Shown: one piece after another, positions 1-64,000 of the stretch | How the letters are laid out: each line of letters begins with the position of its first letter | How positions within the stretch are numbered: the first letter of the stretch is position 1 | Source of the DNA: an uncultured Rhodospirillales bacterium | GTDB lineage: Bacteria > Pseudomonadota > Alphaproteobacteria > Rhodospirillales > UBA2165 | Assembly: GCA_913055735.1 (NCBI GenBank) | Contig: CAJXKD010000001.1 | Location: 1,520,281-1,584,280, forward strand | Direction: 5' to 3' | Length of the DNA stretch: 64,000 nt | Translations under genes and position numbers: made by a program | The notes under the pieces: generated by a model | What the model was told of the DNA's origin: nothing | Databases searched by the model: none | The model's input: the letters and a program-made list of their open reading frames with translations, nothing else

Positions 1-114
1 ACTCTCCGTCATCGAGAACTCCGGTTTATTGAGAGTGGCAGGCGACGGCGGCGGTATAGCAAACCGTCCGGGAGTGGGCCAGCCGGAATCTTTACGAAAC
101 TCTTTGGGAGCGCA

Positions 115-2019
115 CTACTCGGCAGCCGAGGCTTTTGCCGAAACGGATCGGGCGCCCTGGTATTCGGGGACCAGGGTCTTGGTTGCAGCCATCACGCGGT
201 CGATGTTTTCTTCCTTGCAGGCGACATCGATGCTTTGGAGTTCCGCCTCGACCGCCGGCAGCGGCATGGTGCGCGGCAACGCAAGGAGCAGCCCTTCGCA
301 CCGCGTGGGCACCAGAGGTTCGCCGCCGTGGAAAATCTCCTCGAAAAGTTTCTCCCCGGGGCGTAATCCGATGAAGTCGATCTTCACATCTTCGTCGACG
401 CGCAGACCGGCAAGCCGGATCATCTGTTTGGCAAGATCGACGATCTTTACCGGCTCACCCATATCCAACACGAAAATCTCGCCGTTTCCGGCTTCCGTTT
501 GGCTGCCGAGGGCCGAGGCCTGGAGCACGAGTTCCACCGCTTCACGAATGGTCATGAAGTACCGCTTCATATCGGGATGGGTAACGGTCAAGGGGCCGCC
601 CTTGGCAAGCTGTTCGCGGAACAACTCCACGACCGATCCCGTCGATCCGAGAACATTGCCGAACCTAACCGTGATGAACTCCGGATCGGTTTCCTTGCGC
701 GCGGCGTTGAGCGCCTGGCAATAGATTTCCGCGATCCGCTTCGATGCACCCATCATGCTGGTGGGGTTGACGGCTTTGTCGGTCGAAATCTGAACAACGG
801 CGCGTACACCCGCATCGCGGCTGGCATCGGCAACATTCTTAGTGCCGATCACGTTGGTCGCCATACCCTCGAATACGTTCGTCTCGACCAGGGGAACGTG
901 TTTAAGCGCCGCCGCATGGAAGACGAGCTCCGGGCGTTCATCGGCAAATATTTTCGTGATGCGGGTGCGGTCCCGGACGTCTGCAATCAAGGACGTTCGG
1001 GCCAAGTGGGGCCATTTTTCGTCGACTTCCCGGTCGATGTTGAACAAGTTGTATTCGGACGCGTCTATCAGGATCAGGTGCGCCGGACCGAGATCGGATA
1101 TTTGGCGTACGAGCTCGCTGCCGATACTGCCGCCGGCGCCGGTTACCAGAACGCGTCTGTCCTTAATCAAGGCACGGACGGGCTCGCGGTTAAGCGCCTT
1201 TTGGGGGCGTCCGAGCAAGTCTTCGACGTCGACCGGTCTAACTTCGATCGCGCCGTCAACGCTTTTGCGGAAGTCCGTCAGTGCGGGCATGCGTGCGAGG
1301 GTCATGCCCAGCGAGTCGCAGTCCTGCAGCAGTTTTTGGAGTTGGATGCCGTCGAACGTATCCGCGGTGACGATAACCCGGCTTGGTTTTTGCGCGCGCC
1401 TTTCCAATTGTTTGACGATCGTGGCAATGTCGTCGACGGTACCCATCACTTGAACATCGTGAATACCCCTGCCAACCCGGCCCCCGGTGCGCGCGACGAT
1501 ACCGACGACGTGGTAGTTGGCGCCCGGGCGATTCATCGCCCGGATGAACATCTCCGCGCCATCGCCGGCACCGGCCAACAAGACGGGGACACGCGTGTCC
1601 CCTTCGCGGTAAAGAGACCAATCGAGCCCCCGGTCCTTGAACAGCCGATAAATAAACCGCGGCCCGCCGAGAAGCGCGATCAGAATGAACCAATTGATAA
1701 CCGGGAGGGATCGCGGCAAATCTTCGAGCCGCGTGGTTGCGAACATGATCACGACGAAAATCAAAACGGCGAGACTGGCGGACTTGGTGATGGTGATCAG
1801 GTCCGGCAGAGAGGCATAGCGCCAGACGCCGCGGTACATGCGCATCGACCAGAAAACGGATGCCGATACCAGGGTGAACACGATGGTCCCCAGAACCAGC
1901 ATTTGCATGTCGTAATAGATGATCGCGTCGCCGACCCTGAGATACATGGACAGGACAAACGCGACCGCGGCCATGATGACATCATGGGCAAAAGCAACAT
2001 AAGCGCGGTTGACGTTCAT
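115..2019 (-). CDS. Membrane-anchored nucleotide-sugar 4,6-dehydratase, CapD/WbpM/PglF family
   Basis: 634-aa ORF with ATG start. Hydrophobic N-terminal helices are followed by the Rossmann motif VLVTGAGGSIGSEL and the MGASKRIAE catalytic region typical of CapD/WbpM/PglF proteins. Confidence 0.9.
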   Translation of the reverse strand: MNVNRAYVAFAHDVIMAAVAFVLSMYLRVGDAIIYYDMQMLVLGTIVFTLVSASVFWSMRMYRGVWRYASLPDLITITKSASLAVLIFVVIMFATTRLEDLPRSLPVINWFILIALLGGPRFIYRLFKDRGLDWSLYREGDTRVPVLLAGAGDGAEMFIRAMNRPGANYHVVGIVARTGGRVGRGIHDVQVMGTVDDIATIVKQLERRAQKPSRVIVTADTFDGIQLQKLLQDCDSLGMTLARMPALTDFRKSVDGAIEVRPVDVEDLLGRPQKALNREPVRALIKDRRVLVTGAGGSIGSELVRQISDLGPAHLILIDASEYNLFNIDREVDEKWPHLARTSLIADVRDRTRITKIFADERPELVFHAAALKHVPLVETNVFEGMATNVIGTKNVADASRDAGVRAVVQISTDKAVNPTSMMGASKRIAEIYCQALNAARKETDPEFITVRFGNVLGSTGSVVELFREQLAKGGPLTVTHPDMKRYFMTIREAVELVLQASALGSQTEAGNGEIFVLDMGEPVKIVDLAKQMIRLAGLRVDEDVKIDFIGLRPGEKLFEEIFHGGEPLVPTRCEGLLLALPRTMPLPAVEAELQSIDVACKEENIDRVMAATKTLVPEYQGARSVSAKASAAE

Positions 2020-2127
2020 TTGCCGGTCAATCTTCCTGCTTGGTTTTCGGTCCCGTCGGCGTAACGGAAGTTAGCACACCCGGACAGGGACGCCATACTA
2101 TTGGTTTTCCTCAGGGAATCCCGTGTC

Positions 2128-3096
2128 TTAAGGCTGGGAACGGAACCAAGCCACCGTTTTGGAGAGCCCGCTATCAAATGTTTCGGGCGGCGCCCACCCC
2201 AGGAAAGAGCGGATTTTCCGGTCATTCAGGACCAGCGTTCCGGTAAGTCGCTGGATTTGATCCCTTTTGCCGGTCACGGTACCGAGGAGCCCAAGCAGGC
2301 TTCGGGGGGCGTTCATCAAGCGGGGCGGGCGTCCCAATTTCCCGCGAATGCGGCGGATCAGCTCCGCTGTGGAGACCGGCTCGCCGTCGCTGACGAAAAA
2401 GGCCTCGCCCGCTGCCTTCGGGTGCTCGGCGGCGACGGCGATGGCATCGCCAAGGTTATCCGCCGAGATCAGGCTGCGTTTATTGGCGACAGCGCCAAAG
2501 GGCAACGGAAACGGCGTATCGCAGAGGCGAAGCAAGGCAAGGAAATTTCCTTTGACGTGCGGTCCGTAAACCAATGGGGGGCGCAGGATTACGGTTTCCA
2601 GCCGCGACGACCGGGTGATGTCCGCCAACACCTGCTCCGCTTCCAGCTTGCTGATCCCATAAGCGTCTTCGGGAGCCGGTGGGGTGGTTTCATCGAGGCC
2701 GTCGGTGCTGCTGGTTTCTCCGATCGCTTTGACCGAGCTCAGAAATACCAGGCGTTTTACGCCCGCTGCGACGGCCGCTTCCGCCAACCGGCGGGTGCCG
2801 TCGACATTGACGCGCAGGTAGTCGGCCAAGAGGGTTCCTTGTGGGTCGCGTGCCTTGTCGGTCATGACATGGGTGCGCGCGGCGAGATGGACGATGATAT
2901 CGGCGCCGGCGACGGCCCGCGACCAATCCATGTCCGGACCGAATTCCGGCACCACGTAGAGAGGCGTTCCTTCCGGCCCGGCCCGGTGGGCGGTGTTACG
3001 TGTTGTGCCTGAAAGAAGATGGCCGCGCTTCCGCAACGCCATACAGACGGCATGGCCGACGAACCCATTGGCGCCCGTAATGAGTACCCTGCTCAT
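2128..3096 (-). CDS. NAD-dependent sugar epimerase/dehydratase (extended SDR, GalE/WbpK-like)
   Basis: 322 aa. N-terminal ITGANGFVGHAV glycine-rich motif and YGISK (YxxxK). ATGA start/stop overlap with the upstream gene at 3093-3096. Confidence 0.75.
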   Translation of the reverse strand: MSRVLITGANGFVGHAVCMALRKRGHLLSGTTRNTAHRAGPEGTPLYVVPEFGPDMDWSRAVAGADIIVHLAARTHVMTDKARDPQGTLLADYLRVNVDGTRRLAEAAVAAGVKRLVFLSSVKAIGETSSTDGLDETTPPAPEDAYGISKLEAEQVLADITRSSRLETVILRPPLVYGPHVKGNFLALLRLCDTPFPLPFGAVANKRSLISADNLGDAIAVAAEHPKAAGEAFFVSDGEPVSTAELIRRIRGKLGRPPRLMNAPRSLLGLLGTVTGKRDQIQRLTGTLVLNDRKIRSFLGWAPPETFDSGLSKTVAWFRSQP

Positions 3097-4364
3097 TGAG
3101 CCGCCGACAAGGTATCGACGGCGCGGGCGGCATGGTTTCCCTCACCTCCGGCCGCCTGTTCGTAGACAGTGAGCACCTTCCGCGCCTGGGCCTCGCGGCT
3201 ATGGCGGGGCGCCGCCGCCAGCGCCGCTGCGGCAAGGCGCGCGCGTAACTCGCTATCGGTGGCGAACTTTAGGGCCGCCTCCGCGAGCGCGTCGGCATCT
3301 TCGGCGGCGACAACCAGGCCGGCATTCTCACCGGCAACGATCGCGCTTGCTTCACCGGCGGGGGCGGCGAGGAGGATGGGGAGACCCATGGCCATCGCTT
3401 CGAAGATCTTCGACGGAATGACCCCGGCGAAGACGGAAGAATTCTTGAGATGGACCAGGGCAACGTCGCATAGGCTCCATACCGCGGGCATGGCGCTTTT
3501 GGGTTGCGATGGCATGAAGACGATATTCGTCAGGTTTCGGCGCTTTGCTTCGGCAATAAGGTGATCGCGCTCGGCTCCGGCACCGGCAAGAAGGAAGCGG
3601 ATATTGTCCCGATCGCGAAGCTTCTCGGCGGCATCGAGGACATTGCCGAGGGCGTGTGCCATGCCGTGGGTGCCGACATATCCGATGACGAATTTGCCGG
3701 TGAGTCCCCATTTTTCGGCTAGTTCCGGATCGCGCGTTTGCGGGCTATAGCGGGACGTGTCGACCCCGTTGATGACGACCGCGATCTTGCCGGGATCGAT
3801 CCCGCGTGAGACGAGGTTTGTCTTGAAGGATTTAGTAAGGGCGATGATCGACGCGGATTGCCGGTAAAGAAACAACTCGAGCTTTTCCAGCGACCGGATC
3901 GCGATACCCCGCTTCATAGCGCCGACCGCTTCGATGGAGACCGGCCATAAATCACCAAGTTCGAAGACGAAGGGAACGCGGCGCAAGGCGCCCACCAACC
4001 ATCCCGCAACGGCGGAGAAAAATTGCGGCGATGTTGCCGTGACGATGTCGGGACGTTGCTGGGCCAGTGCCCCTATGGTGCCGGTGACGAGGAAACTGAG
4101 AAAGTCGAATGTTCGACGCGTCACGCCGCGGTTTGCGGCGATGTAGGTTTTGACCCGCACGACACGAATGCCGTCCATCTCTTCCGTTTGATACCACCGG
4201 TTCCGGTAGCCATCGAACAACTTGCCATGGGGAAAGTTCGGCGCACAGGTAACGACGGTAACCTCATGTCCCCATTTCGCCCAATAGACGGCCCGTTCAT
4301 AGACGCGGGTGGCGGCGGCATTGGTTTCCGGCGGAAAATTCTCGGTCAGGAAAAGGATTTTCAT
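3093..4364 (-). CDS. Glycosyltransferase family 4 (GT-B), WbuB-like
   Basis: 423 aa. The N-terminus MKILFLTENFPPETNAAATR and the C-terminal SKIFEAMAMGLPIL (E-x7-E region) are typical of WbuB-type GT4 enzymes. ATGA overlaps on both sides. Confidence 0.75.
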   Translation of the reverse strand: MKILFLTENFPPETNAAATRVYERAVYWAKWGHEVTVVTCAPNFPHGKLFDGYRNRWYQTEEMDGIRVVRVKTYIAANRGVTRRTFDFLSFLVTGTIGALAQQRPDIVTATSPQFFSAVAGWLVGALRRVPFVFELGDLWPVSIEAVGAMKRGIAIRSLEKLELFLYRQSASIIALTKSFKTNLVSRGIDPGKIAVVINGVDTSRYSPQTRDPELAEKWGLTGKFVIGYVGTHGMAHALGNVLDAAEKLRDRDNIRFLLAGAGAERDHLIAEAKRRNLTNIVFMPSQPKSAMPAVWSLCDVALVHLKNSSVFAGVIPSKIFEAMAMGLPILLAAPAGEASAIVAGENAGLVVAAEDADALAEAALKFATDSELRARLAAAALAAAPRHSREAQARKVLTVYEQAAGGEGNHAARAVDTLSAAQ

Positions 4365-5371
4365 GCCGTGGCTCCCTTGCGCCAGGGGCCGACGAGATAA
4401 ATCAACAGCAGGACAACCATGATGCCGGCCCCGACGAGGGCCGGCAGAGGGTCACTGATCGAAAGGGAGGCAAGGCCGATCAGCACCAGATTGCAGATGG
4501 CAATTGCCGAGGAAACCGCCGCATGGCTTTTGCCTGCCTGTACCGCGCGTTGATAGAAATGATTGCGGTGGGCTTGCCATACACGCTCACCGCGTACGGC
4601 ACGCCGGATCAGCGTAATTGTCGCATCGACTAAATAATAGAGGGGCAGGATAAGTGCCGCGGCCCATTGCCCCTCCGCGGCCAACCGCAACAAGAGCCAG
4701 CCGAGCAAGAATCCGAGGGGGATGCTGCCGATATCCCCGAGGAAGATACGCGCCGGATGCCAATTCCACTTGAGAAAACCGATGGCCGCGCCCGCCATCA
4801 CCGCGCCGGCAAGGCCGAGTTCTTGTGTCGTTGCGGTCACGCCGAAAATCAGTGCTGACCCAAGACCGATGGAAACCGTTTCGACTCCCGCGATCCCATC
4901 GATGCCGTCCATGAAATTGAATAGGTTTATGAACCAAATCCACAGCAAAAGGGCGGCGATCCGATCCAGGATGCCGGGCAACAAACCTTGAAATATGGGG
5001 GAGGATGGCGGGACGGCCGCGAGGACAAGGCCGGCGGCGGCGATATGCGCCAAAAGCCGCCATTTCGGGGCGATACCGCCGGTGTCGTCTTTCCAGGAAA
5101 TCCAGGCGAGGCCGATGGCGGCGCCGATCAAACAGACGAGTTCTGTTTGAAAGGAGTCGGGACTATTGAGCGCATAAGCAGCGATCCAGCCCAGAAATAT
5201 GATGGGAATGATCGCCCAGCCGCCGCCACGAACCGTGGGTTCTTCGTGGCTGGAGCGTTCATTCGGAACGTCCAGTATGGCCCGGTCGGCGAGCCGTTGC
5301 CGAACGAACCCGGTGGCGATGAGCGCAAGGACGGCGGAGAGCCCAAACGCGATGACGAAGCCGACGATCAT
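4361..5371 (-). CDS. Polyprenol-phosphate:HexNAc-1-phosphate transferase (WecA/WbpL/MraY superfamily), initiating enzyme
   Basis: 336 aa, hydrophobic throughout (about 10 helices). Carries the signature NLFNFMDGIDGIAG. Confidence 0.85.
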   Translation of the reverse strand: MIVGFVIAFGLSAVLALIATGFVRQRLADRAILDVPNERSSHEEPTVRGGGWAIIPIIFLGWIAAYALNSPDSFQTELVCLIGAAIGLAWISWKDDTGGIAPKWRLLAHIAAAGLVLAAVPPSSPIFQGLLPGILDRIAALLLWIWFINLFNFMDGIDGIAGVETVSIGLGSALIFGVTATTQELGLAGAVMAGAAIGFLKWNWHPARIFLGDIGSIPLGFLLGWLLLRLAAEGQWAAALILPLYYLVDATITLIRRAVRGERVWQAHRNHFYQRAVQAGKSHAAVSSAIAICNLVLIGLASLSISDPLPALVGAGIMVVLLLIYLVGPWRKGATA

Positions 5372-5439
5372 GGAGCCTGTATACCCCAGATGAGTCGCGC
5401 GTCAATCAGTGCGATGGGGCCGCGCGGAAGGGGATGGCG

Positions 5440-6405
5440 TTATGTCGGTTCGGATTGCCCATCCAACTGCACTTGGCAGTCAGCGAGGATACGGACAACG
5501 TCGACGCCGAGCGCGAGGCTCCTACCCGCTTTGTGACCGTTGGTCGCCCCATTGATCGCGCGGCAGAATTCTTCGACGGCGACGGTTAGGGGCAACGCAT
5601 CGTCGAGGGCAATGGGCTTGGGGCCCTCCCCTTTGTCTTCGACCAATTTGTTGTTACCGACATCGTCATATATCCAGACGCCGTCATCCGTCCGGACCTC
5701 GAAACGCCGCATTTTTCGGGGCAACATGTTGGATACCCGGATATCTGCTGCAATATCGCGTTCGAATGTCAGTTCGATCGCAACGCTTTCTCCGATGCCG
5801 TCGACCAGAGACTGCAGTTCCGTACGCCGGGCGGTGATGGTGGTCGGGTAAAGGCCGAGAAGTGCGAGAATCATCGCCACATCGTGGCTCGCCCAGTCCC
5901 AAAGGACGGGAACGTTGGTTCTAAACGGCCCCCGATTTCCGGCAGCGCTTGAAATGCTGACGGAGCTTGTTGTGCTCGACATGGATCGCCGTTTCAGTTC
6001 TCGGAACGCCGGGCTGAAAAGGTGGGTGTGGTCGACGACGACCAACCCGTCTTGGCTCCGTTGAAGATCCAATAGGCGCTCCGCCTGCCCGATATCCATC
6101 GTCAGGGGTTTTTCCACCAAAACCGGCTTGCGGCTCAAAATGGCCGCTTCGGCCATCTCGGCATGCAACGCGGGCGGCGTGGCGATGATGACACCGTCGA
6201 GGTCGGATCGGGCAATGAGCGTATGCCAATCTTGCGTCATGACGCAGGAAGGTTCGACCAAGGACGCGGTCACCGGATTGCGGCTGGCAATGGCGCGCAG
6301 TTCGATGCCGGGTAGGTCTTGTATCGTTTGGATATAAGCCCTGCCCCAACGGCCGGCCCCGATCAGGCCCAGTTTCACGGGAGGGCTGATCGCAGAAGCG
6401 TTCAT
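5440..6405 (-). CDS. Gfo/Idh/MocA family sugar oxidoreductase
   Basis: 321 aa. N-terminal dinucleotide fold KLGLIGAGRWG and the conserved VLVEKP segment. Confidence 0.7.
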   Translation of the reverse strand: MNASAISPPVKLGLIGAGRWGRAYIQTIQDLPGIELRAIASRNPVTASLVEPSCVMTQDWHTLIARSDLDGVIIATPPALHAEMAEAAILSRKPVLVEKPLTMDIGQAERLLDLQRSQDGLVVVDHTHLFSPAFRELKRRSMSSTTSSVSISSAAGNRGPFRTNVPVLWDWASHDVAMILALLGLYPTTITARRTELQSLVDGIGESVAIELTFERDIAADIRVSNMLPRKMRRFEVRTDDGVWIYDDVGNNKLVEDKGEGPKPIALDDALPLTVAVEEFCRAINGATNGHKAGRSLALGVDVVRILADCQVQLDGQSEPT

Positions 6406-6415
6406 CGTCTGCGGG

Positions 6416-7477
6416 CTATAACTGTCCCGTATACGCTTGATCGCTCCAGTTCAAAAACCGGGAAAGTCCTTCATCCAGCTCAATACGTGGGTGGAAGCCG
6501 AGTTGAAGACGGGCTTTGCGGATGTCGGGGCTCCGGCGCATGGGTTCATCGGCCGGATAACTGTCGGGGTATTCGATCAGATTGAATTCTACGTCGCGGT
6601 GACTCACCGCCTTCATCCTGTGGGCGAGGTCGATCATCGAGATTTCCGGTTGAGGGTTGCCGATGTTGTAGGCCTCTCCCGCCACACCGTTCAGAAAAAC
6701 AAGAATGAACCCGAAGATCGCATCCGTGACGTAGCAAAACGTTCGCGTCTGACTTCCGGAGCCATAGACATTAAGTGGCTGGCCCGCCTTGATTCGATTG
6801 GCGAAATTGGGCAGGACCCGATAGTCGGTTTCCTGCATGCCGGGCCCATAAATGTTGAATGGCCGGATAACGTTGGTGTGGGTGCCGTTCTTATTGTGGA
6901 AGATGTAGCACAAGGTCTCACCGACGCGCTTACTCTCGTCGTAGCAGGCGCGCGGACCCTGGCAGGAAACGTTGCCACGATAGCTCTCGGCCATGGGAAC
7001 GTGTTTGGGGTCCGGATCTCCATAGATTTCGCTCGAAGAGAAAAACGTAAAACGAGCATCGTGCTGGTCTGCGAGTTCCAACATGTTGCGGGTGCCGGTG
7101 ATGGCAACTTCCAGCGTCTCCAGCGGGTAGGCTCGGTAATAGAATGGGCTCGCGATGCCGGCGGCGTGGATGACATAGTCGATGGAACGGTCCGTCGAAT
7201 ACGGATTGATCACATCGTGCTCCACGAACGTGAGATTTTCGGACTGCGGTATTTCCGCGCCTGCATCGCCCGCGGTGATGAGATTGTCGAGCGCAACAAT
7301 GTGGACTGGTTTTTCGAGCAGCTTTTCATTCAACCGGAGAAATACATCGGTGAAATAACGGCCGAGAAATCCCCGGGCACCGGTGAGCAAAACCGTTTTC
7401 CCGGCAAACGCTTGTGCCACGGCGCCCAGGCGGGCGCAAATTTCGTCGATGTCGCTTGAAAGGAGAGGGGCTGTCAC
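6416..7477 (-). CDS. UDP-glucuronate decarboxylase-like extended SDR (UXS / ArnA C-terminal type)
   Basis: 353 aa with GTG start. Motifs VLLTGARGFLGRY, YDESKRVGE (YxxxK) and VIRPFNIYGPG. Confidence 0.75.
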   Translation of the reverse strand: MTAPLLSSDIDEICARLGAVAQAFAGKTVLLTGARGFLGRYFTDVFLRLNEKLLEKPVHIVALDNLITAGDAGAEIPQSENLTFVEHDVINPYSTDRSIDYVIHAAGIASPFYYRAYPLETLEVAITGTRNMLELADQHDARFTFFSSSEIYGDPDPKHVPMAESYRGNVSCQGPRACYDESKRVGETLCYIFHNKNGTHTNVIRPFNIYGPGMQETDYRVLPNFANRIKAGQPLNVYGSGSQTRTFCYVTDAIFGFILVFLNGVAGEAYNIGNPQPEISMIDLAHRMKAVSHRDVEFNLIEYPDSYPADEPMRRSPDIRKARLQLGFHPRIELDEGLSRFLNWSDQAYTGQL

Positions 7478-7479
7478 GG

Positions 7480-8724
7480 CTAGAACATCCTCACGTTGGG
7501 GAGCGGGACAATAAATCGGCCGCCGTCTTCGCTAAAGGCACGATGGTTGGCCATGATGGGCTCGGCAAAATTCCACGCAAGTACAATCAGATAGTCCGGC
7601 CGCCGATCATAGATCGCCTCACTAGGCAGAACCGGCACATGAAGACCGGGCGAATATAGTCCCTGTTTCCACGGGCTGTCGTCGGCGATGAAATCGATCA
7701 CGGTTCCATCCAGGCCGAAATGATACATCAAGGTGGTTGCCTTGGCGGGGGCGCCGTATCCGGCGATCGTCGCGCCGCCCGATTTAAGCTTGGCGAGCAA
7801 GCCCGTAAGCTCGGCTTTTACGAAATCAATACGAGTTGAAAATCGCGAAAGCGTTTCTGCCTTGTCGAGACCCATCGCGCGTTCTTCGTCGAGGCGCTCG
7901 GCGACGGTTCCGTCGCCGGTATCGTTCGCGCCGGCCAACCGAACGTGACAACGAAGACTGCCGCCATGTGTGTCGATCCGTTCGGCCCGGGTCAGCTTCA
8001 GTCCGTGGGCGGCAAAGAAGCGCTCAAGCGGGAGCACCGAATGATAGGAAAGATGTTCATGATAAATCGTGTCGAAGAGGGTTTTTTCGTAGACATCGGC
8101 GAGATAGGAAACCTCGAACACGAACACCCCGTCATCCGCCAACAAAGTCCGGATGCCGTCGGCGATCTCTCCCAGATCGTCGGCATGGGCGAAGACATTG
8201 TTCGCCGTGATCACATGCGCCGGCCCCCGTTCCCGCCGCAGTTTGCCGGCCAACGCGCTATCGAAGAAGACGGGCAAGGTCTCGATGCCGCCCTCGGTAG
8301 CCTGCCGGGCGATTTTGCGGGCGGGATCAACTCCTAAAACCGACATCCCCGCCTTCTTGAAAAAACCGAGAAGGGTGCCGTCGTTCGAGCCGATGTCGAG
8401 AACCAGGCTTCCCGACGGTGGCGCGTATGTTCGTAGGATGTCTCCTGCGTAGCTCTCAAAATGGCCGACGAACGCGGGGGATGTGCCCGACACATAGACG
8501 TAATTTTCGAACAACAACTTCGGATCGACGACGTTTGACAGCTGCACATGGCAGCATGCGTTGCAGAACATAACGTCGAGAGGATAGACCTCTTGCGGTT
8601 GATCCAGTGCGTCGGCGGTGACGAATGCATTGGCGGGCGGCGTCGGTGTTAGAGACAGCACCGGGACAAGATCGCGGCCGCCACAGAGGCGGCAATCTTT
8701 GCGGATATGATGAAGGGGCGCCAC
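7480..8724 (-). CDS. NDP-hexose C-methyltransferase (TylCIII-like, class I SAM MTase with Zn-ribbon)
   Basis: 414 aa with GTG start. N-terminal Cys pairs CRLCGG...CNACCHVQL, SAM motif LVLDIGSNDGTL, and a C-terminal domain as in sugar C-methyltransferases. Confidence 0.75.
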   Translation of the reverse strand: MAPLHHIRKDCRLCGGRDLVPVLSLTPTPPANAFVTADALDQPQEVYPLDVMFCNACCHVQLSNVVDPKLLFENYVYVSGTSPAFVGHFESYAGDILRTYAPPSGSLVLDIGSNDGTLLGFFKKAGMSVLGVDPARKIARQATEGGIETLPVFFDSALAGKLRRERGPAHVITANNVFAHADDLGEIADGIRTLLADDGVFVFEVSYLADVYEKTLFDTIYHEHLSYHSVLPLERFFAAHGLKLTRAERIDTHGGSLRCHVRLAGANDTGDGTVAERLDEERAMGLDKAETLSRFSTRIDFVKAELTGLLAKLKSGGATIAGYGAPAKATTLMYHFGLDGTVIDFIADDSPWKQGLYSPGLHVPVLPSEAIYDRRPDYLIVLAWNFAEPIMANHRAFSEDGGRFIVPLPNVRMF

Positions 8725-8736
8725 CGGTGATCAGGA

Positions 8737-9195
8737 TCAATGATCGTGCTTGTGTTCCGGTGTCGGATTGATCGGGTCTATGCGCACGACGTCCGCTTCG
8801 TAGACTTCCTGCTCGCGGGAATTGCGGCCGAGCGTCAGAAAAACCGTATCTTCCAGGAACACCATCGCGTGATCTTCCATAGGGGGCGTGAAGAAAAGCT
8901 GGCCGGGGCCAACGGTCACCTTGCCGGCATCCGCGGAGCTACCATGGGGCCGATGGTAGTAGTCGATGGAACCGGAGATCACGTAGCAATAATGCCAATC
9001 CGTCTTGTGATAATGATTGGCGCGGACGGAGCCCTTCTTGGACGTGATCATGACGGCACTTTTCATAACCATATCAACCAAGGGGATGATTTCTCCGCGG
9101 TCATCCTTGAATGATTTATCCAACGGCACGATAACGCCTTTGGGCCAGCTGGCGCGTTCCTCATCGGTCGGCGGTTCGAGGATGATTTCCGTCAT
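8737..9195 (-). CDS. RmlC-like cupin (NDP-sugar epimerase/isomerase-like)
   Basis: 152 aa. FKDDRGEI plus a His-rich strand RANHYHKTDWHY. Sits directly downstream of the C-methyltransferase. Confidence 0.55.
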   Translation of the reverse strand: MTEIILEPPTDEERASWPKGVIVPLDKSFKDDRGEIIPLVDMVMKSAVMITSKKGSVRANHYHKTDWHYCYVISGSIDYYHRPHGSSADAGKVTVGPGQLFFTPPMEDHAMVFLEDTVFLTLGRNSREQEVYEADVVRIDPINPTPEHKHDH

Positions 9196-9260
9196 TCAGT
9201 TTCTCCACGTGTTCTTGTCGATTTCTGCACCGCTGAGAGTCAACAAATTCTTTACGCGGC

Positions 9261-9959
9261 CTATCGCAGCCTTGTTCGAAAGATCGTCGCGATTACGCCG
9301 ATGGCGTGATGACCGCGAATTTTCTTCCCTTCAGCATAAGAGCGACTGAAATAATTGACTGGAACCTCATATATCAAATCCGCCTTGCGCACGACCAATC
9401 CTAAAATCTCCGCATGTTGGGCCCATCCTTTCACCCGGAGATCGTTTGGATCGAGTAGATCGCGCCGGTACATGAGGTAGCAGGTGTAGATGTCGGTGAA
9501 GGTGGTGTTGTTGAGCATATTGAACAACAACGTGACTATCTTGTTACCCACCCAATGCCAGAACATCGTCACCCGCGCCATTCCCAACGACCGAAACCGG
9601 CTTCCCATCACGACATCCGCGTCGAACTCGACAACGGGCTGCATCAAAAATCCATAGTCGGCTGGGTCGTATTCGAGGTCGGCATCTTGAAATAGGACAT
9701 AGTCGCCGGTCGCTTCCTGCAGCCCCGCGATAACGGCAGCTCCTTTCCCTTGGTTCTGCTTCCGATTGATGAATTTCGAATACAGATCCGGACGCGTTTC
9801 CAGCAATTCGACGGTGCGGTCAGTCGAGCCGTCGTTGATGACAATTATTTCTAGGTTAAGCCCTGCATCCTGCTGCTTTTTGACGCGGCTCAGCAGCTCA
9901 AGGACGGTGCGGTCCTCGTTATAGACGGGAACGATGACGCTAACGCTGGGAGGCGCCAT
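9261..9959 (-). CDS. Glycosyltransferase family 2, DPM1/ArnC-like polyprenol-phosphate glycosyltransferase type (no TM tail)
   Basis: 232 aa. Motifs VSVIVPVYNE, IVINDGSTDRT and FQDADLEYDP (DxD region). Confidence 0.75.
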   Translation of the reverse strand: MAPPSVSVIVPVYNEDRTVLELLSRVKKQQDAGLNLEIIVINDGSTDRTVELLETRPDLYSKFINRKQNQGKGAAVIAGLQEATGDYVLFQDADLEYDPADYGFLMQPVVEFDADVVMGSRFRSLGMARVTMFWHWVGNKIVTLLFNMLNNTTFTDIYTCYLMYRRDLLDPNDLRVKGWAQHAEILGLVVRKADLIYEVPVNYFSRSYAEGKKIRGHHAIGVIATIFRTRLR

Positions 9960-9995
9960 GGAAACTCGGGAGATGCTGAAGATTGCTGGAAGGGA

Positions 9996-10829
9996 TCATG
10001 CCGGGCGTTCGAACTCTGCGACAAGATACCATCCGAACCGGCGTTTCAATGGTGCATCGAGCCATTTCGGTATAAACGGCAGGATCGGCTCATCCTGTTG
10101 GGTCGCCGTTGTTTGTATGTTGGTCAGTCCGGCGTCGCGTAGGCAGCGTGCCATTTCGGGGCCGGTGAAATGGCGGTGATAGTAGCCGTCGACGAATAGA
10201 TCCTGGATCGTTTCGAGATTGTAGCCCTGAAACAATTTTCCGCGAACGATCAGCCACCACAATCCCCGCAAGTAATAGACGACGCTGGTCTTATGATAGA
10301 CCATGATCAGGCCCTTGCCGCCTGGTTTCAGCACCCGTGCGATTTCCGCCAGGGCATTCTCGGTCTTGGGGGAATGATGCACCACGCCCCAGGAAAGGAC
10401 GTAGTCGAAGGAACTGTCCGCGCATCCGAGCGCTTCGGCATTGGTACGCAGAGTCTTGACGTCGAGTCCTTGAAGCCGCGCGTTCTGAGCGGTCAGGGTG
10501 GTGCCTTGTTCGGTGATGTCGACCGCGGTAACTGCGGCGCCTTTGCGGGCCAACAAACAAGACAGGACGCCAACCCCACAGCCGAGGTCGAGGACATTCA
10601 TGCCGGTAAAGGTGCGGTTTGCAAAGAACGCCGTTAGGAATGGGCTGCGCGCTAAAAGATATTTTTCGATAGCCTCAAAGCGTTCGGCGTCGGTCGGGAT
10701 GCGGTCGTCCGAATGCCAATCGGCATAGGACATGGGCATCTTTTCCCACCACAGGCGGTTCTTTTCCTCCGGCGCGGCCGTTTCGTGGTCGACCGCTACA
10801 CGGGTGCCGTAAATACCGTCAGCGGGCAT
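9996..10829 (-). CDS. Class I SAM-dependent methyltransferase
   Basis: 277 aa. Motif I MNVLDLGCGVGVL. 11-nt overlap with the upstream gene. Confidence 0.75.
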   Translation of the reverse strand: MPADGIYGTRVAVDHETAAPEEKNRLWWEKMPMSYADWHSDDRIPTDAERFEAIEKYLLARSPFLTAFFANRTFTGMNVLDLGCGVGVLSCLLARKGAAVTAVDITEQGTTLTAQNARLQGLDVKTLRTNAEALGCADSSFDYVLSWGVVHHSPKTENALAEIARVLKPGGKGLIMVYHKTSVVYYLRGLWWLIVRGKLFQGYNLETIQDLFVDGYYHRHFTGPEMARCLRDAGLTNIQTTATQQDEPILPFIPKWLDAPLKRRFGWYLVAEFERPA

Positions 10830-12015
10830 AATTCAATATCTCGTTTGGTTGATTGGAGGGGTTGCCGGCGACATCTTCGAGCAAGCGGACAATTTCACGG
10901 TCCCAATCGAAACCGAACTGGTCCTTGCGTTCCCGCGCGAGTACGCGGTTTTGATCGTGCGCCGCCGGATCGTCGGCGAGTTCGCGAATGCGCTTGGCGA
11001 GGGCATCGACATTGCCGGTTGGGAACAACAGTGTGTCGTGATGCAATTGTGCGCGGTGGGCGTCGATGTCGGAGGCAAGGACGCAGGTGCCCGCTGCCAA
11101 GGCTTCCAGAACGACATTAGGACAAGCATCCTGGAATTGTGTTGGAACCACCGTCAGGTCAAACTTTTCCATCAGCCGGTGTGCGCCATTGGCACGCCCG
11201 ACAAAAGTGACTGTGTTTTCCAGGCCGAGTGTTTGAATCATCCGCGGTACCGCATTCTCTTCCGGTCCATAGCCTAGGACTACGGCGGCAATGTCCGGTC
11301 GGTCTCTCAGTTGATGCATCGCCTGGAGGAAAATATCAAACCCCTTGGCACGAAAAAATATCTGCCCGACGATTCCCACGAGAAATCGGCCGTCGGACTT
11401 CAAGCGGTCTATTTTCCGAACGATCTCCGGATCGGGAAGTTCGCGGCGTGCTTGGGAATCGGCGTCGTTGGCAAGTGTGGTAATGCTTGGCATTGGGATC
11501 TTGATGCGGGACCGAAGGTGGTTTTCCATAAACGCGGCCACCACGGCAATGCGGCTGACCCGCGGCAAAACGAAACGTTGTATGGCAGGATACAGAAACG
11601 CAGTGATACGGCTTCTGAGCCGTGTCCGCCAATGCAGCGCCTGGGTCGCCTGAAAGGTTTCGCAGGCATAGGTGTCGCCCCGCATAAAGAAAAGATGGGG
11701 AACTTGTTTAAGGTTGGGATCGGTCAGGCACCCCAGGGTGTCGTACTCCCGCACAGTGAAAATTGTATCGACATCGGCCAGCGCGCCGCGATGCAATTTG
11801 AAGGCGCGGCGTAAGCGCAGGACCCAGCCGATTATGCCTGGAAGCCACCCGTAGGCGGCGGGCACGGTCAACAGCGTGCTCCCCCCGGGCGCCTCTCCGC
11901 CGGGCGCCATCCAGAGGACGGTGTGGCCGGCAGCTGTCAGGGCGCGGGCCATGCGTCTCTGGCGGTCCAGCGCGCCATGCCCGCCGGTATGAATTGTGGT
12001 GGTGAGGAATTTCAC
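10819..12015 (-). CDS. Glycosyltransferase, GT-B fold (GT1/GT4 family)
   Basis: 398 aa with GTG start. C-terminal VPTQFQDACPNVVLEALAAGTCVLASD is typical of retaining GT4 enzymes. First gene of the leftmost minus-strand operon. Confidence 0.65.
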   Translation of the reverse strand: MKFLTTTIHTGGHGALDRQRRMARALTAAGHTVLWMAPGGEAPGGSTLLTVPAAYGWLPGIIGWVLRLRRAFKLHRGALADVDTIFTVREYDTLGCLTDPNLKQVPHLFFMRGDTYACETFQATQALHWRTRLRSRITAFLYPAIQRFVLPRVSRIAVVAAFMENHLRSRIKIPMPSITTLANDADSQARRELPDPEIVRKIDRLKSDGRFLVGIVGQIFFRAKGFDIFLQAMHQLRDRPDIAAVVLGYGPEENAVPRMIQTLGLENTVTFVGRANGAHRLMEKFDLTVVPTQFQDACPNVVLEALAAGTCVLASDIDAHRAQLHHDTLLFPTGNVDALAKRIRELADDPAAHDQNRVLARERKDQFGFDWDREIVRLLEDVAGNPSNQPNEILNYAR

Positions 12016-12083
12016 CTGTGTGCCGAGCTCCGTTTACTTAAATCCATGGATAAATCCCGACACTGTCGTGTATAACCGCGAGA
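12016..12083. promoter_or_regulatory. Divergent intergenic region that must hold promoters for the 12015-leftward operon and the 12084 plus-strand gene
   Basis: Positional inference only. A 68-nt AT-richer spacer lies between two divergent start codons. No consensus element was confidently read. Confidence 0.3.
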
Positions 12084-13115
12084 ATGCTCAGGCGCGGACT
12101 AATCAATCTTACAATCCTTGTTATAGCGGTCGTCGTCGGATCAGGACTCATTGAAGCCGGTGTTCGCGTCCTGTATCCACAATTTGACCCTTCCGGCCAT
12201 TTGAAATTGCGTACAAACGATCAAGGCGTGCCATTGATCGTCGGGCCGGGTATCTATCGTCAGGTCAAAAACACGGGCGATTTCGATGTGGAGGTCGCGG
12301 TCAATGACCTTGGTTTTCGTGAGGAAAAACCATTGTCGGCGTCGACGCCTAAAGATTTATTTGTCGTAGGCGACTCGTTCGCATTGGGCTGGGGGGTTGC
12401 AGTCGAAGATCGGTTCTCAAATGTGCTTGAGAGGGCGCTCAAGGGCCCGCAGGTGTTCAACATTAGCGTACCTACCGGTTTCGACGGCTATGCCAGCCTT
12501 ATCGACTATGCCAAGCATCACGGCGCCAAAGTGAGTCGCCTTATAGTGGGCGTGACCATGGAAAACGATCTCATGGACTATCGCGCCAGGGGCCTGACTA
12601 AATTGCCGGAGGGGCATCGATCATCGCCGGGCGGTTCGCGATTGGTGGCGGTGAAGAACCTTTTGACGCAGCACTCTGCGGCCTATTTCATGCTGACCAC
12701 GGTTTTTCATGCCACGCCGGTTTTGAAAAAAGCGGCAGTCGAAATCGGATTGATTGTCCCGAACCTTGAAGCGCCCCACTTGTTCAACCTGGTTCCCCGT
12801 GTAGTCGATCCGTCGGTGCAGCGCCTGTACGAAATCACGCGTGGCTACGGCGACGTCACGATCCTGATTGTGCCGTCGCGCGCCCTTTGGGTGGGAACCG
12901 CTGAGCAACGAGAACGTGCCGCGCAGATACATACGGATTTTGTTTCTCACCTTCGAAAATTGGGTATGCGAGTTGTTGATCCTCGTTCCCGTATGGAGGT
13001 GTCCGGAAATCCGTTGCAGTTCCATTTTGCCAATGACGGCCACTGGAATAAGAAAGGCCACGCGCTTGCGGCAAAGATGTTGGTTAACGAACTGGAAAAG
13101 CGCCAAACTCGGTAG
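12084..13115 (+). CDS. Membrane-anchored SGNH/GDSL-type hydrolase or acyl(O-acetyl)transferase-like protein
   Basis: 343 aa with ATG start. N-terminal TM helix LINLTILVIAVVVGSGLI, block I FVVGDSFALGWG, and block V-like NDGHWNKKGH. Confidence 0.55.
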   Translation: MLRRGLINLTILVIAVVVGSGLIEAGVRVLYPQFDPSGHLKLRTNDQGVPLIVGPGIYRQVKNTGDFDVEVAVNDLGFREEKPLSASTPKDLFVVGDSFALGWGVAVEDRFSNVLERALKGPQVFNISVPTGFDGYASLIDYAKHHGAKVSRLIVGVTMENDLMDYRARGLTKLPEGHRSSPGGSRLVAVKNLLTQHSAAYFMLTTVFHATPVLKKAAVEIGLIVPNLEAPHLFNLVPRVVDPSVQRLYEITRGYGDVTILIVPSRALWVGTAEQRERAAQIHTDFVSHLRKLGMRVVDPRSRMEVSGNPLQFHFANDGHWNKKGHALAAKMLVNELEKRQTR

Positions 13116-13116
13116 A

Positions 13117-13794
13117 TTATTGTGCATCGTGCTCGGCTGCGGGGATTGGCACTAGCCATTTCTGCAACTCCCCCAATCCGTGGATACATTTTACGTCAGG
13201 GGGAAAAGATTGGGGCTCTGAAGCAGAAGCAATACCGATGAAATCCGTACTGGCGGCTTGGGCGGCATAGAAATCAAGTGTGGAGTCGCCGACAAACAGC
13301 AGTTCTTCCGGGCTAAACCCGTGGGCGCGGCAAATTTTTCGAAGAGCGTCACCTTTGGTCGTCGGGCTTCCGAATACGCCCTTGAAATAGCTCAATAAAC
13401 TCTGGTGCCGGAGAATTTCGAGCAGCTCCTCTTCGGGAGTTGCGGATACGATATAGATCGGAATCCGTCCTGAAAACCGTTTCAGAACATCTTTGGCGCC
13501 CGGCATCAACTCGCACTCGGCAACGCGGTTCTTGACAAGGTTGCCGAATTCATCGGCAAGCCGTTTCGCCTCCTTTTCCGGCAACGGTTGTCCGATAATA
13601 TCGCGGAAGATCAGCTCGAACTTTCGGAGCCGGTTGAGGCCCAAATGCTTTTTGTGAAATGCGACCGCTGCGTCGACGTGTCGCGGCGCTTCCACGGAAA
13701 AGAGGGTAGAAATGGCTTGCGTCTTAATGTCGTTTGAATCGACGATCACGCCGTCGAAATCAAGCGCCAGGACCTGGTATCTCAGAGAACTCAT
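13117..13794 (-). CDS. HAD-superfamily hydrolase (phosphatase-like)
   Basis: HAD motif I VLALDFDGVIVDS lies near the N-terminus when the ATG at 13794 is used. The longer track ORF to 13857 begins with TTG. The C-terminal FVGDS motif is present. Confidence 0.7.
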   Translation of the reverse strand: MSSLRYQVLALDFDGVIVDSNDIKTQAISTLFSVEAPRHVDAAVAFHKKHLGLNRLRKFELIFRDIIGQPLPEKEAKRLADEFGNLVKNRVAECELMPGAKDVLKRFSGRIPIYIVSATPEEELLEILRHQSLLSYFKGVFGSPTTKGDALRKICRAHGFSPEELLFVGDSTLDFYAAQAASTDFIGIASASEPQSFPPDVKCIHGLGELQKWLVPIPAAEHDAQ

Positions 13795-13900
13795 TGCGGT
13801 GCTATCTGGTTGAATTTTTGTGGCGGTCTTAAGTTGCTCGCCGCTCAGCTGAGGCAAGATAGGAAGCTGTAGATGGCGTAACCCCTAAAGGCAGATAGGT

Positions 13901-14824
13901 CTACTTCCAATACCCGGCGACGGGACCTGTGGTGCCGCGGATGAGCAGTCGAAACGCAGAGATATTGCCAAGTACGCGGTCCCAGCGCGGTTTGTCCAGG
14001 TGGCGCATCAGCGCTCCAAGATTGATGGCGAACGTGCCAAAAATTGCCCACGCGACGTGCGGTAAGGAGAATTGTTTCATCTTTCGCGCAAAATATACGC
14101 GATTGTATATCTGCTGCCGGCCGAAATCCCGTTGGCGAGCGTCCGAAATCGGCCGTGAATAGTGCATACAACGTGCCTCTCCGACAACGAACAGCCGGTA
14201 TTTACGTGAGACGCGATAACTATAATCGATGTCCTCCATGTAACCGTGACCTTCATACCATTCGTCGTAGAGGAACTCTTCGACGACCTTGCGTCGCCAG
14301 ATCGTTGCTCCGCCATATAACCATTCGGTTTCCGTCGTATTCTCGACATAGGGAATAGCTACGGGATGGGCGGACGGCAGCATGCGGCCGATCTGTTTTC
14401 CCGTGATGCCAAAAAACTGCAATAGGCGTGAGTGCTGAAGTTGCGGTTGATTGCGGATGCTCAGAGCCGCGCCGCCGGTATCCTCCGAAGCATTCCTCCA
14501 AAATTGCAGCATCCGCTCTGTTGCGTCCGCATCGAGTTCCAAATCGTCGTCGAGATATCCGGCCAAGTCGATTCCGTCGGCCAAAGCGGCCATACCCGCG
14601 TTACGTTGCTTCGACAAGGAGGGCGGAAAGCAGCGCACGTATGTAATCGGCAGTTTCGGAAACTCCTTGCATACGCTGGAGATGTCCGGGTTGCTGCCGT
14701 CAACGATGACGATTTGGTGCGGCATTTCGGTCTGTGCGGCGAGGCTTGCGAGAAGTACGCGTAAATCATCGGGCCGGTCTTTGGTGGGAACGACGTATGC
14801 AAGCCGATGCGGGGAATTGTTCAT
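13901..14824 (-). CDS. Glycosyltransferase family 2
   Basis: About 307 aa from the ATG at 14824 (the track ORF begins one codon earlier at a TTG). Motifs YVVPTKDRPDDL, IVIVDGS and YLDDDLEL (DxD). Confidence 0.7.
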   Translation of the reverse strand: MNNSPHRLAYVVPTKDRPDDLRVLLASLAAQTEMPHQIVIVDGSNPDISSVCKEFPKLPITYVRCFPPSLSKQRNAGMAALADGIDLAGYLDDDLELDADATERMLQFWRNASEDTGGAALSIRNQPQLQHSRLLQFFGITGKQIGRMLPSAHPVAIPYVENTTETEWLYGGATIWRRKVVEEFLYDEWYEGHGYMEDIDYSYRVSRKYRLFVVGEARCMHYSRPISDARQRDFGRQQIYNRVYFARKMKQFSLPHVAWAIFGTFAINLGALMRHLDKPRWDRVLGNISAFRLLIRGTTGPVAGYWK

Positions 14825-14890
14825 CAACGCTCGTGAATGATTGAGAATGGTGCGGTGGGGGGGGCGAAAGAGGTTCCCTACGTTGGCGCG

Positions 14891-15877
14891 TCAGGGAGCT
14901 TCAGATTTCCTACCAAGCGCTTTTAGCTTTCTTTTCAACAAAATGACTCCCGGTGGCGTAAGCAGGACGGCGAGATCATAAAACCGGCCTTTCAGATGCC
15001 GCCTGTTTTGTGGCTTCAGCAGTTGATACCAGTTCATTTTGAAATATGTACCGTGGCGGATATTCGCGTCCGTGTCGGAAGCGCGCATACCGGGATGGAC
15101 TTCAATCTCGTTCACCGAGTTCGGTTCCACCCAATAATAGGCAAAATAAAGAGAATGACGGGCTCGCTTCGCCATGTCGCTGATCGGTTCGACGCCGTGA
15201 AAAGCCGTGGGGTTGCACGCAAAAACGACGGCTCGGTTGAACAGGCAGGGAACGCGTTTGACGCTTTTCTTGCCGGTCCTATCAAACAGATGCAGCGCAC
15301 CGCCATCTTCATCTTTCCAATCCGGCGAAAGATAAAGAACGACATTCAAGACATGGGGAATTCCTAACGATTGGTGGTGGCTATGGTCGACGTGAGAGCC
15401 CAGGATGCCGCCCGGCGCTGTCATGTGGTAATAGCCATATTCGGTGTTGTAGTAAGGGTCGGGTATCAGTGACTTGAAGCCGGTAAGGGCCTCGAAATAC
15501 TTTAGTACATAAGGGGCAGCATATTTTGACGCCAACACCTGGAGGTACTCGGGAACCGAATCGCCAGTGCTAATGGTTTTCTTGTTCTGCGCGTCGTCCG
15601 TGAAGTGAACGTTGAAGGTGTGGACGTCGTGCACCAATGATCGAATGGCGGCATCCGCAATATCGGGCGCAAGGAAATCATCGATAATAAGATGAGGGAA
15701 CGGGTCCGCGTGTCGATAGGCCGTTCTCGTTTGTTCCAGAGGGGGGAAGTTGAACACGGTTTCCGGATCACGGAATACGAGCTCGTGGATTTCTCCCCGT
15801 GTAACGTCAGCGGGCTTGTCGGTGTTACTCAATTTACGTGCTTCCTGGCCGGATAGGATTTTCCATTGTTCCGGCAA
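14891..15877 (-). CDS. 2-oxoglutarate/Fe(II)-dependent oxygenase-like protein
   Basis: 328 aa with an apparent TTG start. HxD in GSHVDHSHH, a distal His in AFHGVEPI, and the GGALHLF strand. Confidence 0.55.
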   Translation of the reverse strand: MPEQWKILSGQEARKLSNTDKPADVTRGEIHELVFRDPETVFNFPPLEQTRTAYRHADPFPHLIIDDFLAPDIADAAIRSLVHDVHTFNVHFTDDAQNKKTISTGDSVPEYLQVLASKYAAPYVLKYFEALTGFKSLIPDPYYNTEYGYYHMTAPGGILGSHVDHSHHQSLGIPHVLNVVLYLSPDWKDEDGGALHLFDRTGKKSVKRVPCLFNRAVVFACNPTAFHGVEPISDMAKRARHSLYFAYYWVEPNSVNEIEVHPGMRASDTDANIRHGTYFKMNWYQLLKPQNRRHLKGRFYDLAVLLTPPGVILLKRKLKALGRKSEAP

Positions 15878-15924
15878 CGATAGGGTTTTCCGAAAGTTTC
15901 TTCCATCATTCTTATCCGAAGCTC

Positions 15925-17754
15925 CTATACGGCCATCGTTGCAAGGATCTGGGTTCGGTCAATGGGAGACATATAATCTTGGAGCCGCTGAACGCGCCGC
16001 TTGATATCTACGCTGTTTAACGGTTGTTCAGCGAACCTGGCGACGGCATCGGCTATTTCGGATGGCGTACGGCAACGGACACGCAGGTCTTCCGGAACTT
16101 TGTCGAAATCGGCAGCGGTGTCCTGGGCAACGAAGAAAACCGGAAGGCCCGCACAGATGGCTTCGAAAGCGACACCCGTCGTGTTGTAGGCGACGGCGTC
16201 GGCACTCTCTAGCAAGCTCCAAGTATCGAGCTCGCTAAAGGAAACGTTGCCTGGATCGCTTGGGATGGCGCGCGTAATTTTCTCGCGGTCGTCATGCGAC
16301 ATGGACGGATGGAAATTGACCACGACGCGAAGCTCTATGGCGGGGAGAAGTTTAGTGCTCAGCCACACCTTACGCAGAAGCTCTCTCGACTCTTCAACTC
16401 CCACGCTCATCGGACAAAACAACGTAAACGTTTCCCGTTGGTTTGGTGCAGTTTCGCTTAGGTTTCGGTCCCCTATTTTGTCAAAGATGTTTTGGTACCT
16501 TACGGTTCCGCCAACCTGAACACGCGAAGCCGGATAGCCGTTTTCCAAAAACCATTGTCGATAGGCGCCACCCATAACCAGAAGCTGATCGGGTATACGT
16601 TCTTTCCTTATGTTCCGGTCGCTTACGAAATAGCGGATCGAATCCATCGATATGGCTGGGTGCAACACACCGACGCAATTAACATCTCGAAACTGGTTTG
16701 ACCTCAGCCCTTCGAGCAAAACGTTTTCCCAAGGCTGATTTTCATATGTGTAAACGATGTTGTGCGGCTTAAGGCCAAGAGGGACCAGGCGATGCATCAG
16801 ATACCGAAACTGGATCGCTTGGATAGGTCGCCAGGTAGACATCTCTCTGAACGCAGCGAGAGCGATGACGCCACTGACATCGATTCCTTGGAGCGAAACC
16901 TTTTTAATGAGGTTCCTGCAGAATCCGAAATATGTAAAACAGGATGTGAGAACTTCCGAGAAACGCCATGTTTCCTCAACGAAGATAACAGGCGCACCGG
17001 TTTCAAGGATCTTCTCCGCCGTCGTCGCAAATTCTTCAACCCAGCTACGCAGTTGGACCAGATATGCAACGCGGTGTCCGGCTTCGGCAAGGACATGTGG
17101 TAAAACGCCGAGCGCGGAATGAACCTCAGCCGGGGCGCTGCCACGAAACGTCTTAGAATCGGCCCAGACTATAAGCAGTGTATCCACCTGTTCGAGTTGC
17201 TGAGGCAGCGGATAACGTCGGCGAAGTTTCTTTAAAATACGCCGCCTCTTCAAAAAAGTTCTCAGTCCTGCGAGCCGTGCCCGTACTGCGCCCAGCAAGC
17301 AAGAAAACACAGTCGATAATGCCGGCGGAGAGCCTTGCAAAACCCTGGCGGTGTCGCTGTCATCGGTTACGACGATATCTGTTCGATCCTGAGTGTCGCT
17401 TTGGGCGATCGCGAGCCGGTATAGGAGATTGCGCTGCAGATCGTGAAGATATGGGTTCAACTCGCTCATGTCGCTCGCGGCCCAAGGGAAATAGGGCGCG
17501 TCCGCCGGCCAGATATACGAATCCAGGTTTCTCAGTAGGTGTCGGTGCTTCCGGAGGGCGGCGTTCATGACTTCATTCATGTCGCGGACAGCCAAGTTTT
17601 GACCGTTAAGCTCTTTGAACTTTAGCCAATCATCATAGGATGTTGCGCAGTACCAGAGAGAAGTAGGCTCGCCGCCGGCAATGTCCCGGACATCCTCTGG
17701 CATGATCGCGCTTAGCGGTTTAGCGATAGTTTGCACCGCAGCCCGTCTTTCCAC
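15925..17754 (-). CDS. Large hypothetical protein with GT-B-like C-terminal half (possible glycosyl- or glycerophospho-transferase)
   Basis: 609 aa (GTG at 17754; an alternative ATG lies at 17703). The C-terminal VVNFHPSM...SADAVAYNTTGVAFEAICAGLPVFFV resembles nucleotide-sugar-binding Rossmann halves. I do not recognise a specific family. Confidence 0.35.
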   Translation of the reverse strand: MERRAAVQTIAKPLSAIMPEDVRDIAGGEPTSLWYCATSYDDWLKFKELNGQNLAVRDMNEVMNAALRKHRHLLRNLDSYIWPADAPYFPWAASDMSELNPYLHDLQRNLLYRLAIAQSDTQDRTDIVVTDDSDTARVLQGSPPALSTVFSCLLGAVRARLAGLRTFLKRRRILKKLRRRYPLPQQLEQVDTLLIVWADSKTFRGSAPAEVHSALGVLPHVLAEAGHRVAYLVQLRSWVEEFATTAEKILETGAPVIFVEETWRFSEVLTSCFTYFGFCRNLIKKVSLQGIDVSGVIALAAFREMSTWRPIQAIQFRYLMHRLVPLGLKPHNIVYTYENQPWENVLLEGLRSNQFRDVNCVGVLHPAISMDSIRYFVSDRNIRKERIPDQLLVMGGAYRQWFLENGYPASRVQVGGTVRYQNIFDKIGDRNLSETAPNQRETFTLFCPMSVGVEESRELLRKVWLSTKLLPAIELRVVVNFHPSMSHDDREKITRAIPSDPGNVSFSELDTWSLLESADAVAYNTTGVAFEAICAGLPVFFVAQDTAADFDKVPEDLRVRCRTPSEIADAVARFAEQPLNSVDIKRRVQRLQDYMSPIDRTQILATMAV

Positions 17755-17769
17755 GATGAACAGATGATT

Positions 17770-18900
17770 CTATATCAGAGTGCACGATTTGCACGGAGAC
17801 ACGGATTGGCGCCTGCCGTTTAGATGCTGTTCGCGCAATGCTTGATACTTCGGCCCGGTCCAAATCTCGCTGATGGATTCAAGCTCGGCGTTACCTACCG
17901 ACAAGTGCGAGCGATAGTCCACATCGCATGGATTAACGCGTCCGTCCCACCAGACAAATGTCCTACGCCATAGATCGGAGCACGGTGTTTCGATACCGTT
18001 CTTCGGATCGTCATAGGGGTTTTCCCAAGGGTTGTACTTGACGAACGCGACCTGGTCGACGAGGTCGTGCCAAAACGCCTCAATATCGGAAAAAACCTGC
18101 TCGTCAGCATATTTTACGCCGGAAACGCGCGTCACCGTTCGAGAGCTCGGATAGTCACGTTGTTTGATCTTGTTGAACATGCGGATATTGGCGAGCACCA
18201 CATCGAGTTTTCCGTTCACGCGTAGCGTGGCATAGAGATCCGGGTCTGCGGCATCGGCCGAAAACACCACCGTGTTGGGTTCAGCGGCGAGGATTGCATG
18301 TATTTTTTCCTCATTCATGAAGGATGCATTGGTATTGATTTTCAAACCGAGAAACTTGCCCGCGAGATATTCCAGCATTCCCACGATTTCTCTCGCCATC
18401 AAGGGTTCGCCGCGCGATGCAAGCGTCACCGCTTCGACCTCGTCCTCAATTTGATCGACAATATGCTTAAAGGTATCAAGCGTCATCATTCCCATGTGAC
18501 CATGTCGGCCCTGGGTGAGCATTTTGTCGGTCTGATAGCAGAAAACGCATCGGTAGTTGCAGATCGACGTCGGCTCAATCTGAACACACGGCGGGAATCC
18601 ATCCAGTTTCTGTTTGTTTGGATAAACGTCGTACCGATAGCGATAGTAGAGATACCTGAAAACCTCGTCATCCGTCCGCAAGCGCCGGATTTCCTCCGCG
18701 ACGAAGGGCGTAAGGTGAAACTCCGATTCCGGCCGTGGATTCAATATCTCATCAATTGCCGCTTTGATGATCGTGCCGCGGGTTCCGGGCACGGCGTCCG
18801 CCTTGTCGGAGATACGACGGATCCGTTCGTTGGCGGCATCCCCCGACTTGGCGCCCGCCAGTTCCGCGAAACTGTTTGCTTTTACGTATGTATCGCTCAT
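17770..18900 (-). CDS. Radical SAM enzyme with SPASM/twitch-type C-terminal Cys-rich domain
   Basis: 376 aa. IEPTSICNYRCVFCYQ (CxxxCxxC) plus the C-terminal CSDLW...DGRVNPCDVDY...SPCKSCT. Confidence 0.85.
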   Translation of the reverse strand: MSDTYVKANSFAELAGAKSGDAANERIRRISDKADAVPGTRGTIIKAAIDEILNPRPESEFHLTPFVAEEIRRLRTDDEVFRYLYYRYRYDVYPNKQKLDGFPPCVQIEPTSICNYRCVFCYQTDKMLTQGRHGHMGMMTLDTFKHIVDQIEDEVEAVTLASRGEPLMAREIVGMLEYLAGKFLGLKINTNASFMNEEKIHAILAAEPNTVVFSADAADPDLYATLRVNGKLDVVLANIRMFNKIKQRDYPSSRTVTRVSGVKYADEQVFSDIEAFWHDLVDQVAFVKYNPWENPYDDPKNGIETPCSDLWRRTFVWWDGRVNPCDVDYRSHLSVGNAELESISEIWTGPKYQALREQHLNGRRQSVSPCKSCTLI

Positions 18901-18974
18901 CTCTGGTTACTTTTTCGAGGCCAAGGCCGACACAGTTGAAATCGACCGCTTGACGGGTGGCGCTGTGGATTTTC

Positions 18975-19682
18975 TCATTCGCCGCCAGCTACGGCGATGA
19001 CTTGATTGGTGGTAAAGGCGTTCTTCTCCGAGCCGTACCAAAAGAGTGCTTCCGCGATTTCCTCGGGACGAGCGGCACGTTGCACGGGTATTTTCTCAAC
19101 TCGCTCAGCAAGGCTCCGTTCTGGAAGATGGGCATGAATCCTGGTATCCGTTACGCCGATCCGCAAGACGTTCACATACACACCACTTGCCGCCCAAGCC
19201 CTGCAACTGCCGGGGATGAATTCCTGCATATGCTTAGACAGCGAATAGCAATAGCTTTGGCTGCCACCGCCATATTTCACGCCGATACTCGACGCATGGA
19301 CGAAACGGCCAAAGCCTCTGCGCAGCATGGCAGGCGCCAGGGCCTGCATCAATATGATGCCCGGAAGGGCATTGACCGAAATGGCTCTCAAAATATCTGC
19401 CGCTTTGGCATCTTCGAATTTTAATGGCTTGAGTTCCGCGGCGAGATTGACGAATGAGTCGATATTTTGAAGTTGCTCGGGTTGCCGTTCGATCACCTTC
19501 TCCAATTCGGAGATATCGGAGAAGTCACACTTCCAGTCCATAAACGACCGAGACACGAACGCATCAAATTCGGGACGTCTCGTTCGATAGTGGCCGACGA
19601 CTTCCCAGCCTTCATCGAGATAGCGGCGGCAAAGCGCGAGACCGATATCCGAGCTTGCCCCGGCAATCAGAACTCGTGGCAT
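18975..19682 (-). CDS. Short-chain dehydrogenase/reductase (classical SDR)
   Basis: 235 aa. Motifs IAGASSDIGLAL and YSLSK (YxxxK). Confidence 0.7.
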   Translation of the reverse strand: MPRVLIAGASSDIGLALCRRYLDEGWEVVGHYRTRRPEFDAFVSRSFMDWKCDFSDISELEKVIERQPEQLQNIDSFVNLAAELKPLKFEDAKAADILRAISVNALPGIILMQALAPAMLRRGFGRFVHASSIGVKYGGGSQSYCYSLSKHMQEFIPGSCRAWAASGVYVNVLRIGVTDTRIHAHLPERSLAERVEKIPVQRAARPEEIAEALFWYGSEKNAFTTNQVIAVAGGE

Positions 19683-19709
19683 TGTTCAATCAAGACCGGT
19701 TTCACGAAT

Positions 19710-20477
19710 TCACCCATCATTCGTCTCGCCAAAGGTCCGCACCCAGTACTCCGCCTGAGGCATCTGCCATTCGTAGTCAACGTCCAGCCCGCCGGTTTGG
19801 CGCAGGGGATAGATTTTTTGGCCCATCCATTTTTGAGGCAACATGCCGTCTTCCAGGTGCTCGAGGTTATTCGGCCGTACGATGGATACGCCCATATCGG
19901 CGAACCATGCATCGCCTTGTGAATCGCGATCGCAATTCAACGTTTTTGGGTCACCAAAAGTTTCGAAGGGGACAAATGGTTCGAGAAGTCCCTCGGTATT
20001 TATTCGCCGTGCCCGCAACGGACTCCACATATTGTAACAGGAAACGGTAACGGCCGAATCGTATTCGGGATTCTCGTCCAGGACGCTTACCCCTTCTTCG
20101 ATACTGGCGATCGAGACCGTCGGCGAATTGGCCATCAGGAGAATCAGTAGATTTACGGTTTCTCCCGATTTTTCTGCTTTCTCACGGATAACCGACCATG
20201 CATGAACATAGGCATCTTCGCCGAGAGCTTCTTTCGTACACAAATAGTCCGGCCGATCGATAATCTCGGCGCCGAAATCACGGCCGATCGATTTGATCCG
20301 CTCGGAATCCGTCGAGACGAATATGCGGTCGACACTCGGTGCCTTTCTTGCCACTTCGAGCGGGTATTCAAGCATTGGTCGCCCATTTATAGGGGCGATA
20401 TTTTTCCCCGGATATCCAGTTGATCCCTCCCGTCCGATCAGGATGGCGACTACCAGACCGTTGTTTTCTTTAGGCAT
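19710..20477 (-). CDS. Cytidylyltransferase of the CMP-NeuAc synthetase (acylneuraminate cytidylyltransferase) family
   Basis: 255 aa. The N-terminal VAILIGREGSTGYPGKNIAPINGRPMLEY is the P-loop-like motif of this family. It is the second such gene in the window. Confidence 0.6.
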   Translation of the reverse strand: MPKENNGLVVAILIGREGSTGYPGKNIAPINGRPMLEYPLEVARKAPSVDRIFVSTDSERIKSIGRDFGAEIIDRPDYLCTKEALGEDAYVHAWSVIREKAEKSGETVNLLILLMANSPTVSIASIEEGVSVLDENPEYDSAVTVSCYNMWSPLRARRINTEGLLEPFVPFETFGDPKTLNCDRDSQGDAWFADMGVSIVRPNNLEHLEDGMLPQKWMGQKIYPLRQTGGLDVDYEWQMPQAEYWVRTFGETNDG

Positions 20478-20486
20478 CTGTTCCTC

Positions 20487-21356
20487 TCATCTGCGGCAAT
20501 GCCAGTTGAAATATCGATTGTGCGCTGGTCGCACGTTCATTTCCGCTGGAACTCTTTTCTCAACAGCGAAACCCACGGACTGGATCAGGTCTTGCACACG
20601 GGCAATTCCCTCGGGATCGCATTCATCGAGTTCGACAACGATTGAACGCAAACGAGAATCCATGAGAGTTTGTCGCGCCCCGTTAAAAATTTTTTCTTCG
20701 ATTCCGTCGACATCGATTTTGAGGTGAGTGGGGAATGGTAAGTCTTTCCGTCCTGCCAACCCGTCCAAGGTCATGCCGATTATACCTTGCCGATATTTTG
20801 AAGTGTTTCGGTCTGCTGCCTGCGCCATGACAAACTGCGCATGTGCCCCGCCTGGTTCTGCCGACGTCTGTTCGAGCACACCTAAGCCGTCCTCATCGGA
20901 GAGGGCAAGGCAATAAGCGTCGATCAGCGATGAAAATTCGTTGAGGGCTATATGCGACGTAAGTAGGCTAAAATTCGCTGCTCCCGGTTCGAATGCGACG
21001 ACCCTTATCCCGTGCCGCGCGGCGTAAAGGCTGTACAGCCCGATATTCGCCCCGATATCCCACATTACGTCATCCGAGCCGAATTCATCGATCCATGCCA
21101 GGGTCTCTGGCTCCTTCTCGTGAAAACTATCGATGCGATAGCGGACAATTGGCGACAGCCCATAGAACTTTAAAACCCCGGCGCTGGTGGCGACTTCGAC
21201 GATTTCGTGGATACGGGCGCCGAAGGCCTCCTCGATCACGGGTATCAATTTCCGCCGAACGGTTTTGGGAAGAACGGAAAAAGGCGCGCGAAATACCTGC
21301 ACCATCATCCTGCGGGCTAGGGCTCTGAGGCCTGTTCGAAACTGCATCGTCGTCAT
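20487..21356 (-). CDS. FkbM-family methyltransferase
   Basis: 289 aa. Motif MWDIGANIGLYSLYAARHG. Confidence 0.75.
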   Translation of the reverse strand: MTTMQFRTGLRALARRMMVQVFRAPFSVLPKTVRRKLIPVIEEAFGARIHEIVEVATSAGVLKFYGLSPIVRYRIDSFHEKEPETLAWIDEFGSDDVMWDIGANIGLYSLYAARHGIRVVAFEPGAANFSLLTSHIALNEFSSLIDAYCLALSDEDGLGVLEQTSAEPGGAHAQFVMAQAADRNTSKYRQGIIGMTLDGLAGRKDLPFPTHLKIDVDGIEEKIFNGARQTLMDSRLRSIVVELDECDPEGIARVQDLIQSVGFAVEKRVPAEMNVRPAHNRYFNWHCRR

Positions 21357-21399
21357 CTCGTTTGAGCGTGCCCTCAGACTCTATGTTTTTCGGATACCA

Positions 21400-22746
21400 T
21401 TAGGCGGCCGTTGCGAGTTGGTCAGTTAGATTGAATACGTCGATCAAGACGCCGCCTGCCGTGAAGTTTTCCCCCGCGGCTCTTCCTAAAAATGTCACGT
21501 TCGAAAATCTGTTGGCTTCCGTAGTGACAAGATCACGGGTGTTCCGTGTCAACCGCGTGGTTGGCAAGGGAAACCCATTCGCGAGATTCTCACCACGCTG
21601 ATACAAAAAGCGTGCATCGGGATCGACGACGCCGATCCTGACCATCTCCGACTTAACCAGTTCCAAGTCTTTCCCCACGTCACGCATCGACGGGGAGATG
21701 ACTTCCGCTGTGAGGTGGAAGACATCTTTTTCGTTTCGTTGCACGTTTGAATACAAGGTAATTCGGAATGTCAAAAAGCTAGGATCATGACACTGGATCA
21801 AATAGGCCGTCGTCAGAGGCGGACGATCAAACGCGAAATGGAAAAGACTTGTATATAGACGTTCGTGAGGGGCGGGCGATGCGCTTCTTTTGGTTCCTCG
21901 ACAGGCTTTGACAAAGAAGGGGATGGGAACCGTCCACAAAAGATGCGTCGTTTGAAGGGTTTTCCCGTTAGAAAGCGTGACGGCATTCACTCTGTTATTC
22001 GTAAATACAATCTCATCGATACTCGCCCCGGTAACTACTTTAACGTTTAACTTCTCTAAGCGGTCCTTCAACAAGTCGATCCATCGGCTGATTCCGCCGT
22101 GGGCCGGATAGAAGTTCCTTAAATCCGACGCCCCCTCCTTGGAGGAGTGAAACGCGAGCTTTCTGTCGTAGATCTCGAGCTTCTTTAGTTCTCGCGAAGC
22201 CTCTGGAGTTAATCCCCGGAGGCGCCCCAAGCCGAGAAGGCCGTGCGAACCGGGGGCAAGTTCATCGAGAGCACATCCATAATATTTGCCGCAAACGATC
22301 GGCTGGAATAGACGCTCGGTGAGCGTGTCACCAAAGTTCGCGCGCAACTCCTGTTCCAGGTTTTCCGGCTCTGCGTAGGGCGATGTACAGTTGAGCAGTT
22401 CGACCATGCCCTTTTCGTAAATGTCGTCGTCCAACTGTCGCATGTCGAGGAAGGGACTTTCTGCATCGAGCACACCCCCGTAAAAAGATCCCGCCTCCAG
22501 ATTCTCCAGTACGCGCCATTCAGGTTCCTGTATTCCATCGAAAAGTATTTCATCGAGGCGCTGAACGCCGGTGGATCGAAGAAAATGTGATCCGCAATCG
22601 AACGAAACGCCCAGCTCGCACGTTGTCGATTTGTAAAGCCCGCCGATTTCCGCCTCACGTTCGACGAGGCACACCTCGACTTTGTTTTCCGCAAGCAGGA
22701 TCGCGGCGACGATCCCAGCTATGCCGCCTCCAGCAACAACAATCAA
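21400..22746 (-). CDS. FAD/NAD(P)-binding oxidoreductase (amine-oxidase / UDP-galactopyranose-mutase-like fold)
   Basis: 448 aa with an apparent TTG start. The N-terminal IVVAGGGIAGIVAAILLAE...VEREAEIGG is a dinucleotide-binding beta-alpha-beta motif. Confidence 0.6.
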   Translation of the reverse strand: MIVVAGGGIAGIVAAILLAENKVEVCLVEREAEIGGLYKSTTCELGVSFDCGSHFLRSTGVQRLDEILFDGIQEPEWRVLENLEAGSFYGGVLDAESPFLDMRQLDDDIYEKGMVELLNCTSPYAEPENLEQELRANFGDTLTERLFQPIVCGKYYGCALDELAPGSHGLLGLGRLRGLTPEASRELKKLEIYDRKLAFHSSKEGASDLRNFYPAHGGISRWIDLLKDRLEKLNVKVVTGASIDEIVFTNNRVNAVTLSNGKTLQTTHLLWTVPIPFFVKACRGTKRSASPAPHERLYTSLFHFAFDRPPLTTAYLIQCHDPSFLTFRITLYSNVQRNEKDVFHLTAEVISPSMRDVGKDLELVKSEMVRIGVVDPDARFLYQRGENLANGFPLPTTRLTRNTRDLVTTEANRFSNVTFLGRAAGENFTAGGVLIDVFNLTDQLATAA

Positions 22747-22832
22747 AGGTCTTTAATCCTTCCGGAAATTGGGGTTTGAGTGACGACCAATGGGTCCATC
22801 TTGGCTAAGCGACCGTTGGTAATTGACTTCGT

Positions 22833-23540
22833 TCATGGCTTTTCGGCGACGATATGCCACTCACCGACAATCTCGGGGACGCTGAGTTTGAGGTTCTCGA
22901 TCGTATGATGCTTGAGTTCCAAAATCGTCCAATCTCGGAAGAGCACGGATCCGATCTCGGCCCGCGAATAGAACTTGATCTGGCCGACGCCGGCAAGGGG
23001 CCCCGTTATATCAATCGTCACTCCATCGGGGCCGTTCCGTCCTCCGCGCGTGGTGGTGTCGCTATAGATCTCGTTGTAGAATTTTCCGGTTGGTTTCAAG
23101 ACGCGGAAAACTTCATCGACAGCCCGTTTGGCAGCAGTTCCTCCCGTCTGCGAGATCGCGGCCCGGTTGATCGCGAAATCGAAGAAATTATCGGTAAACG
23201 GGAGATCCGTGAAATCACCGGTAATAAAGGTTCCTTCCAGATTTTCGGCATCAAAACGATTCTTGGCGAACTCGATGGCGCTGCTGCTTGCATCGATACC
23301 GAAGACTTCATGGCCCTCGCGTGCCGCAAACCAAAGATTGTTTGCGGCGCCGCATCCGATTTCCAGGATGCGTAATCTATCGGCGTGCCCTACTTGCGTT
23401 CGGTATCTGAATACGAAGGAAACCACGCCGGAATAAGGGTATAGATTTAGCTGCTTGCCATCGGCGTAGATATTCTCCCATATTGGGTCAAATGTTGTGG
23501 CAAGTGGCATGCCATCGTTGCCAGGCTCATTGTTGGGCAA
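22833..23540 (-). CDS. Class I SAM-dependent methyltransferase
   Basis: 235 aa (TTG at 23540; an alternative ATG lies at 23510). Motif I LRILEIGCGAANN. Confidence 0.75.
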   Translation of the reverse strand: MPNNEPGNDGMPLATTFDPIWENIYADGKQLNLYPYSGVVSFVFRYRTQVGHADRLRILEIGCGAANNLWFAAREGHEVFGIDASSSAIEFAKNRFDAENLEGTFITGDFTDLPFTDNFFDFAINRAAISQTGGTAAKRAVDEVFRVLKPTGKFYNEIYSDTTTRGGRNGPDGVTIDITGPLAGVGQIKFYSRAEIGSVLFRDWTILELKHHTIENLKLSVPEIVGEWHIVAEKP

Positions 23541-23606
23541 TTTCAGTTCTCCAGATAGAAATATTAGAAGTGACCGCCGGTTTTGGCGCCGTCGGAAAAT
23601 CAGACA
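23541..23606. promoter_or_regulatory. Divergent intergenic spacer between the 23540-leftward operon and the plus-strand FemAB-like gene
   Basis: Positional inference only. An AT-rich stretch (agatagaaatattagaag) lies between divergent starts. Confidence 0.3.
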
Positions 23607-24629
23607 ATGAATGATGACCCGTCAAAGTTTTACGCCCCGGGAATAATGGATTTATCGAGTTACAGCCTTGAGCGTGGATCGCCTGGGTCGGATTGGGACA
23701 GTTTTGTTGAGGTCTCGCCACAAGGAACGATCTTTGCTCTTGGTGCATCCCTGCAATCTGCCCGTGGGACCCAGAGCATTTGGTATTGCAAAAAAAACGA
23801 AGAGATAAAAGCAGGCATTGCTCTCTTGGAAAGCGAGGATGGGCATTCCTGTTTGCACGACGGGTTGATCGTCTACACCGGCATCTTGTTTGCGCCCCAC
23901 GAGAGCAATCAATCGCCCGCACAGATCAATTCTGAAAATTTTCGGATTACCTCGTCGATCATAAACAAATTAACAGACATGTACCGGACGGTAGAATTCT
24001 CACTTCATCCGTCGTTCGAAGATATGAGACCATTCCTGTGGCACAATTTCTCGAATTCCGGTCCGAAGTTTTCGTATACGCTTCGCTATACCAGCCTTCT
24101 CACTCTGGATAGCGCATTTGGGAAAGAAGAAATCGACGGTAATCCCGTTTATCTCCGCTGTAACAAGTCAAGACGACAGGAGATAAGGAAGTTTCTGGCG
24201 TCCGATATCGAGGTGGTCGAGGGGTTTTCGGAACCCGACTTTCTCTCTCTCTATCGGAAAACCTTCGACAGTCAGAACCTACAAGTCTCCGACCGGCAAC
24301 TGGACTCGATTTCTTGCTTGGTCCGAAATCTGGCGGCGGCGGACCGGTTGAAAATGTTTACGGCCTATGTCGGCGACGGCGCGCCGGCGAGTGTCGCGCT
24401 TATCGGACTGGATAGTAAAAGGGCATACTATTTGTTCGGTGCAAACGATCCCGAACACAAAACCAGTCCCGCTGGAACGGGAGTGTTATGGGAAGCATTT
24501 GCGCGCCTTTCCATGGCCGGTATCAGAGAAGTGGATTTGGAAGGAATCAACAGCCCGGCTAGAGGATATTTCAAGCTTAGTTTCGGTGGTTCGATCACGC
24601 CGTACTATATCGTGAAAATAGATCAATGA
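23607..24629 (+). CDS. FemAB/BioF2-like GNAT-fold acyl- or aminoacyl-transferase
   Basis: 340 aa from the ATG at 23607 (the track ORF starts at a TTG at 23583). The C-terminal ...KRAYYLFGANDPEHKTSPAGTGVLWEAF...FKLSFGG resembles the FemAB/Acetyltransf_6 type. Confidence 0.55.
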   Translation: MNDDPSKFYAPGIMDLSSYSLERGSPGSDWDSFVEVSPQGTIFALGASLQSARGTQSIWYCKKNEEIKAGIALLESEDGHSCLHDGLIVYTGILFAPHESNQSPAQINSENFRITSSIINKLTDMYRTVEFSLHPSFEDMRPFLWHNFSNSGPKFSYTLRYTSLLTLDSAFGKEEIDGNPVYLRCNKSRRQEIRKFLASDIEVVEGFSEPDFLSLYRKTFDSQNLQVSDRQLDSISCLVRNLAAADRLKMFTAYVGDGAPASVALIGLDSKRAYYLFGANDPEHKTSPAGTGVLWEAFARLSMAGIREVDLEGINSPARGYFKLSFGGSITPYYIVKIDQ

Positions 24630-24658
24630 ATGCTCGAGGCATTCGGTTCCGCGAACCG
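24628..24658. terminator. Two adjacent short hairpins between convergent genes (candidate bidirectional terminator)
   Basis: GAATGC-tcgag-GCATTC at 24628-24644 and CGGTTC-cgc-GAACCG at 24644-24658, followed by TTT. They lie in the 33-nt gap between the two stop codons. The stems are only 6 bp. Confidence 0.4.
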
Positions 24659-24662
24659 TTTC

Positions 24663-25586
24663 CTACCTGATTCCTTTCACGGGTTTTGCCGACGCCGTAT
24701 CTGCATTTTCCACGCACTCCCCGGCTTGATCTAATTCTTCCGTACATTGAAGCAACCCAAGCCCGAGGTCCATGTAGCTATCGCGGATTAACCGTCGGCC
24801 GGTTCGCGGCGCATAGCTGTATGGAGTTTGTTGATAGTGCCCAACCTTCTTCCCCTCATTGAAACGCAGTTCGATGTCGGGGCCGAGCATCTCCTTGATC
24901 ATGCTTAGCATATCCCGCGTTCGCATCCGTTCGTGTCCCATCAGGTGATAAATCCCGTTTTCATATGCGGGACTAAGTATATCGCAAGAGGTCTCGGCGG
25001 CATCGTGAACATGGATATACTCGCGCACCTCGTTGCCGGTCCCCTGATAGGAAATCACGCCGTCCCTGAGGGCTTCCTGCAGCATACGCCTCACCGCGTT
25101 ATCCGATCCGGCACGCGGCCCATAAAGCGAGCCAAACCGCAAGATCGTATATGGAAGGTCGAAGACCTCCTGATAATCCTGGGTCAACTGCTCGCAAGCC
25201 TGTTTGGTGCTGCGATAGAACATGCCTTGATTGCTATAGACGTATACCGAACTGGCGAGAACAAATCTGCGGACGGCGTTAGCACGTGCCGCTTCCAGAA
25301 CTTGCGTTGTTCCCACTATATTGACTTTGACGGTCTCTAGCGGGTTGTCGCTGGCCATCGCGATGTCGGCGATCCCGGCAAAATGGAAGACGCTTTCGCA
25401 TCCTTGAATTGCCTTCTCGACGATTTCGGTGTCGAGTATATCGCCGACGATCATGGTCTGTTCGGGACGCAGGTACGGCGAATGTTCCCGATCCAAAATC
25501 ACGACATCGTACCCGCGCGCGCTCAGTGCGTCCGAAACGTGGCTGCCGAGGAATCCGGATCCACCTGTAACCAATACCTTATGCAT
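24663..25586 (-). CDS. NAD-dependent sugar epimerase/dehydratase (extended SDR)
   Basis: MHKVLVTGGSGFLGSHV from the ATG at 25586 (the track ORF begins at a TTG at 25610), plus YRSTK (YxxxK). Confidence 0.75.
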   Translation of the reverse strand: MHKVLVTGGSGFLGSHVSDALSARGYDVVILDREHSPYLRPEQTMIVGDILDTEIVEKAIQGCESVFHFAGIADIAMASDNPLETVKVNIVGTTQVLEAARANAVRRFVLASSVYVYSNQGMFYRSTKQACEQLTQDYQEVFDLPYTILRFGSLYGPRAGSDNAVRRMLQEALRDGVISYQGTGNEVREYIHVHDAAETSCDILSPAYENGIYHLMGHERMRTRDMLSMIKEMLGPDIELRFNEGKKVGHYQQTPYSYAPRTGRRLIRDSYMDLGLGLLQCTEELDQAGECVENADTASAKPVKGIR

Positions 25587-25606
25587 TTTCTCTGATCGTT
25601 TCGTAT

Positions 25607-25738
25607 TCAATATGTGTATGCCCTGTAAGAAGTTTTCCGATCGGAAAGCAGGCCTCTGATCGTTTTGATTGCCGTCGAATCGACGACAACACCATCAAAA
25701 TCGAGAGCGAGCGCGTTTATTCCGGTATTGCCTTGCAA
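25607..25738 (-). pseudogene. Relic of a HAD-hydrolase gene (N-terminal about 20 codons only)
   Basis: The translation INALALDFDGVVVDSTAIKT (about 25664-25720) parallels the start of the intact HAD gene at 13117-13794 (VLALDFDGVIVDSNDIKT). Similarity then stops and the frame ends at 25607. It lies in the only sizeable non-coding gap inside the long operon. Confidence 0.45.
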
Positions 25739-25797
25739 TAGATCGGTCCTGTTTATATCTGAGGTTCGCGCCCGTGCGCCAATATTCACGTTTACGG

Positions 25798-27540
25798 TTA
25801 GACGACCGACGTCGGACCGGCCGCTTTCCCCGTCGCCAGCATCTTTGCGTCGCTGTCCATTGGGAATGTCTTCCTCAGCCACTCTTCCAACGAGGCCCTT
25901 CCGCGAATGACTTCCACACCGTGGTTCTGATTGCCCGACACCTTAAGCTGCCCGGATGGATCGTAATATATCGAAGGTTTGCCGAGATTGGCAGCACTAG
26001 GAGCCGTGCTAGAGAAGGGGATCGAGATACTGGCCGCCGTTTTCTGCATCAGCCGTTGCGCGGCGATTTCGTGATCGATGTTCGTACAATGACCGGATTC
26101 AATGATTTTGTTTGCAAGGCGCAGTTGCTGTTTACTGCTAAATTTACTGATTTGCCCGGTTCTGGTTCTTTTCGCCTTTAAAGCCATATGGATGCCCAAA
26201 TTTTCCAGGGACTCGGATATATCCGTAAGAAACTGGCAAACATATTTTTCCGAGTAGATGCTTTTGCGCTCACCGTGCAATACGAAATAGCTGTCCCTCA
26301 GGACCGGTATATCGAAAACGGAAACGGTTCTTGCAGGTAGGTCCGGGAGGTCTCTGCCGTTGTCCTGCAAAGGAATATTGCCCAGGGGAATGATTTCCGG
26401 ATCACCTTGGGCGACGCTTTTTATCCAGTCTTTCTGAAACTCATCGCTTACGAGATAGCGCTTCCAGTTCAGCAGCAAATGTTCCGGATTTACCGGCGGC
26501 GGTGTTTGATCCATTGCAAACTGAATGGGTTGGTTGTTGATCGAATAATAAACGATGGCGGTCTTTACGCCGCGTGCTTCGGTTTCCGCCACCCAAAGGG
26601 GGCGTCCGCCGACGCCGGTGTGCGTGGAAATATACCAGTTGGGGAGCCGGTCGTCCGATAGGCGACGCAGATATCTGATTTCCAGCGCATCCTGAATAAG
26701 CGCTGGGGCATAAACCCTTCCTTGAATCCAGCGCAATGCCGAAATCGCGATCACCTTGAAACAATCCACCCCAAATCCCAATACATTCAAGGTGCCGGTC
26801 AGCGGAGGAAAAGCCAAAGGACTGAAAACCACCTCCGCGCTTGCTCGGTGAAATGTGCTGTTCGGCTGACCGACCAGCACCCAGCCCTTCGGTCCATTTT
26901 TGCCCAAATGTTCGACGATGTAGTTCGGTAGCTGGTACGACGGATGATCGTGCGCGTCGGCCGAAAAATTCTGTGTGGGAAAACGCTCGGCGATCCAGTA
27001 CGGCGGCCGCAGATCGAAACGCCGGTTTTTCCATGCATGTTCGAAGTATTGCTTGGCCACACGGAAACCGTAAGCGATGAAACGAAGTTGACGCATTTTC
27101 CATGCAATGTTGCTTTTGGGCATATCGACCTTAATGCCCTGCGCCGCGAACTTCTCGCGCCAGACGTCGGGGGCGGCAAGCGAGATCGCCCTGCCACCGC
27201 TGATCGCCAACGGAAGCTTCCAGAATATCGCACTCCCCAGAGCATATTTGAGCACGGCGGTGCAGGCCCGCGCGTCGATCTCGGCAGTGGTGCAGTGAGA
27301 GCCGTAAAGAATCTCGTCCGTTTTTGCGACAAGTGGCACTTTGCTAACTTCGGTCAGTATCCGCAGGCCCTTCCACGGATCACCGTCAGGGCGCTGCGTT
27401 TGCCGTAGCGCCTGCAAACGCAGCCGTAACTCGCGTCTCGCAATTCGGCCGGCAAAGTCGCGACAGATTGGAATTTTTCCTATGAGACTCCGCAATTTCT
27501 CCGGCACCGGATCAGTCGATCTCTTCCAATAGGCCGTCAT
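25798..27540 (-). CDS. Large conserved-hypothetical, possible transferase (C-terminal IPFSSTA block reminiscent of 'PFTS-motif' polysaccharide biosynthesis proteins)
   Basis: 580 aa from the ATG at 27540. The longer track ORF would overlap the upstream gene by 179 nt. The function call rests only on a weak motif recollection and context. Confidence 0.3.
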   Translation of the reverse strand: MTAYWKRSTDPVPEKLRSLIGKIPICRDFAGRIARRELRLRLQALRQTQRPDGDPWKGLRILTEVSKVPLVAKTDEILYGSHCTTAEIDARACTAVLKYALGSAIFWKLPLAISGGRAISLAAPDVWREKFAAQGIKVDMPKSNIAWKMRQLRFIAYGFRVAKQYFEHAWKNRRFDLRPPYWIAERFPTQNFSADAHDHPSYQLPNYIVEHLGKNGPKGWVLVGQPNSTFHRASAEVVFSPLAFPPLTGTLNVLGFGVDCFKVIAISALRWIQGRVYAPALIQDALEIRYLRRLSDDRLPNWYISTHTGVGGRPLWVAETEARGVKTAIVYYSINNQPIQFAMDQTPPPVNPEHLLLNWKRYLVSDEFQKDWIKSVAQGDPEIIPLGNIPLQDNGRDLPDLPARTVSVFDIPVLRDSYFVLHGERKSIYSEKYVCQFLTDISESLENLGIHMALKAKRTRTGQISKFSSKQQLRLANKIIESGHCTNIDHEIAAQRLMQKTAASISIPFSSTAPSAANLGKPSIYYDPSGQLKVSGNQNHGVEVIRGRASLEEWLRKTFPMDSDAKMLATGKAAGPTSVV

Positions 27541-28858
27541 CGACAAGAATTTCACACAATCGCAAGATTTCTTGCACCGGTTGGCCGGTGCGTTCGGCGA
27601 GGAGGGCCGCGTCCGTGTCGCCGTCGGCCAAGGCCAAGATATCCATGATGAGTTTCGTGTCGCTTGCGAGCGGCTTACGTTGACCGCCAAGTGAATCCCT
27701 AAGGTTGCGTTTACTTAGATGCGGTTCGCCAACAAGTCGCGCCTTCCAAAGGCGCATGGCCTCAAGTGTTTCGAAAACCTTCCGATACAAATAGAACGAT
27801 TTGGCGAACCCCTCGGGCGAAATGACGGACATATCATCCAGGGATGTATGGTATTCTGGATACCGCCCATAAGCGGTCCGCATGATGGAAGCGACGGGAA
27901 GGTCCGCACCGGGGCTGCAATATTGGCGCTCGTCGCTCGCTCTGTCCTTAAGGAAATCGTAGGCAACGAAGTCCGGAGCAATCTTCTCGAGCACCCTGCG
28001 CGCAGCCCGGTCCGCTCTCGTGTTCCCTGTCCGCGACGGCATAAACGAAACGTTCCGGTCGTCGCCGACACAGGTCAATACGAACCCTGCCACCATTTTG
28101 GATTTCATATGGTTGAGATTACGCGAGAGATAGACGATCGGCCCGATTGTTTCCGGCACGAAAACAATCCGGTATGTGTATCTGTTTTCTCTATTGGAAA
28201 GCATGCACGCCAGAAATGTCGCCAGAGTCGGCCCCGACACCTCATTGTTCGCGAGCGAAGGATGACAGGTGTAGGTGGAAATCAGGATCTCTTTGTCGCT
28301 GTGGCCGGGAATGATGAGATCGGCATAGCTAAGGCTGCCCGGTTTTAAATCGCTGTCTACAACGACCTTGTATTTGGCTTCCGAAAGCTCGAGCCGCTGA
28401 TTGTGCGATATGCAAAACCCCCAACGTCGCCGGTAGTAGGACGTTGCGTAGGGTATCGCATCGGGAAGGTCAGGGAGGGAATGCAGATGCTTGTCCAACT
28501 CCTCGCGCGTCAGGACGCCTTCGAATGGTTCGCTGTATCCCATGAGATGGAGATTGTTGTCCGTAAAGCTGACAACCCGCTCTCCGGACATGGTTGCGAT
28601 ATAGGCATCTTTGACATTCCATTCATCGGGTACGGTCCAGTCGAAGCACTCGGTTCCGGACGGCACTTCATGAATATTCAGCGCCGGCAATTTTTCCTTA
28701 ATCATGGCCAGCGTCTGCCGCACGCCGTCGCCGGTAATGCTGCGGTTAAACGGAAATATCCGTTGAGCGAAGACATACATCTCTTGTCCGAGATGTTGTA
28801 TCTCGGGACCGAAGTCTTCGTTCGGCTTCCAGCGCGATTGATGAGGTTGGGTTTGCAT
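27512..28858 (-). CDS. Aminopeptidase-like DUF4910/DUF2172 protein with C-terminal winged-helix tail
   Basis: 448 aa. Motifs FPFNRSITGDGVRQTL, HEVPSGTECFDWTVPDEWN, IPYATSYYRRRWGFC and CHPSLANNEVSGP match my memory of this family, which recurs in polysaccharide loci. Confidence 0.7.
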   Translation of the reverse strand: MQTQPHQSRWKPNEDFGPEIQHLGQEMYVFAQRIFPFNRSITGDGVRQTLAMIKEKLPALNIHEVPSGTECFDWTVPDEWNVKDAYIATMSGERVVSFTDNNLHLMGYSEPFEGVLTREELDKHLHSLPDLPDAIPYATSYYRRRWGFCISHNQRLELSEAKYKVVVDSDLKPGSLSYADLIIPGHSDKEILISTYTCHPSLANNEVSGPTLATFLACMLSNRENRYTYRIVFVPETIGPIVYLSRNLNHMKSKMVAGFVLTCVGDDRNVSFMPSRTGNTRADRAARRVLEKIAPDFVAYDFLKDRASDERQYCSPGADLPVASIMRTAYGRYPEYHTSLDDMSVISPEGFAKSFYLYRKVFETLEAMRLWKARLVGEPHLSKRNLRDSLGGQRKPLASDTKLIMDILALADGDTDAALLAERTGQPVQEILRLCEILVDDGLLEEID

Positions 28859-28886
28859 TACGGTGGGAAGTGGTCGGACCCGGCTC

Positions 28887-29135
28887 TTAGGATAGCTTGT
28901 CCAGCAACAGGTCGGCGATCAGCCCGGCACTCAGCATTTCGATTTGTTCCTCGGGCGTCAGCACGATGGAGAATTCTTCCTCAATAGCCATGACAACGTT
29001 CAGGTGGCGGATACTGTCCCAAGAGTCTGTTGTATCCGGTGACGTTTCGCGCGTGATCGCTTCGGTTGGGATGTCCAGCACATCCGACAATATCGCGGCC
29101 ACCTGATCGAATACCTCTTTTTCGGTCGGTTTCAT
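28887..29135 (-). CDS. Acyl carrier protein
   Basis: 82 aa, acidic, with a four-helix-type length. DSWDSIRHL is a phosphopantetheine-attachment-type serine motif. ATGA overlap with the FkbH-like gene. Confidence 0.75.
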   Translation of the reverse strand: MKPTEKEVFDQVAAILSDVLDIPTEAITRETSPDTTDSWDSIRHLNVVMAIEEEFSIVLTPEEQIEMLSAGLIADLLLDKLS

Positions 29136-31003
29136 TTTCTTCCTATCTTGTGAACCTGCATGAAACGTGGGTACGCTTCCAGATTGGCGGCGTCTAAGTC
29201 GGCCTCGAAAATTTCATCGTAATCCGTGCGCCTAAATCCGGCATCGAGGTAGAAATTCTTCACCACTTCATTCTTTTTTGTCGGCAAGTAGACACCGCGA
29301 AGCCGACTCGCACCGCACTCCAGGGCCGACTTCTTAAGATAGGTCAGAATACCGGATTCGATCTTCCGGCCGAGGACCCGGCAACTCATCAGAAAGGTGT
29401 CGATCTCGTATGATGAAAAATCGATTTTCTTGAGGATCTGGACACCGATTAGACCGTAGTCGCCGAACTTGTCACGAGCTTTGGCAACGCTCAGTTCGAT
29501 ATTGTCCGATTCCAGGAACTCGAGGATATCCGCCATCGTGTAGCGACGCGTTGTCAGGTTGAACTGATTTGTCTTATTGATCAGTTGCACGACACGTTCG
29601 TATTCACCTGGTGTCGGAGCCCCAATGTGAAGTTCGAGATCAAGCGAACTTAGAAACTCATCCTCACTGGTCGCCGATCCGAGCAACTTCTTCCGGCCTT
29701 GTTCGGCATCGTAGGATTTGACCCGAATAGCGTCCTCGTGGGTAAGGCGTAATGCCAGCAAATGACTTTCAGACAACAGGCGTTCGCAATATCTGGAAGG
29801 TTCTGTCCCAAGGTGTACCACGGTCACTTCAGGCAGTGCGGTTCTGACTTCCTCGCACTCGACGGGATTGTCATCGGCGAAAACAAGTGACTCGAGGCCG
29901 ACACCGATTTCGTCGGCGATCTCAATAAGGTTCTGGGATTTTCGCGACCAGTTGACCTTTTTGATAGTGAAATCGTCCCATTTGAGAGGCATGTCCGTAT
30001 GGGTCTGGAAGGCCTCCAATACATCGTCGAGATTGTTCTTGCTAGCGATGGCGAGAACGATCCCGGTCTCGCGGACGGCTTTAATCAACTTCTGAAAATT
30101 TCGGTAGGCATTGCCTGGGTGATCACCGGATACTTTTAGTGCCAATGGCCCGTCTTCACCGACAATGCCGCCCCACAGTGTATTGTCGAGGTCAACCACA
30201 AGCACCTTTGCGCGCGGCCGTATCATGGCGTGGTAAAGTCGGCCGAGGTCATGCGCCAATACGTTCACCGCTTGCGCCGAAATAGGCGAAAGAGTGTGGT
30301 CCGCATTTACAGGATCAAACCATTGATCCCGTCCGGTGTCGGCAACGGTGTTCGCGTAGTCGTATACGTAAGTGTTCTCGAATTCTCCGCTCATTTCCGT
30401 GATAAGCGCGTTGAGCCTGTTTACCGCGGAAATCCGACTTTCCCTCTGATTGGCATCCATAAAATGCCCTAGCCCCCTATTCATCGGGATCATCGAATTG
30501 AGAACCAAGGGGAGCCGGCTCGCGCGCCGGAATGCCTCAATTCCGTTTCGCAGCCGGGCCGCGAAGTCGTCTACCTGTTGGGCGATTTCCGTTGCCGCCG
30601 CGAGATCTTGCGTGACCAGCGGTAGTTCTTGTTCGAGATGCAGGAGGAGCTGCACCAGCTGCGTTTCGGCCCGGAGACTTGCGTCGGGCTTGTGCAATAC
30701 CGCTTCCCATTGTTGGTAGGGAACAAATTCGGCTTTGAGGCGCATTCCCCGGAGCGCCATACAAATACCGAGGGGCGCCTCAAGCGGGTTCAGCGTAAAG
30801 CTCGATAGGAACGCGACATGAAAATCCTGTCGCGTCTCCGTGCCCTGATATTTCCCGATCTGGTTCCAAAGCCAATCGATATCGCGCCGGGGTGGTTTAT
30901 CGATGGAGCTGGATGGGATGATTGTGGCAAGGGCGCCAAAATTGCCACTTTCAAGCACCTTTGCCGTCGCTGAACGGTCAATGCGCATGGCAGACGACGT
31001 CAT
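29132..31003 (-). CDS. FkbH-like HAD-IIIC phosphatase/acyl-loading enzyme
   Basis: 623 aa. HAD motif I VLVVDLDNTLWGG and the C-terminal FLMSCRVLGRKIE...GVYLPTKKNEVVKNFY block characteristic of FkbH-domain proteins. Confidence 0.8.
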   Translation of the reverse strand: MTSSAMRIDRSATAKVLESGNFGALATIIPSSSIDKPPRRDIDWLWNQIGKYQGTETRQDFHVAFLSSFTLNPLEAPLGICMALRGMRLKAEFVPYQQWEAVLHKPDASLRAETQLVQLLLHLEQELPLVTQDLAAATEIAQQVDDFAARLRNGIEAFRRASRLPLVLNSMIPMNRGLGHFMDANQRESRISAVNRLNALITEMSGEFENTYVYDYANTVADTGRDQWFDPVNADHTLSPISAQAVNVLAHDLGRLYHAMIRPRAKVLVVDLDNTLWGGIVGEDGPLALKVSGDHPGNAYRNFQKLIKAVRETGIVLAIASKNNLDDVLEAFQTHTDMPLKWDDFTIKKVNWSRKSQNLIEIADEIGVGLESLVFADDNPVECEEVRTALPEVTVVHLGTEPSRYCERLLSESHLLALRLTHEDAIRVKSYDAEQGRKKLLGSATSEDEFLSSLDLELHIGAPTPGEYERVVQLINKTNQFNLTTRRYTMADILEFLESDNIELSVAKARDKFGDYGLIGVQILKKIDFSSYEIDTFLMSCRVLGRKIESGILTYLKKSALECGASRLRGVYLPTKKNEVVKNFYLDAGFRRTDYDEIFEADLDAANLEAYPRFMQVHKIGRK

Positions 31004-32181
31004 CGGATGAGTTCGCCTCCCGATATTACAAGCGTTTCGCCGTTGACGTAGTCGGCATCGAGCGACGCCAGGAACGAAACAGCGCCTGCGATATCCTCGG
31101 GTTTTCCCAACCTCCGGCTAGGGTTCTTCGCAGCCGCCACCTTGACTTGACGCTCAGGCACCTTGGCCAGCATCGCCGTTTCAGTCATCGACGGCGCGAT
31201 CAAGTTCGCTCGGATTCCAAATCGTGCGTACTCGATCGCCACACATTTCATCAATGCATTTAACGCACTTTTCGCAACAATGTAGGGCGCCATTTTCTCC
31301 GGGGGATTCGCCAACGTGTAACTTGAGGAAATGGCGATTAGCCGACCGAATCCCAAAGATTTCATATGCGGAAGGAAACGGTTGAGGACGGCATGCGTGC
31401 CGCGAAGCGAAATGGCCAATTGGCGGTCATATTGGCTGTAATCGGTTTCCAATGCATCAACGTAGGTAATCGGTGCGCTCGCGCAGAAGACGATTGTGTC
31501 GGGGGGGCGGCCGAACTTGCCGACGATGGCGTCGAATGTCTTCGCGGCACATTCATCGTCGGCGATATCCGCTTGGATGCCTAGAAGCGCCTCGTTATTC
31601 AAACCGACCAACGCCTCTGCGTCGTCGCGTGATTGTCTGTAGGTGAAAGCAACGCCGAAACCGTCATCGACCAGGCGTTTGGCGGTACTTGCGCCTATTC
31701 CGCGCGAGCCTCCGATAACGAGGGCGGTCCGGTCATTCGGCGGTGTGTTGTCTTCGGTTTCGTCGGCGTCAGCGACGTCCAGAACCTGGACACGGGCGTT
31801 GCCTTCGAGAACGGTCTCGCCGTTTTGGTTTGTCGCGGAAACAAAAAGGTCCATTGTGTTCGTCGACTGAGAAAGTTGCGCCACCGTGGCAACGATTTCG
31901 ATCTCATCGCCGAGAAAAACCGGAAGCCGGAATTCGAAGTTCTGTGAAAGCCAGAGCGCGCCGGGTCCGGGGAGTTCCATGCCGATTATGCGGGAAACAA
32001 TGGCCGCATAGGATGAGCCGTGCGCAACGACCCGGCGAAACTTGGTGCGTTTGGCGAACTCGGGATCCATATGCAGCGGGTTGCGATCGCCGCTTAGTTC
32101 CGCGAAGGATTCTATGAACTTCTGGTCGAGTCTTATTCTCGATCGAGCTTGTTGTCCGATATGAAACTTGGTGACAGACAT
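31000..32181 (-). CDS. Fusion protein: MaoC-type (R)-hydratase hot-dog domain + FabG-like SDR reductase
   Basis: 393 aa from the ATG at 32181, one nt after the GNAT stop. Hydratase-2 motif ELSGDRNPLHMDPEFA, followed by ALVIGGSRGIGAS and YIVAK. Confidence 0.75.
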   Translation of the reverse strand: MSVTKFHIGQQARSRIRLDQKFIESFAELSGDRNPLHMDPEFAKRTKFRRVVAHGSSYAAIVSRIIGMELPGPGALWLSQNFEFRLPVFLGDEIEIVATVAQLSQSTNTMDLFVSATNQNGETVLEGNARVQVLDVADADETEDNTPPNDRTALVIGGSRGIGASTAKRLVDDGFGVAFTYRQSRDDAEALVGLNNEALLGIQADIADDECAAKTFDAIVGKFGRPPDTIVFCASAPITYVDALETDYSQYDRQLAISLRGTHAVLNRFLPHMKSLGFGRLIAISSSYTLANPPEKMAPYIVAKSALNALMKCVAIEYARFGIRANLIAPSMTETAMLAKVPERQVKVAAAKNPSRRLGKPEDIAGAVSFLASLDADYVNGETLVISGGELIR

Positions 32182-32182
32182 G

Positions 32183-32755
32183 CTACTCACTTTCGAAAAA
32201 ACGCGTGCGGCGATGATCCCATTCATCGGCAAGAAGGCCGTATTCGATTGCGTCGACGGCCTCTCCGTTTCCATCGACAGCGGCCTGGCGCCTTACTCCT
32301 TCTCGAGTAAACCCCAGCCGGTGAAAATTAAACAGGGAAGGAACATTGGTCGATAACGCATCCGCCCAAATTCGCCGAAGCCCCAAGGTTCTGAATCCAA
32401 AATCAAAAAGAGCTGCTTGGGCCTCGATGGCGTAGGGACCGCCCCAATGGCTACGCGATCCAATGAGATAGCCGTAACTGGCAACATCGTCGAATGGATC
32501 TTTGTTCAAGGAAATTGTGCCGATCTTTTTTTCCGCATCCACGACGATGCAGAAAAAATAGCTGTTGGGGGCGTCGATCTTGCCGCGCGCGGACACCTTG
32601 ATGCGTTCCACGTCCTGGGCGATGTGTCTGACATATAGATGTTTGATGACTTCCTCATCTGCGAACCAAGACAGATAAGATTCGTCGATGTCACTTTCGA
32701 TGAAAGGTCGAAGTGTCACGTTGGGCATGGGGAGCGTCGGAATTTGCCGAGTCAT
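32183..32755 (-). CDS. pseH: GNAT N-acyltransferase, RimL/PseH-like
   Basis: 190 aa. Acetyltransf_3-type layout (VTLRPFIESD...GYLIGSRSHWGGPYA...FHRLGFTREG). It sits between pseF and the ACP module. The symbol is tentative. Confidence 0.4.
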   Translation of the reverse strand: MTRQIPTLPMPNVTLRPFIESDIDESYLSWFADEEVIKHLYVRHIAQDVERIKVSARGKIDAPNSYFFCIVVDAEKKIGTISLNKDPFDDVASYGYLIGSRSHWGGPYAIEAQAALFDFGFRTLGLRRIWADALSTNVPSLFNFHRLGFTREGVRRQAAVDGNGEAVDAIEYGLLADEWDHRRTRFFESE

Positions 32756-33474
32756 TTTCGCGAGGTTTCGGGTTCCGATTGTGTTTTCGCTCTGAAAAGA
32801 GCTTCGGCAACCGCCCAGTCCTCCATTGTATCAATATCTAAACCATGGGCACGGGAAAGCGGATAGCCAAGGAAACCCTTGTCCGCGCCAGCACCCTCCG
32901 AACTTAAGACCGTTCCCGGCGAAAATACGGCAAACGTTCCGCTGTCGTGGTACTTGGGCGCGAGGTCGTTTGATCGGACGGCAAACATTCCGGGCTGACA
33001 GGGGTGAAGTATCCCATCCGGCGACATCTCGAACGCCCACTCGATTGGCACGGCGTAATCGCAGACCGCGAGCATCGAATGCCGGCCCTCGTGTTTTGCA
33101 AAGAGACGTGCCGCTCCTTCAAGATCGGCGACGTCGATCAAAGGAGCACACGCCATCAGCAACCAGATCTCGTCGAACGAGTGGCCGTTTTCCGAGAATT
33201 TTTCGCAGACAAACTTCAAAACCGGCATGATCGGTACGTCGTCCCCCGCTAGATTATCGGGACGGAGGAACTCCGGCTCGAACCCGAGCGTGGTCACGAT
33301 GTCGGCGACCTCTTGGTCTTCGGTCGATACATGCACGGTTTCAAACAAATTACTTTTATCGACGGTGTCCAGTATATGCCCGATCATCGGTTTGCCACAG
33401 AAATCGCGAATATTCTTGCGCGGTATTCTCTTGCTTCCGCCGCGGGCGGGCACGATCGCAAGGCGCCGGGTCAT
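32752..33474 (-). CDS. pseF: Pseudaminic acid cytidylyltransferase-type CMP-sugar synthetase
   Basis: MTRRLAIVPARGGSKRIPRKNIRDFCGKPMIGH from the ATG at 33474, which gives an ATGA overlap with the WbqC-like stop. The track ORF starts at a GTG at 33483. Confidence 0.7.
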   Translation of the reverse strand: MTRRLAIVPARGGSKRIPRKNIRDFCGKPMIGHILDTVDKSNLFETVHVSTEDQEVADIVTTLGFEPEFLRPDNLAGDDVPIMPVLKFVCEKFSENGHSFDEIWLLMACAPLIDVADLEGAARLFAKHEGRHSMLAVCDYAVPIEWAFEMSPDGILHPCQPGMFAVRSNDLAPKYHDSGTFAVFSPGTVLSSEGAGADKGFLGYPLSRAHGLDIDTMEDWAVAEALFRAKTQSEPETSRK

Positions 33475-34169
33475 TGGGCGCACCCCGATCGAATGATGTT
33501 TTGACTTGCGGGACCGGCGTTGAACAGCAAGTCGATAGCGGACAGATAGGGAATGAAGTCTCCATATAACTGTTCGTAGACGGGATGGTCATATTGAAAA
33601 TAGCGCAAGTCGATGCTTTGGCGTTCGAGGGCGTTGGATTCGTCCAAATAGACCTTCGAACCCGGCGGTGAAATATACGTGTCACCGCCGACGCGCGTAC
33701 AGATCGAAGCCAGGAGCTCGGCCTTGGCTCCGGTATGTTCAATATCGCTCGCCAACAGTATTGGGGTTTTTAATTCAAACATCGACGAGAGCAAGCGGAT
33801 GAGGTCGATCGTTAGAGCGGCGAGCTGGGCGTATCCCCTGCCCAATATCTCAAGCAGGCTGGGTCCGTACTCCGCAAAGTAGGCTGCGTTGGAGTAGTTG
33901 TGAGTTAATGACTTGATATGATTGGCCGGAAAATCACGCGTGGCATCAACCTGGACGTCACAAATTCGTTGATCACGTTTGCCTTTTGAAATGACGGGAA
34001 CGGTCAGCCAACTGGGCCCGTTGGCCGTCTTAATCCGATTGCGTTGTTGCCATGATCGCCGTGTGAATTGCACGGTATCCAGAAGTACGAACACATCGAC
34101 GGTGTCAATCAGCGCGAAATAGCCACACCAAGGCAAATAGGTCGGTTGCATTATGGCGACCTTGGTCAT
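33471..34169 (-). CDS. WbqC-family protein
   Basis: 232 aa. The N-terminal IMQPTYLPWCGYFALIDTVDVFVLLDTVQF is characteristic of WbqC-like proteins. Confidence 0.75.
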   Translation of the reverse strand: MTKVAIMQPTYLPWCGYFALIDTVDVFVLLDTVQFTRRSWQQRNRIKTANGPSWLTVPVISKGKRDQRICDVQVDATRDFPANHIKSLTHNYSNAAYFAEYGPSLLEILGRGYAQLAALTIDLIRLLSSMFELKTPILLASDIEHTGAKAELLASICTRVGGDTYISPPGSKVYLDESNALERQSIDLRYFQYDHPVYEQLYGDFIPYLSAIDLLFNAGPASQNIIRSGCAQ

Positions 34170-35074
34170 TCTTCTATCGCCAGTCCAATGCCGTCGGCGC
34201 CAAAGTTGTTCCCGTTATAGAACATGAAATGTTGGCCGTTGTGTTGAACAACAGCCGCGTACTCGATCATTTCGCTGTCAAAACCGGAATTGGAGATATC
34301 GATTCCCGAGGCGTCGTCCATTCGTTCCCATGACACGCCATCTTCCGACTCGGCGTATCCGATCCGATACGTTTTACCCCGGAACGAGTACCACATCCGG
34401 TAAAGGCCATCTTCTTTCAGAACCCATGGACGCGAAATGGCGTACTCGTCGTTAGACAGAAAATCGATCGAAACCCGGCCTTCGCGTATCCACTGTTCGC
34501 CATCGGATGAGTGGGCAAACTTGATATGATATTTTGGGAGCGTTTCGCCGCTGGTTTCACGCCACGCCGTGTTTGTCGTGTACCACATTTTGTAGTCGCT
34601 GGAATCCTTGAGAACGTAAGAGGCGGCCATGAAATAAGGATCGATGTCGCTCCGTGAAAAGTAGGGGGCCGGCGAGGTTTTTTGGAAAGTCTTACCGTTG
34701 TCTCGGCTCGTTGCGGTTCCGATCATGGCGTAAAAGGGGACGCGTTTTCCCTGCATCCAGCCAATATAGAAGAGCCGCTTGCAGCCTCCGTCCGTGACGA
34801 TACAGGACGGAATTACGGCGCTGTCGTCGAAGAGGCCGAGGTCTCCCAGTTGGACGATAGGTTCTACACTAAAATCAAGGATCTCGTTTGGTTTCTCGAC
34901 GTTGATCGTAAATGCGCCCACCTGGCTTAGGTTGTTACTGTTACGGCCGGCAAAATAGACTCGAAAATACCCATCTCCCAGGTCATCCGGCGTCGGAACC
35001 CAAGCATGACTTTTCAGCCAGTCCGCGCGTCCGGCAGGCTCGAAAATAAGGCCAAGTTTTTTCCAGTGAAACAA
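34166..35074 (-). CDS. Beta-propeller, glycoside-hydrolase-like (GH32/43/68-clan-like) protein of unknown role
   Basis: 302 aa with an apparent TTG start. Repeated aromatic-rich strands (YFRVYFAG, KMWYTTNTAW, YRMWYSFRG, HFMFYNGNN). The family assignment is tentative. Confidence 0.4.
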   Translation of the reverse strand: MFHWKKLGLIFEPAGRADWLKSHAWVPTPDDLGDGYFRVYFAGRNSNNLSQVGAFTINVEKPNEILDFSVEPIVQLGDLGLFDDSAVIPSCIVTDGGCKRLFYIGWMQGKRVPFYAMIGTATSRDNGKTFQKTSPAPYFSRSDIDPYFMAASYVLKDSSDYKMWYTTNTAWRETSGETLPKYHIKFAHSSDGEQWIREGRVSIDFLSNDEYAISRPWVLKEDGLYRMWYSFRGKTYRIGYAESEDGVSWERMDDASGIDISNSGFDSEMIEYAAVVQHNGQHFMFYNGNNFGADGIGLAIEE

Positions 35075-35120
35075 CGATTAGAGCGTTCTAGAAGGCCGCG
35101 TCAGTGACCGATCGATCGAA

Positions 35121-35783
35121 TTAGCGTAATGCTTCCGTCTTATAGACATAGACGGTGAATTCCCAAAGGGGATAGTCGTGCCGAATCACAACGTGGCGGC
35201 TTAAGTTTTTGACGCAGAAAGAAAATACACTCGCGGGATCTGCGTAGAATAGGTGGTCGTCTCGGTAATCGACATAAGAGGTCATGAGATTGAAGGCGAT
35301 TCCCCGGCGGCAGAGTTGGAACATACGTTCAATCATCGTCTGTACATAGGACCACCATTCTTCGTCAGTTGCATTCCCTTTGACGGTAAACAGGCCTGAA
35401 TTAATGACGTAGTCCCCAATCATCCAATCTTGTTGGTGTGCTCTTATATTGGCAACGTGAAGGTCGGCGGTTTCTCCGAGACGCGTTTTTGCAGCTGCAA
35501 TCATGTCCTCCGAAATATCTGATCCGACGTAGTCGCAAGCAACACCATTCGTCTTTAAGTAGTCCCGCATATGCGCCAAGCCGCATCCAACATCATGAAG
35601 CCGTTGGCCAGACAGATTTCCAACGTCGCATAGGATCTCGAAGCGCATTTCTTGGGACTCGGTGTTCGACCAATTAACGCCTTTCGGACTATCGCCAAAC
35701 TGCTTCAGCGCAGTCTCATAATATGACCTTGATGCCGATTCCAATCCGGCGAAACTCTGATTTTTTGGAGTGTCGACAGTCAA
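35121..35783 (-). CDS. Class I SAM-dependent methyltransferase
   Basis: 220 aa with a TTG start overlapping the upstream stop. Motif I RLHDVGCGLAHM. Confidence 0.7.
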   Translation of the reverse strand: MTVDTPKNQSFAGLESASRSYYETALKQFGDSPKGVNWSNTESQEMRFEILCDVGNLSGQRLHDVGCGLAHMRDYLKTNGVACDYVGSDISEDMIAAAKTRLGETADLHVANIRAHQQDWMIGDYVINSGLFTVKGNATDEEWWSYVQTMIERMFQLCRRGIAFNLMTSYVDYRDDHLFYADPASVFSFCVKNLSRHVVIRHDYPLWEFTVYVYKTEALR

Positions 35784-36796
35784 AATTGATCTTCCTCCAG
35801 AGTCTCGTCTTGCGCTATTTCCCGCCGCGTCGATTTTCCAACAACGTGGGCAATGTCTCTAGGCAGAATGCCCGATCGCGCGCGTTTGACGGCGAGCATG
35901 TCGGCGTTCACCACCGTGCCCGGAGGGATGATCTGTTTGGCAACGAGCACCTTCCGGTTGATCAGGCGTTTCTCGGCTTCGTATTTGACGGGATAGGACG
36001 TTGTCTTGCCGAGCGCGGCTTCGACGTTCCGGATGGCACTTACCATTTCATTGAGGGGCTGGGGTTCGAGCGCAAAGTGATGGTCCGGTCCATCTAGGGA
36101 ATTGTCTAAGGTGATATGTTTTTCGATGACCCGTGCGCCCAACGCAACAGCCGCCACAGGGATGGAAGTATGTTGTGAGTGATCGGAGAAACCGATGGGA
36201 ACGCCAAAGGTTTTGGAAAGCCAGTCGATCATTCCCAAGTTGCAGTCGGCCGGCGCGGTCGGATAGTCGGAGACACAGTGTAGTATACACAATGGGACAT
36301 CGCGTGTTTTGCGGATACACGACACGGCGATCTCAATGTCCTGCGCGGTCATCAGCCCCGTCGATAAGAATATCGGGCTACCCGTTCTTGCAGAAGCTCG
36401 GATCAGTGGAAGGTCGTGGACTTCCGGTGACGCGATCTTGATGAAGGGCGCGGCGTCGTTTTCCACGAGCAGCGAGACGGCCTCTTCGTCAAACGGCGAT
36501 GCACAAAACCCGATACCCGCGTTTTCGCATTCGGCGATAAGATCAGGAATCCACTCACGAGGTAGTTCCAATGGCGCGAGGACCTCATGGGCCGGAGAGT
36601 TTTCCTGAACCAGCCAATCGGCACGAAAGATCTGGAATTTCGCGAAATCACATCCGGCTTGTGCCGCGACCTGTATGAGCCGTTTTGCCTGGTCCAATGA
36701 TCCGTCGAAATTAGACCCGATTTCCGCGACAATAATGGCGGAGCCGGTGGGGTCGGCAAGCCTTTTGGCGACGTCTGCATTTGTCCTATTGGTCAT
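35780..36796 (-). CDS. pseI: Nonulosonic acid synthase (NeuB/PseI/LegI family) with C-terminal SAF domain
   Basis: 338 aa. Motifs IVAEIGSNFDGSLDQAKRLIQVAAQAGCDFAKFQ, GFSDHS, and a C-terminal SAF-like VAKQIIPPGTVV. Pse specificity is inferred from the neighbours. Confidence 0.7.
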   Translation of the reverse strand: MTNRTNADVAKRLADPTGSAIIVAEIGSNFDGSLDQAKRLIQVAAQAGCDFAKFQIFRADWLVQENSPAHEVLAPLELPREWIPDLIAECENAGIGFCASPFDEEAVSLLVENDAAPFIKIASPEVHDLPLIRASARTGSPIFLSTGLMTAQDIEIAVSCIRKTRDVPLCILHCVSDYPTAPADCNLGMIDWLSKTFGVPIGFSDHSQHTSIPVAAVALGARVIEKHITLDNSLDGPDHHFALEPQPLNEMVSAIRNVEAALGKTTSYPVKYEAEKRLINRKVLVAKQIIPPGTVVNADMLAVKRARSGILPRDIAHVVGKSTRREIAQDETLEEDQF

Positions 36797-37833
36797 TCGT
36801 CAAACAACTGTGCGATACGTTTCTCGATCCTCGAATAGGCTAATCCGTCGATAAGCGTACTGCCTCGCTCGGCGTACCGGGATCTTAGGTGAGGGTTGCT
36901 GAGGAACTCGCTTAAGTCGTCGGCAAGTTTGTTCCTTTCCATTTTGTCAGCGCGGCCCGCGTAGAATACGAAATCCCCGTCGATAAAATTCCTGATTACG
37001 GCACTATCGTGATCGAATTGCGTGATCATAAGTGTGGGAACGCCGGCTGCGGCTGTTTCATACTTAATCAAGCCTTCTCCGGTGATGGCGATATCGGCCC
37101 AGGCCAAGTGGTCGCTGAGATGAGGGGAAAAGGGGACTACCTCGCAAACGCTTAATTTCCTTGCCGCCTCTTCAATTCCGTCGCGACAACCGGCTGTCAT
37201 GGCAGGGCTCGTAGCAACACGGACTTTGATCGTAGAATAAGTCAGCTGGGCAATCGCATCGAGCACAAGGGGAGTAACGCACATTGGATCGCTTCCACTA
37301 ATGCAAACGAAGATATTCTCCGCCTGCCGAACGATTTCCTTGTTTGCGCGCAGCTTATGAAGAGAAGGATCGCACAGGAAAAAGCTTAGCCCTAATAAAG
37401 TACGGTCAGACACCGCCGATCTCGCAGGTGCATCCGACGGACATTCATATGGAACGATGGTAAGTGCTGTTCCCAGCTTTGGAACGCGGCAGTCCGAAAT
37501 CCCGACCGTTTTCTTGGCGCCGAGAGCGGAGAGCTTCTGGTGATACTTTTCAAGCCGAGATGGTGTTTTCAGGTTTTCCTGCTGACATAGATCTGTAACC
37601 AGCAAATCTGCCTTAGTGTCCTGGACAACTGTAAAAGTTTGATTCGCATCCTCCTCGATGGTCAGCACCGGGGGGAGGAAGCGGACGTCCCATTGTTCCA
37701 GCGGCACTAATCTCATCGCGTCTTCCGTACCGGGTAGCCTGCGCGTAACAAATACAAACGGTTTCTCAAAAGGCAGTTCTTCGGCAAGCCGCCAGCACCT
37801 AACAAGATGCCCCAACCCGACGGAAGTCCCCAC
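36793..37833 (-). CDS. pseG: PseG-like UDP-sugar hydrolase (GT28-type GT-B fold)
   Basis: 346 aa with GTG start. Motifs GLGHLVRCWRLAEEL, VCISGSDP and ADIAITGEGLIKYETAAAGVPTL follow the PseG pattern. Confidence 0.6.
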   Translation of the reverse strand: MGTSVGLGHLVRCWRLAEELPFEKPFVFVTRRLPGTEDAMRLVPLEQWDVRFLPPVLTIEEDANQTFTVVQDTKADLLVTDLCQQENLKTPSRLEKYHQKLSALGAKKTVGISDCRVPKLGTALTIVPYECPSDAPARSAVSDRTLLGLSFFLCDPSLHKLRANKEIVRQAENIFVCISGSDPMCVTPLVLDAIAQLTYSTIKVRVATSPAMTAGCRDGIEEAARKLSVCEVVPFSPHLSDHLAWADIAITGEGLIKYETAAAGVPTLMITQFDHDSAVIRNFIDGDFVFYAGRADKMERNKLADDLSEFLSNPHLRSRYAERGSTLIDGLAYSRIEKRIAQLFDE

Positions 37834-37858
37834 GTCAGCTCTGAAAACCGCTTTCAGT

Positions 37859-39142
37859 TCAGGGTTTCCTAAAAATGGGTTCCGTAACCTTGCCGTCCAT
37901 GCGGGCTTCGAAATCCATTTTCTCGTGCGCCTCTCGGAACAGTTTGAACACGTCTTTATAGACGTCCAACGTGAAGTTCAATTCCTGCTCCCCGTGCGAG
38001 GCCGTGGGAAGATGCACGCCAAAGAAAAGGAGCCCCCGCTTATGGCATTCCTGCATGAAATAGCTGCGTCTCAACCGGCTTTGATATTCATCATCGTGCG
38101 GAAAAGTCAGAATTGAGCGTGCGTCGAGTCCGATCAAACGGATCGAATTCTCGAGCTTATTTGATGCGATCATTTCAGAGATTGCGTCTGAAAGCTGCCG
38201 ACCGTAATCCCAAATGTGGTCGATGACGGAAAGGCGGTCAAACTCTTCGATTGTCGCCTTGCATGCAGCAAGTGCAGTCGCATCGCCGCCGAACGTGCCG
38301 GAAAAGAATATGTCGTCGAATATTTCCATGACGTCCCTTCGGCCAACAACGGCCGATAGCGGGGCGCCGTTCGCCATCGATTTTCCGAAGCATGCCAAGT
38401 CCGGATAGACGCCATAATACTCCGCGGCACCGCCATAACGGATACGGAATCCGTTGATGATCTCGTCAAACACAAGAAGCGTGCCATGTTCCTGAGTTAT
38501 TTGGCGAACAGCCTCGAGAAATCCAGGCTCGGGTATTTCGACGCCAACTGCCTCCATGATTACAGCGGCGACCTGATTCGGGCGGGCCGTCAACTCGCGT
38601 CGAAGCGACTCCAAATCGTTGTAGGTGAAAGAGTGGGTCAGTTCTTTTACCGCGCCGGGAACGCCGCCGCTCCGAGTTGTCGTGCCAATATACCAATCGT
38701 GCCAGCCGTGATAGCCGCAATAGACGATGTGCTCCCGTCCGGTAAAGGCGCGCGCCGCTCTAATTGCCGCTGTCGTAACGTCGGAGCCGTTCTTTCCAAA
38801 CCGCACCATGTCGGCGAACGGGACTCGGCGAACGATCTCCTCCGCGACTTCCACTTCCAGTGGGTGCATTTGACTCATAACCGGTCCACGCCGAAATTGG
38901 TCGGCGACGGCTTTTGATACGGCGTCGTTTCCATATCCGAGAACGATAGGGCCGAGTGCCATTAGATAGTCGAGGTACTTGTTTCCGTCGACATCCCACA
39001 CCCATGCGCCGTCACCTCGTTCTAGATAAGCGGGTGAGACCCCTCTAATCCATTGGTTGGGGCCTTTCGAGAAGGTTTGGGTGGCTGACGGAATAACTTT
39101 ATAGGCGCGCGCAAGGAGGCTTTCCGACCGAGGCATCGACAT
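37859..39142 (-). CDS. Class III PLP aminotransferase (glutamate-1-semialdehyde aminomutase-like)
   Basis: 427 aa. Motifs LVFDEIINGFR and ACFGKSMANGAPLSAV (PLP lysine). Confidence 0.8.
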   Translation of the reverse strand: MSMPRSESLLARAYKVIPSATQTFSKGPNQWIRGVSPAYLERGDGAWVWDVDGNKYLDYLMALGPIVLGYGNDAVSKAVADQFRRGPVMSQMHPLEVEVAEEIVRRVPFADMVRFGKNGSDVTTAAIRAARAFTGREHIVYCGYHGWHDWYIGTTTRSGGVPGAVKELTHSFTYNDLESLRRELTARPNQVAAVIMEAVGVEIPEPGFLEAVRQITQEHGTLLVFDEIINGFRIRYGGAAEYYGVYPDLACFGKSMANGAPLSAVVGRRDVMEIFDDIFFSGTFGGDATALAACKATIEEFDRLSVIDHIWDYGRQLSDAISEMIASNKLENSIRLIGLDARSILTFPHDDEYQSRLRRSYFMQECHKRGLLFFGVHLPTASHGEQELNFTLDVYKDVFKLFREAHEKMDFEARMDGKVTEPIFRKP

Positions 39143-39184
39143 TTTTGTTCAGACCATTTGCTGTGGTTGGTTTATCCGATTTCG

Positions 39185-40084
39185 CTATGCAGGCCAATTG
39201 GACGGATTCAGTACTTTCTCGTCGTCGATCGCCCAAATGCTGAAGTCGAGGTGACGGCAATGTTCTTGACGCGCGGCAGCGATGACTTCGCTAAGCTGTT
39301 CCGGCGTTTCTCCGCCGACAATTACCGCCGAAACGTTTGCTTGGTTCAATACGAAGGTCAGGCAGGCTTCGAGCATGCTGGCCCCTTTGTCTTGCAACCA
39401 GATTTGAAGTTCTCGCACGTGGCTGCGAATAGAATCGAAATGTCGAGGCAGACATTGCGGTTCCATAAGCAACAATCCCTGTAGAAAAGCGGAACGCACG
39501 TGAATTTCCGTGCCCTGCGCGTCAAGAGTATCCAAGGTTCCACATTGTAGAGCGCGTTGGTCCAAGATGTTCAAGGGAAGCTGAACGATGTCAGCGGGCA
39601 GCAGACCGTTGATGGCGGCAATCTCGTCGGGTGTGTATGCTGAGTAGCCGATCTTTTCGGCGCGCCCAGATTTTTTCGCATTTTGGAGTGCGTCGATAAG
39701 ATATTGCCCGCCTGGCTTCAATAAATCCGCGCCATGATGAATCAAAAGGCCATAGACCGAGGGGGTTCCGAGCCGCTGTAGTGACCGATCCAGGCATTCC
39801 GACAGTTGTTCTCCATGCGCCGGGGTGAGTTCCGCGTCCGGGAATGCGGGTGTCTTCGTAACGATGCGCGGCTGCCAGCCATGGGGCCGCAGGTCGCCTA
39901 CTATCGCTTCGCTCCGTCCGTATCCGAAAGCCGTATCAAGATACGCAACGCCAGCGTCGGCGGCTGTGTTAAGAATCTCTCTGGCCATTGATTCAGATGG
40001 GCACCCGGTCACATTGGCGATCCCATAATCCATGCCGAGCTGGACGGTGCCCAATCCAATTCGGGCAACGCGGTCCTTAGCCAT
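39185..40084 (-). CDS. Aldo/keto reductase
   Basis: 299 aa. The N-terminal RIGLGTVQLGMDYG and overall TIM-barrel AKR pattern (YLDTAFGYG). Confidence 0.8.
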   Translation of the reverse strand: MAKDRVARIGLGTVQLGMDYGIANVTGCPSESMAREILNTAADAGVAYLDTAFGYGRSEAIVGDLRPHGWQPRIVTKTPAFPDAELTPAHGEQLSECLDRSLQRLGTPSVYGLLIHHGADLLKPGGQYLIDALQNAKKSGRAEKIGYSAYTPDEIAAINGLLPADIVQLPLNILDQRALQCGTLDTLDAQGTEIHVRSAFLQGLLLMEPQCLPRHFDSIRSHVRELQIWLQDKGASMLEACLTFVLNQANVSAVIVGGETPEQLSEVIAAARQEHCRHLDFSIWAIDDEKVLNPSNWPA

Positions 40085-41267
40085 CGCAGGTTTCTTTTAC
40101 CGCGAGGATCACGTGTTCGACCTCGTCGTCGGTCATATCTTGAAAGAGCGGCAAGCTAAGACAGGAGGCATAGTATGATTCGGCATTCTCGAATTCGGCG
40201 GCAACATCCCCGAGGCGTTCACGATAGAACGGGTGCCGATAGATCGGCAGATAGTGAACTTGACTACCAACGCCCCGCTCGAGGAGTCGCCTCATCAAGT
40301 CGGTTCTGTTTTTGTGCAGTGCGGCAAAATCAAAAGTGACGATATATAGGTGCAGGGCGGAGTTGGCGCGCGCCTGCGGCGACATCTGGAGCGGCTGTAT
40401 TCCTGCCGGTTTGCTGAAGGCCTCATCGTATCGTGCAACGATCTCCCGGCGCCGCGCGATGAATCGATCTAGCTTGTGGAGTTGCGACAGACCGAGCGCC
40501 GCGTGGATGTCGGACATCCGATAGTTAAAGCCGAGAAGCTGCTGTTCCTGATACCAACCCGCCACGGAATCCGTATCCGGGTACGCCTGCTCCTCATCGA
40601 TGAACCGGTTTGCGTTCTTTTCGATGCCGTGGTTGCGCAACAACCTCAACTTGGCGGCAACGTCTTCATCATTGGTCACGATCATTCCTCCCTCGCCACT
40701 GGTAATCGGCTTAACGGGGTGAAATGAGAAAACCGCCATGTCGCTGTCGGCGCAGCACCCTACGGGTTCGCCTGAACTATATATCGCTCCAAGCGCATGG
40801 GACGCGTCCTCGATGATTTTTCTTCCTCCTGCCAGCTCGCGTAGTTTCTTCACGTCGCCCGCCAGCCCGGCAATATGGACGGGAAGAATGATATCGGTTT
40901 CGGGATGTTTTGCGAGTGCACGCTCCAGGCTTGCCGCCTCCATACCGAGGGTCTTGGAGTCAATGTCCACAAGGCCAGCATCTGAACCGCAATACAGGAG
41001 AGCGTTTGCCGTTGCGGAGAACGTGATCGCGGATGTCAGGCCGTGATGTCCGGTTGCTGCTCCCGCAGCCAGGCATGCGATATGAAGAGCCGCCGTGCCG
41101 CTGCTGACGGCGACGGCGTGTTGCGCTCCGACGCGGTCGGCGACCGCGGCCTCGAAGCGCTCGACGACCGGCCCCTGCGTTATGAGGTCGCTTTCCAGAA
41201 CGCGAACAACGGCTTCGATGTCGTCGCGTTCGACGAGATGGCGACCGTAATTTAGAGGGCGACCCAT
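40077..41267 (-). CDS. pseC: DegT/DnrJ/EryC1-family PLP aminotransferase, PseC-type
   Basis: 396 aa from the ATG at 41267, preceded by GAGGAA. The longer track ORF overlaps the pseB stop. Motifs LITQGPVVERFE, SSGTAALHIA and SFHPVKPITSGEGG. Confidence 0.75.
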   Translation of the reverse strand: MGRPLNYGRHLVERDDIEAVVRVLESDLITQGPVVERFEAAVADRVGAQHAVAVSSGTAALHIACLAAGAATGHHGLTSAITFSATANALLYCGSDAGLVDIDSKTLGMEAASLERALAKHPETDIILPVHIAGLAGDVKKLRELAGGRKIIEDASHALGAIYSSGEPVGCCADSDMAVFSFHPVKPITSGEGGMIVTNDEDVAAKLRLLRNHGIEKNANRFIDEEQAYPDTDSVAGWYQEQQLLGFNYRMSDIHAALGLSQLHKLDRFIARRREIVARYDEAFSKPAGIQPLQMSPQARANSALHLYIVTFDFAALHKNRTDLMRRLLERGVGSQVHYLPIYRHPFYRERLGDVAAEFENAESYYASCLSLPLFQDMTDDEVEHVILAVKETCDG

Positions 41268-41281
41268 TTCCTCGGTTCTTC

Positions 41282-42277
41282 TCAGTCTTGTGTCTTGTCG
41301 ATTATTCGGGCGAGTCCGTCGGGACCGATCCAATCGGTATTGCCGTCACTCGTATAGGCGAAGTTTTCGTCGACGGGCTTGCCCGTCTCTCCCCCATAGG
41401 GGGCTGTGTGGTCATACCCCCAAAACGCATTATCGGGATAGATTAGATAGTAGTTGTCGAACTCCAAGGTATGGCGTGCCTCGTCGCTGGGGATCATGAT
41501 CTCGTGTAGCTTCTCGCCGGGTCTAATTCCGATAATTTCCTGCTCGCATTCGGGGCCGATTGCCGTCGCGAGGTCTGTGATTTTCATCGATGGAATTTTT
41601 GGAATGAAAATCTCGCCCCCACGCATAAGACCTAGGCAACGTTCGACAAATGCCGCGCCTTCGGCAAGGGTGATCCAAAATCTCGTCATTCGGGCATTCG
41701 TGATCGGAAGCTTTCCCGTTTTTCTGCGTTCAAGAAAAAACGGTATAACGCTGCCGCGCGATCCAACCACGTTTCCGTACCGTACCACCGAAAAGGTCGT
41801 ATCACTTCCGTGTGTCAAATGATTTGCGGCTATGAAGAGCTTGTCTGAACAGAGCTTCGTTGCGCCGTAAAGATTGATCGGATTGACCGCTTTGTCAGTA
41901 GACAAAGCGATAACGCGACCGACGCGTTGTGCGACCGACGCGTTAATTATGTTTTCGGCGCCGATCACGTTTGTTTTGATACATTCGATCGGATTGTATT
42001 CCGATGCGGGCACCTGTTTCATAGCCGCGGCATGTACGACGATATCTACGCCTTCGAGGGCCGTCGTAAGGCGGGTCTCGTCGCGCACGTCCCCCAAGAA
42101 ATAGCGTAGATTTGGATGGCTTACCTCCTGTGCCATCTCGTATTGCTTGAGTTCGTCGCGAGAGTAGACGATCACCCGCGCTGGCGTGCTGTTCGAGAGA
42201 ATTCGTTTTACAAACTCTTTTCCAAACGAGCCGGTGCCGCCCGTGATGAGTATCGCTTTGTCATCTAACTTGGACAT
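41282..42277 (-). CDS. pseB: UDP-GlcNAc 4,6-dehydratase (inverting), PseB/FlaA1 type
   Basis: 331 aa. ILITGGTGSFGKEF, VYSRDELKQ and STDKAVNPINLYGATKLCSDKLF closely track Helicobacter FlaA1 as I remember it. Confidence 0.85.
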   Translation of the reverse strand: MSKLDDKAILITGGTGSFGKEFVKRILSNSTPARVIVYSRDELKQYEMAQEVSHPNLRYFLGDVRDETRLTTALEGVDIVVHAAAMKQVPASEYNPIECIKTNVIGAENIINASVAQRVGRVIALSTDKAVNPINLYGATKLCSDKLFIAANHLTHGSDTTFSVVRYGNVVGSRGSVIPFFLERRKTGKLPITNARMTRFWITLAEGAAFVERCLGLMRGGEIFIPKIPSMKITDLATAIGPECEQEIIGIRPGEKLHEIMIPSDEARHTLEFDNYYLIYPDNAFWGYDHTAPYGGETGKPVDENFAYTSDGNTDWIGPDGLARIIDKTQD

Positions 42278-42292
42278 TCTGCTTTCTTTGCT

Positions 42293-43180
42293 TCAATTGT
42301 CTTGAGGGGTGAGGTTCAATATATCGATTCCGTCGGTAACCGTCGGCATGGGGCGAGTGAGGAACTCCGCCGCCTTCTTCGTACACAAGGACATGTCGTG
42401 CGGCCGCGGAGCTTGCAGCCCGGCGTTTTCAATCTCTGCGGGCCTTACTAGGCCGTTGGGCAGTGCCAATTTCCTGCACAAACCGAGTGCGAATTCATAC
42501 TTCGATATGCGCTCGCTCGCGGCGACGTGATACACGCCGCTTCCTTCATGTTCCGCAATCTCAACGATCATGGGGACGAGATGATTGAGATGAATGGGTG
42601 AAAAGAAGGAATCGACGAATGCGTCAATTCCGCGGCCGGAACACAGCCCCTCGACCATCCAGTCTGACAAAGATTTGCGCCAAGGAAGCGCGTTACCGAA
42701 AAAGTTCGTGCGCACAACGAGGGCCGTCGGTGCGGCATCAAGCGCGCGCCGTTCACCTTCGAGTTTGCTGCGCGCATACGCGTTAATCGGATGGGGTGGC
42801 GTCGTCTCGCTGACGAACGGTTTGGTGCCGTCCCAAAGATGGTCAGTGGAGATAAAGATAAACTTGACGTTTCGGGCCGCGCAGGCACGTGCAAGTTGCT
42901 GTGTAACGTCCGCATGTATTCTGAATGCGGTATGCTCGTCGTTCTCACAGGCGTCGACGCTGGTGAGTCCTGCCGCATGCACAATGACATCCGGGCTAAA
43001 CTTCGAGACCAGCTCATCGGCGTCGACCAACTGGGTTAAATCTTGAGCGAAGACGTCGATTCGTTCGAATTCCATCTTGTGAGAATTTACGATCCCGACG
43101 ACGCTGTCGCCGGCATTCGCGAGATACCGACACATCGTTGCTCCAAGGAGCCCTGAAGCACCTGTGATAAGCCAACGCAC
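42293..43180 (-). CDS. RmlD-like NAD(P)H-dependent sugar reductase (dTDP-4-dehydrorhamnose reductase family)
   Basis: 295 aa with a GTG start abutting the ABC gene stop. Motifs WLITGASGLLG and YARSK. Confidence 0.6.
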   Translation of the reverse strand: MRWLITGASGLLGATMCRYLANAGDSVVGIVNSHKMEFERIDVFAQDLTQLVDADELVSKFSPDVIVHAAGLTSVDACENDEHTAFRIHADVTQQLARACAARNVKFIFISTDHLWDGTKPFVSETTPPHPINAYARSKLEGERRALDAAPTALVVRTNFFGNALPWRKSLSDWMVEGLCSGRGIDAFVDSFFSPIHLNHLVPMIVEIAEHEGSGVYHVAASERISKYEFALGLCRKLALPNGLVRPAEIENAGLQAPRPHDMSLCTKKAAEFLTRPMPTVTDGIDILNLTPQDN

Positions 43181-45055
43181 CTAGCTGTCCGCTACTTCCC
43201 CGGCGTGTTCGGCGCCGGTACCGCCCAAGTTTGCGCGTTCCGCCCAGGAATTGAATTCGGGCAAGTCCGTTTTAAGCTGATCAAACGAACCTTCGCCGAC
43301 CAATCTGCCATCCTTCAGAAAAACCAGTTTGTCACAGCTTCTTAAAGTGCTCAGGCGATGTGCGACGATAACCAGGGTTTTGTCGCCGGCCAGATTCCGG
43401 AGCGTCTTAGTGATGCGGGATTCGGTTTCGACATCAAGGGAGGATGTTGCTTCGTCAAGCACCAGTATCTCGGAGTTGAAATACAAAGCCCTGGCAATCG
43501 CGACACGTTGACGTTGTCCGCCCGACAGTTGCACGCCGGCCTCCCCAACCACCGTTTCGACCCCATTCGGCAATGAAGCGACAAAATCCGAAAGCTCCGC
43601 ACGCTGAATTGCGGCTGCCTGGGCCTGATCACTAATTTCTTCATCCGAAAGGCCGAACGCGATGTTACGCCGTAACGTGTCGTCCAACAGAGTGACGTTC
43701 TGTGGAACGTATCCCATGGACCGGCGTATGGCCGCTTCTTCTCCCGGCCGCGGTTGGCCATCAAACAAAATTTCGCCGGATTGCGGTTTAATGAGACCCA
43801 GCAGAAGTTGGATTAAGGTGCTCTTGCCGGCGCCTGAGGGGCCGACGATGCCGACGCTTGCACCTGCAGGAATGTCGAAGGAGATATCGGTAATGCCCGA
43901 ATTTCTGCTTTCGTAATGATAGCTTACGTTGGCGATGACGATGTTCTCTTGGAGTGTCGACGGTCGAACGACTTGTTGCGGATCTCGATCGGTTCGTATG
44001 GTGGTCTCAGGCTCGAACCAATCTCCAAAAAGCTCCATATCCTTTTGTATTTGGGCAAACGCGGGTATGGCGATTCGGGCGTCATTCAAGGTTGCCACGG
44101 TGCGTTGTACGGTCGGCATGAGCCTCAGCATCGAGGCGGCAAAGAGCGCTATAAACGGTACAATATTGTCACCAGTCCAACCCAGATACGCGATCAGTAC
44201 GAAACCGCAGACGGAGATAACACCCACGACCTCCAGTATTTGCTGCGGAACCTGGCGATAGGTTTGATTGAGGTACGTGAGCCGAGCGATATCGTTCGCC
44301 GCCGCTCGAAACCGTCGGATGAAATACCGGTATTGATCCAAAACCTTGATGTCGATAATCGCCGACAACGCCTCCAACTGTGAGAAATTGTAGGCGCGAT
44401 TAGCCTCCTGGTTTATGGCGCCCAGTTCGCGCATTGGTGCCGCCGAAAACCACCAGAAACCGAGAGCGCCCACCCCGATTACGACGATCGCGATTGCCGC
44501 CGCCAGCGGATTTGCGAACACCAGCATGCCGGCGATTGCGAGTGCCAGAAAAAGGTCCGATACGAGCCCGCCAATCGGTTGAATGATCTTGTTGTACCAG
44601 TTGGGCACTGACGTGTTCAGATTACGCAGCAATGTTGCGGCATTCTGCTCGAAGTGGAAGCTTGCGGGTGCTTCGAGATAGGTGCGGAATAGCTGTTCGG
44701 TGATTCGTGTTCGATCGAGATTGAAAACTTTTCCGACCCAATACGTTACGCCGACACTTACAACGCTCTTGAAGATGATAAGACCCGCCAACACGATGCT
44801 GAGGGCCGCGGCGAGCTGTGCATTTGTATAGCCTTCTACCTGATCGACCGGTATCCATTGGGAGAAGTTGTCGACCCGCGTTCCACCGGCTAGCAGACCG
44901 ACGATCGGAAAAATGAGTCCTAGGCTGACGAGGTCCAGCACCCGAAGCGATGACAATGCAACAATGGAGGCAAGCACCAGCCTTCGCGTGCGTTTTCCGG
45001 CTAGGCGAAAGCTCTGAAAAAATATTCGGCTAAGAGCCATTCTTTGGGTGATCAT
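43181..45055 (-). CDS. Fused TMD-NBD ABC exporter (MsbA/PglK/ExsA-like half transporter)
   Basis: 624 aa. An N-terminal six-helix-type hydrophobic half, Walker A GPSGAGKSTL, signature LSGGQRQRVAIARAL, and Walker B ILVLDEATSSLD. Confidence 0.85.
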   Translation of the reverse strand: MITQRMALSRIFFQSFRLAGKRTRRLVLASIVALSSLRVLDLVSLGLIFPIVGLLAGGTRVDNFSQWIPVDQVEGYTNAQLAAALSIVLAGLIIFKSVVSVGVTYWVGKVFNLDRTRITEQLFRTYLEAPASFHFEQNAATLLRNLNTSVPNWYNKIIQPIGGLVSDLFLALAIAGMLVFANPLAAAIAIVVIGVGALGFWWFSAAPMRELGAINQEANRAYNFSQLEALSAIIDIKVLDQYRYFIRRFRAAANDIARLTYLNQTYRQVPQQILEVVGVISVCGFVLIAYLGWTGDNIVPFIALFAASMLRLMPTVQRTVATLNDARIAIPAFAQIQKDMELFGDWFEPETTIRTDRDPQQVVRPSTLQENIVIANVSYHYESRNSGITDISFDIPAGASVGIVGPSGAGKSTLIQLLLGLIKPQSGEILFDGQPRPGEEAAIRRSMGYVPQNVTLLDDTLRRNIAFGLSDEEISDQAQAAAIQRAELSDFVASLPNGVETVVGEAGVQLSGGQRQRVAIARALYFNSEILVLDEATSSLDVETESRITKTLRNLAGDKTLVIVAHRLSTLRSCDKLVFLKDGRLVGEGSFDQLKTDLPEFNSWAERANLGGTGAEHAGEVADS

Positions 45056-45088
45056 CGTTGCGGGGAGCGTTGGTTTTCCGTCCGGAAC

Positions 45089-46252
45089 CTACGCTGGGAC
45101 GTATTTCGCCCGGACGTCATCATTTGGAAAGTATTCGTCCAGCTTCTGATTTTGTTGAGCGTACCAATCCGTCAAGAATCTCTTTTGTGTGGGTGAGTAC
45201 AATTCCCAGTCAAGATAGAGATAGGATTCAAGAAGCTCGATCTTGCGACGCGAGGAAAGCAAAAGCCTGCCAAGATTTCGCCACAGGTACAAATCCATAA
45301 GGAATTTGGAAACGCTTTTCAGCCGACCCGACTTCTGGGATTTTTCGTAGAGAGAAAACAGGCTGTTTTCGATTTGAAGGCTAAGGGGGACGGACGTCGC
45401 CATTTCAAAGGAGTGTTTCCAGAAAAATAGACGGCGGAACCAAATCAATATCTCGATCGTGAATGCGGAGTAGGCCTTGTTGTAAACTGTCGTCGAGGTA
45501 ATTTGCGGAACGGAATCGTCTCCGCGCCCCAATACGGCCAAAATTCTTTTCAGAAAAGCGTCTCTGTCGCTGATGAATTCCTCGAAAAAAAGTGTATGTA
45601 CGTTATCTCTGCCAAATTTGGCGTTGCAGAACTCGATCAAATTCCCGTAGTCGAGCGCCAGCGCATTGACCGTCCGTTTTTTGAAGAAATTATCTTTGCC
45701 GCGGGCAAAAAATCTACCGCTTCGAAAATTCAGATACTCATCGAACGAAATCTTCTGCCCAGCCTTTATTTCTTGTTTGTACATCGACTTGAGCATGCCG
45801 AGTTGGTTCCTGATGACGATGATGATTTTGGCATTCGGTGCGATCGCTGAAACGAGCTCCATGTTCCGCTTGAAGGTTTCCGGCGGGTCGGCGCTTAGGG
45901 CTTTCTCCGCGGGCTGCGTAAACGACTGCTCGCCGGGGACATCCGAGAATATCGGGAATCCGAGTCCTTCGTCGCTCACAATGACTGTGTCGGCGTTCTC
46001 ATTCTCTAAGATCGCTCGCGCATCATTGGGGCGAAATGAATCGCCGATCCGGTAGCATTCGTGATCGAACCGGCCGGTCCGATAGAATTCATCAAGGACG
46101 GTTGTATTAAACGCCACGGAAATTCCATCTAGGGCTGGAAAGAACAGGCCCTGCAAGTAAGAACTTGCCGTCTTGTTCAGTCCAACGTGGAAAATGTAGT
46201 TTTTGCCGTTGCCACCTGAATCTGGTGCCATCGGCAAACCGGTCCCACCCAT
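45089..46252 (-). CDS. Sulfotransferase-like P-loop protein
   Basis: 387 aa. FHVGLNKTASSYLQ resembles a 5'-PSB loop and IVIRNQLGMLKSMY resembles a 3'-PB motif. The start abuts the upstream stop. Confidence 0.45.
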   Translation of the reverse strand: MGGTGLPMAPDSGGNGKNYIFHVGLNKTASSYLQGLFFPALDGISVAFNTTVLDEFYRTGRFDHECYRIGDSFRPNDARAILENENADTVIVSDEGLGFPIFSDVPGEQSFTQPAEKALSADPPETFKRNMELVSAIAPNAKIIIVIRNQLGMLKSMYKQEIKAGQKISFDEYLNFRSGRFFARGKDNFFKKRTVNALALDYGNLIEFCNAKFGRDNVHTLFFEEFISDRDAFLKRILAVLGRGDDSVPQITSTTVYNKAYSAFTIEILIWFRRLFFWKHSFEMATSVPLSLQIENSLFSLYEKSQKSGRLKSVSKFLMDLYLWRNLGRLLLSSRRKIELLESYLYLDWELYSPTQKRFLTDWYAQQNQKLDEYFPNDDVRAKYVPA

Positions 46253-47728
46253 TCAGTTCTGTCCCTTACCGATCTCATTCAATTTGTTGAAGATGGTGTC
46301 GGCGAACAGCGCGTAGCCGCGTGGGTTAAAATGGCCCATTACGATACCAAGTTCCTTGGGTCCCCCGAGCGGAAACAGAGCGCTTTTGTCGTCGACCGCT
46401 TTTAGAACCGGCTCGAAATTCAAGACATTTATGCCCTTACCGCGGAGTGCGGACAATAGAAGTGGCTTGTAATCGTGAATGGTACAAATCCGGCCGTCGG
46501 TTGATCGTTTTGCAGACCCGAAAAGTATCCCGCGATCAGGGTTCGACACGAAAAGGAATTTCCCCCCGTCCTTGGTTGCAATCCCGCTCATTCGCGTGAT
46601 GACGCTCTCTAGAATAGAAAAATTCCGGCTCAATGCTTCCGTGTCTGGCCGTCGCCAGTTTCCATTGCAGGGGAGAGATTTCTGAATTGCGGGCTTTAGC
46701 AGCATGCGGATGTGATATAGCGTGGTTATCCGATGCGTCGGATTCTGATTCTTGTAACGGACATTGTCCGCCTCTCGCGCGCTGAGCACCTCGCTGGCTA
46801 GGTCACGGATGTCGTCATCGGGCATGTTCTTCACCTCGCCCATTGCGCCCGCATCAGTACCCGCCGACGCGCTGAATTCCTCCAGTTTACGTTTCTCGTA
46901 ACGTGATACGACCTCCCACAGCGCCAAAATGTCTTTGTCGATTTCGTGCTGGTCTCTTTTTCTCAGACCTTGCTCGAAGTCCGCGTCAGTGACGTATCGC
47001 ATCAACAGGTCGGATTGCCGTTCCCAGGAAATATCTCTCAGATCGTTGGCGTCGAAATGTAGATATACGACAAAACGGGCTTTTACATTTTTCCCATATT
47101 CGATGTAGGCCGCCAAACTCGATAGCGGTCCGTTTCCGCCGCGTCCAAGATTCAGAACGCTGAGGTTTTTGGACCGGAGGACGCCGGCAATATTCTGGTG
47201 GGGTTCGACGGAATAGCCCTGTGCGTAACTGTCGCCGACGAGCACCACGTCGATGGTTTCTCCCTTTTCTATTTTCTCCCAAACGTCGTCGGGATTGTTG
47301 AAACCGTGCCGATCCGAAAAGAAGTCGGCGAAATATCCGTTTTCGTTGCTCAGAACGACACGAATTCCCGATGCATCACCGGGCGGGAAATAAGGCTCCC
47401 GCCATTGATCAAATACCTTCTTGTTGGCGTAGTACTGCGGGCCGATCGACTTGGTGATTCGTTCTCCCCGTTTTCTTTCATCCTCTATGTATTGCGTGTG
47501 GTGCCGGCGATCATATTTGATACCGCGTTTGGCGGCAGCTTTCTCGAGCCGCTCGACTTCCGTCGACTCTCTTTTGCCGTACTTTACGGCTAGGAGGTCC
47601 CGATAGATTTCTTCTTTCTTCTCTGCTCTGAACGCAATCTCTAAAGCGACGTTAATCAAGAAGATCGTCGTCAATGAGGAGATCAATACCAGAAGAGAGG
47701 AGAAGAAAATCTTCTTTAAATTTTTCAT
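46253..47728 (-). CDS. Membrane-anchored SGNH/GDSL-like hydrolase/acyltransferase-like protein
   Basis: 491 aa. N-terminal TM helix IFFSSLLVLISSLTTIFLINVAL, block I VVLVGDSYAQGYS, and a C-terminal GHFNPRGY. Confidence 0.5.
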   Translation of the reverse strand: MKNLKKIFFSSLLVLISSLTTIFLINVALEIAFRAEKKEEIYRDLLAVKYGKRESTEVERLEKAAAKRGIKYDRRHHTQYIEDERKRGERITKSIGPQYYANKKVFDQWREPYFPPGDASGIRVVLSNENGYFADFFSDRHGFNNPDDVWEKIEKGETIDVVLVGDSYAQGYSVEPHQNIAGVLRSKNLSVLNLGRGGNGPLSSLAAYIEYGKNVKARFVVYLHFDANDLRDISWERQSDLLMRYVTDADFEQGLRKRDQHEIDKDILALWEVVSRYEKRKLEEFSASAGTDAGAMGEVKNMPDDDIRDLASEVLSAREADNVRYKNQNPTHRITTLYHIRMLLKPAIQKSLPCNGNWRRPDTEALSRNFSILESVITRMSGIATKDGGKFLFVSNPDRGILFGSAKRSTDGRICTIHDYKPLLLSALRGKGINVLNFEPVLKAVDDKSALFPLGGPKELGIVMGHFNPRGYALFADTIFNKLNEIGKGQN

Positions 47729-47762
47729 ACTGGGATGCGTTATCGCCCGTGACCGCGTCTGA

Positions 47763-49397
47763 TTATAGGCCGGATGCGCTTCGGTCTTTTTCGATCAGGA
47801 CGTCGCCAACGATAAGCGCGTCGAGGCCGCACCCAAAAAATGTCATCAACGCATCCCGAGGCGTTTCGACGATCGGCTGGCCATTTAGATTGAAGCTTGT
47901 ATTCAGAATCACGGGTGTGCCGGTCAGTTTTCCGTAGGATTCGATAAGTCGATGATAGGTCTCGTTTTGCGCAGGTTTAACGGTTTGCAAGCGTGATGTG
48001 CCGTCGAAGTGGACGACGGCGCGAATTTGATCCGCAGTCGCCGGTAGAGCGTCGACGGCAATAGACATGCTCGGGAATTCAAGGCCTTTTGTGTCGAAGA
48101 ATCGGTCTGCGGATTCAAACAATGCCGATGGTGCGAAAGGACGAAATTCCTCCCGGTACTTGATGCGTGCATTGACTTTGTCTCGCATGTTGGCGTCGCC
48201 CGCCGTTGCGAGGATGGACCGGTTGCCCAATGCGCGCGCTCCCGCTTCCGATCTTCCTTGGTGCCAGCCAATGATTTTACCGTCCGCTAAAAGCTCGGCG
48301 CCGGTTTGGGCTGGATCACCAAGCGTTTTGTAAGCGACGCCATTGGATTGGAGTTCGTCAAGAATATCGTCATTCGAGTACGCCGAGCCAAGATACGGTG
48401 TCGTCATGGGGGCGGGCGTGTCGCCGCTCCGTGCGGCACCGAGATACGCGCACCCCGCGCCCAGTCCGCGGTCCGCTGCGACCGGAGAGACGTAAACGTT
48501 TTCAAACATTCCAGAAAAAAGTATCAGACGGTTTGCGACGCAATTCAGCGCCGCTCCACCAGCAAAACAAAAATTTGGTATTTCAGGAAATCGCTCGTGC
48601 AGGCTTTTTACCAGCTCAAACAGGCATGATTCAAAATGCGCCTGTGTGCTTCTCGCAAGATTACGATGAAAATCGGTAATTTCTTCGCCAGGCTTTCTGC
48701 TCGGTTGTCCGAAGAATTCCGCCAGCTTTTCCGAATAGAGGGGTTCAAACGGTGACCGGACGACCGGTTCGTTGCGCATGAACGAGTTTTCGAACGTCCA
48801 TCCCTGTCCGTTCAATTTGAGAACTGGATTGAGATCGAAAGTATTCTCGCCGTAGGTCGCCAGGCCCATAAGTTTGTATTCATCAAGATCGGCGAAGCCC
48901 AGGTAACGCGTCATCAGCGTATAAAACATTCCGAGCGAGTTCCGGGCCGGGATGTCATCAAGAATTTGAAAGCCGTTCTCCCTTGAGGCGATTGCCGTCA
49001 TGCCGGAGGAGCCGTCTCCGGTTGCATCAAGCGACAGGCAAATTGCTTTGTCGAACGGCGAACCATAGAAAGCCGTCGCGAGATGGGCCTCCTGATGATG
49101 AACCCGTTCTATTTTCGGCCGGGTTCCGAATTGGTGGCGAAGATAATCAGCCCATCGTTCATCCGCCTCGTCGTATGTGACGCCGGTGGTGACAAAAACA
49201 TCGATGTCTTCGAAGCGTATGCCAGCTTCCGCGAGGCATGCTTTGATCGAATAATTGGGTAGGTAGCCATACGATGATTTGATGCGCAGGTACCGTTCTT
49301 CCTCGCATATCGCAATTAACTCGCCGTCTATGGCCAGCGCCGCGGAGGGGTCGTGCTGATTGATGGTCACGCCGCCGTGTAGACCCAAAACGATCAT
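47763..49397 (-). CDS. Carbamoyltransferase (NodU/CmcH family)
   Basis: 544 aa. The N-terminal MIVLGLHGGVTINQHDPSAALAIDGELIAICEEERYLRIK is the family hallmark. Confidence 0.85.
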   Translation of the reverse strand: MIVLGLHGGVTINQHDPSAALAIDGELIAICEEERYLRIKSSYGYLPNYSIKACLAEAGIRFEDIDVFVTTGVTYDEADERWADYLRHQFGTRPKIERVHHQEAHLATAFYGSPFDKAICLSLDATGDGSSGMTAIASRENGFQILDDIPARNSLGMFYTLMTRYLGFADLDEYKLMGLATYGENTFDLNPVLKLNGQGWTFENSFMRNEPVVRSPFEPLYSEKLAEFFGQPSRKPGEEITDFHRNLARSTQAHFESCLFELVKSLHERFPEIPNFCFAGGAALNCVANRLILFSGMFENVYVSPVAADRGLGAGCAYLGAARSGDTPAPMTTPYLGSAYSNDDILDELQSNGVAYKTLGDPAQTGAELLADGKIIGWHQGRSEAGARALGNRSILATAGDANMRDKVNARIKYREEFRPFAPSALFESADRFFDTKGLEFPSMSIAVDALPATADQIRAVVHFDGTSRLQTVKPAQNETYHRLIESYGKLTGTPVILNTSFNLNGQPIVETPRDALMTFFGCGLDALIVGDVLIEKDRSASGL

Positions 49398-49463
49398 TTT
49401 ATTCTGGCCTTATTTGGAGATTGGAAGGTTGAGAGTATTAGAGTTGCTCACCGGAAGGCGCAA

Positions 49464-51353
49464 CTATCTCGGAAAAAGATCGAACATGGCAGGCGCATCT
49501 TTCATTGGAAATTCGCCAGTCTTCAAATCTTCGATCCGGAGGCCGAAAGCCGCCAGCCGTTCGCGCCAATACTCGGATTCGGCCAGCCGGCGCTCAAAAC
49601 GGTCAATCAGCGTCTGATCGACCTCGCCGTTCTCCAAGCATTGCAGAAATCCTTGAAAATAGAGCGCGAAACCGTTTTCCGGCGAAATGACCTCTGAAAG
49701 AGTCTGTAGATGTGCTCGCAACTGCGCCAGTTTGACGGGGCGGCGTTCAAAGAATATCCGGTGAAAATTGAGGGTATAATTCATATAGAACCACATGTCG
49801 GTAATTTGGCCGGGGGTCAGAACATCATCCGGTGCGACGCCAGCGAAGGCCGAGGCGAACAGCGCTTCCGCAGGCCTTTGCCCTTTTTCGATCTCCGCCT
49901 GTTTGCCGTAGGAACCACCCATGAAGCGGACCTCGCCGGCTTTCTCGTCCTTGATAATCCCCTGCTCCACCATCGCATCGTGGATCGGCGTATTGGGCAG
50001 CGGCTGAAGAGGCGATATCCGATACCAGTCGCAGTCCATTTCCCGGGCGACATCGATGGTGTCCTGCACCATACGGAACGTCTCTCGGGGAAACCCGACC
50101 ATCAAGAGAACGGATGTGTGGATTTCCTCGTATTTCCGCAGGACACGAGCAGCTTCGAGGAAAACATCGACCGTCCCCGGTTTGCGGATTTCACGAAGGA
50201 TACCCGCATTTCCCGATTCCATTCCGATATTGACGGCAATGCATCCTGATTTAGCCATCGCGTCCACAACCTCGTCGGTGCAGGAGCTGGCGATCAGGCC
50301 GTTGGTGGCATCCCACGTAATGCCAAGATTGCGCCGCGCGATCTCGTCGAACATGGTAATCGCCCGGCGATGATCCTTCAGGAGGTCGTCGTCAAGCCAC
50401 ATGATATGATCGACGCCGTACGTGTTGACCAACTCTTCGATTTCATCAACGACCTGTATCGGATCGCGGCCTCGTACGCCCTTGCCGTTGAAGTTCCTAA
50501 CAGAACAAAATGTGCATTGCGCACGACATCCGCGATTCGAGAGAACCGTGGCAAACACGGCATCCTTGGGTTTAAAGCAATAGAAAGCGCCGATGGTGCC
50601 GTATCTGGAATATTCCGGGATTTCCATGAGATCGTAGGCCGGCGTAACGTCCACGTCGTCGGCTTCGGGGCGGCAATCTTTCATAAAATAATGACGTTCG
50701 GTCGAATTAGGTGCGCCGACACTCGGCAATACCGCAATCATCTGTCCCAGGCTTTCGGGCTCGGACGTGCCGTTAATGCAGCGGACGAAATTCGCGATTG
50801 CTCCTTCTGCCTCGCGCAAAAAGGCAAAACTCACGGCCGGAACATCGTCGAGCACGTGTTCTACATCGTTCGATACATGAACGCCTCCGATCGATACGAC
50901 ATAGTTCTTTTCCGCGATGTAATTGCAGACCCGTTTAAGAGATTCATGGGTCATGGTGAACATGCAGGTGACGCCTACGAAATCGGGCTCAAAGTCCTCC
51001 AGGACGTCGTCCAGCTTGGCCTGCCATGTGGCATCATGATCGAAATCCTGCTCGCGGGCGGCAGTATTCGCCGTGCGCAGGATTTCTTGGTTCAAGTTGC
51101 ACAGCTTTACGTCGACCCCGATCCTGCGGAGCTTTTCCGCCACGATGCCGAGGCCGTAAGGCGGGTAGTTGGTGTACCGGCCGCGTTTGGCCGTTTCGAA
51201 GCGGAACAACCCGCTGTCGGCGTCTGGCGGGGTAACTAGGAGTACCTTTTTGATTTGTCCGTTCGGGAACAAATCTGCCATTTGCTTTACCAGGGCATGC
51301 AAGTCGGACTTGTCCCCGATGGGCTGGTGGTTAAATTTCCTGATCTCATTCAT
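49464..51353 (-). CDS. B12-binding (class B) radical SAM enzyme
   Basis: 629 aa. An N-terminal Rossmann-like KKVLLVTPP...CMFT region is followed by SNRGCRAQCTFCSV (CxxxCxxC). Confidence 0.8.
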   Translation of the reverse strand: MNEIRKFNHQPIGDKSDLHALVKQMADLFPNGQIKKVLLVTPPDADSGLFRFETAKRGRYTNYPPYGLGIVAEKLRRIGVDVKLCNLNQEILRTANTAAREQDFDHDATWQAKLDDVLEDFEPDFVGVTCMFTMTHESLKRVCNYIAEKNYVVSIGGVHVSNDVEHVLDDVPAVSFAFLREAEGAIANFVRCINGTSEPESLGQMIAVLPSVGAPNSTERHYFMKDCRPEADDVDVTPAYDLMEIPEYSRYGTIGAFYCFKPKDAVFATVLSNRGCRAQCTFCSVRNFNGKGVRGRDPIQVVDEIEELVNTYGVDHIMWLDDDLLKDHRRAITMFDEIARRNLGITWDATNGLIASSCTDEVVDAMAKSGCIAVNIGMESGNAGILREIRKPGTVDVFLEAARVLRKYEEIHTSVLLMVGFPRETFRMVQDTIDVAREMDCDWYRISPLQPLPNTPIHDAMVEQGIIKDEKAGEVRFMGGSYGKQAEIEKGQRPAEALFASAFAGVAPDDVLTPGQITDMWFYMNYTLNFHRIFFERRPVKLAQLRAHLQTLSEVISPENGFALYFQGFLQCLENGEVDQTLIDRFERRLAESEYWRERLAAFGLRIEDLKTGEFPMKDAPAMFDLFPR

Positions 51354-51356
51354 GGG

Positions 51357-52256
51357 TCAATTGACTCGCTGAAGTGCATCAAGAAGCCGGACTTTGGCAC
51401 GGACCGTTTTTTCCGGCGGTGTAAAGGTCAATCCAAGACTCCCGACAGCAAGCCCATTATCCAGCCAGGCATTCGTTGGCCGCGGTTCCGAATAGGTCAG
51501 CTCGCTGAACCGGATAGGTTCAAAGCTCATCTTATCGCCAAACGTGCTTTCCGCGATGATCCACTCACATAGTTGGGTTCTGGAGACGGCCGGGCAAGCC
51601 GCAAGATGGACGATCTTGGGGCGGTCCGGCAATTTTGCCAATTCTACCACGCCCCGCGCGGTGTCGTTAATGTCCGAAATATTGATCAAATTGTCATACG
51701 CCATTCGTGCGTTTCCGGAAAGTAGGTGGTGATAAGCATCCTTAACCGCGCAGTGGGAGTCAGGGTCGCCCGGCACGTTCCATCCTGTCCGCATAACGCA
51801 ATGATTACCTTCTAGAGAAAGCAGGAAGTCCTCCACCTCCACTTTCATGCGACCATAAAGGTTGAGGGGATTCGGAGAAACCTCTTCGGTATAGCCGCCG
51901 TCTCGTCCGTCGAAAACCTGGTCCGTGGACATGAAGAAAACGGATGCCCCCCGGTCTTGGCAGGTCTTTACGAGACGAACCGTTGCATCAACGTTCAGTT
52001 CTCTAGCCTTCGCCTGATTCTCGAAAATCCATCCAGGGGAACCGTAGGCCGCAAGGATCAAAACCGTGTCTTGGTTGCCGATATCCGGAATGCTGCATGT
52101 CAAATCGCCGCTTATCATCTCGAATTTTATCGCATCCGGGGTGGTGCGCCGATGGGCGGTTGCAACAACGGGTATTGCTGATTGGCGGGCGGTATTTACG
52201 ACCGACGTGCCGATAACACCCGAACCGCCAACGACGATGAGACGTCCTTGGTCCAT
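51357..52256 (-). CDS. RmlD-substrate-binding-type sugar-nucleotide reductase/epimerase (SDR)
   Basis: MDQGRLIVVGGSGVIGTSV from the ATG at 52256 (the track ORF uses a TTG at 52265 overlapping the upstream stop), plus YGRMK. Confidence 0.55.
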   Translation of the reverse strand: MDQGRLIVVGGSGVIGTSVVNTARQSAIPVVATAHRRTTPDAIKFEMISGDLTCSIPDIGNQDTVLILAAYGSPGWIFENQAKARELNVDATVRLVKTCQDRGASVFFMSTDQVFDGRDGGYTEEVSPNPLNLYGRMKVEVEDFLLSLEGNHCVMRTGWNVPGDPDSHCAVKDAYHHLLSGNARMAYDNLINISDINDTARGVVELAKLPDRPKIVHLAACPAVSRTQLCEWIIAESTFGDKMSFEPIRFSELTYSEPRPTNAWLDNGLAVGSLGLTFTPPEKTVRAKVRLLDALQRVN

Positions 52257-52261
52257 TCCGA

Positions 52262-52795
52262 TCAAAGGCGTTCCATCGAACGCAAGACGTTCGATAGGTA
52301 TTCCTGCTGGGATTTCTTATCGTCTTCTTCGGACGGTGCCCATTCCGCATAGATGGTTTCTTGACGGCGGAACGGGCCATTTGTCACTTCGTGGAAGATG
52401 ACGAACTCCGTTTCTGGAATAATCATGTGATATAGGGGCTTGGATAGCCGATAGAAAAGGTTCTTTCCCGTTCCGGCGGCGCCCAGATCGAGCGTTTGAA
52501 GTATTTGTCCGTTGTCGTCGAACAGGATCAAAAGCAGCTCGCCTTCAATCATATGAAAGGATTCGCTCTTGTTCATATGTTTGTGCGGCTGACAGTACAT
52601 TCCCTTTTTATGGACGATGACCATCTCATGAAGCGGATCGTCCGTTGTCTTATGGGCGTTTATTCTCACCCGGTTGCGCGCGTTCGTGCTCGCGAGTTTT
52701 TTTAGAGCCTCTATCTGGGCCGGCGAAATATAGGTGACCGGGTTTTCGGAGACGAAAACCTCTTCATTCAGACGTTTAAAGGCGTCGAGACTCAT
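52262..52795 (-). CDS. WbuC-like cupin-fold protein
   Basis: 177 aa. RINAHKTTDDPLHEMVIVHKKGMYCQPHKH is a His-rich cupin core, as in WbuC-family proteins of O-antigen loci. Confidence 0.55.
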   Translation of the reverse strand: MSLDAFKRLNEEVFVSENPVTYISPAQIEALKKLASTNARNRVRINAHKTTDDPLHEMVIVHKKGMYCQPHKHMNKSESFHMIEGELLLILFDDNGQILQTLDLGAAGTGKNLFYRLSKPLYHMIIPETEFVIFHEVTNGPFRRQETIYAEWAPSEEDDKKSQQEYLSNVLRSMERL

Positions 52796-52802
52796 AATCC
52801 GA

Positions 52803-54059
52803 TTACCGTACCAAATCGGGATGGCGCTTTAGGAACGATAGCGCGATTTGCGTTTCGCCATTCCAGGCGCGCCCTTCCAGGGCAATATTCCAGAAAGTGT
52901 CGATCATCTTACGTTCCTCGCCGTCGAGAACGCGCCGATCTTCCAAAATCTCTTCCATCTCGACGGCCAGATCGAGGATTTCCTCCGGCGTATTCTCAAT
53001 AAGCTCGATACCCGCGTCGGAGAACTGTTTCGTGAACACGAACTGCCCAGCCCCGGACCCAACTATCTCCGAGAATGTCATGAACCGTTTTTGCTCCTTG
53101 GACCAGTACCGTTTGGGAATCCACAAATCCGTGGCCCGTGCCTTGAAGACATTTAATGCTTGTAATGGCGCTACATTACAGTTCGCGACTGGCGTGTGAA
53201 ACAGCCGGGGGAGATCAAGTACGCCGGACGCAGTTGCCACGCAAAATTTTGAACGAAAAGCGAGATAAATATCGCGTTCTTCGGTTCGGTGACGACTAGG
53301 ATAATCGACAATTGCCGGATCGGCCGTCTCCAGACTTTCGGAAACATGGGCTCCCGCTCGAACGACACCCATCCCTTTGGACGCAAATCGCTGCGCCATG
53401 GGAAGCATGTTTTGGATGCTGGAATCCCGATAGTCGTGATAGGACCAATCTTTACTTGGGCTAATATGATCCAAATGCGCCGCATCGCGGTTGGCAAACA
53501 GAATGACCTGCTTTTCCGGCTCGATTCCTAGGCTTGTGAGCCATTTGTCGCCGCGTTCGATGGTTTCCTTGTCGAGAACAATTGGTGGCGGGGCCTCGAG
53601 AGTAACACCCTCCCGGTCCAAGGAACTTACGGCCAAAGAATGGCGCTCCCAGTTGGGCAGTTGTCGGCTGGCCGCGTCGACATACTCGCTCAGTTGAAAG
53701 AACCGCATTTTCTTGCGGACGAGGTGGTACAGACAATTATTGACCGGCTGCGTGGTTCGGAAAAAAACGTCGATGTATCCTGCGTGTTTTCCGGACGCCC
53801 GTTCACAAAGGTAGGTATGGCATGCTCCTGCGAAATGGCCGATACGGCCCGTATCAATCCGGCAAATCCTGATGGAGATCCACGGCCACGTGATCCGCAT
53901 CAGAACGGCGGCCGGAAATCCAATCAATCCGACGAGAATCGACGAAAGGAGCCGCCGGAGCGCCAGCCGCGGATTGGTCTGCGCGGTTCGAAGCTTGCGC
54001 ACGAACACGGCAGGTAAGTTGCGAAGAGCCACGGGTTCCTTGTTGACGGCTGCAGTCAT
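52803..54059 (-). CDS. Putative glycosyltransferase resembling the 'TIGR04372 family' type
   Basis: 418 aa from the ATG at 54059; the longer track ORF overlaps the transketolase gene. The blocks TGRIGHFAG, FANRDAAHL, HDYRDSSI and VDYPS...DIYL match my recollection of that family. This needs HMM confirmation. Confidence 0.4.
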   Translation of the reverse strand: MTAAVNKEPVALRNLPAVFVRKLRTAQTNPRLALRRLLSSILVGLIGFPAAVLMRITWPWISIRICRIDTGRIGHFAGACHTYLCERASGKHAGYIDVFFRTTQPVNNCLYHLVRKKMRFFQLSEYVDAASRQLPNWERHSLAVSSLDREGVTLEAPPPIVLDKETIERGDKWLTSLGIEPEKQVILFANRDAAHLDHISPSKDWSYHDYRDSSIQNMLPMAQRFASKGMGVVRAGAHVSESLETADPAIVDYPSRHRTEERDIYLAFRSKFCVATASGVLDLPRLFHTPVANCNVAPLQALNVFKARATDLWIPKRYWSKEQKRFMTFSEIVGSGAGQFVFTKQFSDAGIELIENTPEEILDLAVEMEEILEDRRVLDGEERKMIDTFWNIALEGRAWNGETQIALSFLKRHPDLVR

Positions 54060-54097
54060 TCCAAAGGTTGATCGGGTGTACGCGCCGATGACCACAT

Positions 54098-55015
54098 CTA
54101 TGAATTGATGGACGTCAGAATGGCCGAGGGTGACAAGCCGTGTTCGGCGAGTAGTTCTTGATGGCTGCCGTAACAATGGATGAACTCATCCTTCAAGGAA
54201 TAGCAATCAAGGCGCGCAGACGTTCTGGTATCGAACGCGATCTCTTTTACACGTGAGCCAAGGCCACCGTGCGGAACGTGTTCTTCAATCACGACGACAT
54301 GCTTGTGCTCGGCCAGAACGCTCGCGATTCCGTCTCGATCCAAGGGCTTGATTGTATGACAGGAATAGAGCGAAACGGATTGCCCCTGTTTTTCTAACGT
54401 CTCGGAGATCTCGGCTGCCATCGCGACTGTAATCCCGTAGGACAAAATCGCGATATCCGATCCCTTTTTGAGGCAACGAATCTTTCCAATGGCAAATGGG
54501 TCGAGAGCGGCACTTGTCAAATCCGGTTCACCCGCTTTTCCCAGGCGCATATAGACAGGTCCGTGGCTTTGTGTCGCACACCATTCCGTCGCCGTCCACA
54601 TCTCGTTGGGATCGCAGGGTGCAAGAACGGTCATATTGGGGATAGCGCTAGCGACCGCCACATCTTCCATCGTGTGATGAGTTCCTCCCAGCGTTGAATA
54701 AATGACGCCTGCGCCCATACCGATCACGGTGACGGGTAGGTTTTGGTAGCAAAGGTCGTCTCTCACCATTTCGAACGGCCGGAATAGGGAGAAGGTCGCA
54801 ATCGTATAACAAAACGGCCGCATGCCATTTAGTGCCATGCCCGCGGCGATTCCGATCATGGCTTGTTCGGCGACGCCGCAGTTCACGAACCTCTCGGGAA
54901 AATCCTCGCGGAAATTGACCATGGAACCGGCCGGCGAAATATCCGCCACGATGGCGCAAATACGGTCGTCGGTCTTGGCAATTTCGTAAATTGCATCGGC
55001 AAACTTGTTCCTCAC
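54098..55015 (-). CDS. Transketolase, C-terminal (pyrimidine-binding + C-terminal domain) subunit
   Basis: 305 aa with a GTG start overlapping the upstream stop. Motif FVNCGVAEQAMIGIAAGMALNGMRPF. Confidence 0.85.
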   Translation of the reverse strand: MRNKFADAIYEIAKTDDRICAIVADISPAGSMVNFREDFPERFVNCGVAEQAMIGIAAGMALNGMRPFCYTIATFSLFRPFEMVRDDLCYQNLPVTVIGMGAGVIYSTLGGTHHTMEDVAVASAIPNMTVLAPCDPNEMWTATEWCATQSHGPVYMRLGKAGEPDLTSAALDPFAIGKIRCLKKGSDIAILSYGITVAMAAEISETLEKQGQSVSLYSCHTIKPLDRDGIASVLAEHKHVVVIEEHVPHGGLGSRVKEIAFDTRTSARLDCYSLKDEFIHCYGSHQELLAEHGLSPSAILTSINS

Positions 55016-55836
55016 GATGAAACCTCCGCGAGTTCGTCAATAGCTTGCCGGTATTCCTCCGGTGTAGGCGATCGATAATGCCATACCGGAACGTTTTCCA
55101 TGTAGGAGACCCCTCGTCCTTTGATCGTATTGCCGATAAGCATGAAGGGTTTGCCGCCTTTCCGTTCCGTAATCGCCTTGAACACCGCCTCGGCATCGTG
55201 ACCATTCACTTCAACCGCTTCCCACCCAAACGCTTCAACCTTTTCGCGGATCGGGTAAAAGGCGGGATGCGTCTCGGAAGTGCGGCCAAAGGACTGGAAA
55301 CCATTGTGGTCAAGGAGCGCAATCAGATTGTCGGTTTTCAGGTTGGCCGCCATCATCATGGCTTCCCAGGTCGACCCCTCCTGGAATTCGCCGTCGCTTA
55401 GTACTGCGAAAACCTTTCCTGTCTTGCGATGAATATACTTTTCCGCATAGGCCATTCCCGTTGCCAATGCCATCCCATGACCCAGCGATCCCGTCGACGC
55501 TTCTATGCCGGGAACGCCATAATCGGGATGGCAACCGAGCCGCCCCTCCGGCTTGCAGTAAAGTGCGATATCTTCCTCGGTGAGTATCCCGAGATCTTCG
55601 AGGATCACATATTGAACGAGGCAGCCGTGGCCCTTGGACATGATAAATCGATCTTTGTCTTCCGCTGCGCCATCTTGCCGCATAAGCGCGTGATAGACAC
55701 AATCGACCATTTCCATCGCCGAGAAGGCGGCCGCAGCATGCAACGCTGTAACCTTCTGGGATATATCAAGAATGCGCTTGCGATACATTTTGCACCGCTT
55801 CTGCGCAGCGTTTACGTCAAAACTATTCTGAAGCAA
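55012..55836 (-). CDS. Transketolase, N-terminal (ThDP pyrophosphate-binding) subunit
   Basis: 274 aa (TTG at 55836; an alternative ATG lies at 55788). Motifs SKGHGCLVQY, GSLGHGMALATGMA and VLSDGEFQEGSTWEA...LLDHNG. Confidence 0.85.
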   Translation of the reverse strand: MLQNSFDVNAAQKRCKMYRKRILDISQKVTALHAAAAFSAMEMVDCVYHALMRQDGAAEDKDRFIMSKGHGCLVQYVILEDLGILTEEDIALYCKPEGRLGCHPDYGVPGIEASTGSLGHGMALATGMAYAEKYIHRKTGKVFAVLSDGEFQEGSTWEAMMMAANLKTDNLIALLDHNGFQSFGRTSETHPAFYPIREKVEAFGWEAVEVNGHDAEAVFKAITERKGGKPFMLIGNTIKGRGVSYMENVPVWHYRSPTPEEYRQAIDELAEVSS

Positions 55837-55859
55837 TGTTTTCAGCCGTCTTTGAGTGG

Positions 55860-56510
55860 TCAGTCAATTATCGTCCAGTACCAGTCACCGGTATAACCGG
55901 CTTCGTCAAATAGTTTTATCCATCCGTCCGGGTAATCGTGGAACATTGCCGTAAGCACCCAACTCTCGAAAATTTCCTTTTGCTCCGGCGTTCGGTAGCT
56001 GTCTACTTGAACGAATCCGCGCCCAGGACTTAGGCGCTCGAATTCGCGTAGCGCCTGCGCGCACCGGTCGCGAGGCAAGTTATGGATGGTATTGATTGAT
56101 AGAACTGCGTCGAATGTTCCATCGGGGAAGGGGAGTTCATCGGCGCTGCCCAGGTGCAGACGTCCCACCGTTTCCCGCTCGCAGTTCATCAAGGCGTATT
56201 TTGAAATATCGACGCCGTACGCATCGATTCCGATTGCCAATAAGTCTTTGACGAGGAAACCTTTGCCGCACCCGACATCCAATACCTTGGCACCTGGCTC
56301 GAGCCCAAAATGTTCGACGATATCGGTAGCTACAGGCTGCCAGCGGCCGTCATAATAGTACCCGCCATATCCGTATTCGCGTGGTCCGTCGAAATAGACC
56401 TCGCCATATTCCCTTGAAATACGCACATGTTCGTCGGATTTAGCCGTTTCGCGTGCTTTGACATTGCGTTTGCCCTTGGGCAATGAGCGCAGGAGATTAA
56501 CCTCAACCAT
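55860..56510 (-). CDS. Class I SAM-dependent methyltransferase
   Basis: 216 aa. Motif I AKVLDVGCGKGFL. Confidence 0.75.
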   Translation of the reverse strand: MVEVNLLRSLPKGKRNVKARETAKSDEHVRISREYGEVYFDGPREYGYGGYYYDGRWQPVATDIVEHFGLEPGAKVLDVGCGKGFLVKDLLAIGIDAYGVDISKYALMNCERETVGRLHLGSADELPFPDGTFDAVLSINTIHNLPRDRCAQALREFERLSPGRGFVQVDSYRTPEQKEIFESWVLTAMFHDYPDGWIKLFDEAGYTGDWYWTIID

Positions 56511-56516
56511 TGTTAC

Positions 56517-57398
56517 CTAACCTAGTGCCTCATTCTGAATTTTGGCTAAGCCCTCGGCCAACTCCAAATAGCGAAAATCGGGAAAGGCCTCTTGTGTTGC
56601 TTGATTATTGAATGCCCTAAAGCCGTTGTGGGGCATCGGTCCGGTGCGAGGTGTGCCTTTTACCGTCACTGAAGGTTCCGATAAATCCGCGATCATCTCG
56701 GCGATCTTCCTAAAGGATATGACGTGGCCCGTAACCGCATTCAGCACGCCTTGGCTTCTATGCCAGGCAATAAGCCTGATCAACTCTGCCACATCGTTAA
56801 CATGTACGTGGTCGCGACGTTCCTCGCCTTCGCCAAACAAAACAATATCCTCGCCTTGTTCCGCAAGTCGTCGGAATTTGTTGGGACCGTAACCATTGTG
56901 CGGATCTTCGGCTCCATAAATCAAAGTAGGGCGCAAGATCGCGAGCGGGCAGTCCACGGCGTCCTTTAGCATGACCTCGCGCGTAAGGTGCATAATGCCA
57001 TGTAAGGAACTTGGCTCGGCACAAGAAGACTCGTCCAAAAGTTCCATGCTGTCTCTATAGACAGCATCTGAGCTGACATACATCACGTGCGCTGGGGATG
57101 AGCGTTCAAGCGCGCCGGAGACCGCCTCCATCATCTTGATGTTGCTAACTAGCATTGACGTATTCTTGCAAGGTGCTTCGGCAGCGATGATCAACACGGT
57201 ATCATCTGGCTCAATAGACTCCGAAAGGCGATCGCCGGCCCCTTGCGCAAGAAGGTCGATTTCTTGGCGACCAAGCGCAAGGACCGGCGTTCCTTCGCCA
57301 TCGAACGCTGTTCGTGCAGCTTTTCCGACAAAGCCGGCCGCGCCCAGTATGACAACTCTCGTGGGTCGGCGAAGGGGCCTGTTTAAGTGCTCAAGCAT
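56517..57398 (-). CDS. NAD-dependent sugar epimerase/dehydratase/reductase (SDR)
   Basis: 293 aa. Motif RVVILGAAGFVGKAA. 8-nt overlap with the upstream gene. Confidence 0.65.
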   Translation of the reverse strand: MLEHLNRPLRRPTRVVILGAAGFVGKAARTAFDGEGTPVLALGRQEIDLLAQGAGDRLSESIEPDDTVLIIAAEAPCKNTSMLVSNIKMMEAVSGALERSSPAHVMYVSSDAVYRDSMELLDESSCAEPSSLHGIMHLTREVMLKDAVDCPLAILRPTLIYGAEDPHNGYGPNKFRRLAEQGEDIVLFGEGEERRDHVHVNDVAELIRLIAWHRSQGVLNAVTGHVISFRKIAEMIADLSEPSVTVKGTPRTGPMPHNGFRAFNNQATQEAFPDFRYLELAEGLAKIQNEALG

Positions 57399-58695
57399 GT
57401 TGTTTTCGTGCAGTCGCGTCGATTTTTGATGGTGGTTTGCCGAGCGTAAAATGATCCAGTCCGGCGTCGATTAATTTTCCGGACTGCCATATACCGTATG
57501 GATCTATGACTGTCCGACCCCGCATGCGTTGGGCCAAATCGTGGGGGTCGATTTCTCGGTAAGCTGGCCACGGCGTCATCACCGCAACGGCATCCGTATT
57601 TTCGCAAGCTTCCAAGGGGTCGTTCGTGACATCGCAGGAAATATCAGCTTCTTCTGCGGTCACGATGGGATCGTGCGCTTTGACGTTGCATTTCTCTAGA
57701 TTCTTTAACAGGCTCAAAGCGGGGGAGTTCTTTGTGCTGTGTGTGTTCTCTTTGTAGGCGAGGCCCAGAATGCCGACGTCGGGATTGCAGTTCTCGTTCA
57801 GAACCTCGCGCTTCAGCGTTTCCCAAACCCAATCGCGCCGTCGCTGGCTATTGACGAGCCAGGCCTCAATGAGACTGCCGTCGGTGTCGTGCCTTTTCGC
57901 TAAGGTAGCTACCGTCGCGAGGTCGCGCTCCAGATTGCCCCCGGCCAGTCCTAATCCCGGTTTGAGATAACTGAATTGCCCGATCCGGCGGTCGAGTTTC
58001 AAGGCCGGAACGATCTCTGACCAATCGGCTTCAATCTGTTCGCAAATTTCCGCCATCATGTTGGCGACGCTGACCGAAGCAACCAGGCACATATTGATCG
58101 AGATTTTCGCCAGTTCGGCACTCTCATAACGCATTGGTAAAATGGGGCATTCGAACGCCGATAGAAAAGCTTCTAACCTTGGATCGATCGGTTCGTGGGG
58201 ATTGCCGCAACCGACGATAATCCGTTCGGGTTTGAGTGCCCTAGTTATGGCTTGGCCGAATACCAGGGTCTCGACTTGATAGTATAAACGTGTAGGCGAA
58301 CAGCCGATGCCACGCGTGAAACCCGGCGGCACTTGGCAGAGAATGACCAGCAAAGCATCCTCACTGGCGTTGTCTTCGATCAAACGGAACATTCGTTCAA
58401 TCGTGCGTAAATCTCCTTTGCCGGAATCATCTGTCGGCACGTCTATCGACAGATACACGACGTCGCAGCGGCTTAAGTCGGTCGCATCGTTGGTAAAAGT
58501 GATGCGGGTGCGATTTGCCATTATGGTTTCGCTGAGGTCGGGTTCGCTGATGTGAAACCGGCCCGCCTTGAGGTCTTCGACGAGTTTCGGATCGTCATGA
58601 AAGCCGATCACGTCGAAGCCGCGTGCTGCAGCAGCGGCGGCAGAGCATAGACCCAAATGCGTCATTCCTGCGAAAGCAACAACGGGTCTGTTCAT
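57391..58695 (-). CDS. Nucleotide-sugar 6-dehydrogenase (UDP-glucose/GDP-mannose dehydrogenase family)
   Basis: MNRPVVAFAGMTHLGL from the ATG at 58695, which gives an ATGA overlap with the upstream stop, plus GLAYKENTHSTKNSPA. Confidence 0.8.
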   Translation of the reverse strand: MNRPVVAFAGMTHLGLCSAAAAAARGFDVIGFHDDPKLVEDLKAGRFHISEPDLSETIMANRTRITFTNDATDLSRCDVVYLSIDVPTDDSGKGDLRTIERMFRLIEDNASEDALLVILCQVPPGFTRGIGCSPTRLYYQVETLVFGQAITRALKPERIIVGCGNPHEPIDPRLEAFLSAFECPILPMRYESAELAKISINMCLVASVSVANMMAEICEQIEADWSEIVPALKLDRRIGQFSYLKPGLGLAGGNLERDLATVATLAKRHDTDGSLIEAWLVNSQRRRDWVWETLKREVLNENCNPDVGILGLAYKENTHSTKNSPALSLLKNLEKCNVKAHDPIVTAEEADISCDVTNDPLEACENTDAVAVMTPWPAYREIDPHDLAQRMRGRTVIDPYGIWQSGKLIDAGLDHFTLGKPPSKIDATARKQHA

Positions 58696-59657
58696 TGACA
58701 ACCCTTTTTCTCAGTCGTGCCGGTTAGTCCGGTTTGTCTTGCCAATGCGTTCAGCTTCCGACTGAGCCACAAGTCGTTGTCAAGTGTCGTTCCCGTCCCC
58801 TTTCTGCAAAGCTCAACGAAATGTACATATTCGGTCTCCCAAGTGGGATCCGTTTGTACGAGGCATACGGATTCTTCGGGCGGACGTCCGCTCGGAAGAA
58901 TTCTCGTCCGTCGTGTGAAAGTGCTCGGTCCCCATTTGCACAGACTGTCAATATGCGCGCTGCCATTCTCTGCGTAAATGTCGCAGGTGAAGTGATTGCG
59001 CCAACTGAGCATCGACATCTCGAGTTGGATTGCGGGATAACCTTCACCGGTAACGACGATATGATCGAATGCCCGGTTTTCGTGTCGATGGGCGCCTTGG
59101 ATACGGAAATCGACATTGAAACCGTCGCCGAACCAAAATCGCAGTGTATCCAGCAGGTGACTGCCAAGATCCGTAAGGACGCCGGCGCCTGTGTCGCGCC
59201 AGGCACTTTCACGTACCAAGCGGGCGGTACCATTCCCATAGAACATTCGCAGCGAGTAGATCTTTCCCAAGTCGCCGCTCGCAATGAGATCGCGCATTCT
59301 CACGAAATGAGGCTCAAACCTGTGATTGTACGCCGTGTAGCAAACGACATTGTTACGTTGGGCAAGCCTCGATAAGTCGCTAATTTCTTGCTCGTCGGAA
59401 CTAATGATCGGCTTTTCGACAAGCACATGCTTCCCGTTGCCAATAAGAAAGGAGAGCATGGCCAGTTTTTCGCCATCCGGCACACACAGCAATGCCGCGT
59501 CGTAGTCCGTCGATGGCACGTCGTAGAGGCTTTTGTAGGTGGCGCTATCAATTGCCGGGTCTACGGTCGCGACGATGTCGCTGCCGGCGACGCTCATCCT
59601 TTTCATCCCCTGCACACCCAATCCCACGATGACGATTCGTAACGATTTGGAATTCAT
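58692..59657 (-). CDS. Gfo/Idh/MocA family sugar oxidoreductase
   Basis: 321 aa. Motifs LRIVIVGLGVQG and HVLVEKP. Confidence 0.65.
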   Translation of the reverse strand: MNSKSLRIVIVGLGVQGMKRMSVAGSDIVATVDPAIDSATYKSLYDVPSTDYDAALLCVPDGEKLAMLSFLIGNGKHVLVEKPIISSDEQEISDLSRLAQRNNVVCYTAYNHRFEPHFVRMRDLIASGDLGKIYSLRMFYGNGTARLVRESAWRDTGAGVLTDLGSHLLDTLRFWFGDGFNVDFRIQGAHRHENRAFDHIVVTGEGYPAIQLEMSMLSWRNHFTCDIYAENGSAHIDSLCKWGPSTFTRRTRILPSGRPPEESVCLVQTDPTWETEYVHFVELCRKGTGTTLDNDLWLSRKLNALARQTGLTGTTEKKGCQ

Positions 59658-59664
59658 GACAGAG

Positions 59665-61218
59665 TTAGGCTCCGTAACCCGCCGTTTTTTCGATCTGATT
59701 GATACGACTCAGCACGTCTGCGGGTTTAACCGGAATATTGCCGTCATATTCGCATTCGCACGCGGCTGCGAACGACCCCAATATTGCCGCGATAACCGCG
59801 TTCTTGGTCGCCAACATGGATAGCGTGGCGTAGGCTAAAAGTGCGTCGCCTGCCCCAACCGCATCGACGACGGTTCGCGCGAAACTATCTATCGAAAAAT
59901 ACGTGACACCGTCTTCTTCGCTCGACGGAAAGGTCGCGAATACGCCGCGGTCCCCCAGTTTTAGGATGAGCAATCGGCATCCTGTCTCTCCCATTAGTGA
60001 ACCGGCAAGGCTGCCGACCGTCGAGTCCTGATCTGCGAGCGCAAACCGCGCTTCACGTTCGTTCGGTGTAATCAGATCGAAATCCTTGAACTCAGTGATA
60101 TTGCCCCATCTGCTCGCGACCTGACTATCGGCGACCTTATAGACGTCTGCCGGAATTGCGTCGGTTAAGACGGGTACGGTAAGCTGATTGAAAATTCCAT
60201 GGCGGAAATCGCTGAATACCACCGCGTCCGATTTTGTATTTTTCAAAGTCTCGCTCAGTTCCTCCAAAATCGTATCCGAGATGGACCGATTGTCGAGCGT
60301 ATCTACTTTGAGCAGCCGATATCCGCTAGCGATTATCGCGTTCTTGTTTGTTGTCGGCCGAGTTTGATCAATGATCGCTTTGCAGTCTATCCCCGCTTCC
60401 GTCAGGCCTTTTACGACGAAGTCTGCGTAGCGGTCCTTACCGAGTACAGTCGAGAACACGACCTCCGCACCTGCGGCGCGCATATGCTGGCAGACAATTC
60501 CGGCGCCGCCAATATAGTCGTCCTGCCCTAGGTATCGAACGCTAAACGTGGGTGTTTTGGTCTGGCCACCGATTAGAGACGTACGAGTGTAGCTGTCTAC
60601 GATGGTGTCGCCGAGAACATGGACCTTGAATCCCTTCATCTGATCGACGGCCTTTCTGAGGTCGTCAAAAGAAAGGCCATTTGAATGCATTAGGGACAAG
60701 AGCTTCTCGATTTGAAGAGCCGGCGGTGCAAGGTCGATCAGCTTTGAAGAGGAGTATACGACGTCCCCTGGCGTGAAAATCATCTCGCCGCCGTATCCCT
60801 CGACTAAATCCGCCTCTTCTTGCGTGGCAGGTGGAAGTCCGCCCCCCATATATTCGAAGCCTTTTGCGAAATAGTCCGGCTGCAAATAGTTTATGTTTTC
60901 TAGGGGTTTGGCATTGTGATCGATGATCACGTAGTCGACCATTTCGAACGCAGCAATGTTCAAGGCACGCAATCGTTCCGGCACATGTGGCCGATAGGTC
61001 CCTTTCTTAATATGCTTGTCGGCCGTGATGCTGGCAATCAGGATATCGGCTTTCGTCTTGGCGTAGGCTAAGTGGCGCACATGGCCGGGGTGCACGACGT
61101 CGAATACGCCATGACACATGATGACCTTTTTTTCACGCGGAAAGCCGCCAATGACTTTTTTCAGATCCTCACGATCGCGGAGTTTGAAGCTGTATTTTTC
61201 GAAGAATTCCGTGGTCAC
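59665..61218 (-). CDS. Bifunctional sugar-phosphate nucleotidyltransferase + PfkB sugar kinase (HldE/RfaE-like with inverted domain order)
   Basis: 517 aa with GTG start. The N-terminal CHGVFDVVHPGHVRHL...ITADKHIKKG..RP resembles RfaE domain II. The C-terminal VHVLGDTIVDSY...GGAGIV...DAVGAGDALLA resembles the PfkB/RfaE domain I kinase. First gene of the long operon. Confidence 0.7.
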   Translation of the reverse strand: MTTEFFEKYSFKLRDREDLKKVIGGFPREKKVIMCHGVFDVVHPGHVRHLAYAKTKADILIASITADKHIKKGTYRPHVPERLRALNIAAFEMVDYVIIDHNAKPLENINYLQPDYFAKGFEYMGGGLPPATQEEADLVEGYGGEMIFTPGDVVYSSSKLIDLAPPALQIEKLLSLMHSNGLSFDDLRKAVDQMKGFKVHVLGDTIVDSYTRTSLIGGQTKTPTFSVRYLGQDDYIGGAGIVCQHMRAAGAEVVFSTVLGKDRYADFVVKGLTEAGIDCKAIIDQTRPTTNKNAIIASGYRLLKVDTLDNRSISDTILEELSETLKNTKSDAVVFSDFRHGIFNQLTVPVLTDAIPADVYKVADSQVASRWGNITEFKDFDLITPNEREARFALADQDSTVGSLAGSLMGETGCRLLILKLGDRGVFATFPSSEEDGVTYFSIDSFARTVVDAVGAGDALLAYATLSMLATKNAVIAAILGSFAAACECEYDGNIPVKPADVLSRINQIEKTAGYGA

Positions 61219-61605
61219 GCGGCAAACCTATTCGACGATGTGGCAGACGATTTCATTGAGGGCGTGTCGTCACAATAGATGTGACGCAGAATAGCCAGTA
61301 GAGAAAAAGTGAACAATGGAACAAGAACCTCAGATCGATTCGATGGCGCTGGACAGCGAGGCGTGCTGTATGCGCGGTTCGGAAGAAAAGACAATATGGA
61401 TTTTTGGTTGGATAAAATCGTGATGCGAAGGGGCAAGTAGTCTTCAAGATTCGATTTGGCCACGCGATCCCACGTGACTGATTTTCAAAACGAAAGTTCC
61501 CCCCATAGGCCAATGCTGTGACATTGCTAGTGATTCGATCAATGGATATACCTGAGTAGAGTTCCCCGAACCATCGTGTGATTAAGGTTAACTTTAGGTC
61601 ATCGA
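61219..61605. promoter_or_regulatory. 387-nt divergent control region (largest non-coding stretch in the window)
   Basis: Lies between the start of the 37-gene minus-strand train (61218) and the plus-strand membrane-protein gene (61606). Locally AT-richer, and contains the repeated octamer listed separately. Confidence 0.45.
61338..61539 (+). repeat. Three direct copies of GATTCGAT (61338-61345, 61448-61455, 61532-61539) plus an inverted 7/8 copy ATCGAAT at 61601-61607 overlapping the ATG at 61606
   Basis: Read directly from the sequence. The spacings are 110 and 84 nt. This is a candidate operator/regulator-binding motif. Confidence 0.5.
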
Positions 61606-63507
61606 ATGACGAATCCGATTCCGGCCAGAACGTATTTTATCTACGCAGCAATGGTGCTTGTTACGGCGACTATATTTCTCCTGAGACACCATGAAATTCA
61701 CGGCGAAAATTACTACTACTGGTTCTTTTCAAAGGCCTTTCTGGAAACGGGGCGTTTTCCTGTTTTTGACCGAAGCCCGATAACGGCCCTTTACTTGGCG
61801 CCGTTTGCGGCATTCGGCTTTCCCGTTGGCGTTACGGCAGAGTTTGTTTTTCGTTCTTTTGTGGTCGGTGCCGGCCTGTTCGTATTTCTTCGGTTACTGG
61901 TCGGTCCCACAATTGCCGTGTTCGGCGCTCTTCTTTGGCTACCGTATTTGGAGGATGCGGCACCCATGGGCCAAGGACTCGGTTTGGTATGCGTTTTGTT
62001 TGCCGTCTGGATCAGGGTTTGTCATCCCAATGTCCGGCTCTCGACCTTTTATGCCTTGCTCGTTTTGGCATACATGTTCCGCCTTGATTTCGCCGCGCTA
62101 ATCCTCCTGTTTGCGATATTTGATGCCGTCAATTTGTTCCTCCGGCGTGGACACCTGAACAATATCCTTGAGAGTTGTCGTCCCCGTCTATCGGACTGGC
62201 CTGTTGTTCTTGTTGTTGGATTGGTAGTTTGGTTCCTTGTCGCACAGTGGGATTCCCCATGGAACAATGCTTATGGACAGCCCGTTCCGTGGCTGCCTGT
62301 CGACAACCCAAAAAGTCTCGGCCAAGCGAATTTCATCCTGCTTCTGAACAACTGGGCGATCGCGCAGGCTGATATCCTGCCACCCGACTACGATATCTAT
62401 TTCACTCATGAAACATTGCTCGGTGGCTACAAGAACGTGTGGGGCATCGTCGTCCACAATGGCCCTCTTGTCGCTGCCCTCATCGATAAGAGCATCATTG
62501 AGTTGATCAAGGGGTGGGTTTGGATGACGTCCTTGCCGCGCGCGTACCTTTTCCCAAACCTGAGCATACTGAGTCACTTTACGGTTCTTCTCGTTATTTT
62601 CGGCGCCGCTTTCAGTAAGTGTGCCGACAGTCGTTCGCTCAAAAGCCTCTTGGCGATCTTCGTTCTTGGCCTGATTGCATTGAAGGTGCCGCAAATCTTC
62701 GGCGGTGGCGGATCCCTTCGACACTTCGGTGGAACGGTTCCGGTATTTTTGATGGCGGCTCTCGGCGTTGCGGCGGCTATAAGCCGAGTCCTGGACAGGG
62801 ATGAAAAAATCGATGCGTGGCTGCTTGTCGGCCTGCTTCTGATTAGCGGTTTCTATTTGATGGATCGCGTTCTCGCTTTCTTCGATGGGGCGGTGTCTTT
62901 TCCGGCGGTCCAAATGGGGCTTCTGTTGACGGTCCTTATCGCGATGTTGGTTGTTCGCTGGGGGCCCGATGTTTTGAGGCGCCTAAGCAGGCGTTGTGGC
63001 GCCCTGATTTCGGTCGTCTCCATTCTTGTTTTCGCGACGCCACACCTCACTTGGGGCCCCATATTTCGGGACTTGGCTCACGATATATACAATGGAAGTT
63101 TTTCGATAAATGAGTTGCGCGAAGGGGAAAGATCACCGCGGAGAATTGCAAAAACTGCGCTTCCGTTGATAAAAAATTGTGAAGGCATCCTTACGACAGA
63201 TGCGTTGTTCTTCGCTGCCTTTACGCCGCTTCCGATCGACAAGTTCCATTCCAGCTTTGAAATACCACCCTTCGGAAGCTTCGCAACGGGCGAACTCGGA
63301 AAACTAGACCCTGCTACCATCGACTGTCTTTTAATTCCGTCCTACCTCGAGAAAACCAAGGCAAATGCCATCAATCTGCAACGACGGTACCGCGAGTATA
63401 TATTGCCTTATGCGCGCCATCTGAAATCACTGGGAGCCCGAAGCTACAAGTTGCCCGATTACGGCGAAGTGATTGTCTTGAACGGACAGGCCCCGTCACC
63501 GGACTAA
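61606..63507 (+). CDS. Polytopic membrane protein, GT-C-fold-like glycosyltransferase (ArnT/PMT-like) candidate
   Basis: 633 aa with ATG start. About 13-14 hydrophobic helices plus a roughly 145-aa soluble C-terminal domain. The first loop GENYYYWFFSKAFLETGRFPV aligns by eye with the ArnT loop [21 protein letters not shown]. Confidence 0.4.
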   Translation: MTNPIPARTYFIYAAMVLVTATIFLLRHHEIHGENYYYWFFSKAFLETGRFPVFDRSPITALYLAPFAAFGFPVGVTAEFVFRSFVVGAGLFVFLRLLVGPTIAVFGALLWLPYLEDAAPMGQGLGLVCVLFAVWIRVCHPNVRLSTFYALLVLAYMFRLDFAALILLFAIFDAVNLFLRRGHLNNILESCRPRLSDWPVVLVVGLVVWFLVAQWDSPWNNAYGQPVPWLPVDNPKSLGQANFILLLNNWAIAQADILPPDYDIYFTHETLLGGYKNVWGIVVHNGPLVAALIDKSIIELIKGWVWMTSLPRAYLFPNLSILSHFTVLLVIFGAAFSKCADSRSLKSLLAIFVLGLIALKVPQIFGGGGSLRHFGGTVPVFLMAALGVAAAISRVLDRDEKIDAWLLVGLLLISGFYLMDRVLAFFDGAVSFPAVQMGLLLTVLIAMLVVRWGPDVLRRLSRRCGALISVVSILVFATPHLTWGPIFRDLAHDIYNGSFSINELREGERSPRRIAKTALPLIKNCEGILTTDALFFAAFTPLPIDKFHSSFEIPPFGSFATGELGKLDPATIDCLLIPSYLEKTKANAINLQRRYREYILPYARHLKSLGARSYKLPDYGEVIVLNGQAPSPD

Positions 63508-63906
63508 ATCGTCGAACGTTCTTTTCTCACGGATGTAGTCCGCTTCCGAATAGTGGTCCGAGGCCAGAACCAAGCAGATGCTATCCGCAATCATCGGGGT
63601 AATGACAAGCCATGACATGGGCGGAACGTAAAGTCCACGGTCCCTGGTATCGAGCAGAAACGAATCGATGCGCCCGCTAAACTCCAAATCGACGCGAAAC
63701 GAACCCGCCAGACAAATTAGGAACTGCTCCAGCTCCTTGTGTGCATGGCCGCCGCGTTCGATATCTGGAAGGCAGTCATATATATAGAAGACCCGCTTGA
63801 TTTCGAATGGAACGTGATCTCCGCATTCGGCCACACCCAGGGTGCCGCGCACCGGATCCCGGATTTCTGAAAGGGACACGAGCCGTGGTTCGAGAGTCGA
63901 CATCAT
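63496..63906 (-). CDS. FdtA/WxcM-like cupin (NDP-4-keto-6-deoxyhexose 3,4-ketoisomerase family)
   Basis: 136 aa from the ATG at 63906. Motifs RGTLGVAE, PFEIKRVFYIYD, ERGGHAHKELEQFLICLAGS and ASDHYSEADYIRE. 12-nt convergent overlap with the plus-strand gene. Confidence 0.8.
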   Translation of the reverse strand: MMSTLEPRLVSLSEIRDPVRGTLGVAECGDHVPFEIKRVFYIYDCLPDIERGGHAHKELEQFLICLAGSFRVDLEFSGRIDSFLLDTRDRGLYVPPMSWLVITPMIADSICLVLASDHYSEADYIREKRTFDDLVR

Positions 63907-64000
63907 TTGAATTCGTTCTCGGCTTCCAGGTCGTTCAACAGACGTCCCGTCAGGACGAGCCGCGCGCATAGGAAGTTGAACGGAACGACGAAAAACAATA
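63903..64000 (-). CDS. 3' end of an upstream minus-strand gene running off the right edge (product unknown, hydrophobic C-terminus)
   Basis: My hand translation gives an open frame from the window edge, ...LFFVVPFNFLCARLVLTGRLLNDLEAENEFK*. It ends in a TGA that forms an ATGA overlap with the FdtA-like start. It is too short for the ORF track. Confidence 0.35.
   Translation of the reverse strand, partial: LFFVVPFNFLCARLVLTGRLLNDLEAENEFK

What the first reader, a model, noticed from the sequence alone, without database searches (positions are those of the whole stretch)
28887..32755. Carrier-protein (ACP/FkbH/MaoC-SDR/GNAT) acylation module hard-wired into a nonulosonic acid pathway
Seen: four consecutive genes, three junctions with ATGA overlaps.
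- An 82-aa ACP with a DSWDS serine motif.
- A 623-aa FkbH-like HAD-IIIC protein (VVDLDNTLWGG; C-terminal MSCRVLGRKIE...YLPTKKN).
- A MaoC hydratase (ELSGDRNPLHMDPEFA) fused to a FabG-type reductase (GGSRGIG, YIVAK).
- A RimL/PseH-type GNAT, whose start overlaps the stop of the CMP-sugar synthetase pseF immediately upstream.

Established: FkbH enzymes of methoxymalonyl-ACP and tetronate pathways load a glycerate-derived C3 unit onto a dedicated ACP. MaoC plus ketoreductase chemistry makes or interconverts 3-hydroxyacyl thioesters. Natural pseudaminic acids carry diverse N-acyl groups, including acetyl, formyl, 3-hydroxybutyryl and glyceroyl-type groups.

Inference: this looks like a self-contained, thiotemplated route. 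It would build a non-acetyl acyl group (glyceroyl or 3-hydroxyacyl) and transfer it to an amino group of the nonulosonic precursor. The GNAT may use acyl-ACP rather than acetyl-CoA. To my knowledge an ACP-dependent N-acylation route for nonulosonic acids has not been characterised biochemically. This is the most system-like novelty in the window.
Basis: partly seen in the sequence, partly recalled or inferred. Interest (0 to 1): 0.8.

Follow-up and report, generated by a model that had tools for sequence, protein, structure and literature searches.

The report
Carrier-protein acyl cassette in pseudaminic-acid operon
Four tightly packed genes inside a pseudaminic-acid sugar operon look like a small carrier-protein assembly line. 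It would make an unusual three-carbon acyl group (most likely lactyl, from glycerate) and attach it to the sugar in place of the usual acetyl; the cassette recurs in many environmental bacteria and has never been tested biochemically.

Summary
Window 28887-32755 (minus strand) encodes GNAT, a MaoC-dehydratase/SDR-reductase fusion, FkbH and ACP. All quoted motifs are present, and ATGA overlaps occur at pseF/GNAT, MaoC-SDR/FkbH and FkbH/ACP.

The operon continues into a Cj1295-type DUF4910 protein and a PFTS-motif protein.

MaoC/SDR-FkbH-ACP recurs in at least 14 independent loci from several phyla. A homologous GNAT is adjacent in several, and about half lie next to NeuB/PseB/PseC genes. In L092 the cassette sits where pseH normally lies.

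The window has bona fide PseB and PseC, no canonical PseH, and only divergent PseG/PseI/PseF.

Best reading:
- FkbH loads glycerate on the ACP.
- MaoC dehydrates it to pyruvoyl-ACP and the SDR reduces it to lactyl-ACP, as in the FR901464/lankacidin starter units.
- The GNAT transfers the acyl to the C4 amine of the UDP-sugar, giving a predicted Pse5Ac7Lac. N5, after DUF4910 action, is the alternative site.

FkbH/ACP/GNAT/DUF4910 neighbourhoods beside nonulosonic acid genes were already noted in C. jejuni and C. acetobutylicum. This is a new variant of a known kind, with no biochemical evidence.

The parts
41282..42277 (-). PseB, the inverting UDP-GlcNAc 4,6-dehydratase; first step of the pseudaminic acid pathway
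   Evidence: TIGR03589 scores 509.6 bits against a cutoff of 407.75
40077..41333 (-). PseC aminotransferase. It makes UDP-4-amino-4,6-dideoxy-beta-L-AltNAc, the predicted acyl acceptor. The true start is probably downstream of the TTG that opens the longest ORF.
   Evidence: TIGR03588 scores 463.5 bits against a cutoff of 423.5
37859..40084 (-). Aldo-keto reductase (39185-40084) and class-III aminotransferase (37859-39142). These are accessory genes of unknown role that travel with the cassette in related loci.
   Evidence: Pfam and NCBIfam hits. The aminotransferase is 43-44% identical to the Aminotran_3 domains of fusion proteins in L089, L091 and L092.
36793..37833 (-). Divergent PseG-like UDP-sugar hydrolase
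   Evidence: TIGR03590 scores 68.8 bits, below the cutoff of 153.55. It is 24% identical to the Glyco_tran_28_C protein of L092.
35780..36796 (-). NeuB-family nonulosonic acid synthase (divergent PseI-like)
   Evidence: Pfam NeuB scores 252.7 bits. PseI scores 250 (cutoff 340.25) and NeuB_NnaB 302.4 (cutoff 399.65).
33471..35783 (-). SAM methyltransferase (35121-35783), GH130/BNR-like protein (34166-35074) and WbqC-like protein (33471-34169). These are tailoring genes of unknown role lying between the synthase and the cytidylyltransferase.
   Evidence: Pfam. WbqC homologues lie near the cassette in L087, L089 and L094.
32752..33483 (-). PseF-like CMP-nonulosonate cytidylyltransferase; its stop overlaps the GNAT start (ATGA)
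   Evidence: TIGR03584 scores 178.1 bits, below the cutoff of 205.7. Junction read.
32183..32755 (-). Cassette GNAT (Acetyltransf_3, RimL-like fold); predicted acyl-ACP-dependent N-acyltransferase occupying the PseH role
   Evidence: Pfam scores 72.4 bits, while the PseH model scores only 21.6 (cutoff 93.1). Orthologues lie next to the cassette in L084, L087, L018, L091, L092, L004 and the P0023 locus. AF2 model has pLDDT 82.4 and its best PDB neighbours are RimL/RimJ/SpeG-like GNATs.
31000..32181 (-). MaoC (R)-hydratase/dehydratase domain (aa 1-130) fused to an SDR reductase (aa 150-393). Predicted to convert glyceryl-ACP to pyruvoyl-ACP and then to lactyl-ACP.
   Evidence: Pfam. D32, N34, P35 and H37 of the hydratase motif and K304 of YxxxK are invariant in 17 homologues. 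FkbH and ACP are adjacent in 5 of 5 contexts found by starting from this protein.
29132..31003 (-). FkbH-like three-domain loader: FkbH_N domain, HAD-IIIC phosphatase and a GNAT-fold domain carrying Cys541. Predicted to load glycerate from 1,3-bisphosphoglycerate onto the ACP.
   Evidence: TIGR01686 scores 298.7 bits. D271, D273, N274, D377, D378, S540, C541 and R542 are invariant in 20 homologues. AF2 model has pLDDT 83.5. Foldseek hits are 3slr (E 2e-24), GNAT domains (about 5e-6) and MDP-1 (about 2e-5).
28887..29135 (-). Dedicated acyl carrier protein; the phosphopantetheine serine is most likely S41 (WDSIRH)
   Evidence: PP-binding scores 21.1 bits and NCBIfam ACP models reach E 3.6e-8. 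W39, S41 and H44 are invariant in 10 cassette ACPs.
27512..28858 (-). DUF4910/DUF2172/HTH_47 protein of the Cj1295 / CA_C2195 family. Gene callers start it at 28780. It is a candidate sugar-amide deacylase or transacylase.
   Evidence: Pfam scores 335 bits. PDB 3k9t matches at E 2.9e-103. Literature: PMC3068675 and PMC4000134. It co-occurs with FkbH in L032 and L094.
25798..27540 (-). PFTS-motif polysaccharide biosynthesis protein; overlaps the DUF4910 stop by 29 nt; role unknown
   Evidence: TIGR04417 scores 123.8 bits against a cutoff of 100. Gene calls.

Best explanation
This is a portable module that generates an acyl donor and transfers it, inserted into a pseudaminic-acid (Pse) pathway.

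Step 1 (inferred from family membership). FkbH uses its HAD domain and the conserved Cys541 in its GNAT-fold domain to take a glycerate unit from 1,3-bisphosphoglycerate. It places that unit on Ser41 of the dedicated ACP.

Step 2 (inferred by analogy with characterised polyketide starter-unit chemistry). The MaoC domain dehydrates glyceryl-S-ACP to enol-pyruvoyl, that is pyruvoyl-S-ACP. The fused SDR then reduces the 2-keto group to give lactyl-S-ACP.

Step 3 (inferred from gene order and the absence of any other acyltransferase). The cassette GNAT takes the place of PseH. It transfers the ACP-bound acyl to the C4 amine of UDP-4-amino-4,6-dideoxy-beta-L-AltNAc, which PseB and PseC make.

Step 4. 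The divergent PseG-, PseI- and PseF-like enzymes carry the altered intermediate on to a CMP-activated Pse5Ac7(lactyl)-type sugar for a surface polysaccharide.

The DUF4910 protein downstream may deacylate or exchange an N-acyl group, as proposed for C. jejuni Cj1295. In that case the acyl would end on N5 instead.

Shown here: the genes, their domains, their catalytic motifs, their translational coupling and the cross-phylum conservation of the cassette. Not shown: substrates, products and the acceptor position.
For: - Domains and motifs of all four proteins are confirmed.
- FkbH has three domains, with its invariant Cys at the beta4/alpha3 loop of a GNAT fold.
- FkbH is the only ACP loader. 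No KS, AT or AMP-ligase occurs anywhere in the 64-kb window.
- MaoC/SDR, FkbH and ACP are always together. This holds for 6 of 6 contexts of close FkbH homologues and 5 of 5 contexts found from the MaoC/SDR fusion. It also holds in L004/L005, L007/L016, L018 and L050.
- DH-KR bifunctional proteins convert glyceryl-S-ACP to lactyl-S-ACP in the FR901464 and lankacidin pathways (PMC4765723). Pyruvoyl- or lactoyl-ACP there derives from 1,3-bisphosphoglycerate (PMC6162330).
- PseB and PseC pass their equivalog cutoffs. The three enzymes that act after the acylation step all fall below theirs.
- The window has no canonical PseH and no other Acetyltransf-type or hexapeptide transferase, apart from a divergently transcribed Acetyltransf_6 gene.
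- In L092 the gene order is PseB (513.8 bits), PseC (464.3 bits), a 658-aa protein, GNAT, MaoC/SDR, FkbH, ACP, a methyltransferase, a 500-aa protein, PseG-like, NeuB and a cytidylyltransferase. The cassette therefore sits in the pseH position. L018 and L091 are similar.
- In L032 a GNAT that passes the PseH model (111.4 bits against a cutoff of 93.1) is translationally coupled to FkbH-ACP.
- In C. jejuni, strains lacking cj1302 (FkbH) or cj1301 lack the glycerate-derived Pse forms (PMC7099621).
Against: - There is no biochemical or glycan-structure evidence for this organism or for any cassette homologue.
- The MaoC domain is a single hot-dog hydratase-2 type. Homology to the polyketide DH*-KR* proteins could not be tested, so only the logic is shared.
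- The GNAT scores only 21.6 bits on the PseH model and is a generic RimL-like GNAT by structure. Nothing in its sequence shows a preference for acyl-ACP over acyl-CoA.
- A canonical pseH could lie elsewhere in the genome.
- The adjacent DUF4910 and the C. jejuni precedent (acyl on N5) argue for a different acceptor position.
- About half of the cassette loci show no NeuB gene in the flanks seen (L087, L090, L094, L004, L016), so the cassette is not specific to nonulosonic acids.
- An N-lactyl pseudaminic acid was not found as a described structure in the literature searched. Only a generic mention of 'lactoyl' modifications turned up.
Confidence: 0.5

Rival explanations
1. The ACP chemistry is the same, but the acceptor differs. 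The GNAT is simply the pathway's acetyl-CoA-dependent PseH equivalent for N7. The ACP-bound acyl is instead installed at N5 after the DUF4910 protein removes the original N-acetyl group, as in the C. jejuni route. Alternatively it is passed to another acceptor on the polysaccharide.
For: - DUF4910 follows the ACP directly in the same operon.
- Cj1295 is required for the N5-(2,3-di-O-methylglyceroyl) form of Pse (PMC3068675).
- DUF4910 also accompanies FkbH in L032, L094 and C. acetobutylicum.
- The L032 GNAT is a bona fide PseH-family member.
- In L090 the same MaoC/SDR-FkbH-ACP set is paired with MBOAT O-acyltransferases and no GNAT.
Against: - The window would then have no enzyme to transfer the acyl from the ACP.
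- The CA_C2195 structure lacks a conventional metallopeptidase active site (PMC4000134).
- Most cassette loci with PseB and PseC (L018, L091, L092, P0023) show no DUF4910 in the flanks seen, yet keep the GNAT next to MaoC/SDR.
Confidence: 0.25
2. The acyl group stays glyceroyl, or becomes an oxidised or methylated glycerate. MaoC/SDR does something other than the dehydration-reduction to lactyl, for example oxidation of glyceryl-ACP as in methoxymalonyl-ACP pathways.
For: - Natural Pse derivatives with N-glyceroyl groups (T. forsythia Pse5Am7Gra) and with di-O-methylglyceroyl groups (C. jejuni) are known.
- Methyltransferases are present in the operon.
- FkbH-ACP-GNAT sets without MaoC/SDR exist, for example L032.
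Against: - The MaoC hydratase motif and the SDR catalytic residues are strictly conserved, and the fusion is found only next to FkbH-ACP. It therefore must act on the FkbH product.
- Methoxymalonyl-type oxidation uses 3-hydroxyacyl-CoA-dehydrogenase-type and acyl-CoA-dehydrogenase-type enzymes, not a hot-dog dehydratase (established pathway knowledge, from memory).
- The only sensible dehydratase reaction on a 2,3-dihydroxyacyl thioester gives pyruvoyl.
Confidence: 0.13
3. This is a 3-hydroxyacyl route, such as 3-hydroxybutyryl. MaoC and the FabG-like SDR would interconvert enoyl, 3-hydroxy and 3-ketoacyl thioesters drawn from fatty-acid metabolism.
For: - The SDR's best NCBIfam hits are FabG-type and acetoacetyl-CoA-reductase-type models.
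- 3-Hydroxybutyryl is a common N-acyl group on Pse (PMC11040635).
Against: - All FabG and PhaB equivalog cutoffs are missed by a wide margin, for example 128 bits against 297.
- No ketosynthase, malonyl transferase or acyl-ACP ligase is present to supply a C4 chain.
- The fusion is invariably linked to FkbH, which would be pointless in this scheme.
Confidence: 0.07

Closest known systems
Lactyl-ACP starter-unit pathway of FR901464 and lankacidin (FkbH-type loader, ACP, DH*-KR* bifunctional protein); the bryostatin BryA loading module is recalled from memory as similar
   Same: A glycerate unit from 1,3-bisphosphoglycerate is placed on an ACP. A dehydratase fused to a ketoreductase then converts it through pyruvoyl-ACP to lactyl-ACP (PMC4765723; PMC6162330). 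The window has the same four functions, with dehydratase and reductase fused.
   Different: - Here the proteins are free-standing.
- The dehydratase is a MaoC-type single hot-dog domain.
- There is no ketosynthase or polyketide synthase.
- The outlet is a GNAT inside a sugar-nucleotide operon, so the acyl group would end on an amine rather than prime a polyketide.
- Sequence homology to Fr9/Lkc DH*-KR* was not testable here.
[quoted passage not shown]
   Same: Both loci have a DUF4910/aminopeptidase-like protein (Cj1295, genetically required), a putative N-acetyltransferase (Cj1298), a HAD-IIIC/FkbH protein (Cj1302) and a methyltransferase (Cj1300), all next to pseB and pseC. Both involve a glycerate-derived N-acyl group on Pse.
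   Different: - C. jejuni is not reported to have a MaoC/SDR fusion, and its product keeps both glycerate oxygens as methyl ethers.
- C. jejuni has a separate canonical PseH (Cj1313).
- Its context is flagellar, with maf genes. The window shows a polysaccharide-type island with an ABC exporter and many glycosyltransferases.
- Direct sequence comparison was not possible with these tools.
C. acetobutylicum CA_C2195 neighbourhood (Das et al. 2014, PDB 3k9t)
   Same: The neighbourhood contains DUF4910, a GNAT (CA_C2197), an ACP (CA_C2198) and an 'N-acetyltransferase + HAD phosphatase' (CA_C2199, the FkbH architecture), beside NeuB-type and cytidylyltransferase genes. It was reported as conserved in about 10 bacterial clades. 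The window's DUF4910 matches 3k9t at E 2.9e-103.
   Different: That study did not recognise the HAD/GNAT protein as a glycerate loader and proposed no acyl chemistry. No MaoC/SDR is listed in its table.
Canonical Pse pathway PseB-PseC-PseH-PseG-PseI-PseF, and the PseJ variant in which a formyltransferase supplies the N7 substituent
   Same: PseB and PseC are bona fide. Changing the N7 substituent through a different acyl-transferring enzyme has a precedent in the formyltransferase PseJ, which gives Pse5Ac7Fo (PMC11040635). That PseJ acts at the PseH step is recalled from memory.
   Different: The GNAT is not a PseH-family member by HMM (21.6 bits against 93.1), and the donor is predicted to be an acyl-ACP. 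PseG-, PseI- and PseF-like proteins are all below their equivalog cutoffs.

Membership tests
FkbH glyceryl-ACP loaders (TIGR01686) | FkbH-domain HMM above the curated cutoff over its full length | tested here: met
   298.7 bits against a cutoff of 146.65; profile positions 3-322 of 323 are matched
FkbH glyceryl-ACP loaders (TIGR01686) | HAD motif I (DxDxT) and the other phosphatase motifs | tested here: met
   D271-L-D273-N-T275, S321-K-N and D377-D378 are invariant or nearly invariant in 20 homologues. The HAD core superposes on MDP-1 and 3slr.
FkbH glyceryl-ACP loaders (TIGR01686) | Conserved C-terminal cysteine that carries the glyceryl-S-enzyme intermediate | tested here: met
   C541, in S540-C541-R542, is invariant in 20 homologues and lies in a GNAT-fold domain. 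Its equivalence to the catalytic Cys of OzmB is recalled from memory and was not aligned here.
FkbH glyceryl-ACP loaders (TIGR01686) | Adjacent dedicated ACP | tested here: met
   The ACP start overlaps the FkbH stop. An ACP is detectable next to FkbH in 40 of 80 GTDB loci by tblastn.
FkbH glyceryl-ACP loaders (TIGR01686) | Uses 1,3-bisphosphoglycerate and yields glyceryl-S-ACP | not testable with these tools
   Needs an enzyme assay with intact-protein MS
Type II acyl carrier proteins | PP-binding fold with a conserved D-S-[LI] phosphopantetheine serine | tested here: met
   PF00550 scores 21.1 bits, only marginally above the 20.8 cutoff. S41 is invariant within W-D-S-[IL]-x-H across 10 cassette ACPs.
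MaoC / hydratase-2 (R)-specific dehydratases | Hydratase-2 motif with catalytic Asp and His | tested here: met
   PF01575 scores 65.3 bits. In S-G-D32-x-N34-P35-L-H37, the residues D32, N34, P35 and H37 are invariant in 17 homologues.
FabG 3-oxoacyl-ACP reductase (equivalog) | Score above the FabG equivalog cutoff | tested here: not met
   TIGR01830 scores 128.2 bits against a cutoff of 297.75. The protein is still a classical SDR: it has GGSRGIG, a Ser or Thr at the catalytic position and Y300-x-x-x-K304.
DH*-KR* lactyl-ACP system (FR901464 / lankacidin) | Dehydratase fused to a ketoreductase, acting with an FkbH-type loader and an ACP | tested here: met
   Architecture; precedent
DH*-KR* lactyl-ACP system (FR901464 / lankacidin) | Sequence homology of the dehydratase and reductase to the characterised DH*-KR* proteins, and hand-over to a ketosynthase | not tested
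No ketosynthase occurs in the window, so membership of that system is not claimed, only a shared chemical logic.
PseH (TIGR03585) | Score above the PseH equivalog cutoff | tested here: not met
   Window GNAT scores 21.6 bits against a cutoff of 93.1. No PseH structure appears among sequence or fold hits. Related cassette GNATs range from no hit (L018, L084, L087, L092) through 43.4 bits (L004) to 111.4 bits (L032).
Pseudaminic acid pathway | PseB and PseC equivalogs | tested here: met
   509.6 bits against 407.75, and 463.5 bits against 423.5
Pseudaminic acid pathway | PseG, PseI and PseF equivalogs | tested here: inconclusive
   Scores are 68.8 against 153.55, 250 against 340.25 and 178.1 against 205.7. 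Homologous proteins are present but all fall below cutoff.
Cj1295 / CA_C2195 family (DUF4910-DUF2172-HTH_47) | Three-domain architecture | tested here: met
   PF16254 scores 335 bits, PF09940 128.3 and PF16221 39.3. 3k9t matches at E 2.9e-103.
C. jejuni-type flagellin glycosylation island | Flagellin, maf or flagellar genes in the neighbourhood | tested here: not met
   None among the main ORFs of the 64-kb window scanned with Pfam. The context is glycosyltransferases, an ABC exporter and WbpM- and WecA-like genes.

The most novel reading that the evidence does not exclude
MaoC/SDR-FkbH-ACP is a widespread, portable generator of lactyl-ACP for glycan decoration, and its output is plugged into different transferases. 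In this window a PseH-derived GNAT uses acyl-ACP instead of acetyl-CoA and makes a 7-N-lactyl pseudaminic acid. That would be the first ACP-dependent N-acylation of a nonulosonic acid precursor. In other genomes the same three genes feed MBOAT O-acyltransferases or other amino-sugar pathways.
Probability: 0.35. Interest if true: 0.7.

Novelty: new variant of a known kind. Interest (0 to 1): 0.55.

Why it matters
Pseudaminic and legionaminic acids on flagella, capsules and O-antigens carry many different N-acyl groups. These groups shape phage, antibody and lectin recognition.

The enzymes that install the non-acetyl groups are still described as 'largely unknown' (PMC11040635, 2024). For N-glyceroyl, finding them was called 'a major challenge' (PMC5378307, 2017).

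This cassette offers a compact, conserved four-protein system with a precise, mass-resolved prediction:
- +88 Da on the ACP, then +70, then +72;
- then +72 Da on the UDP-sugar.

It can be reconstituted in vitro. If confirmed, it would do four things:
- explain one route to C3-acyl nonulosonic acids;
- link polyketide starter-unit chemistry to glycan tailoring;
- give annotators a rule for hundreds of genes now called 'HAD-IIIC phosphatase' or '3-oxoacyl-ACP reductase';
- provide enzymes for chemoenzymatic synthesis of N-modified Pse.

Tried and rejected
- **C. jejuni comparison.** Direct sequence comparison with Cj1295, Cj1298 and Cj1302 was not possible.
- **Primary paper.** He et al. 2014 (DH*-KR*) is not held. 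A review and the lankacidin paper were used instead.
- **GNAT homologue search.** It found only 4 proteins because of the word filter. A GNAT-first survey of contexts could therefore not be done.
- **GNAT structure.** The fold search gave only generic RimL/RimJ/SpeG-like neighbours and does not discriminate donor or acceptor. The sequence search of the PDB was likewise generic.
- **Promoter and terminator scan.** It found fewer sites than the shuffles in 24-43.5 kb. This is uninformative, though consistent with one long operon.
- **Literature searches.** Two searches were dominated by unrelated terms. The Pelagibacterales O-chain paper had nothing relevant.
- **Organism.** Its identity could not be established. 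The window matches JGI metagenome 3300026971, contig Ga0207716_100003. The 90% protein clusters of the GNAT, FkbH and MaoC/SDR also include sequences from an unnamed NCBI assembly.
- **Rejected ideas.** The 424-aa MaoC/SDR start, because it would overlap the GNAT by 92 nt. S38 as the phosphopantetheine site. A fatty-acid-derived 3-hydroxyacyl donor.

Full report
**Observation**

The region 28887-32755 carries four consecutive minus-strand genes.

- **ACP (82 aa).** It matches PP-binding only marginally: 21.1 bits against a cutoff of 20.8. It also matches ten NCBIfam ACP models, the best at E 3.6e-8.
- **FkbH (623 aa).** It matches the FkbH domain model over its full length: TIGR01686 scores 298.7 bits against a cutoff of 146.65. 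It also matches HAD-IIIC.
- **MaoC/SDR.** The third protein has a MaoC dehydratase domain (65.3 bits) fused to a classical SDR (adh_short_C2, 153.5 bits).
- **GNAT (190 aa).** The fourth is an Acetyltransf_3 GNAT (72.4 bits).

ATGA start/stop overlaps occur at pseF/GNAT, MaoC-SDR/FkbH and FkbH/ACP. The GNAT and MaoC/SDR genes are separated by one base.

Two corrections apply:
- The longest MaoC/SDR ORF (424 aa) would overlap the GNAT by 92 nt. The 393-aa start at 32181 is the one used by a gene caller and fits the geometry.
- The serine conserved across cassette ACPs is S41, in W-D-S-[IL]-x-H, not S38.

**Context**

The window matches a 1.16-Mb contig of JGI metagenome 3300026971. All 64 kb form a surface-glycan island. 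It contains:
- glycosyltransferases;
- a WecA-like and a WbpM-like gene;
- an ABC exporter;
- a carbamoyl- and a sulfo-transferase;
- radical SAM enzymes;
- several sugar-nucleotide pathways.

No flagellar genes were found.

Upstream of the cassette, in the same direction, lie the following genes:
- PseB, 509.6 bits against a cutoff of 407.75;
- PseC, 463.5 bits against 423.5;
- an aldo-keto reductase;
- a class-III aminotransferase;
- a weak PseG-like protein, 68.8 bits against 153.55;
- a NeuB-family synthase, scoring 250 on PseI (cutoff 340.25);
- a methyltransferase;
- a GH130/BNR-like protein;
- WbqC;
- a PseF-like cytidylyltransferase, 178.1 bits against 205.7.

Downstream of the ACP the operon continues. 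First comes a DUF4910/DUF2172/HTH_47 protein. Then comes a PFTS-motif protein that overlaps it by 29 nt.

Pfam scans of the main ORFs of the window found no canonical PseH and no other GNAT-type or hexapeptide acyltransferase. The one exception is a divergently transcribed Acetyltransf_6 gene at 23583-24629.

**Catalytic features**

*FkbH.* In an alignment of 20 FkbH homologues (31-50% identity) these residues are invariant: D271, D273 and N274 (HAD motif I), S321-K-N, D377-D378 and S540-C541-R542. An AlphaFold model (pLDDT 83.5) shows three domains:
- an N-terminal domain;
- a HAD core, matching PDB 3slr at E 2e-24 and MDP-1 at about 2e-5;
- a C-terminal GNAT fold, matching GNAT domains at about 5e-6.

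Cys541 lies at the end of the strand that precedes the R-x-x-G-R-K loop. In GNAT enzymes that loop is the pantetheine-pyrophosphate-binding loop. This placement is read from the model and is an inference. It suits a covalent acyl-S-Cys handing its cargo to the ACP arm.

*MaoC/SDR.* In 17 MaoC/SDR homologues, D32, N34, P35 and H37 of the hydratase-2 motif are invariant. So are a VAHG motif, LPGPGA, and K304 of Y-x-x-x-K.

**The cassette is conserved and portable**

*Starting from FkbH.* All six independent contexts of close homologues (38-48% identity) have MaoC/SDR directly upstream and an ACP directly downstream. These are L084/85, L086, L087/88, L089 and the P0023 locus, in addition to the window. 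A GNAT orthologue is adjacent in most, and a B12-radical-SAM gene often precedes it.

*Starting from the MaoC/SDR fusion.* Five of five contexts (30-40% identity) have an FkbH-sized or FkbH_N-annotated protein and a small ACP next to it: L090 to L094.

*Further examples* appear among 80 GTDB loci:
- Methylobacillus (L004/L005);
- Nitrospinota (L007/L016);
- a Rhodospirillaceae MAG (L018);
- Sulfurimonas (L050).

*Link to nonulosonic acid genes.* NeuB or PseB/PseC genes lie within the fetched flanks in the window, L018, L086, L089, L091, L092 and the P0023 locus.

L092 is the clearest case. Its gene order is PseB (513.8 bits), PseC (464.3 bits), a 658-aa protein, GNAT, MaoC/SDR, FkbH, ACP, a TylF methyltransferase, a 500-aa protein, a PseG-like protein, NeuB and a cytidylyltransferase. 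The cassette occupies the place where pseH normally sits.

*Other contexts.* Other loci carry the cassette beside DegT/GFO_IDH/hexapeptide genes (L087, L094). In L090 it sits beside two MBOAT genes and no GNAT. The three-gene core therefore looks like a general acyl-donor generator with interchangeable transferases.

**Which acyl group**

FkbH is the only enzyme in the cassette, and in the window, that can load an ACP. There is no ketosynthase, malonyl transferase or adenylating ligase. A fatty-acid-type 3-hydroxyacyl donor is therefore unlikely.

The MaoC/SDR fusion occurs only with FkbH-ACP, so it must act on the FkbH product. A hot-dog dehydratase acting on a 2,3-dihydroxypropanoyl thioester gives enol-pyruvoyl, that is pyruvoyl. 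An SDR then gives lactyl.

This sequence has been characterised for the starter units of FR901464 and lankacidin. There, 'DH-KR bifunctional proteins' convert glyceryl-S-ACP into lactyl-S-ACP (PMC4765723). Pyruvoyl- or lactoyl-ACP in that system derives from 1,3-bisphosphoglycerate (PMC6162330).

This is inference by analogy. Homology between the MaoC domain and the polyketide DH* domains could not be tested.

**Where it goes**

Arguments for the C4 amine of the PseC product, the future N7:
- The cassette GNAT is the only candidate for the PseH step in the window.
- It sits in the pseH position in L092, L091 and L018.
- Enzymes before that step (PseB, PseC) are canonical. All three after it are divergent, as expected if they handle an altered substrate.
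- The GNAT lineage grades into PseH. L032's GNAT, translationally coupled to FkbH-ACP, passes the PseH model (111.4 bits against 93.1). L004's scores 43.4. The window's scores 21.6.

Arguments for N5:
- The DUF4910 gene follows the ACP.
- Its C. jejuni homologue Cj1295 is required for 7-acetamido-5-(2,3-di-O-methylglyceroyl)amino-Pse, and was proposed to remove the N5 acetyl group.
- The C. acetobutylicum homologue (PDB 3k9t; the window protein matches at E 2.9e-103) lacks a standard metallopeptidase site. It was proposed to act as a transacylase or amidase on sugars.

I favour N7, at roughly 2:1. Nothing in the GNAT sequence or model reveals whether it prefers acyl-ACP or acyl-CoA.

**Comparison with what is known**

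The general idea is not new. An FkbH/ACP/GNAT/DUF4910 set next to nonulosonic acid genes has been seen before in two organisms.

*C. jejuni NCTC 11168.*
- It has cj1295, cj1298 (N-acetyltransferase), cj1300 (methyltransferase) and cj1302 (HAD-IIIC/FkbH) beside pseB and pseC.
- Strain 12664, in which cj1302 is a pseudogene, and strain 12661, which lacks cj1301, both lack the glycerate-modified sugars.

*C. acetobutylicum.* It has CA_C2195 to CA_C2199 with the same functions, and the neighbourhood was reported as conserved across about ten clades.

New relative to those reports:
- the MaoC/SDR fusion, as a constant partner of FkbH-ACP;
- the specific lactyl prediction that follows;
- the placement of the cassette at the PseH position;
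- the modular pairing with either GNAT or MBOAT outlets.

No paper in the searchable library links FkbH to pseudaminic acid beyond a passing gene-content remark. Recent papers still call the N-modification enzymes largely unknown.

**Verdict**

- This is a new variant of a known kind. It is widespread, uncharacterised and sharply testable in vitro.
- Confidence is about 0.8 that an ACP-tethered, glycerate-derived acyl group is made here for glycan decoration.
- Confidence is about 0.5 for the full chain (lactyl, GNAT transfer from ACP, Pse precursor).
- Interest is 0.55.

Noticed in passing
window 54098-55836 (-): A split transketolase pair: the Transketolase_N protein at 55012-55836, and the Transket_pyr + Transketolase_C protein at 54098-55015. 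It sits inside the glycan island next to a methyltransferase and an epimerase. It might supply a two-carbon (glycolyl or hydroxyethyl) unit or build a branched sugar.
   Followed up: no
window 45089-51353 (-): A run of tailoring genes: a 629-aa B12-binding radical SAM protein (49464-51353), a carbamoyltransferase (47763-49397), a 491-aa SGNH/AlgX-like protein (46253-47728) and a sulfotransferase (45089-46252). In related loci a 519-aa B12-radical-SAM gene, 23-26% identical to the window's, sits immediately upstream of the cassette GNAT (L084, L087, L089, P0023 locus). It may C-methylate the acyl group or the sugar.
   Followed up: partly
window 37859-40084 (-); L089, L091, L092: The class-III aminotransferase resembles glutamate-1-semialdehyde aminomutase. 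Together with a KidO-like aldo-keto reductase it lies between PseC and the PseG-like gene. Homologues (43-44% identity) occur in cassette loci as fusions to CTP_transf_3 (L089, L091) or to a GNAT (L092, followed by an aldo-keto reductase). They look like a conserved but unexplained part of this type of nonulosonic acid pathway.
   Followed up: partly
window 13900-21356 (-): A possible second CMP-sugar pathway. It comprises another CTP_transf_3 cytidylyltransferase (19710-20477; PseF model 66 bits), an FkbM methyltransferase, an SDR, a radical SAM/SPASM protein (17770-18900), a 609-aa protein with no family hit, a 2OG-Fe(II) oxygenase (14891-15877) and a GT2.
   Followed up: no
L090 6627-12183: A variant of the cassette with no GNAT. 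The order is MBOAT, a 313-aa protein, MaoC/SDR, FkbH, ACP, with a second MBOAT nearby. This recalls DltB/DltC-type O-acylation from a carrier protein, and suggests the same acyl-ACP is used for O-acylation of a polysaccharide there.
   Followed up: partly
L032 6751-14434: A Bacillota MAG locus of the C. jejuni / C. acetobutylicum type. It contains GT2-TPR, DUF4910, a formyltransferase-like protein, PseF, then FkbH, ACP (74 aa) and a PseH-family GNAT with overlapping stops and starts, then a glyoxalase, a methyltransferase and NeuB. It has no MaoC/SDR, so a glyceroyl or methylglyceroyl product is expected.
   Followed up: partly
window 25798-27540 (-): A PFTS-motif polysaccharide biosynthesis protein (TIGR04417, 123.8 bits), translationally coupled to the DUF4910 gene. 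The local Pfam copy has no model for it, though a precomputed PF27878 hit exists. Its function is unknown.
   Followed up: no
window 23583-24629 (+): An Acetyltransf_6 (FemAB/CelD-like GNAT) gene transcribed against the direction of the island. It is the only other acyltransferase-like gene in the window.
   Followed up: no
L018 5931-7826; L091 6290-8278; L092 6444-8420: A conserved protein of about 630-660 aa with no Pfam hit lies between PseC and the cassette GNAT in three loci. It has no homologue among the window ORFs at E 1e-8.
   Followed up: no
window 59665-61218 (-), 63496-63969 (-), 7480-8724 (-): Further sugar pathways sit at the window edges: a PfkB kinase + cytidylyltransferase-like fusion, an FdtA/WxcM-like isomerase, and a sugar C-methyltransferase (Methyltransf_13/14).
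   Followed up: no

What the first reader, a model, noticed from the sequence alone, without database searches (positions are those of the whole stretch)
49464..52795. Cobalamin-dependent radical SAM enzyme embedded with RmlD-like reductase and WbuC-like cupin in a surface-glycan operon
Seen: a 629-aa protein with an N-terminal B12-binding-type Rossmann region and RGCRAQCTFCSV (CxxxCxxC). It is followed immediately by an RmlD-substrate-binding-type SDR and a WbuC-like cupin.

Established: class B radical SAM enzymes typically methylate unactivated carbon or phosphorus centres in antibiotic pathways such as fosfomycin, gentamicin and thiostrepton.

Inference: in this context it most plausibly C-methylates, or otherwise radically modifies, a nucleotide sugar or the acyl group. 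That would be an antibiotic-style tailoring step recruited to cell-surface glycan synthesis. Together with the TylCIII-like C-methyltransferase at 7480-8724, the locus would encode two mechanistically different C-methylation systems.
Basis: partly seen in the sequence, partly recalled or inferred. Interest (0 to 1): 0.6.

Follow-up and report, generated by a model that had tools for sequence, protein, structure and literature searches.

The report
Uncharacterised B12-radical-SAM enzyme in glycan operon
A real gene for a vitamin-B12-type radical SAM enzyme sits, tightly linked to a sugar reductase and a metal-binding cupin, inside a 60-kb cell-surface polysaccharide operon. It belongs to a large, widespread family that nobody has characterised and that probably adds a methyl group to, or otherwise radically remodels, a sugar.

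Summary
On the minus strand, 52795-52262 encodes a WbuC-family cupin, 52265-51357 an RmlD-type SDR, and 51353-49464 a 629-aa protein. That protein has a B12-binding domain (PF02310, residues 61-189), a Radical_SAM domain (PF04055, residues 273-434) and CRAQCTFC.

The rSAM passes no curated equivalog model. Its best hit, the Sden_1168 P-methylase model, scores 118 bits against a cut-off of 575. It belongs to a large unnamed clade: 447 clusters (50% identity) at E<=1e-30, spread across many phyla. The closest orthologues (>=55% identity) keep the SDR directly upstream (8 of 12 loci) and a WbuC-domain gene directly downstream (8 of 14). They often also keep a class-I methyltransferase and a split transketolase.

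The AlphaFold model (pLDDT 89) has the class-B rSAM architecture. It matches cobalamin-binding enzymes (TsrM, OxsB, MgmA, TokK) and the cobalamin-free AprD4 about equally.

C-methylation of a sugar is the best guess (about 0.45) but is not shown. Radical rearrangement, or an AprD4/AprD3-like dehydration-reduction, is not excluded. I rate it a new variant of a known kind, of moderate interest.

The parts
49464..51353 (-). 629-aa B12-binding-domain radical SAM protein (class-B architecture), member of an unnamed clade
   Evidence: ORF. Pfam PF02310 + PF04055. No NCBIfam equivalog passed. AF2 pLDDT 89.1. Foldseek top hits are TsrM, OxsB, AprD4, MgmA, TokK and CysS.
50787..51173 (-). N-terminal Rossmann-type B12-binding domain (residues 61-189), with family motifs PPYGL, CMFTMTH, GGVH and E181
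   Evidence: PF02310, 49.9 bits against a cut-off of 32.1. Translation. GG is conserved in 100%/98% and E181 in 97% of 72 diverse representatives. On its own, the domain hits only B12-rSAM families, weakly.
50052..50537 (-). Radical SAM core (residues 273-434)
   Evidence: PF04055, 74 bits. Aligns to MgmA/QCMT 9ccb (8.6e-14) and AprD4 6fd2 (3.9e-12).
50505..50528 (-). CxxxCxxC [4Fe-4S] motif CRAQCTFC (C276, C280, C283)
   Evidence: Translation. The three Cys are 100% conserved in 72 representatives.
49479..49916 (-). Family-specific C-terminal helical domain (about residues 480-625)
   Evidence: DSSP on the model shows helices 514-619. No NCBIfam hit for the C-terminal 153 residues scanned alone, residues 477-629. 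Full-length relatives align out to about residue 605.
51357..52265 (-). RmlD-type extended SDR (302 aa), probable NAD(P)H-dependent sugar ketoreductase. Its stop lies 3 nt before the rSAM start.
   Evidence: PF04321, 99 bits. TIGR01214 rmlD scores 90.5, below the 224 cut-off. GxSGxIG, S(T/S)(D/E)xVFDG and YGRxK are conserved in orthologues. Orthologue sits directly upstream of the rSAM in 8 of 12 close loci.
52262..52795 (-). WbuC-family (DUF6016) cupin metalloprotein (177 aa). Overlaps the SDR start by 4 nt.
   Evidence: TIGR04366, 130.9 bits against a cut-off of 42. PF19480 in the precomputed annotation. The PHxH...E..H motif is conserved. A WbuC-domain gene is directly adjacent to the rSAM in 9 other loci, three of them as WbuC-SDR fusions.
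55860..56510 (-). Class-I SAM methyltransferase (Methyltransf_11, 216 aa), a recurrent partner of this rSAM clade
   Evidence: Pfam. Within +-8 genes of the rSAM in 9 of 14 close loci. Fused to related B12-rSAM and GT2 domains in P0249.
54098..55836 (-). Split transketolase-like ThDP enzyme (N subunit 55012-55836, C subunit 54098-55015)
   Evidence: Pfam Transketolase_N and Transket_pyr + Transketolase_C. NCBIfam transketolase/DXS models score below cut-off. A two-subunit ThDP enzyme lies within +-8 genes in 27 of 70 family loci.
52803..54176 (-). TIGR04372-family glycosyltransferase (the true start is probably later; called as 418 aa elsewhere)
   Evidence: NCBIfam, 156.7 bits against a cut-off of 45. 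The gene call in the near-identical contigs is 418 aa.
47763..49397 (-). NodU/CmcH-type carbamoyltransferase, immediately downstream of the rSAM (66-nt gap)
   Evidence: Pfam Carbam_trans_N/C. The gene order is kept in near-identical contigs.
7480..8724 (-). TylCIII-type NDP-hexose C-methyltransferase cited in the finding
   Evidence: PF08421 + PF08484. A homologue lies within +-8 genes of the rSAM family in 11 of 70 loci.

Best explanation
The 629-aa protein is a cobalamin-dependent (class B) radical SAM enzyme. It works as part of a conserved tailoring module: WbuC cupin + RmlD-type reductase + rSAM, usually with a class-I methyltransferase. The module acts on a nucleotide-activated or lipid-linked sugar destined for a surface polysaccharide.

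Proposed mechanism (inferred): the cupin and the SDR isomerise or epimerise, then reduce, a keto-sugar intermediate, as RmlC and RmlD do. The rSAM cleaves SAM reductively, and the 5'-deoxyadenosyl radical abstracts an H atom from an unactivated sugar carbon. Methylcobalamin then transfers a methyl radical to that carbon and is re-methylated by a second SAM. The product is a C-methyl (branched or chain-extended) sugar that is then carbamoylated, sulfated or transferred by neighbouring enzymes.

Shown: the domain architecture, the conserved gene linkage, the glycan context and the retention of B12-domain motifs. Inferred: cobalamin use, methyl transfer, and the identity and carbon of the substrate.
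For: - B12-binding and Radical_SAM domains both score above Pfam thresholds, and the CxxxCxxC motif is intact.
- The best full-length model match is Sden_1168. PMC9204698 says this enzyme is proposed to catalyse a C- or P-methylation; that it is an in-vitro cobalamin-dependent methylase is my recollection. The alignment covers residues 30-472, including the B12 domain.
- The N-domain alone matches only B12-rSAM families (Sden_1168, BchE, PhpK, KedN5, HpnR), not AprD4.
- The canonical GG motif and E181 at the C-terminal edge of the Rossmann sheet are 97-100% conserved across 72 representatives at 27-56% identity.
- The fold equals the TsrM/OxsB/MgmA/TokK/CysS architecture.
- Conserved linkage: the SDR is directly upstream in 8 of 12 close orthologous loci and a WbuC-domain gene is directly downstream in 8 of 14. 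There is also translational-coupling-type spacing in the window.
- Sugar-nucleotide genes surround 44 of 70 family loci.
- A relative is fused to GT2 and Methyltransf_11 domains.
- Precedent for B12-rSAM C-methylation of sugar carbons: MoeK5, GenK, GenD1 (PMC9204698).
Against: - No curated methylase family is met (118 bits against a 575 cut-off).
- The next-best models are non-methylases: BchE 97, ladderane enzyme 93, HpnJ 91 bits.
- Foldseek ranks cobalamin-free AprD4 (1.8e-15) among the top hits. Reviews warn that B12-like domains in this network do not always bind cobalamin (PMC12931638).
- No sequence signature distinguishes methylases from other class-B chemistry.
- The locus already holds a TylCIII-type C-methyltransferase and several class-I methyltransferases.
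- No cobalamin gene or riboswitch is in the window.
- No glycan structure is known for any organism carrying the module.
Confidence: 0.45

Rival explanations
1. It is a cobalamin-dependent but non-methylating radical enzyme, like HpnJ, OxsB or BchE. It would rearrange the sugar skeleton, for example by ring contraction to a cyclitol or furanose-type ring, or by C-C bond formation or cyclisation with the two-carbon unit supplied by the neighbouring ThDP enzyme. The SDR would then reduce the resulting carbonyl.
For: - HpnJ (91 bits), BchE (97) and the ladderane enzyme (93) score almost as well as the methylase models.
- HpnJ is proposed to contract a glucosamine ring, and it co-localises with Fom3 and MoeK5 in sequence networks (PMC9204698).
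- OxsB is the second-best structural match.
- Two-subunit ThDP enzymes lie near the family in 27 of 70 loci, so unusual carbon-skeleton chemistry is plausible.
- A reductase is always coupled, which suits a rearrangement that leaves a carbonyl.
Against: Most characterised class-B enzymes are methylases. All similarities are far below family cut-offs. No product or intermediate is known. The nearest full-length model is a methylase.
Confidence: 0.2
2. It is a cobalamin-independent radical SAM dehydratase paired with its reductase, analogous to AprD4/AprD3. The rSAM would abstract an H atom next to a hydroxyl and eliminate the vicinal OH to give a ketone. The translationally coupled RmlD-type SDR would reduce it, giving an oxygen-independent deoxygenation of a sugar.
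For: - AprD4 is the second-best PDB sequence hit (3.9e-12) and a top structural hit (TM-score normalised to the target 0.67).
- The rSAM-SDR pair is the most conserved linkage and mirrors the AprD4-AprD3 logic. The AprD3 reductase pairing is from my own knowledge of the apramycin pathway.
- Reviews state that AprD4 carries a B12-like Rossmann domain without cobalamin.
Against: - The AprD4 model NF033070 scores only 53 bits and aligns only to the rSAM barrel (residues 268-471), whereas B12-dependent families also align to the N-domain.
- The GG motif and loop residues of the B12 domain are nearly invariant across the clade.
- The protein is 170 residues longer than AprD4 and has an extra C-terminal domain.
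- RmlD-type reductases already have a conventional role with a cupin epimerase.
Confidence: 0.2
3. It is a methylase, but its substrate is not the sugar ring. It could act on an N-acyl side chain of the pseudaminic-acid-type sugar made elsewhere in the operon, or on the assembled glycan or lipid carrier.
For: - The window encodes PseB (509 bits), DegT, NeuB, CMP-sugar synthetases, GNATs, a MaoC-SDR fusion and a class-III aminotransferase, which could build unusual acyl groups.
- The relative P0249 is fused to glycosyltransferases, which hints at action at or after glycosyl transfer.
- MoeK5 is thought to act on a lipid-linked sugar rather than an NDP-sugar (own knowledge).
Against: The conserved partners of the orthologues are sugar-nucleotide enzymes (SDR, WbuC), not acyl-building enzymes. 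Pse genes are not conserved near the family.
Confidence: 0.1

Closest known systems
Sden_1168 / PhpK family B12-radical-SAM (P-)methyltransferases (NF038361, TIGR04479)
   Same: These are the best-scoring curated models. The Sden_1168 alignment spans both the B12 and rSAM domains (residues 30-472). Same two-domain class-B architecture.
   Different: Scores are 118 and 111 bits against cut-offs of 575 and 600, so this protein is not a member. No phosphonate or phosphinate genes (PEP mutase) are in the window. This protein has a family-specific C-terminal helical domain and sugar-enzyme partners.
MoeK5, GenK, GenD1 (B12-rSAM C-methylases of sugar carbons in moenomycin and gentamicin)
   Same: They are class-B rSAMs that methylate unactivated sugar carbons, which is the chemistry proposed here. 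The moenomycin unit F is also carbamoylated and derives from a uronic acid (own knowledge). The window likewise has a carbamoyltransferase next to the rSAM and an NDP-sugar dehydrogenase upstream.
   Different: They belong to antibiotic pathways in actinomycetes, and their substrates are lipid-linked or pseudo-oligosaccharides. No SDR/WbuC coupling is known for them.
HpnJ (hopanoid cyclitol-ether ring contraction) and OxsB
   Same: B12-rSAMs that remodel a sugar or nucleoside ring without methyl transfer. HpnJ scores 91 bits and OxsB is the second structural hit.
   Different: The HpnJ cut-off is 578 bits, so this protein is not a member. There is no hopanoid or oxetanocin context.
AprD4/AprD3 (radical SAM diol dehydratase + reductase)
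   Same: An rSAM with a B12-like N-domain, coupled to a reductase and acting on an aminosugar. Strong structural match.
   Different: AprD4 lacks cobalamin and the C-terminal domain. Only the barrel aligns by sequence (53 bits against a 500 cut-off). AprD3, as I recall, is not an RmlD-type SDR.
RmlC/RmlD and FnlB/WbuC pairs in 6-deoxy-L-sugar pathways
   Same: A cupin plus an RmlD_sub_bind reductase, adjacent in an O-antigen-type cluster. The catalytic YxxxK and STDxVFDG-like motifs are kept.
   Different: The SDR scores 90.5 bits against a 224 cut-off for true RmlD. WbuC has no demonstrated activity. No known Rml or Fnl pathway includes a radical SAM enzyme.

Membership tests
Radical SAM superfamily | CxxxCxxC cluster motif within a PF04055 partial TIM barrel | tested here: met
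   CRAQCTFC at residues 276-283. PF04055, 74 bits against a 29.5 cut-off. The Cys residues are 100% conserved.
Class B (B12-binding domain) radical SAM enzymes | N-terminal Rossmann-type B12-binding domain (PF02310) preceding the rSAM core | tested here: met
   PF02310, 49.9 bits against a 32.1 cut-off, residues 61-189. The model shows a beta-alpha Rossmann domain. The fold matches TsrM, OxsB, MgmA, TokK and CysS.
Class B (B12-binding domain) radical SAM enzymes | Actual binding of cobalamin (base-off) next to the [4Fe-4S]/SAM site | tested here: inconclusive
   The GG motif and E181 are conserved, and the N-domain hits only B12-rSAM models. But cobalamin-free AprD4 matches the fold equally well. 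No coordinates or ligand modelling were available.
Class B radical SAM methyltransferases (Fom3/GenK/MoeK5/PhpK/TokK type) | Membership of a characterised methylase family, or demonstrated methyl transfer | tested here: not met
   All NCBIfam methylase models score far below their cut-offs: Sden_1168 118/575, PhpK 111/600, HpnR 39/650, TsrM 34/500. Activity is not testable here.
AprD4 family radical SAM diol dehydratase (NF033070) | Score at or above the curated cut-off of 500 bits | tested here: not met
   53.4 bits, and only residues 268-471 align.
dTDP-4-dehydrorhamnose reductase RmlD (TIGR01214) | Equivalog score at or above 224 bits | tested here: not met
   90.5 bits. Only the Pfam RmlD_sub_bind domain and the catalytic motifs are shared.
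WbuC family cupin fold metalloprotein (TIGR04366) | Subfamily score at or above 42 bits, with conserved His/Glu metal ligands | tested here: met
   130.9 bits. The PHKH...E.FH motif is conserved in 9 homologues.
TylCIII-type NDP-hexose C-methyltransferase (gene at 7480-8724) | Zn-binding N-domain PF08421 + class-I MTase + PF08484 C-terminal domain | tested here: met
   PF08421 77 bits and PF08484 175 bits.

The most novel reading that the evidence does not exclude
This clade could be a widespread, previously unrecognised sugar-tailoring system. It is present from Rhodospirillales to SAR11, Verrucomicrobia, Planctomycetes and some archaeal MAGs. In this reading the B12-rSAM, together with the SDR, the WbuC cupin and a two-subunit ThDP enzyme, builds a new class of branched, chain-extended or ring-rearranged (carbocyclic) monosaccharide on aquatic bacterial surfaces. 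That would be chemistry beyond simple C-methylation.
Probability: 0.2. Interest if true: 0.75.

Novelty: new variant of a known kind. Interest (0 to 1): 0.5.

Why it matters
In the papers I could search, no B12-dependent radical SAM enzyme has been characterised in cell-surface polysaccharide biosynthesis. All sugar-modifying examples (GenK, GenD1, MoeK5, HpnJ) come from antibiotics or hopanoids.

A conserved rSAM-SDR-cupin module occurs in hundreds of sequence clusters, including abundant marine lineages. This implies an unknown sugar modification that could shape phage and grazer recognition and the chemistry of marine dissolved organic matter. It would also tie surface-glycan synthesis to vitamin B12 availability.

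The window offers a compact, testable gene set: three co-translated genes plus a methyltransferase.

Tried and rejected
- Exact look-up of the window protein and of the Paramagnetospirillum homologue found no contig. The source organism was therefore not identified, and its cobalamin synthesis or uptake could not be checked.
- A profile search of the PDB aligned only the rSAM barrel, so it could not separate cobalamin-binding from non-binding N-domains.
- An Rfam scan found no cobalamin riboswitch or any other RNA family.
- The promoter/terminator scan gave no more sites than shuffled sequence, so there is no evidence for an internal transcription unit.
- Six literature searches for B12-rSAM enzymes in surface-glycan, flagellin-glycosylation or SAR11 contexts found nothing relevant. 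WbuC papers mention it only as a gene next to mcr-9.
- I considered arguing that SAR11 lacks B12 use, which would suggest cobalamin independence. I dropped this because PMC9296465 describes SAR11 as B12-auxotrophic.
- The SDR's best PDB match is MAT2B, the regulatory subunit of SAM synthetase. I judge this to be ordinary RmlD-fold similarity, not a functional link to SAM.
- A phosphonate or phosphinate role, suggested by the PhpK and Sden_1168 hits, is rejected. None of the window ORFs I scanned with Pfam or NCBIfam matched a phosphonate-pathway enzyme such as PEP mutase.
- Phylogenetic placement against Fom3, GenK and GenD1 could not be done because their sequences were not retrievable with the tools.
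Full report
**Observation.** The ORF listing shows three consecutive minus-strand ORFs at the stated coordinates:
- 52795-52262 (177 aa)
- 52265-51357 (302 aa, TTG start; near-identical contigs call a 299-aa version)
- 51353-49464 (629 aa)

Pfam gives the 629-aa protein a B12-binding domain (PF02310, residues 61-189, 49.9 bits against a 32.1 cut-off) and a Radical_SAM domain (PF04055, residues 273-434, 74 bits). The cluster motif CRAQCTFC is at window 50505-50528. The 302-aa protein has RmlD_sub_bind (99 bits). The 177-aa protein passes the NCBIfam WbuC cupin model (130.9 bits against 42) and is labelled DUF6016 in precomputed annotation.

One point needs changing: transcription runs cupin, then SDR, then rSAM. 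Cupin and SDR overlap by 4 nt, and a 3-nt gap separates SDR and rSAM. This spacing is typical of co-translated partners. Neither promoter-like nor terminator-like sites exceed the number found in shuffled sequence.

**Context.** The window is essentially one roughly 60-kb minus-strand glycan operon. It contains:
- a WbpM-like dehydratase (115-2019), a WecA-family initiating transferase (4361-5371) and GT1/GT2/GT4 glycosyltransferases;
- the confirmed TylCIII-type C-methyltransferase (7480-8724) and a SPASM-type rSAM (17770-18900);
- a pseudaminic-acid set: PseB equivalog at 509 bits, DegT, NeuB and two CMP-sugar synthetases;
- a fused ABC exporter, a sulfotransferase, an SGNH protein and a NodU-type carbamoyltransferase directly after the rSAM;
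- upstream of the trio, a TIGR04372 glycosyltransferase, a split transketolase, a Methyltransf_11 enzyme, an SDR, an NDP-sugar dehydrogenase, a Gfo/Idh/MocA oxidoreductase and an HldE-like kinase/nucleotidyltransferase.

'Surface-glycan operon' is justified.

**What the rSAM is.** No curated family claims it. The NCBIfam scores against their cut-offs are:

| Model | Bits | Cut-off |
|---|---|---|
| Sden_1168 P-methyltransferase | 118 | 575 |
| PhpK | 111 | 600 |
| BchE | 97 | 481 |
| ladderane rSAM | 93 | 360 |
| HpnJ | 91 | 578 |
| AprD4 | 53 | 500 |
| TsrM | 34 | 500 |

By sequence, the nearest solved structures are MgmA/QCMT (9ccb, 8.6e-14) and AprD4 (6fd2, 3.9e-12), and only the barrel aligns.

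An AlphaFold2 model built on 68 homologues is confident (pLDDT 89.1, pTM 0.89). Foldseek places it in the class-B architecture: TsrM 7e-17, OxsB 3e-16, AprD4 2e-15, MgmA 5e-15, TokK 8e-14, CysS 2.5e-12.

The family is large. There are more than 1,650 word-index hits, with orthologues at 55-70% identity. There are 447 clusters (50% identity) at E<=1e-30 and about 14,000 at 1e-10. Seventy-nine genome loci were recovered, from Rhodospirillales, Pelagibacteraceae, Verrucomicrobia, Deltaproteobacteria, Planctomycetes, Elusimicrobia, Omnitrophota and some archaeal MAGs. The sources name it only 'B12-binding domain-containing radical SAM protein' or 'YgiQ family'.

**Cobalamin question.** Reviews stress two points. 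All solved class-B enzymes hold cobalamin base-off. Some network members (AprD4, ArsL) have a Rossmann domain that binds none (PMC12931638).

In favour of genuine binding here:
- The most conserved N-domain residues lie just after the beta-strands of the Rossmann sheet. These are PPD after E36-41, CMFTMTH after E125-129, GGVH..ND after E152-156 and E181 after E176-178.
- Across 72 full-length representatives at 27-56% identity, the canonical GG pair is conserved in 100%/98% and E181 in 97%.
- The isolated N-domain hits, weakly, only B12-rSAM models (Sden_1168, MJ_1487, BchE, PhpK, KedN5, HpnR). The AprD4 model aligns only to the barrel.

This favours a real cobalamin site but does not prove it. 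I could not inspect coordinates or dock the cofactor. The window holds no cobalamin gene or riboswitch.

**Conserved partners.** I called ORFs in all loci, clustered them and built HMMs for the recurrent families.

Among the 14 loci whose rSAM is >=55% identical:
- the orthologous RmlD-type SDR lies directly upstream on the same strand in 8 of the 12 loci that have an upstream gene;
- a WbuC-domain gene lies directly downstream in 8, three of them as WbuC-SDR fusions;
- the Methyltransf_11 gene is within eight genes in 9.

Two distant members (L078 and L080, about 33% identity) keep the same SDR-rSAM(-WbuC) arrangement. The SDR orthologues retain GxSGxIG, S(T/S)(D/E)xVFDG and YGRxK. The cupins retain PHxH...E..H. 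Both are therefore probably active enzymes.

Across all 70 other loci:
- sugar-nucleotide genes lie within eight genes in 44;
- a two-subunit ThDP enzyme (split transketolase or E1 alpha/beta) in 27;
- further B12-rSAM paralogues in 21;
- HemN-like rSAM or PhyH dioxygenase genes adjacent in 17;
- TylCIII-type C-methyltransferases in 11.

A distant relative (P0249, 1,879 aa) fuses two B12-rSAM units with two Methyltransf_11-type and two GT2 domains. The clade is thus habitually a glycan-tailoring enzyme, not an isolated loan from antibiotic pathways.

**Mechanism.** The most economical reading is a class-B C-methylase acting on a sugar intermediate handled by the cupin (isomerase or epimerase) and the RmlD-type ketoreductase. 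Reviews list precedents for B12-rSAM methylation of sugar carbons: MoeK5, GenK and GenD1 (PMC9204698). From my own knowledge, the moenomycin sugar methylated by MoeK5 is also a carbamoylated uronic-acid derivative. That echoes the carbamoyltransferase and the NDP-sugar dehydrogenase in this operon. This is a lead, not a test.

Two rivals remain. The first is a cobalamin-dependent rearrangement like HpnJ, OxsB or BchE. Their models score nearly as well, and the frequent ThDP enzymes hint at unusual carbon skeletons. The second is an AprD4/AprD3-like dehydratase-reductase pair, suggested by the tight rSAM-SDR coupling and the structural match. It is weakened by the conserved B12-domain motifs and by AprD4 similarity that is confined to the barrel. 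A fourth possibility is methylation of a non-ring substrate, such as an acyl group or the assembled glycan.

**Comparison and novelty.** The protein is a member of the radical SAM superfamily and has the class-B domain organisation. It is not a member of any characterised methylase, cyclase or dehydratase family. The SDR is RmlD-like but not RmlD (90.5 bits against 224). The cupin is a true WbuC-family member, but that family has no known activity.

Six full-text searches found no paper describing a B12-rSAM in cell-surface glycan biosynthesis. I therefore rate it a new variant of a known kind: familiar enzyme class, uncharacterised clade, new conserved partnership and new biological setting.

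Interest is moderate (0.5). A specialist would not be astonished to see such a gene in a polysaccharide locus. However, the breadth of the clade and the compact conserved module make an unknown sugar modification directly testable.

'Two mechanistically different C-methylation systems in one locus' is possible, and the TylCIII gene is real. But methyl transfer by the rSAM is inferred rather than shown, with about 0.45 confidence for sugar C-methylation and about 0.55 for methylation of any substrate.

Noticed in passing
window 54098-55836 (-); loci L003, L001, L037, L042, L045 and others: A split transketolase-like ThDP enzyme sits inside the glycan operon. Across the rSAM family, a two-subunit ThDP enzyme (transketolase-type or E1 alpha/beta-type) lies within eight genes in 27 of 70 loci. 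This suggests two-carbon branch or chain-extension chemistry on sugars.
   Followed up: partly
window 17770-18900 (-): A second radical SAM enzyme, of the SPASM type and with no equivalog, is in the same operon. Homologues of it lie near the B12-rSAM family in 12 loci.
   Followed up: partly
window 32183-42277 (-): A pseudaminic-acid-type nonulosonic acid gene set: PseB equivalog (509 bits), DegT aminotransferase, NeuB, GNAT, WbqC-like protein and a CMP-sugar synthetase. A second CMP-sugar synthetase is at 19710-20477.
   Followed up: partly
protein P0249 (1,879 aa): A natural fusion: B12-rSAM, Methyltransf_11, GT2, methyltransferase, GT2, B12-rSAM. Other relatives carry 4-5 rSAM units (P0232, P0257) or TPR repeats (P0225).
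   Followed up: partly
window 51357-52265 (-): The SDR's best PDB sequence matches are human MAT2B (5e-15), the regulatory subunit of SAM synthetase. These rank slightly ahead of bacterial RmlD (1e-12). This is probably just shared RmlD fold, but it is curious next to a SAM-consuming enzyme.
   Followed up: no
window 59665-61218 (-): An HldE-like bifunctional protein with the reverse domain order: cytidylyltransferase-like N-terminus and PfkB kinase C-terminus. It scores below the HldE cut-off. Homologues, together with SIS isomerases, flank the rSAM in L077, L016 and L014, which hints at a heptose or higher-sugar substrate.
   Followed up: partly
loci L004, L008, L009 (genes next to the rSAM, cluster 43); L007 47-661 (cluster 31): In some orthologous loci the SDR/cupin is replaced by proteins of about 310 aa with no Pfam hit. 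They carry an HxD...H pattern (LHSDIWA.EP) reminiscent of Fe(II)/2OG dioxygenases. PhyH-family dioxygenases and HemN-like rSAMs flank more distant paralogues.
   Followed up: no
window 15925-17754 (-), 25798-27690 (-), 36793-37833 (-), 61606-63507 (+): Four sizeable ORFs (609, 630, 346 and 633 aa) have no Pfam family. ORF 25798-27690 overlaps the DUF4910/DUF2172 gene (27512-28858) by 179 nt, so its start is probably mis-set.
   Followed up: no
window 45089-49397 (-): Carbamoyltransferase, an SGNH-like protein and a sulfotransferase follow the rSAM. This implies a carbamoylated and sulfated (and possibly O-acylated) glycan.
   Followed up: no
window 63496-63969 (-) and 8737-9195 (-): Two further cupins are in the operon: an FdtA/WxcM-type 3,4-ketoisomerase at the window edge, and a Cupin_2 protein just upstream (in transcription) of the TylCIII-type methyltransferase.
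   Followed up: no

What the first reader, a model, noticed from the sequence alone, without database searches (positions are those of the whole stretch)
54098..55836. Split transketolase pair inside a nucleotide-sugar operon
Seen: two overlapping genes (GTGA junction) encode the ThDP-binding N-terminal half and the pyrimidine-binding/C-terminal half of a transketolase. The N-terminal half carries GSLGHGMALATGMA and VLSDGEFQEGSTWEA. The C-terminal half carries FVNCGVAEQAMIGIAAGMALNGMRPF. They are flanked by a putative glycosyltransferase and by a methyltransferase, an epimerase, a dehydrogenase and an oxidoreductase.

Established: ThDP enzymes install two-carbon branches or extend chains in unusual sugars. 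Examples are the yersiniose-type YerE and PDH-E1-like pairs in antibiotic deoxysugar pathways.

Inference: this pair probably transfers a glycolaldehyde-type C2 unit to a keto-sugar nucleotide, giving a branched or higher-carbon sugar. It is unlikely to serve central pentose-phosphate metabolism.
Basis: partly seen in the sequence, partly recalled or inferred. Interest (0 to 1): 0.6.

Follow-up and report, generated by a model that had tools for sequence, protein, structure and literature searches.

The report
Sugar-tailoring split transketolase-like enzyme
Two overlapping genes encode a two-piece, vitamin-B1-dependent enzyme that looks like transketolase but has lost the residues that grip normal sugar-phosphate substrates; it sits in a conserved surface-sugar operon and most likely adds a two-carbon piece to an activated sugar, a step not yet described for bacterial surface glycans.

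Summary
Minus-strand ORFs 55836..55012 (TK-N, 274 aa) and 55015..54098 (TK-C, 305 aa) overlap by GTGA and carry the quoted motifs. The pair is not a housekeeping transketolase. Cofactor and catalytic residues are intact, but the acceptor-recognition residues are replaced (E. coli numbering: His461 to Gly, Asp469 to Leu, Arg520 to Lys). 109 of 119 family representatives share the loss of His461 and Asp469, forming a clade that excludes canonical TKs. Rif15, a two-subunit TK shown in vitro to move C2 from ketose phosphates onto a ketone, shares the signatures. The pair ends a conserved, tightly packed cassette found across several bacterial phyla: domain-swapped HldE-like kinase/nucleotidyltransferase, Gfo oxidoreductase, Cys-less NDP-sugar dehydrogenase, SDR, methyltransferase, TK-N/TK-C. 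Paralogous pairs follow NDP-sugar 4,6-dehydratases. In one subgroup the order is RfbF, RfbG, SDR, TK, RfbH, with the TK where YerE sits in yersiniose synthesis. Best reading (about 0.5): C2 transfer onto a carbonyl of a nucleotide sugar, giving a branched or chain-extended sugar. There is no biochemical proof, and the acceptor in this window is undefined. I rate it a new variant of a known kind.

The parts
55012..55836 (-). TK-N: ThDP/diphosphate-binding (PP) subunit, 274 aa, TTG start
   Evidence: Pfam Transketolase_N E=2.6e-35. Best PDB hit 6YAK, E=3e-48. His33/His70/His103/Asp148/Asn178/His253 correspond to E. coli TktA His26/66/100, Asp155, Asn185, His261, invariant in 27 orthologues. Clade signatures: L-H-A-A-A in place of G-H-P-G, GSLGHG in place of GxLGQG, SDG in place of GDG, WHY in place of (W/S)HG.
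54098..55015 (-). TK-C: pyrimidine-binding plus C-terminal subunit, 305 aa, GTG start
   Evidence: Pfam Transket_pyr E=1.1e-34 and Transketolase_C E=4.5e-23. Best PDB hit 6YAJ, E=8e-49. Kept: Arg2 (Ec Arg358), Glu50 (Ec Glu411), His113 (Ec His473). Replaced: Gly101 (Ec His461), Thr108 (Ec Glu468), Leu109 (Ec Asp469), Lys160 (Ec Arg520).
55012..55015 (-). GTGA stop/start overlap coupling TK-N and TK-C translation
   Evidence: Sequence read directly. The (A/G)TGA overlap, with a GGAG-like site upstream, is conserved in nearly all of 18 related loci examined, including distant subgroups.
55860..56510 (-). Class I SAM methyltransferase, 216 aa; the most conserved partner of the TK pair
   Evidence: Pfam Methyltransf_11/25. 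59-81% identical in cassette orthologues and directly upstream of TK-N. The MT-TKN-TKC triad also occurs in the Actinoplanes wps-2 EPS cluster.
56517..57398 (-). SDR epimerase/reductase, 293 aa
   Evidence: Pfam Epimerase E=8e-24. Weak NCBIfam hits to heptose 6-epimerase, GDP-fucose synthase and RmlD.
57391..58701 (-). NDP-sugar dehydrogenase-family protein lacking the catalytic Cys
   Evidence: All three UDPG_MGDP_dh domains; TIGR03026 217 bits above the 190 cut-off. GGNLERD where E. coli Ugd has GGYC253LPKD, in 21 of 21 orthologues.
58692..59657 (-). Gfo/Idh/MocA oxidoreductase, 321 aa
   Evidence: Pfam GFO_IDH_MocA N and C domains. Best NCBIfam hit is UDP-GlcNAc 3-dehydrogenase, below cut-off.
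59665..61218 (-). Fusion of cytidylyltransferase-like and PfkB kinase domains (HldE-like with swapped domain order); first gene of the operon
   Evidence: Pfam CTP_transf_like plus PfkB. NCBIfam rfaE_dom_I E=9e-37 and rfaE_dom_II E=5e-24, both below equivalog cut-offs. A fusion of this architecture accompanies TK pairs in three subgroups.
52803..54059 (-). TIGR04372-family glycosyltransferase (418 aa from the ATG; the ORF extends to 54176)
   Evidence: NCBIfam TIGR04372 156.7 bits above the 45 cut-off. Gene call in L001. The same GT family recurs after TK modules in other subgroups: L047, L081, L088.
52262..52795 (-). WbuC-family cupin
   Evidence: NCBIfam TIGR04366 130.9 bits above the 42 cut-off. 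Also found near the TK in L026.
51357..52265 (-). RmlD-like reductase
   Evidence: Pfam RmlD_sub_bind E=2.5e-28. 4-nt overlap with WbuC.
49464..51353 (-). B12-binding radical SAM enzyme; last tightly packed gene of the run
   Evidence: Pfam B12-binding plus Radical_SAM in the L001 gene table. Gaps from KinNT to here are -10 to +38 nt. The same class lies near the TK in L012, L026 and L047.

Best explanation
The two translationally coupled genes encode the two subunits of a ThDP-dependent enzyme with the transketolase fold. It belongs to a very large non-canonical (Rif15-like) clade dedicated to nucleotide-sugar tailoring rather than to the pentose-phosphate pathway. Shown: the fold, the intact cofactor and catalytic machinery, the loss of the canonical acceptor-recognition residues, and the conserved operon context. 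Inferred: like any TK, it cleaves a 2-ketose donor, probably a ketose phosphate such as F6P, Xu5P or S7P held by Arg2 and Lys160 of TK-C, to give dihydroxyethyl-ThDP. It then adds this C2 glycolaldehyde unit to a carbonyl carbon on the pathway's NDP-sugar. That sugar is a heptose-type sugar activated by the HldE-like fusion. The carbonyl would be a ketone made by the Gfo oxidoreductase, or a terminal aldehyde made by the Cys-less NDP-sugar dehydrogenase, which cannot go on to the acid. The product would be a sugar carrying a hydroxyacetyl or dihydroxyethyl branch, or a chain two carbons longer. Neighbouring SDRs would reduce the new ketone, the 216-aa methyltransferase would methylate the product, and the TIGR04372 glycosyltransferase would transfer it.
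For: Fold and cofactor machinery. The residues equivalent to Ec His26/66/100/261, Asp155 and Asn185 are invariant in 27 orthologues; Glu411 and His473 equivalents are kept. Non-canonical substrate site: His461 to Gly, Glu468 to Thr, Asp469 to Leu, Arg520 to Lys. 109 of 119 family representatives lack both His461 and Asp469, and the NJ clade of 108 leaves excludes 6YAJ, human TKT and the six canonical representatives. Rif15a/b are overlapping genes encoding a TK that transfers C2 from F6P, Xu5P, S7P, Ru5P or DHA onto a ketone in vitro. It shows GSLGHG, MR..ADIS, and Leu at the Asp469 position with no His461. Context: a cassette of KinNT, GFO, NDPDH, EPI, MT, TKN, TKC is conserved in Alpha-, Beta-, Gamma- and Deltaproteobacteria, Nitrospirales and Bdellovibrionota, with gaps of -10 to +38 nt in the window. 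Variant loci keep the TK together with 4,6-dehydratase-type SDRs. In Tardiphaga and a planctomycete the order is dehydratase-like SDR, TK, Zn-ADH. In metagenomic loci the order is RfbF, RfbG, SDR, TK, RfbH, with RfbF, RfbG and RfbH scoring above NCBIfam cut-offs; that is the pathway making YerE's acceptor. The neighbouring dehydrogenase lacks its Cys in 21 of 21 orthologues. Split TKs have been proposed to hydroxyacetylate keto sugars in miharamycin and amipurimycin biosynthesis.
Against: There is no biochemical evidence. No TK has yet been shown in vitro to act on a sugar nucleotide (PMC12247030). The window lacks the cassette's 4,6-dehydratase-like SDR (best match 33% identity), so the acceptor carbonyl here is hypothetical. 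The retained Arg2 and Lys160 could equally bind a phosphorylated acceptor. Most full cassettes also carry a true transaldolase plus GmhA-like and GmhB-like genes, which would also fit a role at the sugar-phosphate or precursor level. The Rif15 comparison rests on a machine-read DNA sequence with frame breaks. Neighbourhood labelling used BLAST probes, and many neighbours stayed unlabelled.
Confidence: 0.5

Rival explanations
1. The enzyme works before nucleotide activation. It builds an unusual ketose phosphate (for example an octulose or nonulose phosphate) from sugar phosphates. That product is then isomerised (SIS), phosphorylated at C1 and nucleotidylated by the HldE-like fusion, and dephosphorylated by the HAD phosphatase, much as LmbR/N/P/K/O do for the lincosamide octose.
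For: An HldE-like fusion accompanies the TK in this cassette, in variant loci and in the Zn-ADH subgroup. Full cassettes carry SIS, HAD and a transaldolase, the same enzyme classes as the Lmb octose route. The Arg358 equivalent and a basic residue at the Arg520 position are kept.
Against: In the largest sampled subgroup the TK sits in RfbF/RfbG/RfbH hexose pathways with no kinase or isomerase. It is placed after dehydratases and next to reductases or aminotransferases. The Asp that reads the acceptor's 2-OH is lost. The window keeps the TK but has no SIS, HAD or TAL.
Confidence: 0.2
2. It is an ordinary transketolase copy recruited to boost precursor supply. Together with the cassette's transaldolase it would make sedoheptulose-7-P from fructose-6-P for heptose synthesis.
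For: TK plus TAL plus GmhA-like, GmhB-like and HldE-like genes form a self-contained F6P to NDP-heptose route. The best solved relative is a genuine split TK. Rif15-type enzymes still cleave pentose-phosphate-pathway ketoses.
Against: The His461 and Asp469 equivalents are replaced in the whole clade. The TK is retained where TAL, GmhA and GmhB are absent, as in this window and in L012 and L026. Paralogues occur in CDP-hexose pathways that need no S7P. MT and TK are the most conserved cassette genes, which is unexpected for a redundant supply enzyme.
Confidence: 0.1
3. The ThDP-bound C2 unit ends up as something other than a C-C branch. It could become a glycolyl ester or amide on the sugar through a Rif15-like rearrangement or oxidation, or the enzyme could run as a lyase that removes a C2 unit from a ketose-type side chain.
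For: Rif15 yields an ester by rearrangement after C-C bond formation. DegT-type aminotransferases often flank family members, so amino groups are available.
Against: No lipoyl, ACP or oxidase partner is present in the cassette. Reductases directly downstream (Zn-ADH, SDR) fit reduction of a new ketone better.
Confidence: 0.08

Closest known systems
Rif15a/Rif15b, two-subunit transketolase of rifamycin biosynthesis (PMC6002545)
   Same: Two overlapping genes encode the two subunits, and the enzyme depends on ThDP and Mg. It shares the clade signatures GSLGHG, MR..ADIS at the start of the C-subunit, Leu at the Asp469 position and no His461. It was shown to take C2 from ketose phosphates and add it to a ketone on a bulky, unphosphorylated acceptor.
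   Different: About 37% identity over the aligned part of the N-subunit. The acceptor is a naphthoquinone and the product rearranges to an ester. It lies in an actinomycete polyketide cluster, not a glycan operon.
Split-chain transketolase of Carboxydothermus hydrogenoformans (PDB 6YAK/6YAJ)
   Same: Best solved relative (E about 1e-48 for each half). It has the same two-gene architecture, the same domain boundaries and a similar size.
   Different: It has the canonical loop T-H-A-G...G-E-D-G-A-S-H-Q, plus GSLGQG and GDG, and falls outside the window's clade.
YerE/YerF of yersiniose A biosynthesis (ThDP-dependent branching of CDP-3,6-dideoxy-4-keto-D-glucose; PMC12247030)
   Same: Proposed job: a ThDP enzyme adds a C2 unit to an NDP-keto sugar of a surface glycan, followed by a reductase. 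Paralogous TK pairs occupy the YerE position next to RfbF, RfbG and RfbH.
   Different: It belongs to an unrelated ThDP superfamily (decarboxylase/AHAS-like, single chain, pyruvate donor giving an acetyl branch). Here the fold is transketolase, and the donor is presumably a ketose giving a hydroxyacetyl unit.
Split-gene TKs proposed for miharamycin and amipurimycin, plus 13 predicted Streptomyces split TKs (PMC12247030, section 2.3)
   Same: Split TKs proposed to transfer a hydroxyacetyl unit onto a keto sugar made by a preceding oxidoreductase.
   Different: They come from actinomycete nucleoside-antibiotic clusters and are unproven in vitro. The present family is in surface-glycan operons of Gram-negative and other phyla.
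Lincosamide octose tailoring set LmbR/N/K/O and LmbL/LmbZ/LmbM (PMC12945683)
   Same: The cassette neighbours belong to the same enzyme classes: transaldolase, SIS isomerase, HAD phosphatase, kinase/nucleotidyltransferase, UDP-Glc-DH-like protein, Gfo-family oxidoreductase and SDR epimerase.
   Different: The lmb cluster has no transketolase or 216-aa methyltransferase listed.

Membership tests
Canonical transketolase (EC 2.2.1.1) | PP, Pyr and C-terminal domains of the TK fold | tested here: met
   PF00456, PF02779 and PF02780, all far above gathering scores.
Canonical transketolase (EC 2.2.1.1) | ThDP/metal motif and catalytic residues (Ec His26, His66, His100, Asp155, Asn185, His261, Glu411, His473) | tested here: met
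   All present: TK-N H33, H70, H103, D148, N178, H253; TK-C E50, H113. The motif reads SDG rather than GDG.
Canonical transketolase (EC 2.2.1.1) | Sugar-phosphate recognition residues Ec His461 and Asp469 (with Arg358 and Arg520) | tested here: not met
   Gly101 and Leu109 replace His461 and Asp469, and Lys160 replaces Arg520; only Arg358 (Arg2) is kept. The pattern holds clade-wide.
Canonical transketolase (EC 2.2.1.1) | Reaches NCBIfam equivalog cut-off for transketolase | tested here: inconclusive
   NF004559 scores 211.8 and 182.3 bits against a cut-off of 488, but each query is only half of the modelled protein.
Canonical transketolase (EC 2.2.1.1) | Xu5P + R5P to S7P + G3P activity; sole or housekeeping TK of the genome | not testable with these tools
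   No assay is possible.
Split-chain TK of the 6YAK/6YAJ type | Two separately encoded subunits split between the PP and Pyr domains | tested here: met
   GTGA overlap; conserved across orthologues.
Split-chain TK of the 6YAK/6YAJ type | Canonical substrate loop TH.G...GEDG..HQ | tested here: not met
   The window reads GMGAGVIYSTLGGTHH. In the NJ tree 6YAJ lies outside the window's 108-leaf clade.
Rif15-like two-subunit TK (C2 transfer to a non-sugar-phosphate carbonyl) | Overlapping subunit genes and shared non-canonical signatures (GSLGHG; Leu at the Asp469 position; no His461) | tested here: met
   tblastn of the window proteins against rif15 DNA taken from the paper's supplement. Caveat: the sequence was machine-read and contains frame breaks.
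Rif15-like two-subunit TK (C2 transfer to a non-sugar-phosphate carbonyl) | Ketose-phosphate donor and ketone or aldehyde acceptor on a bulky substrate | not testable with these tools
   Requires an enzyme assay.
YerE-type sugar-branching ThDP enzymes (decarboxylase superfamily) | AHAS-like TPP_enzyme_N/M/C architecture | tested here: not met
   Only a 20-bit TPP_enzyme_C hit, below the gathering score; the TK domains dominate. The resemblance is functional, not a matter of homology.
YerE-type sugar-branching ThDP enzymes (decarboxylase superfamily) | Encoded beside the enzymes that make an NDP-4-keto-deoxy sugar | tested here: inconclusive
   Met for paralogous subgroups (RfbF-RfbG-SDR-TK-RfbH; dehydratase-like SDR then TK then Zn-ADH) and for most cassette orthologues (SDR46). 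In this window the 4,6-dehydratase-like partner is absent.
[quoted passage not shown] | Single chain of about 620 aa, DXP_synthase_N domain, DRAG..GADG..THQ loop, equivalog score | tested here: not met
   The N half scores 28 bits on DXP_synthase_N against 122 on Transketolase_N. TIGR00204 scores 195 against a cut-off of 466. The loop differs.
UDP-glucose/GDP-mannose 6-dehydrogenase (neighbour gene 57391-58701) | Catalytic cysteine forming the thiohemiacetal and thioester for the second oxidation | tested here: not met
   Asn replaces E. coli Ugd Cys253 in the window and in 21 of 21 orthologues.

The most novel reading that the evidence does not exclude
A widespread, so far unrecognised C-C bond-forming step in bacterial surface-glycan biosynthesis. 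A Rif15-like split transketolase would add a glycolaldehyde unit to nucleotide-sugar carbonyls, acting as a non-homologous counterpart of YerE. In this cassette it would turn an NDP-heptose into a C9 or C-branched, O-methylated sugar. In the full cassette the transaldolase could recycle the donor's by-product: F6P gives the C2 unit plus E4P, and E4P plus F6P gives S7P, which is the precursor of the very heptose being modified.
Probability: 0.35. Interest if true: 0.75.

Novelty: new variant of a known kind. Interest (0 to 1): 0.62.

Why it matters
Sugar-branching ThDP enzymes in lipopolysaccharide are currently known only from the YerE (decarboxylase) superfamily. Transketolase-type branching has only been proposed, never demonstrated, for a few Streptomyces antibiotics (PMC12247030). 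This window belongs to a very large transketolase-like clade: 109 of 119 family representatives lack both canonical residues. The clade is embedded in nucleotide-sugar operons from Proteobacteria, Planctomycetes, Nitrospirales, Bdellovibrionota, SAR11 and actinomycetes. If the inference holds, three things follow. Databases mislabel the family members sampled here as 'transketolase'. An unknown class of hydroxyacetyl-branched or two-carbon-extended sugars exists on many bacterial surfaces. And a new set of biocatalysts for functionalised tertiary alcohols or higher sugars becomes available. The loss of His461 and Asp469 gives a simple sequence rule for separating these enzymes from true transketolases in metabolic reconstructions.

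Tried and rejected
- Exact look-up of the 274-aa TK-N found no record, probably because gene callers chose another start.
- Canonical housekeeping TK was rejected on active-site residues and phylogeny.
- DXS-like and PDH-E1-like readings were rejected on domain scores and the loop sequence.
- A frameshifted full-length tkt was rejected because the overlap is conserved.
- Literature searches for this cassette found only a domain-level mention in an Actinoplanes EPS cluster.
- The primary lincosamide paper could not be read, so the LmbL/LmbZ comparison stays at the level of enzyme class.
- PDB searches with the Gfo protein, the dehydrogenase and the methyltransferase gave only generic relatives.
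- Two representatives of distant subgroups sat on contigs under 2 kb and gave no context.
- A link to bradyrhizose was looked for and not found.
- The promoter and terminator scan gave counts no higher than in shuffled sequence.
- No structure prediction was run, because no tool offered residue-level superposition or docking.
Full report
**Observation.** The region holds two minus-strand ORFs: 55836..55012 (274 aa, TTG start) and 55015..54098 (305 aa, GTG start). Plus-strand bases 55012-55015 are tcac, which is GTGA on the coding strand, so the stop of the first gene overlaps the start of the second. Pfam assigns Transketolase_N (E=2.6e-35) to the first ORF, and Transket_pyr (1.1e-34) plus Transketolase_C (4.5e-23) to the second. 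The 16 residues upstream of Met17 are conserved in 27 orthologues, so the long ORF is the real one. The (A/G)TGA overlap with an upstream GGAG-like site is conserved in nearly all related loci examined, including distant subgroups. The split is therefore ancestral and translationally coupled, not a frameshift.

**Which kind of transketolase.** The closest solved structures are the two chains of the Carboxydothermus hydrogenoformans split TK (6YAK/6YAJ, E about 1e-48), followed by human TKT and DXS. I aligned the pair with E. coli TktA and DXS, 6YAK/6YAJ and human TKT. The alignment reproduces E. coli numbering exactly.

- Retained: His26, His66, His100, Asp155, Asn185 and His261 (TK-N H33, H70, H103, D148, N178, H253; invariant in 27 orthologues), plus Arg358, Glu411 and His473 (TK-C R2, E50, H113).
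- Replaced: His461 to Gly101, Glu468 to Thr108, Asp469 to Leu109, Arg520 to Lys160.
- Clade-specific N-half signatures: GSLGHG (Gln118 to His), SDG in place of GDG, L-H-A-A in place of G-H-P-G, and WHY in place of (W/S)HG.

From established knowledge of yeast and E. coli TK (my own knowledge, not a tool result), His461 helps bind the substrate phosphate, and Asp469 reads the 2-hydroxyl of the acceptor (the 4-hydroxyl of the donor). Losing both is hard to reconcile with normal Xu5P/R5P/S7P chemistry.

**This is a clade property.** A whole-library HMMER search returned 16,949 cluster representatives. Of the 119 full-length sequences among the best 150, 109 lack both His461 and Asp469 and only 6 have both. 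Meanwhile Glu411 (119 of 119), His473 (118), Arg358 (109) and a Lys or Arg at position 520 (97) are kept. In a neighbour-joining tree the window protein lies in a 108-leaf clade. That clade excludes 6YAJ, human TKT and the six canonical representatives, with E. coli TktA as the outgroup.

**A characterised member.** Rif15a/b of rifamycin biosynthesis is a two-subunit TK encoded by overlapping genes. In vitro it transfers a C2 unit from F6P, Xu5P, Ru5P, S7P or DHA onto the C4 ketone of rifamycin S. I took the rif15 DNA from the paper's supplementary table (machine-read, with some indels) and aligned the window proteins to it by tblastn.

- Rif15a carries SSGSLGHG and GDGEFDEGS.
- Rif15b begins MRT...TADIS.
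- After one frame correction, the Rif15b loop reads SVGASYDDP-VLGPTHQA. That is Leu at the Asp469 position and no His461.

So a biochemically proven 'C2 from ketose phosphate onto a ketone of a bulky acceptor' enzyme shares the signatures. This also explains why basic phosphate-binding residues can persist for the donor while acceptor recognition has changed.

**Genomic context of the orthologues.** TK-C has very close relatives (73-80% identity) in unrelated taxa. The gene tables of L001-L004, 26 loci from reference genomes and a tblastn co-occurrence matrix define a cassette. Its core is:

- KinNT (cytidylyltransferase-like plus PfkB fusion)
- Gfo/Idh/MocA oxidoreductase
- NDP-sugar dehydrogenase
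- SDR
- 216-aa methyltransferase
- TK-N and TK-C

The core is usually preceded by a GmhA-like SIS isomerase, a GmhB-like HAD phosphatase, a true transaldolase (TIGR02134, 335 bits above the 282 cut-off) and a 4,6-dehydratase-like SDR. The cassette occurs in Alpha-, Beta-, Gamma- and Deltaproteobacteria, Nitrospirales, Bdellovibrionota and Legionellaceae. MT and TK are its most conserved genes. In the window the genes from KinNT to the B12-radical-SAM gene are spaced by -10 to +38 nt, and promoter and terminator matches are no more frequent than in shuffled sequence. That fits a single operon. The window lacks the SIS, HAD, TAL and dehydratase-like genes and has no full-length tkt.

**Two neighbours are themselves unusual.** KinNT matches both halves of HldE (rfaE_dom_I E=9e-37, rfaE_dom_II E=5e-24), below equivalog cut-offs and in reversed domain order. 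This points to a heptose-type sugar 1-phosphate being activated. The 'UDP-glucose dehydrogenase' has Asn where E. coli Ugd has the catalytic Cys253, in 21 of 21 orthologues. It therefore cannot perform the thioester-dependent second oxidation to a uronic acid. It either stops at a carbonyl or, like the LmbL/LmbZ pair of the lincosamide pathway (mechanism from my own knowledge), takes part in a redox-neutral dehydration.

**Context of paralogous subgroups.**

- Variant loci L012 (Rhodospirillales) and L026 (Pelagibacteraceae) keep the TK (54-66% identity). They have a KinNT-like fusion, a ~220-aa MT and GDP-mannose-dehydratase-type SDRs, but no Gfo protein, dehydrogenase or epimerase.
- A subgroup about 38% identical, in Tardiphaga robiniae and a planctomycete, shows this order: KinNT, (SIS), dTDP-glucose-4,6-dehydratase-like SDR, TK-N/TK-C, Zn-ADH, then a 220-aa MT.
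- A third subgroup was sampled from 80 metagenomic loci. It typically reads NTP-transferase, 4,6-dehydratase, SDR, TK-N/TK-C, DegT-type enzyme. NCBIfam names these neighbours above curated cut-offs: RfbF (368 vs 300), RfbG (433 and 485 vs 278) and RfbH (667 vs 423).

RfbF, RfbG and RfbH form the CDP-3,6-dideoxy-4-ketohexose route, whose product is YerE's acceptor in yersiniose synthesis. In these loci the split TK sits where YerE would. Hexose pathways of this type contain no sugar-phosphate-level tailoring, which argues that the family acts on NDP-keto sugars.

**Most likely mechanism (confidence about 0.5).**

- Shown: a TK-fold ThDP enzyme with intact donor-side machinery, altered acceptor recognition and a dedicated glycan-operon context.
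- Inferred: it forms dihydroxyethyl-ThDP from a ketose (phosphate) donor. It adds the C2 unit to a carbonyl on the operon's NDP-sugar, either a ketone from the Gfo enzyme or an aldehyde from the Cys-less dehydrogenase. The product is a hydroxyacetyl-branched or two-carbon-longer sugar. That sugar is then reduced (SDR, RmlD-like), methylated (MT) and transferred (the TIGR04372 GT, which recurs beside TK modules in other subgroups).
- Speculative corollary for the full cassette: using F6P as donor releases E4P, which the transaldolase could convert with F6P to S7P, the heptose precursor.

**Rivals.**

1. Action at the sugar-phosphate level before activation (about 0.2). The KinNT, SIS, HAD and TAL association favours it. 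The CDP-hexose contexts and the loss of Asp469 count against it.
2. Plain precursor supply (about 0.1). The active site, and retention of the TK where TAL, GmhA and GmhB are absent, both contradict it.
3. A non-C-C outcome such as glycolylation, or lyase action (about 0.08).

**Comparison with the literature.** A 2025 review of ThDP enzymes states that LPS sugar branching is known for YerE-like enzymes. It adds that TK-type branching is only proposed for miharamycin and amipurimycin and for 13 predicted Streptomyces split TKs, with none characterised in vitro. The only mention I found of this gene arrangement in a glycan cluster is a domain-level annotation of MT, TK-N, TK-C and DegT genes (AMIS_56700-56750) in the Actinoplanes missouriensis wps-2 EPS cluster. 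The finding is therefore a new variant of a known kind: a known fold and known chemistry (Rif15) in an undescribed, very widespread glycan context.

**Limits.** There is no biochemical evidence. The organism was not identified. The genome-wide tkt check could not be run. The Rif15 comparison uses machine-read sequence. The tree is neighbour-joining only. In the metagenomic loci many neighbours remained unlabelled.

Noticed in passing
window 57391-58701 (-): The UDP-glucose/GDP-mannose-dehydrogenase-family protein has Asn in place of the catalytic Cys (GGNLERD against E. coli Ugd GGYC253LPKD), and the Lys of the PKD motif is Arg. This holds in 21 of 21 cassette orthologues. It cannot make a uronic acid by the normal mechanism, and its actual reaction is unknown.
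   Followed up: yes
window 59665-61218 (-): An HldE-like bifunctional protein with reversed domain order (nucleotidyltransferase at the N-terminus, PfkB kinase at the C-terminus), below the HldE equivalog cut-offs. Fusions of this architecture accompany TK pairs in three different subgroups (L012, L026, L036, L037, L047, L081).
   Followed up: partly
L038, L052, L071 (metagenome loci): Here the order is RfbF, RfbG, SDR, TK-N, TK-C, RfbH (RfbF is seen in L052, RfbH in L071). A split TK-like pair is embedded in a CDP-3,6-dideoxyhexose pathway in the position YerE holds in yersiniose clusters. This predicts hydroxyacetyl-branched dideoxyhexoses.
   Followed up: partly
L002 945-1673; also L005, L007, L013, L021 and others: Most full cassettes include a genuine transaldolase (TIGR02134 above cut-off) together with GmhA-like and GmhB-like genes. 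Two C-C bond-forming enzymes in one nucleotide-sugar cassette recalls the LmbR-type octose route; this window lacks all three genes.
   Followed up: partly
window 52803-54059 (-); L047, L081, L088: A TIGR04372-family glycosyltransferase follows the TK module in this window and in unrelated TK subgroups. It is a candidate for the transferase of the TK-modified sugar.
   Followed up: partly
window 32183-43180 (-): By reading the translations only (no family models were run), this stretch looks like a pseudaminic/legionaminic-acid-type nonulosonic acid pathway. It has PseB-like, PseC-like, PseG-like and NeuB-like genes, a CMP-sugar synthetase and an acetyltransferase. Extra genes include a glutamate-1-semialdehyde-aminomutase-like protein, an aldo-keto reductase and an RmlD-like reductase.
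   Followed up: no
window 29132-32274 (-): By eye, an FkbH-like/HAD-type protein (623 aa) is followed by a fusion of a MaoC-like hydratase and a short-chain dehydrogenase (424 aa). Together they could supply an unusual acyl substituent for the neighbouring nonulosonic acid genes.
   Followed up: no
window 43181-51353 (-): Downstream of the TK operon lie a B12-binding radical SAM enzyme, a carbamoyltransferase, a 491-aa protein with no family hit, a weak sulfotransferase-like protein and an ABC transporter with a fused membrane domain (L001 gene table). These suggest methylated, carbamoylated and possibly sulfated glycan, exported by an ABC route.
   Followed up: no
window 7480-8724, 14891-15877, 17770-18900, 19710-20477 (-): The first 23 kb holds further sugar-tailoring genes: a TylC3-type C-methyltransferase (Methyltransf_13/14), a 2OG-Fe(II) oxygenase, a radical SAM/SPASM enzyme, a second CMP-type cytidylyltransferase, and several GT2 and GT4 glycosyltransferases. 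The whole 64-kb window appears to be one glycan island, almost entirely on the minus strand.
   Followed up: partly
window 1-12000 vs 12001-64000: GC content is 0.55-0.62 in the first 12 kb and 0.51-0.56 in the rest. This may indicate a mosaic origin for the island. No genome baseline was available for comparison.
   Followed up: no
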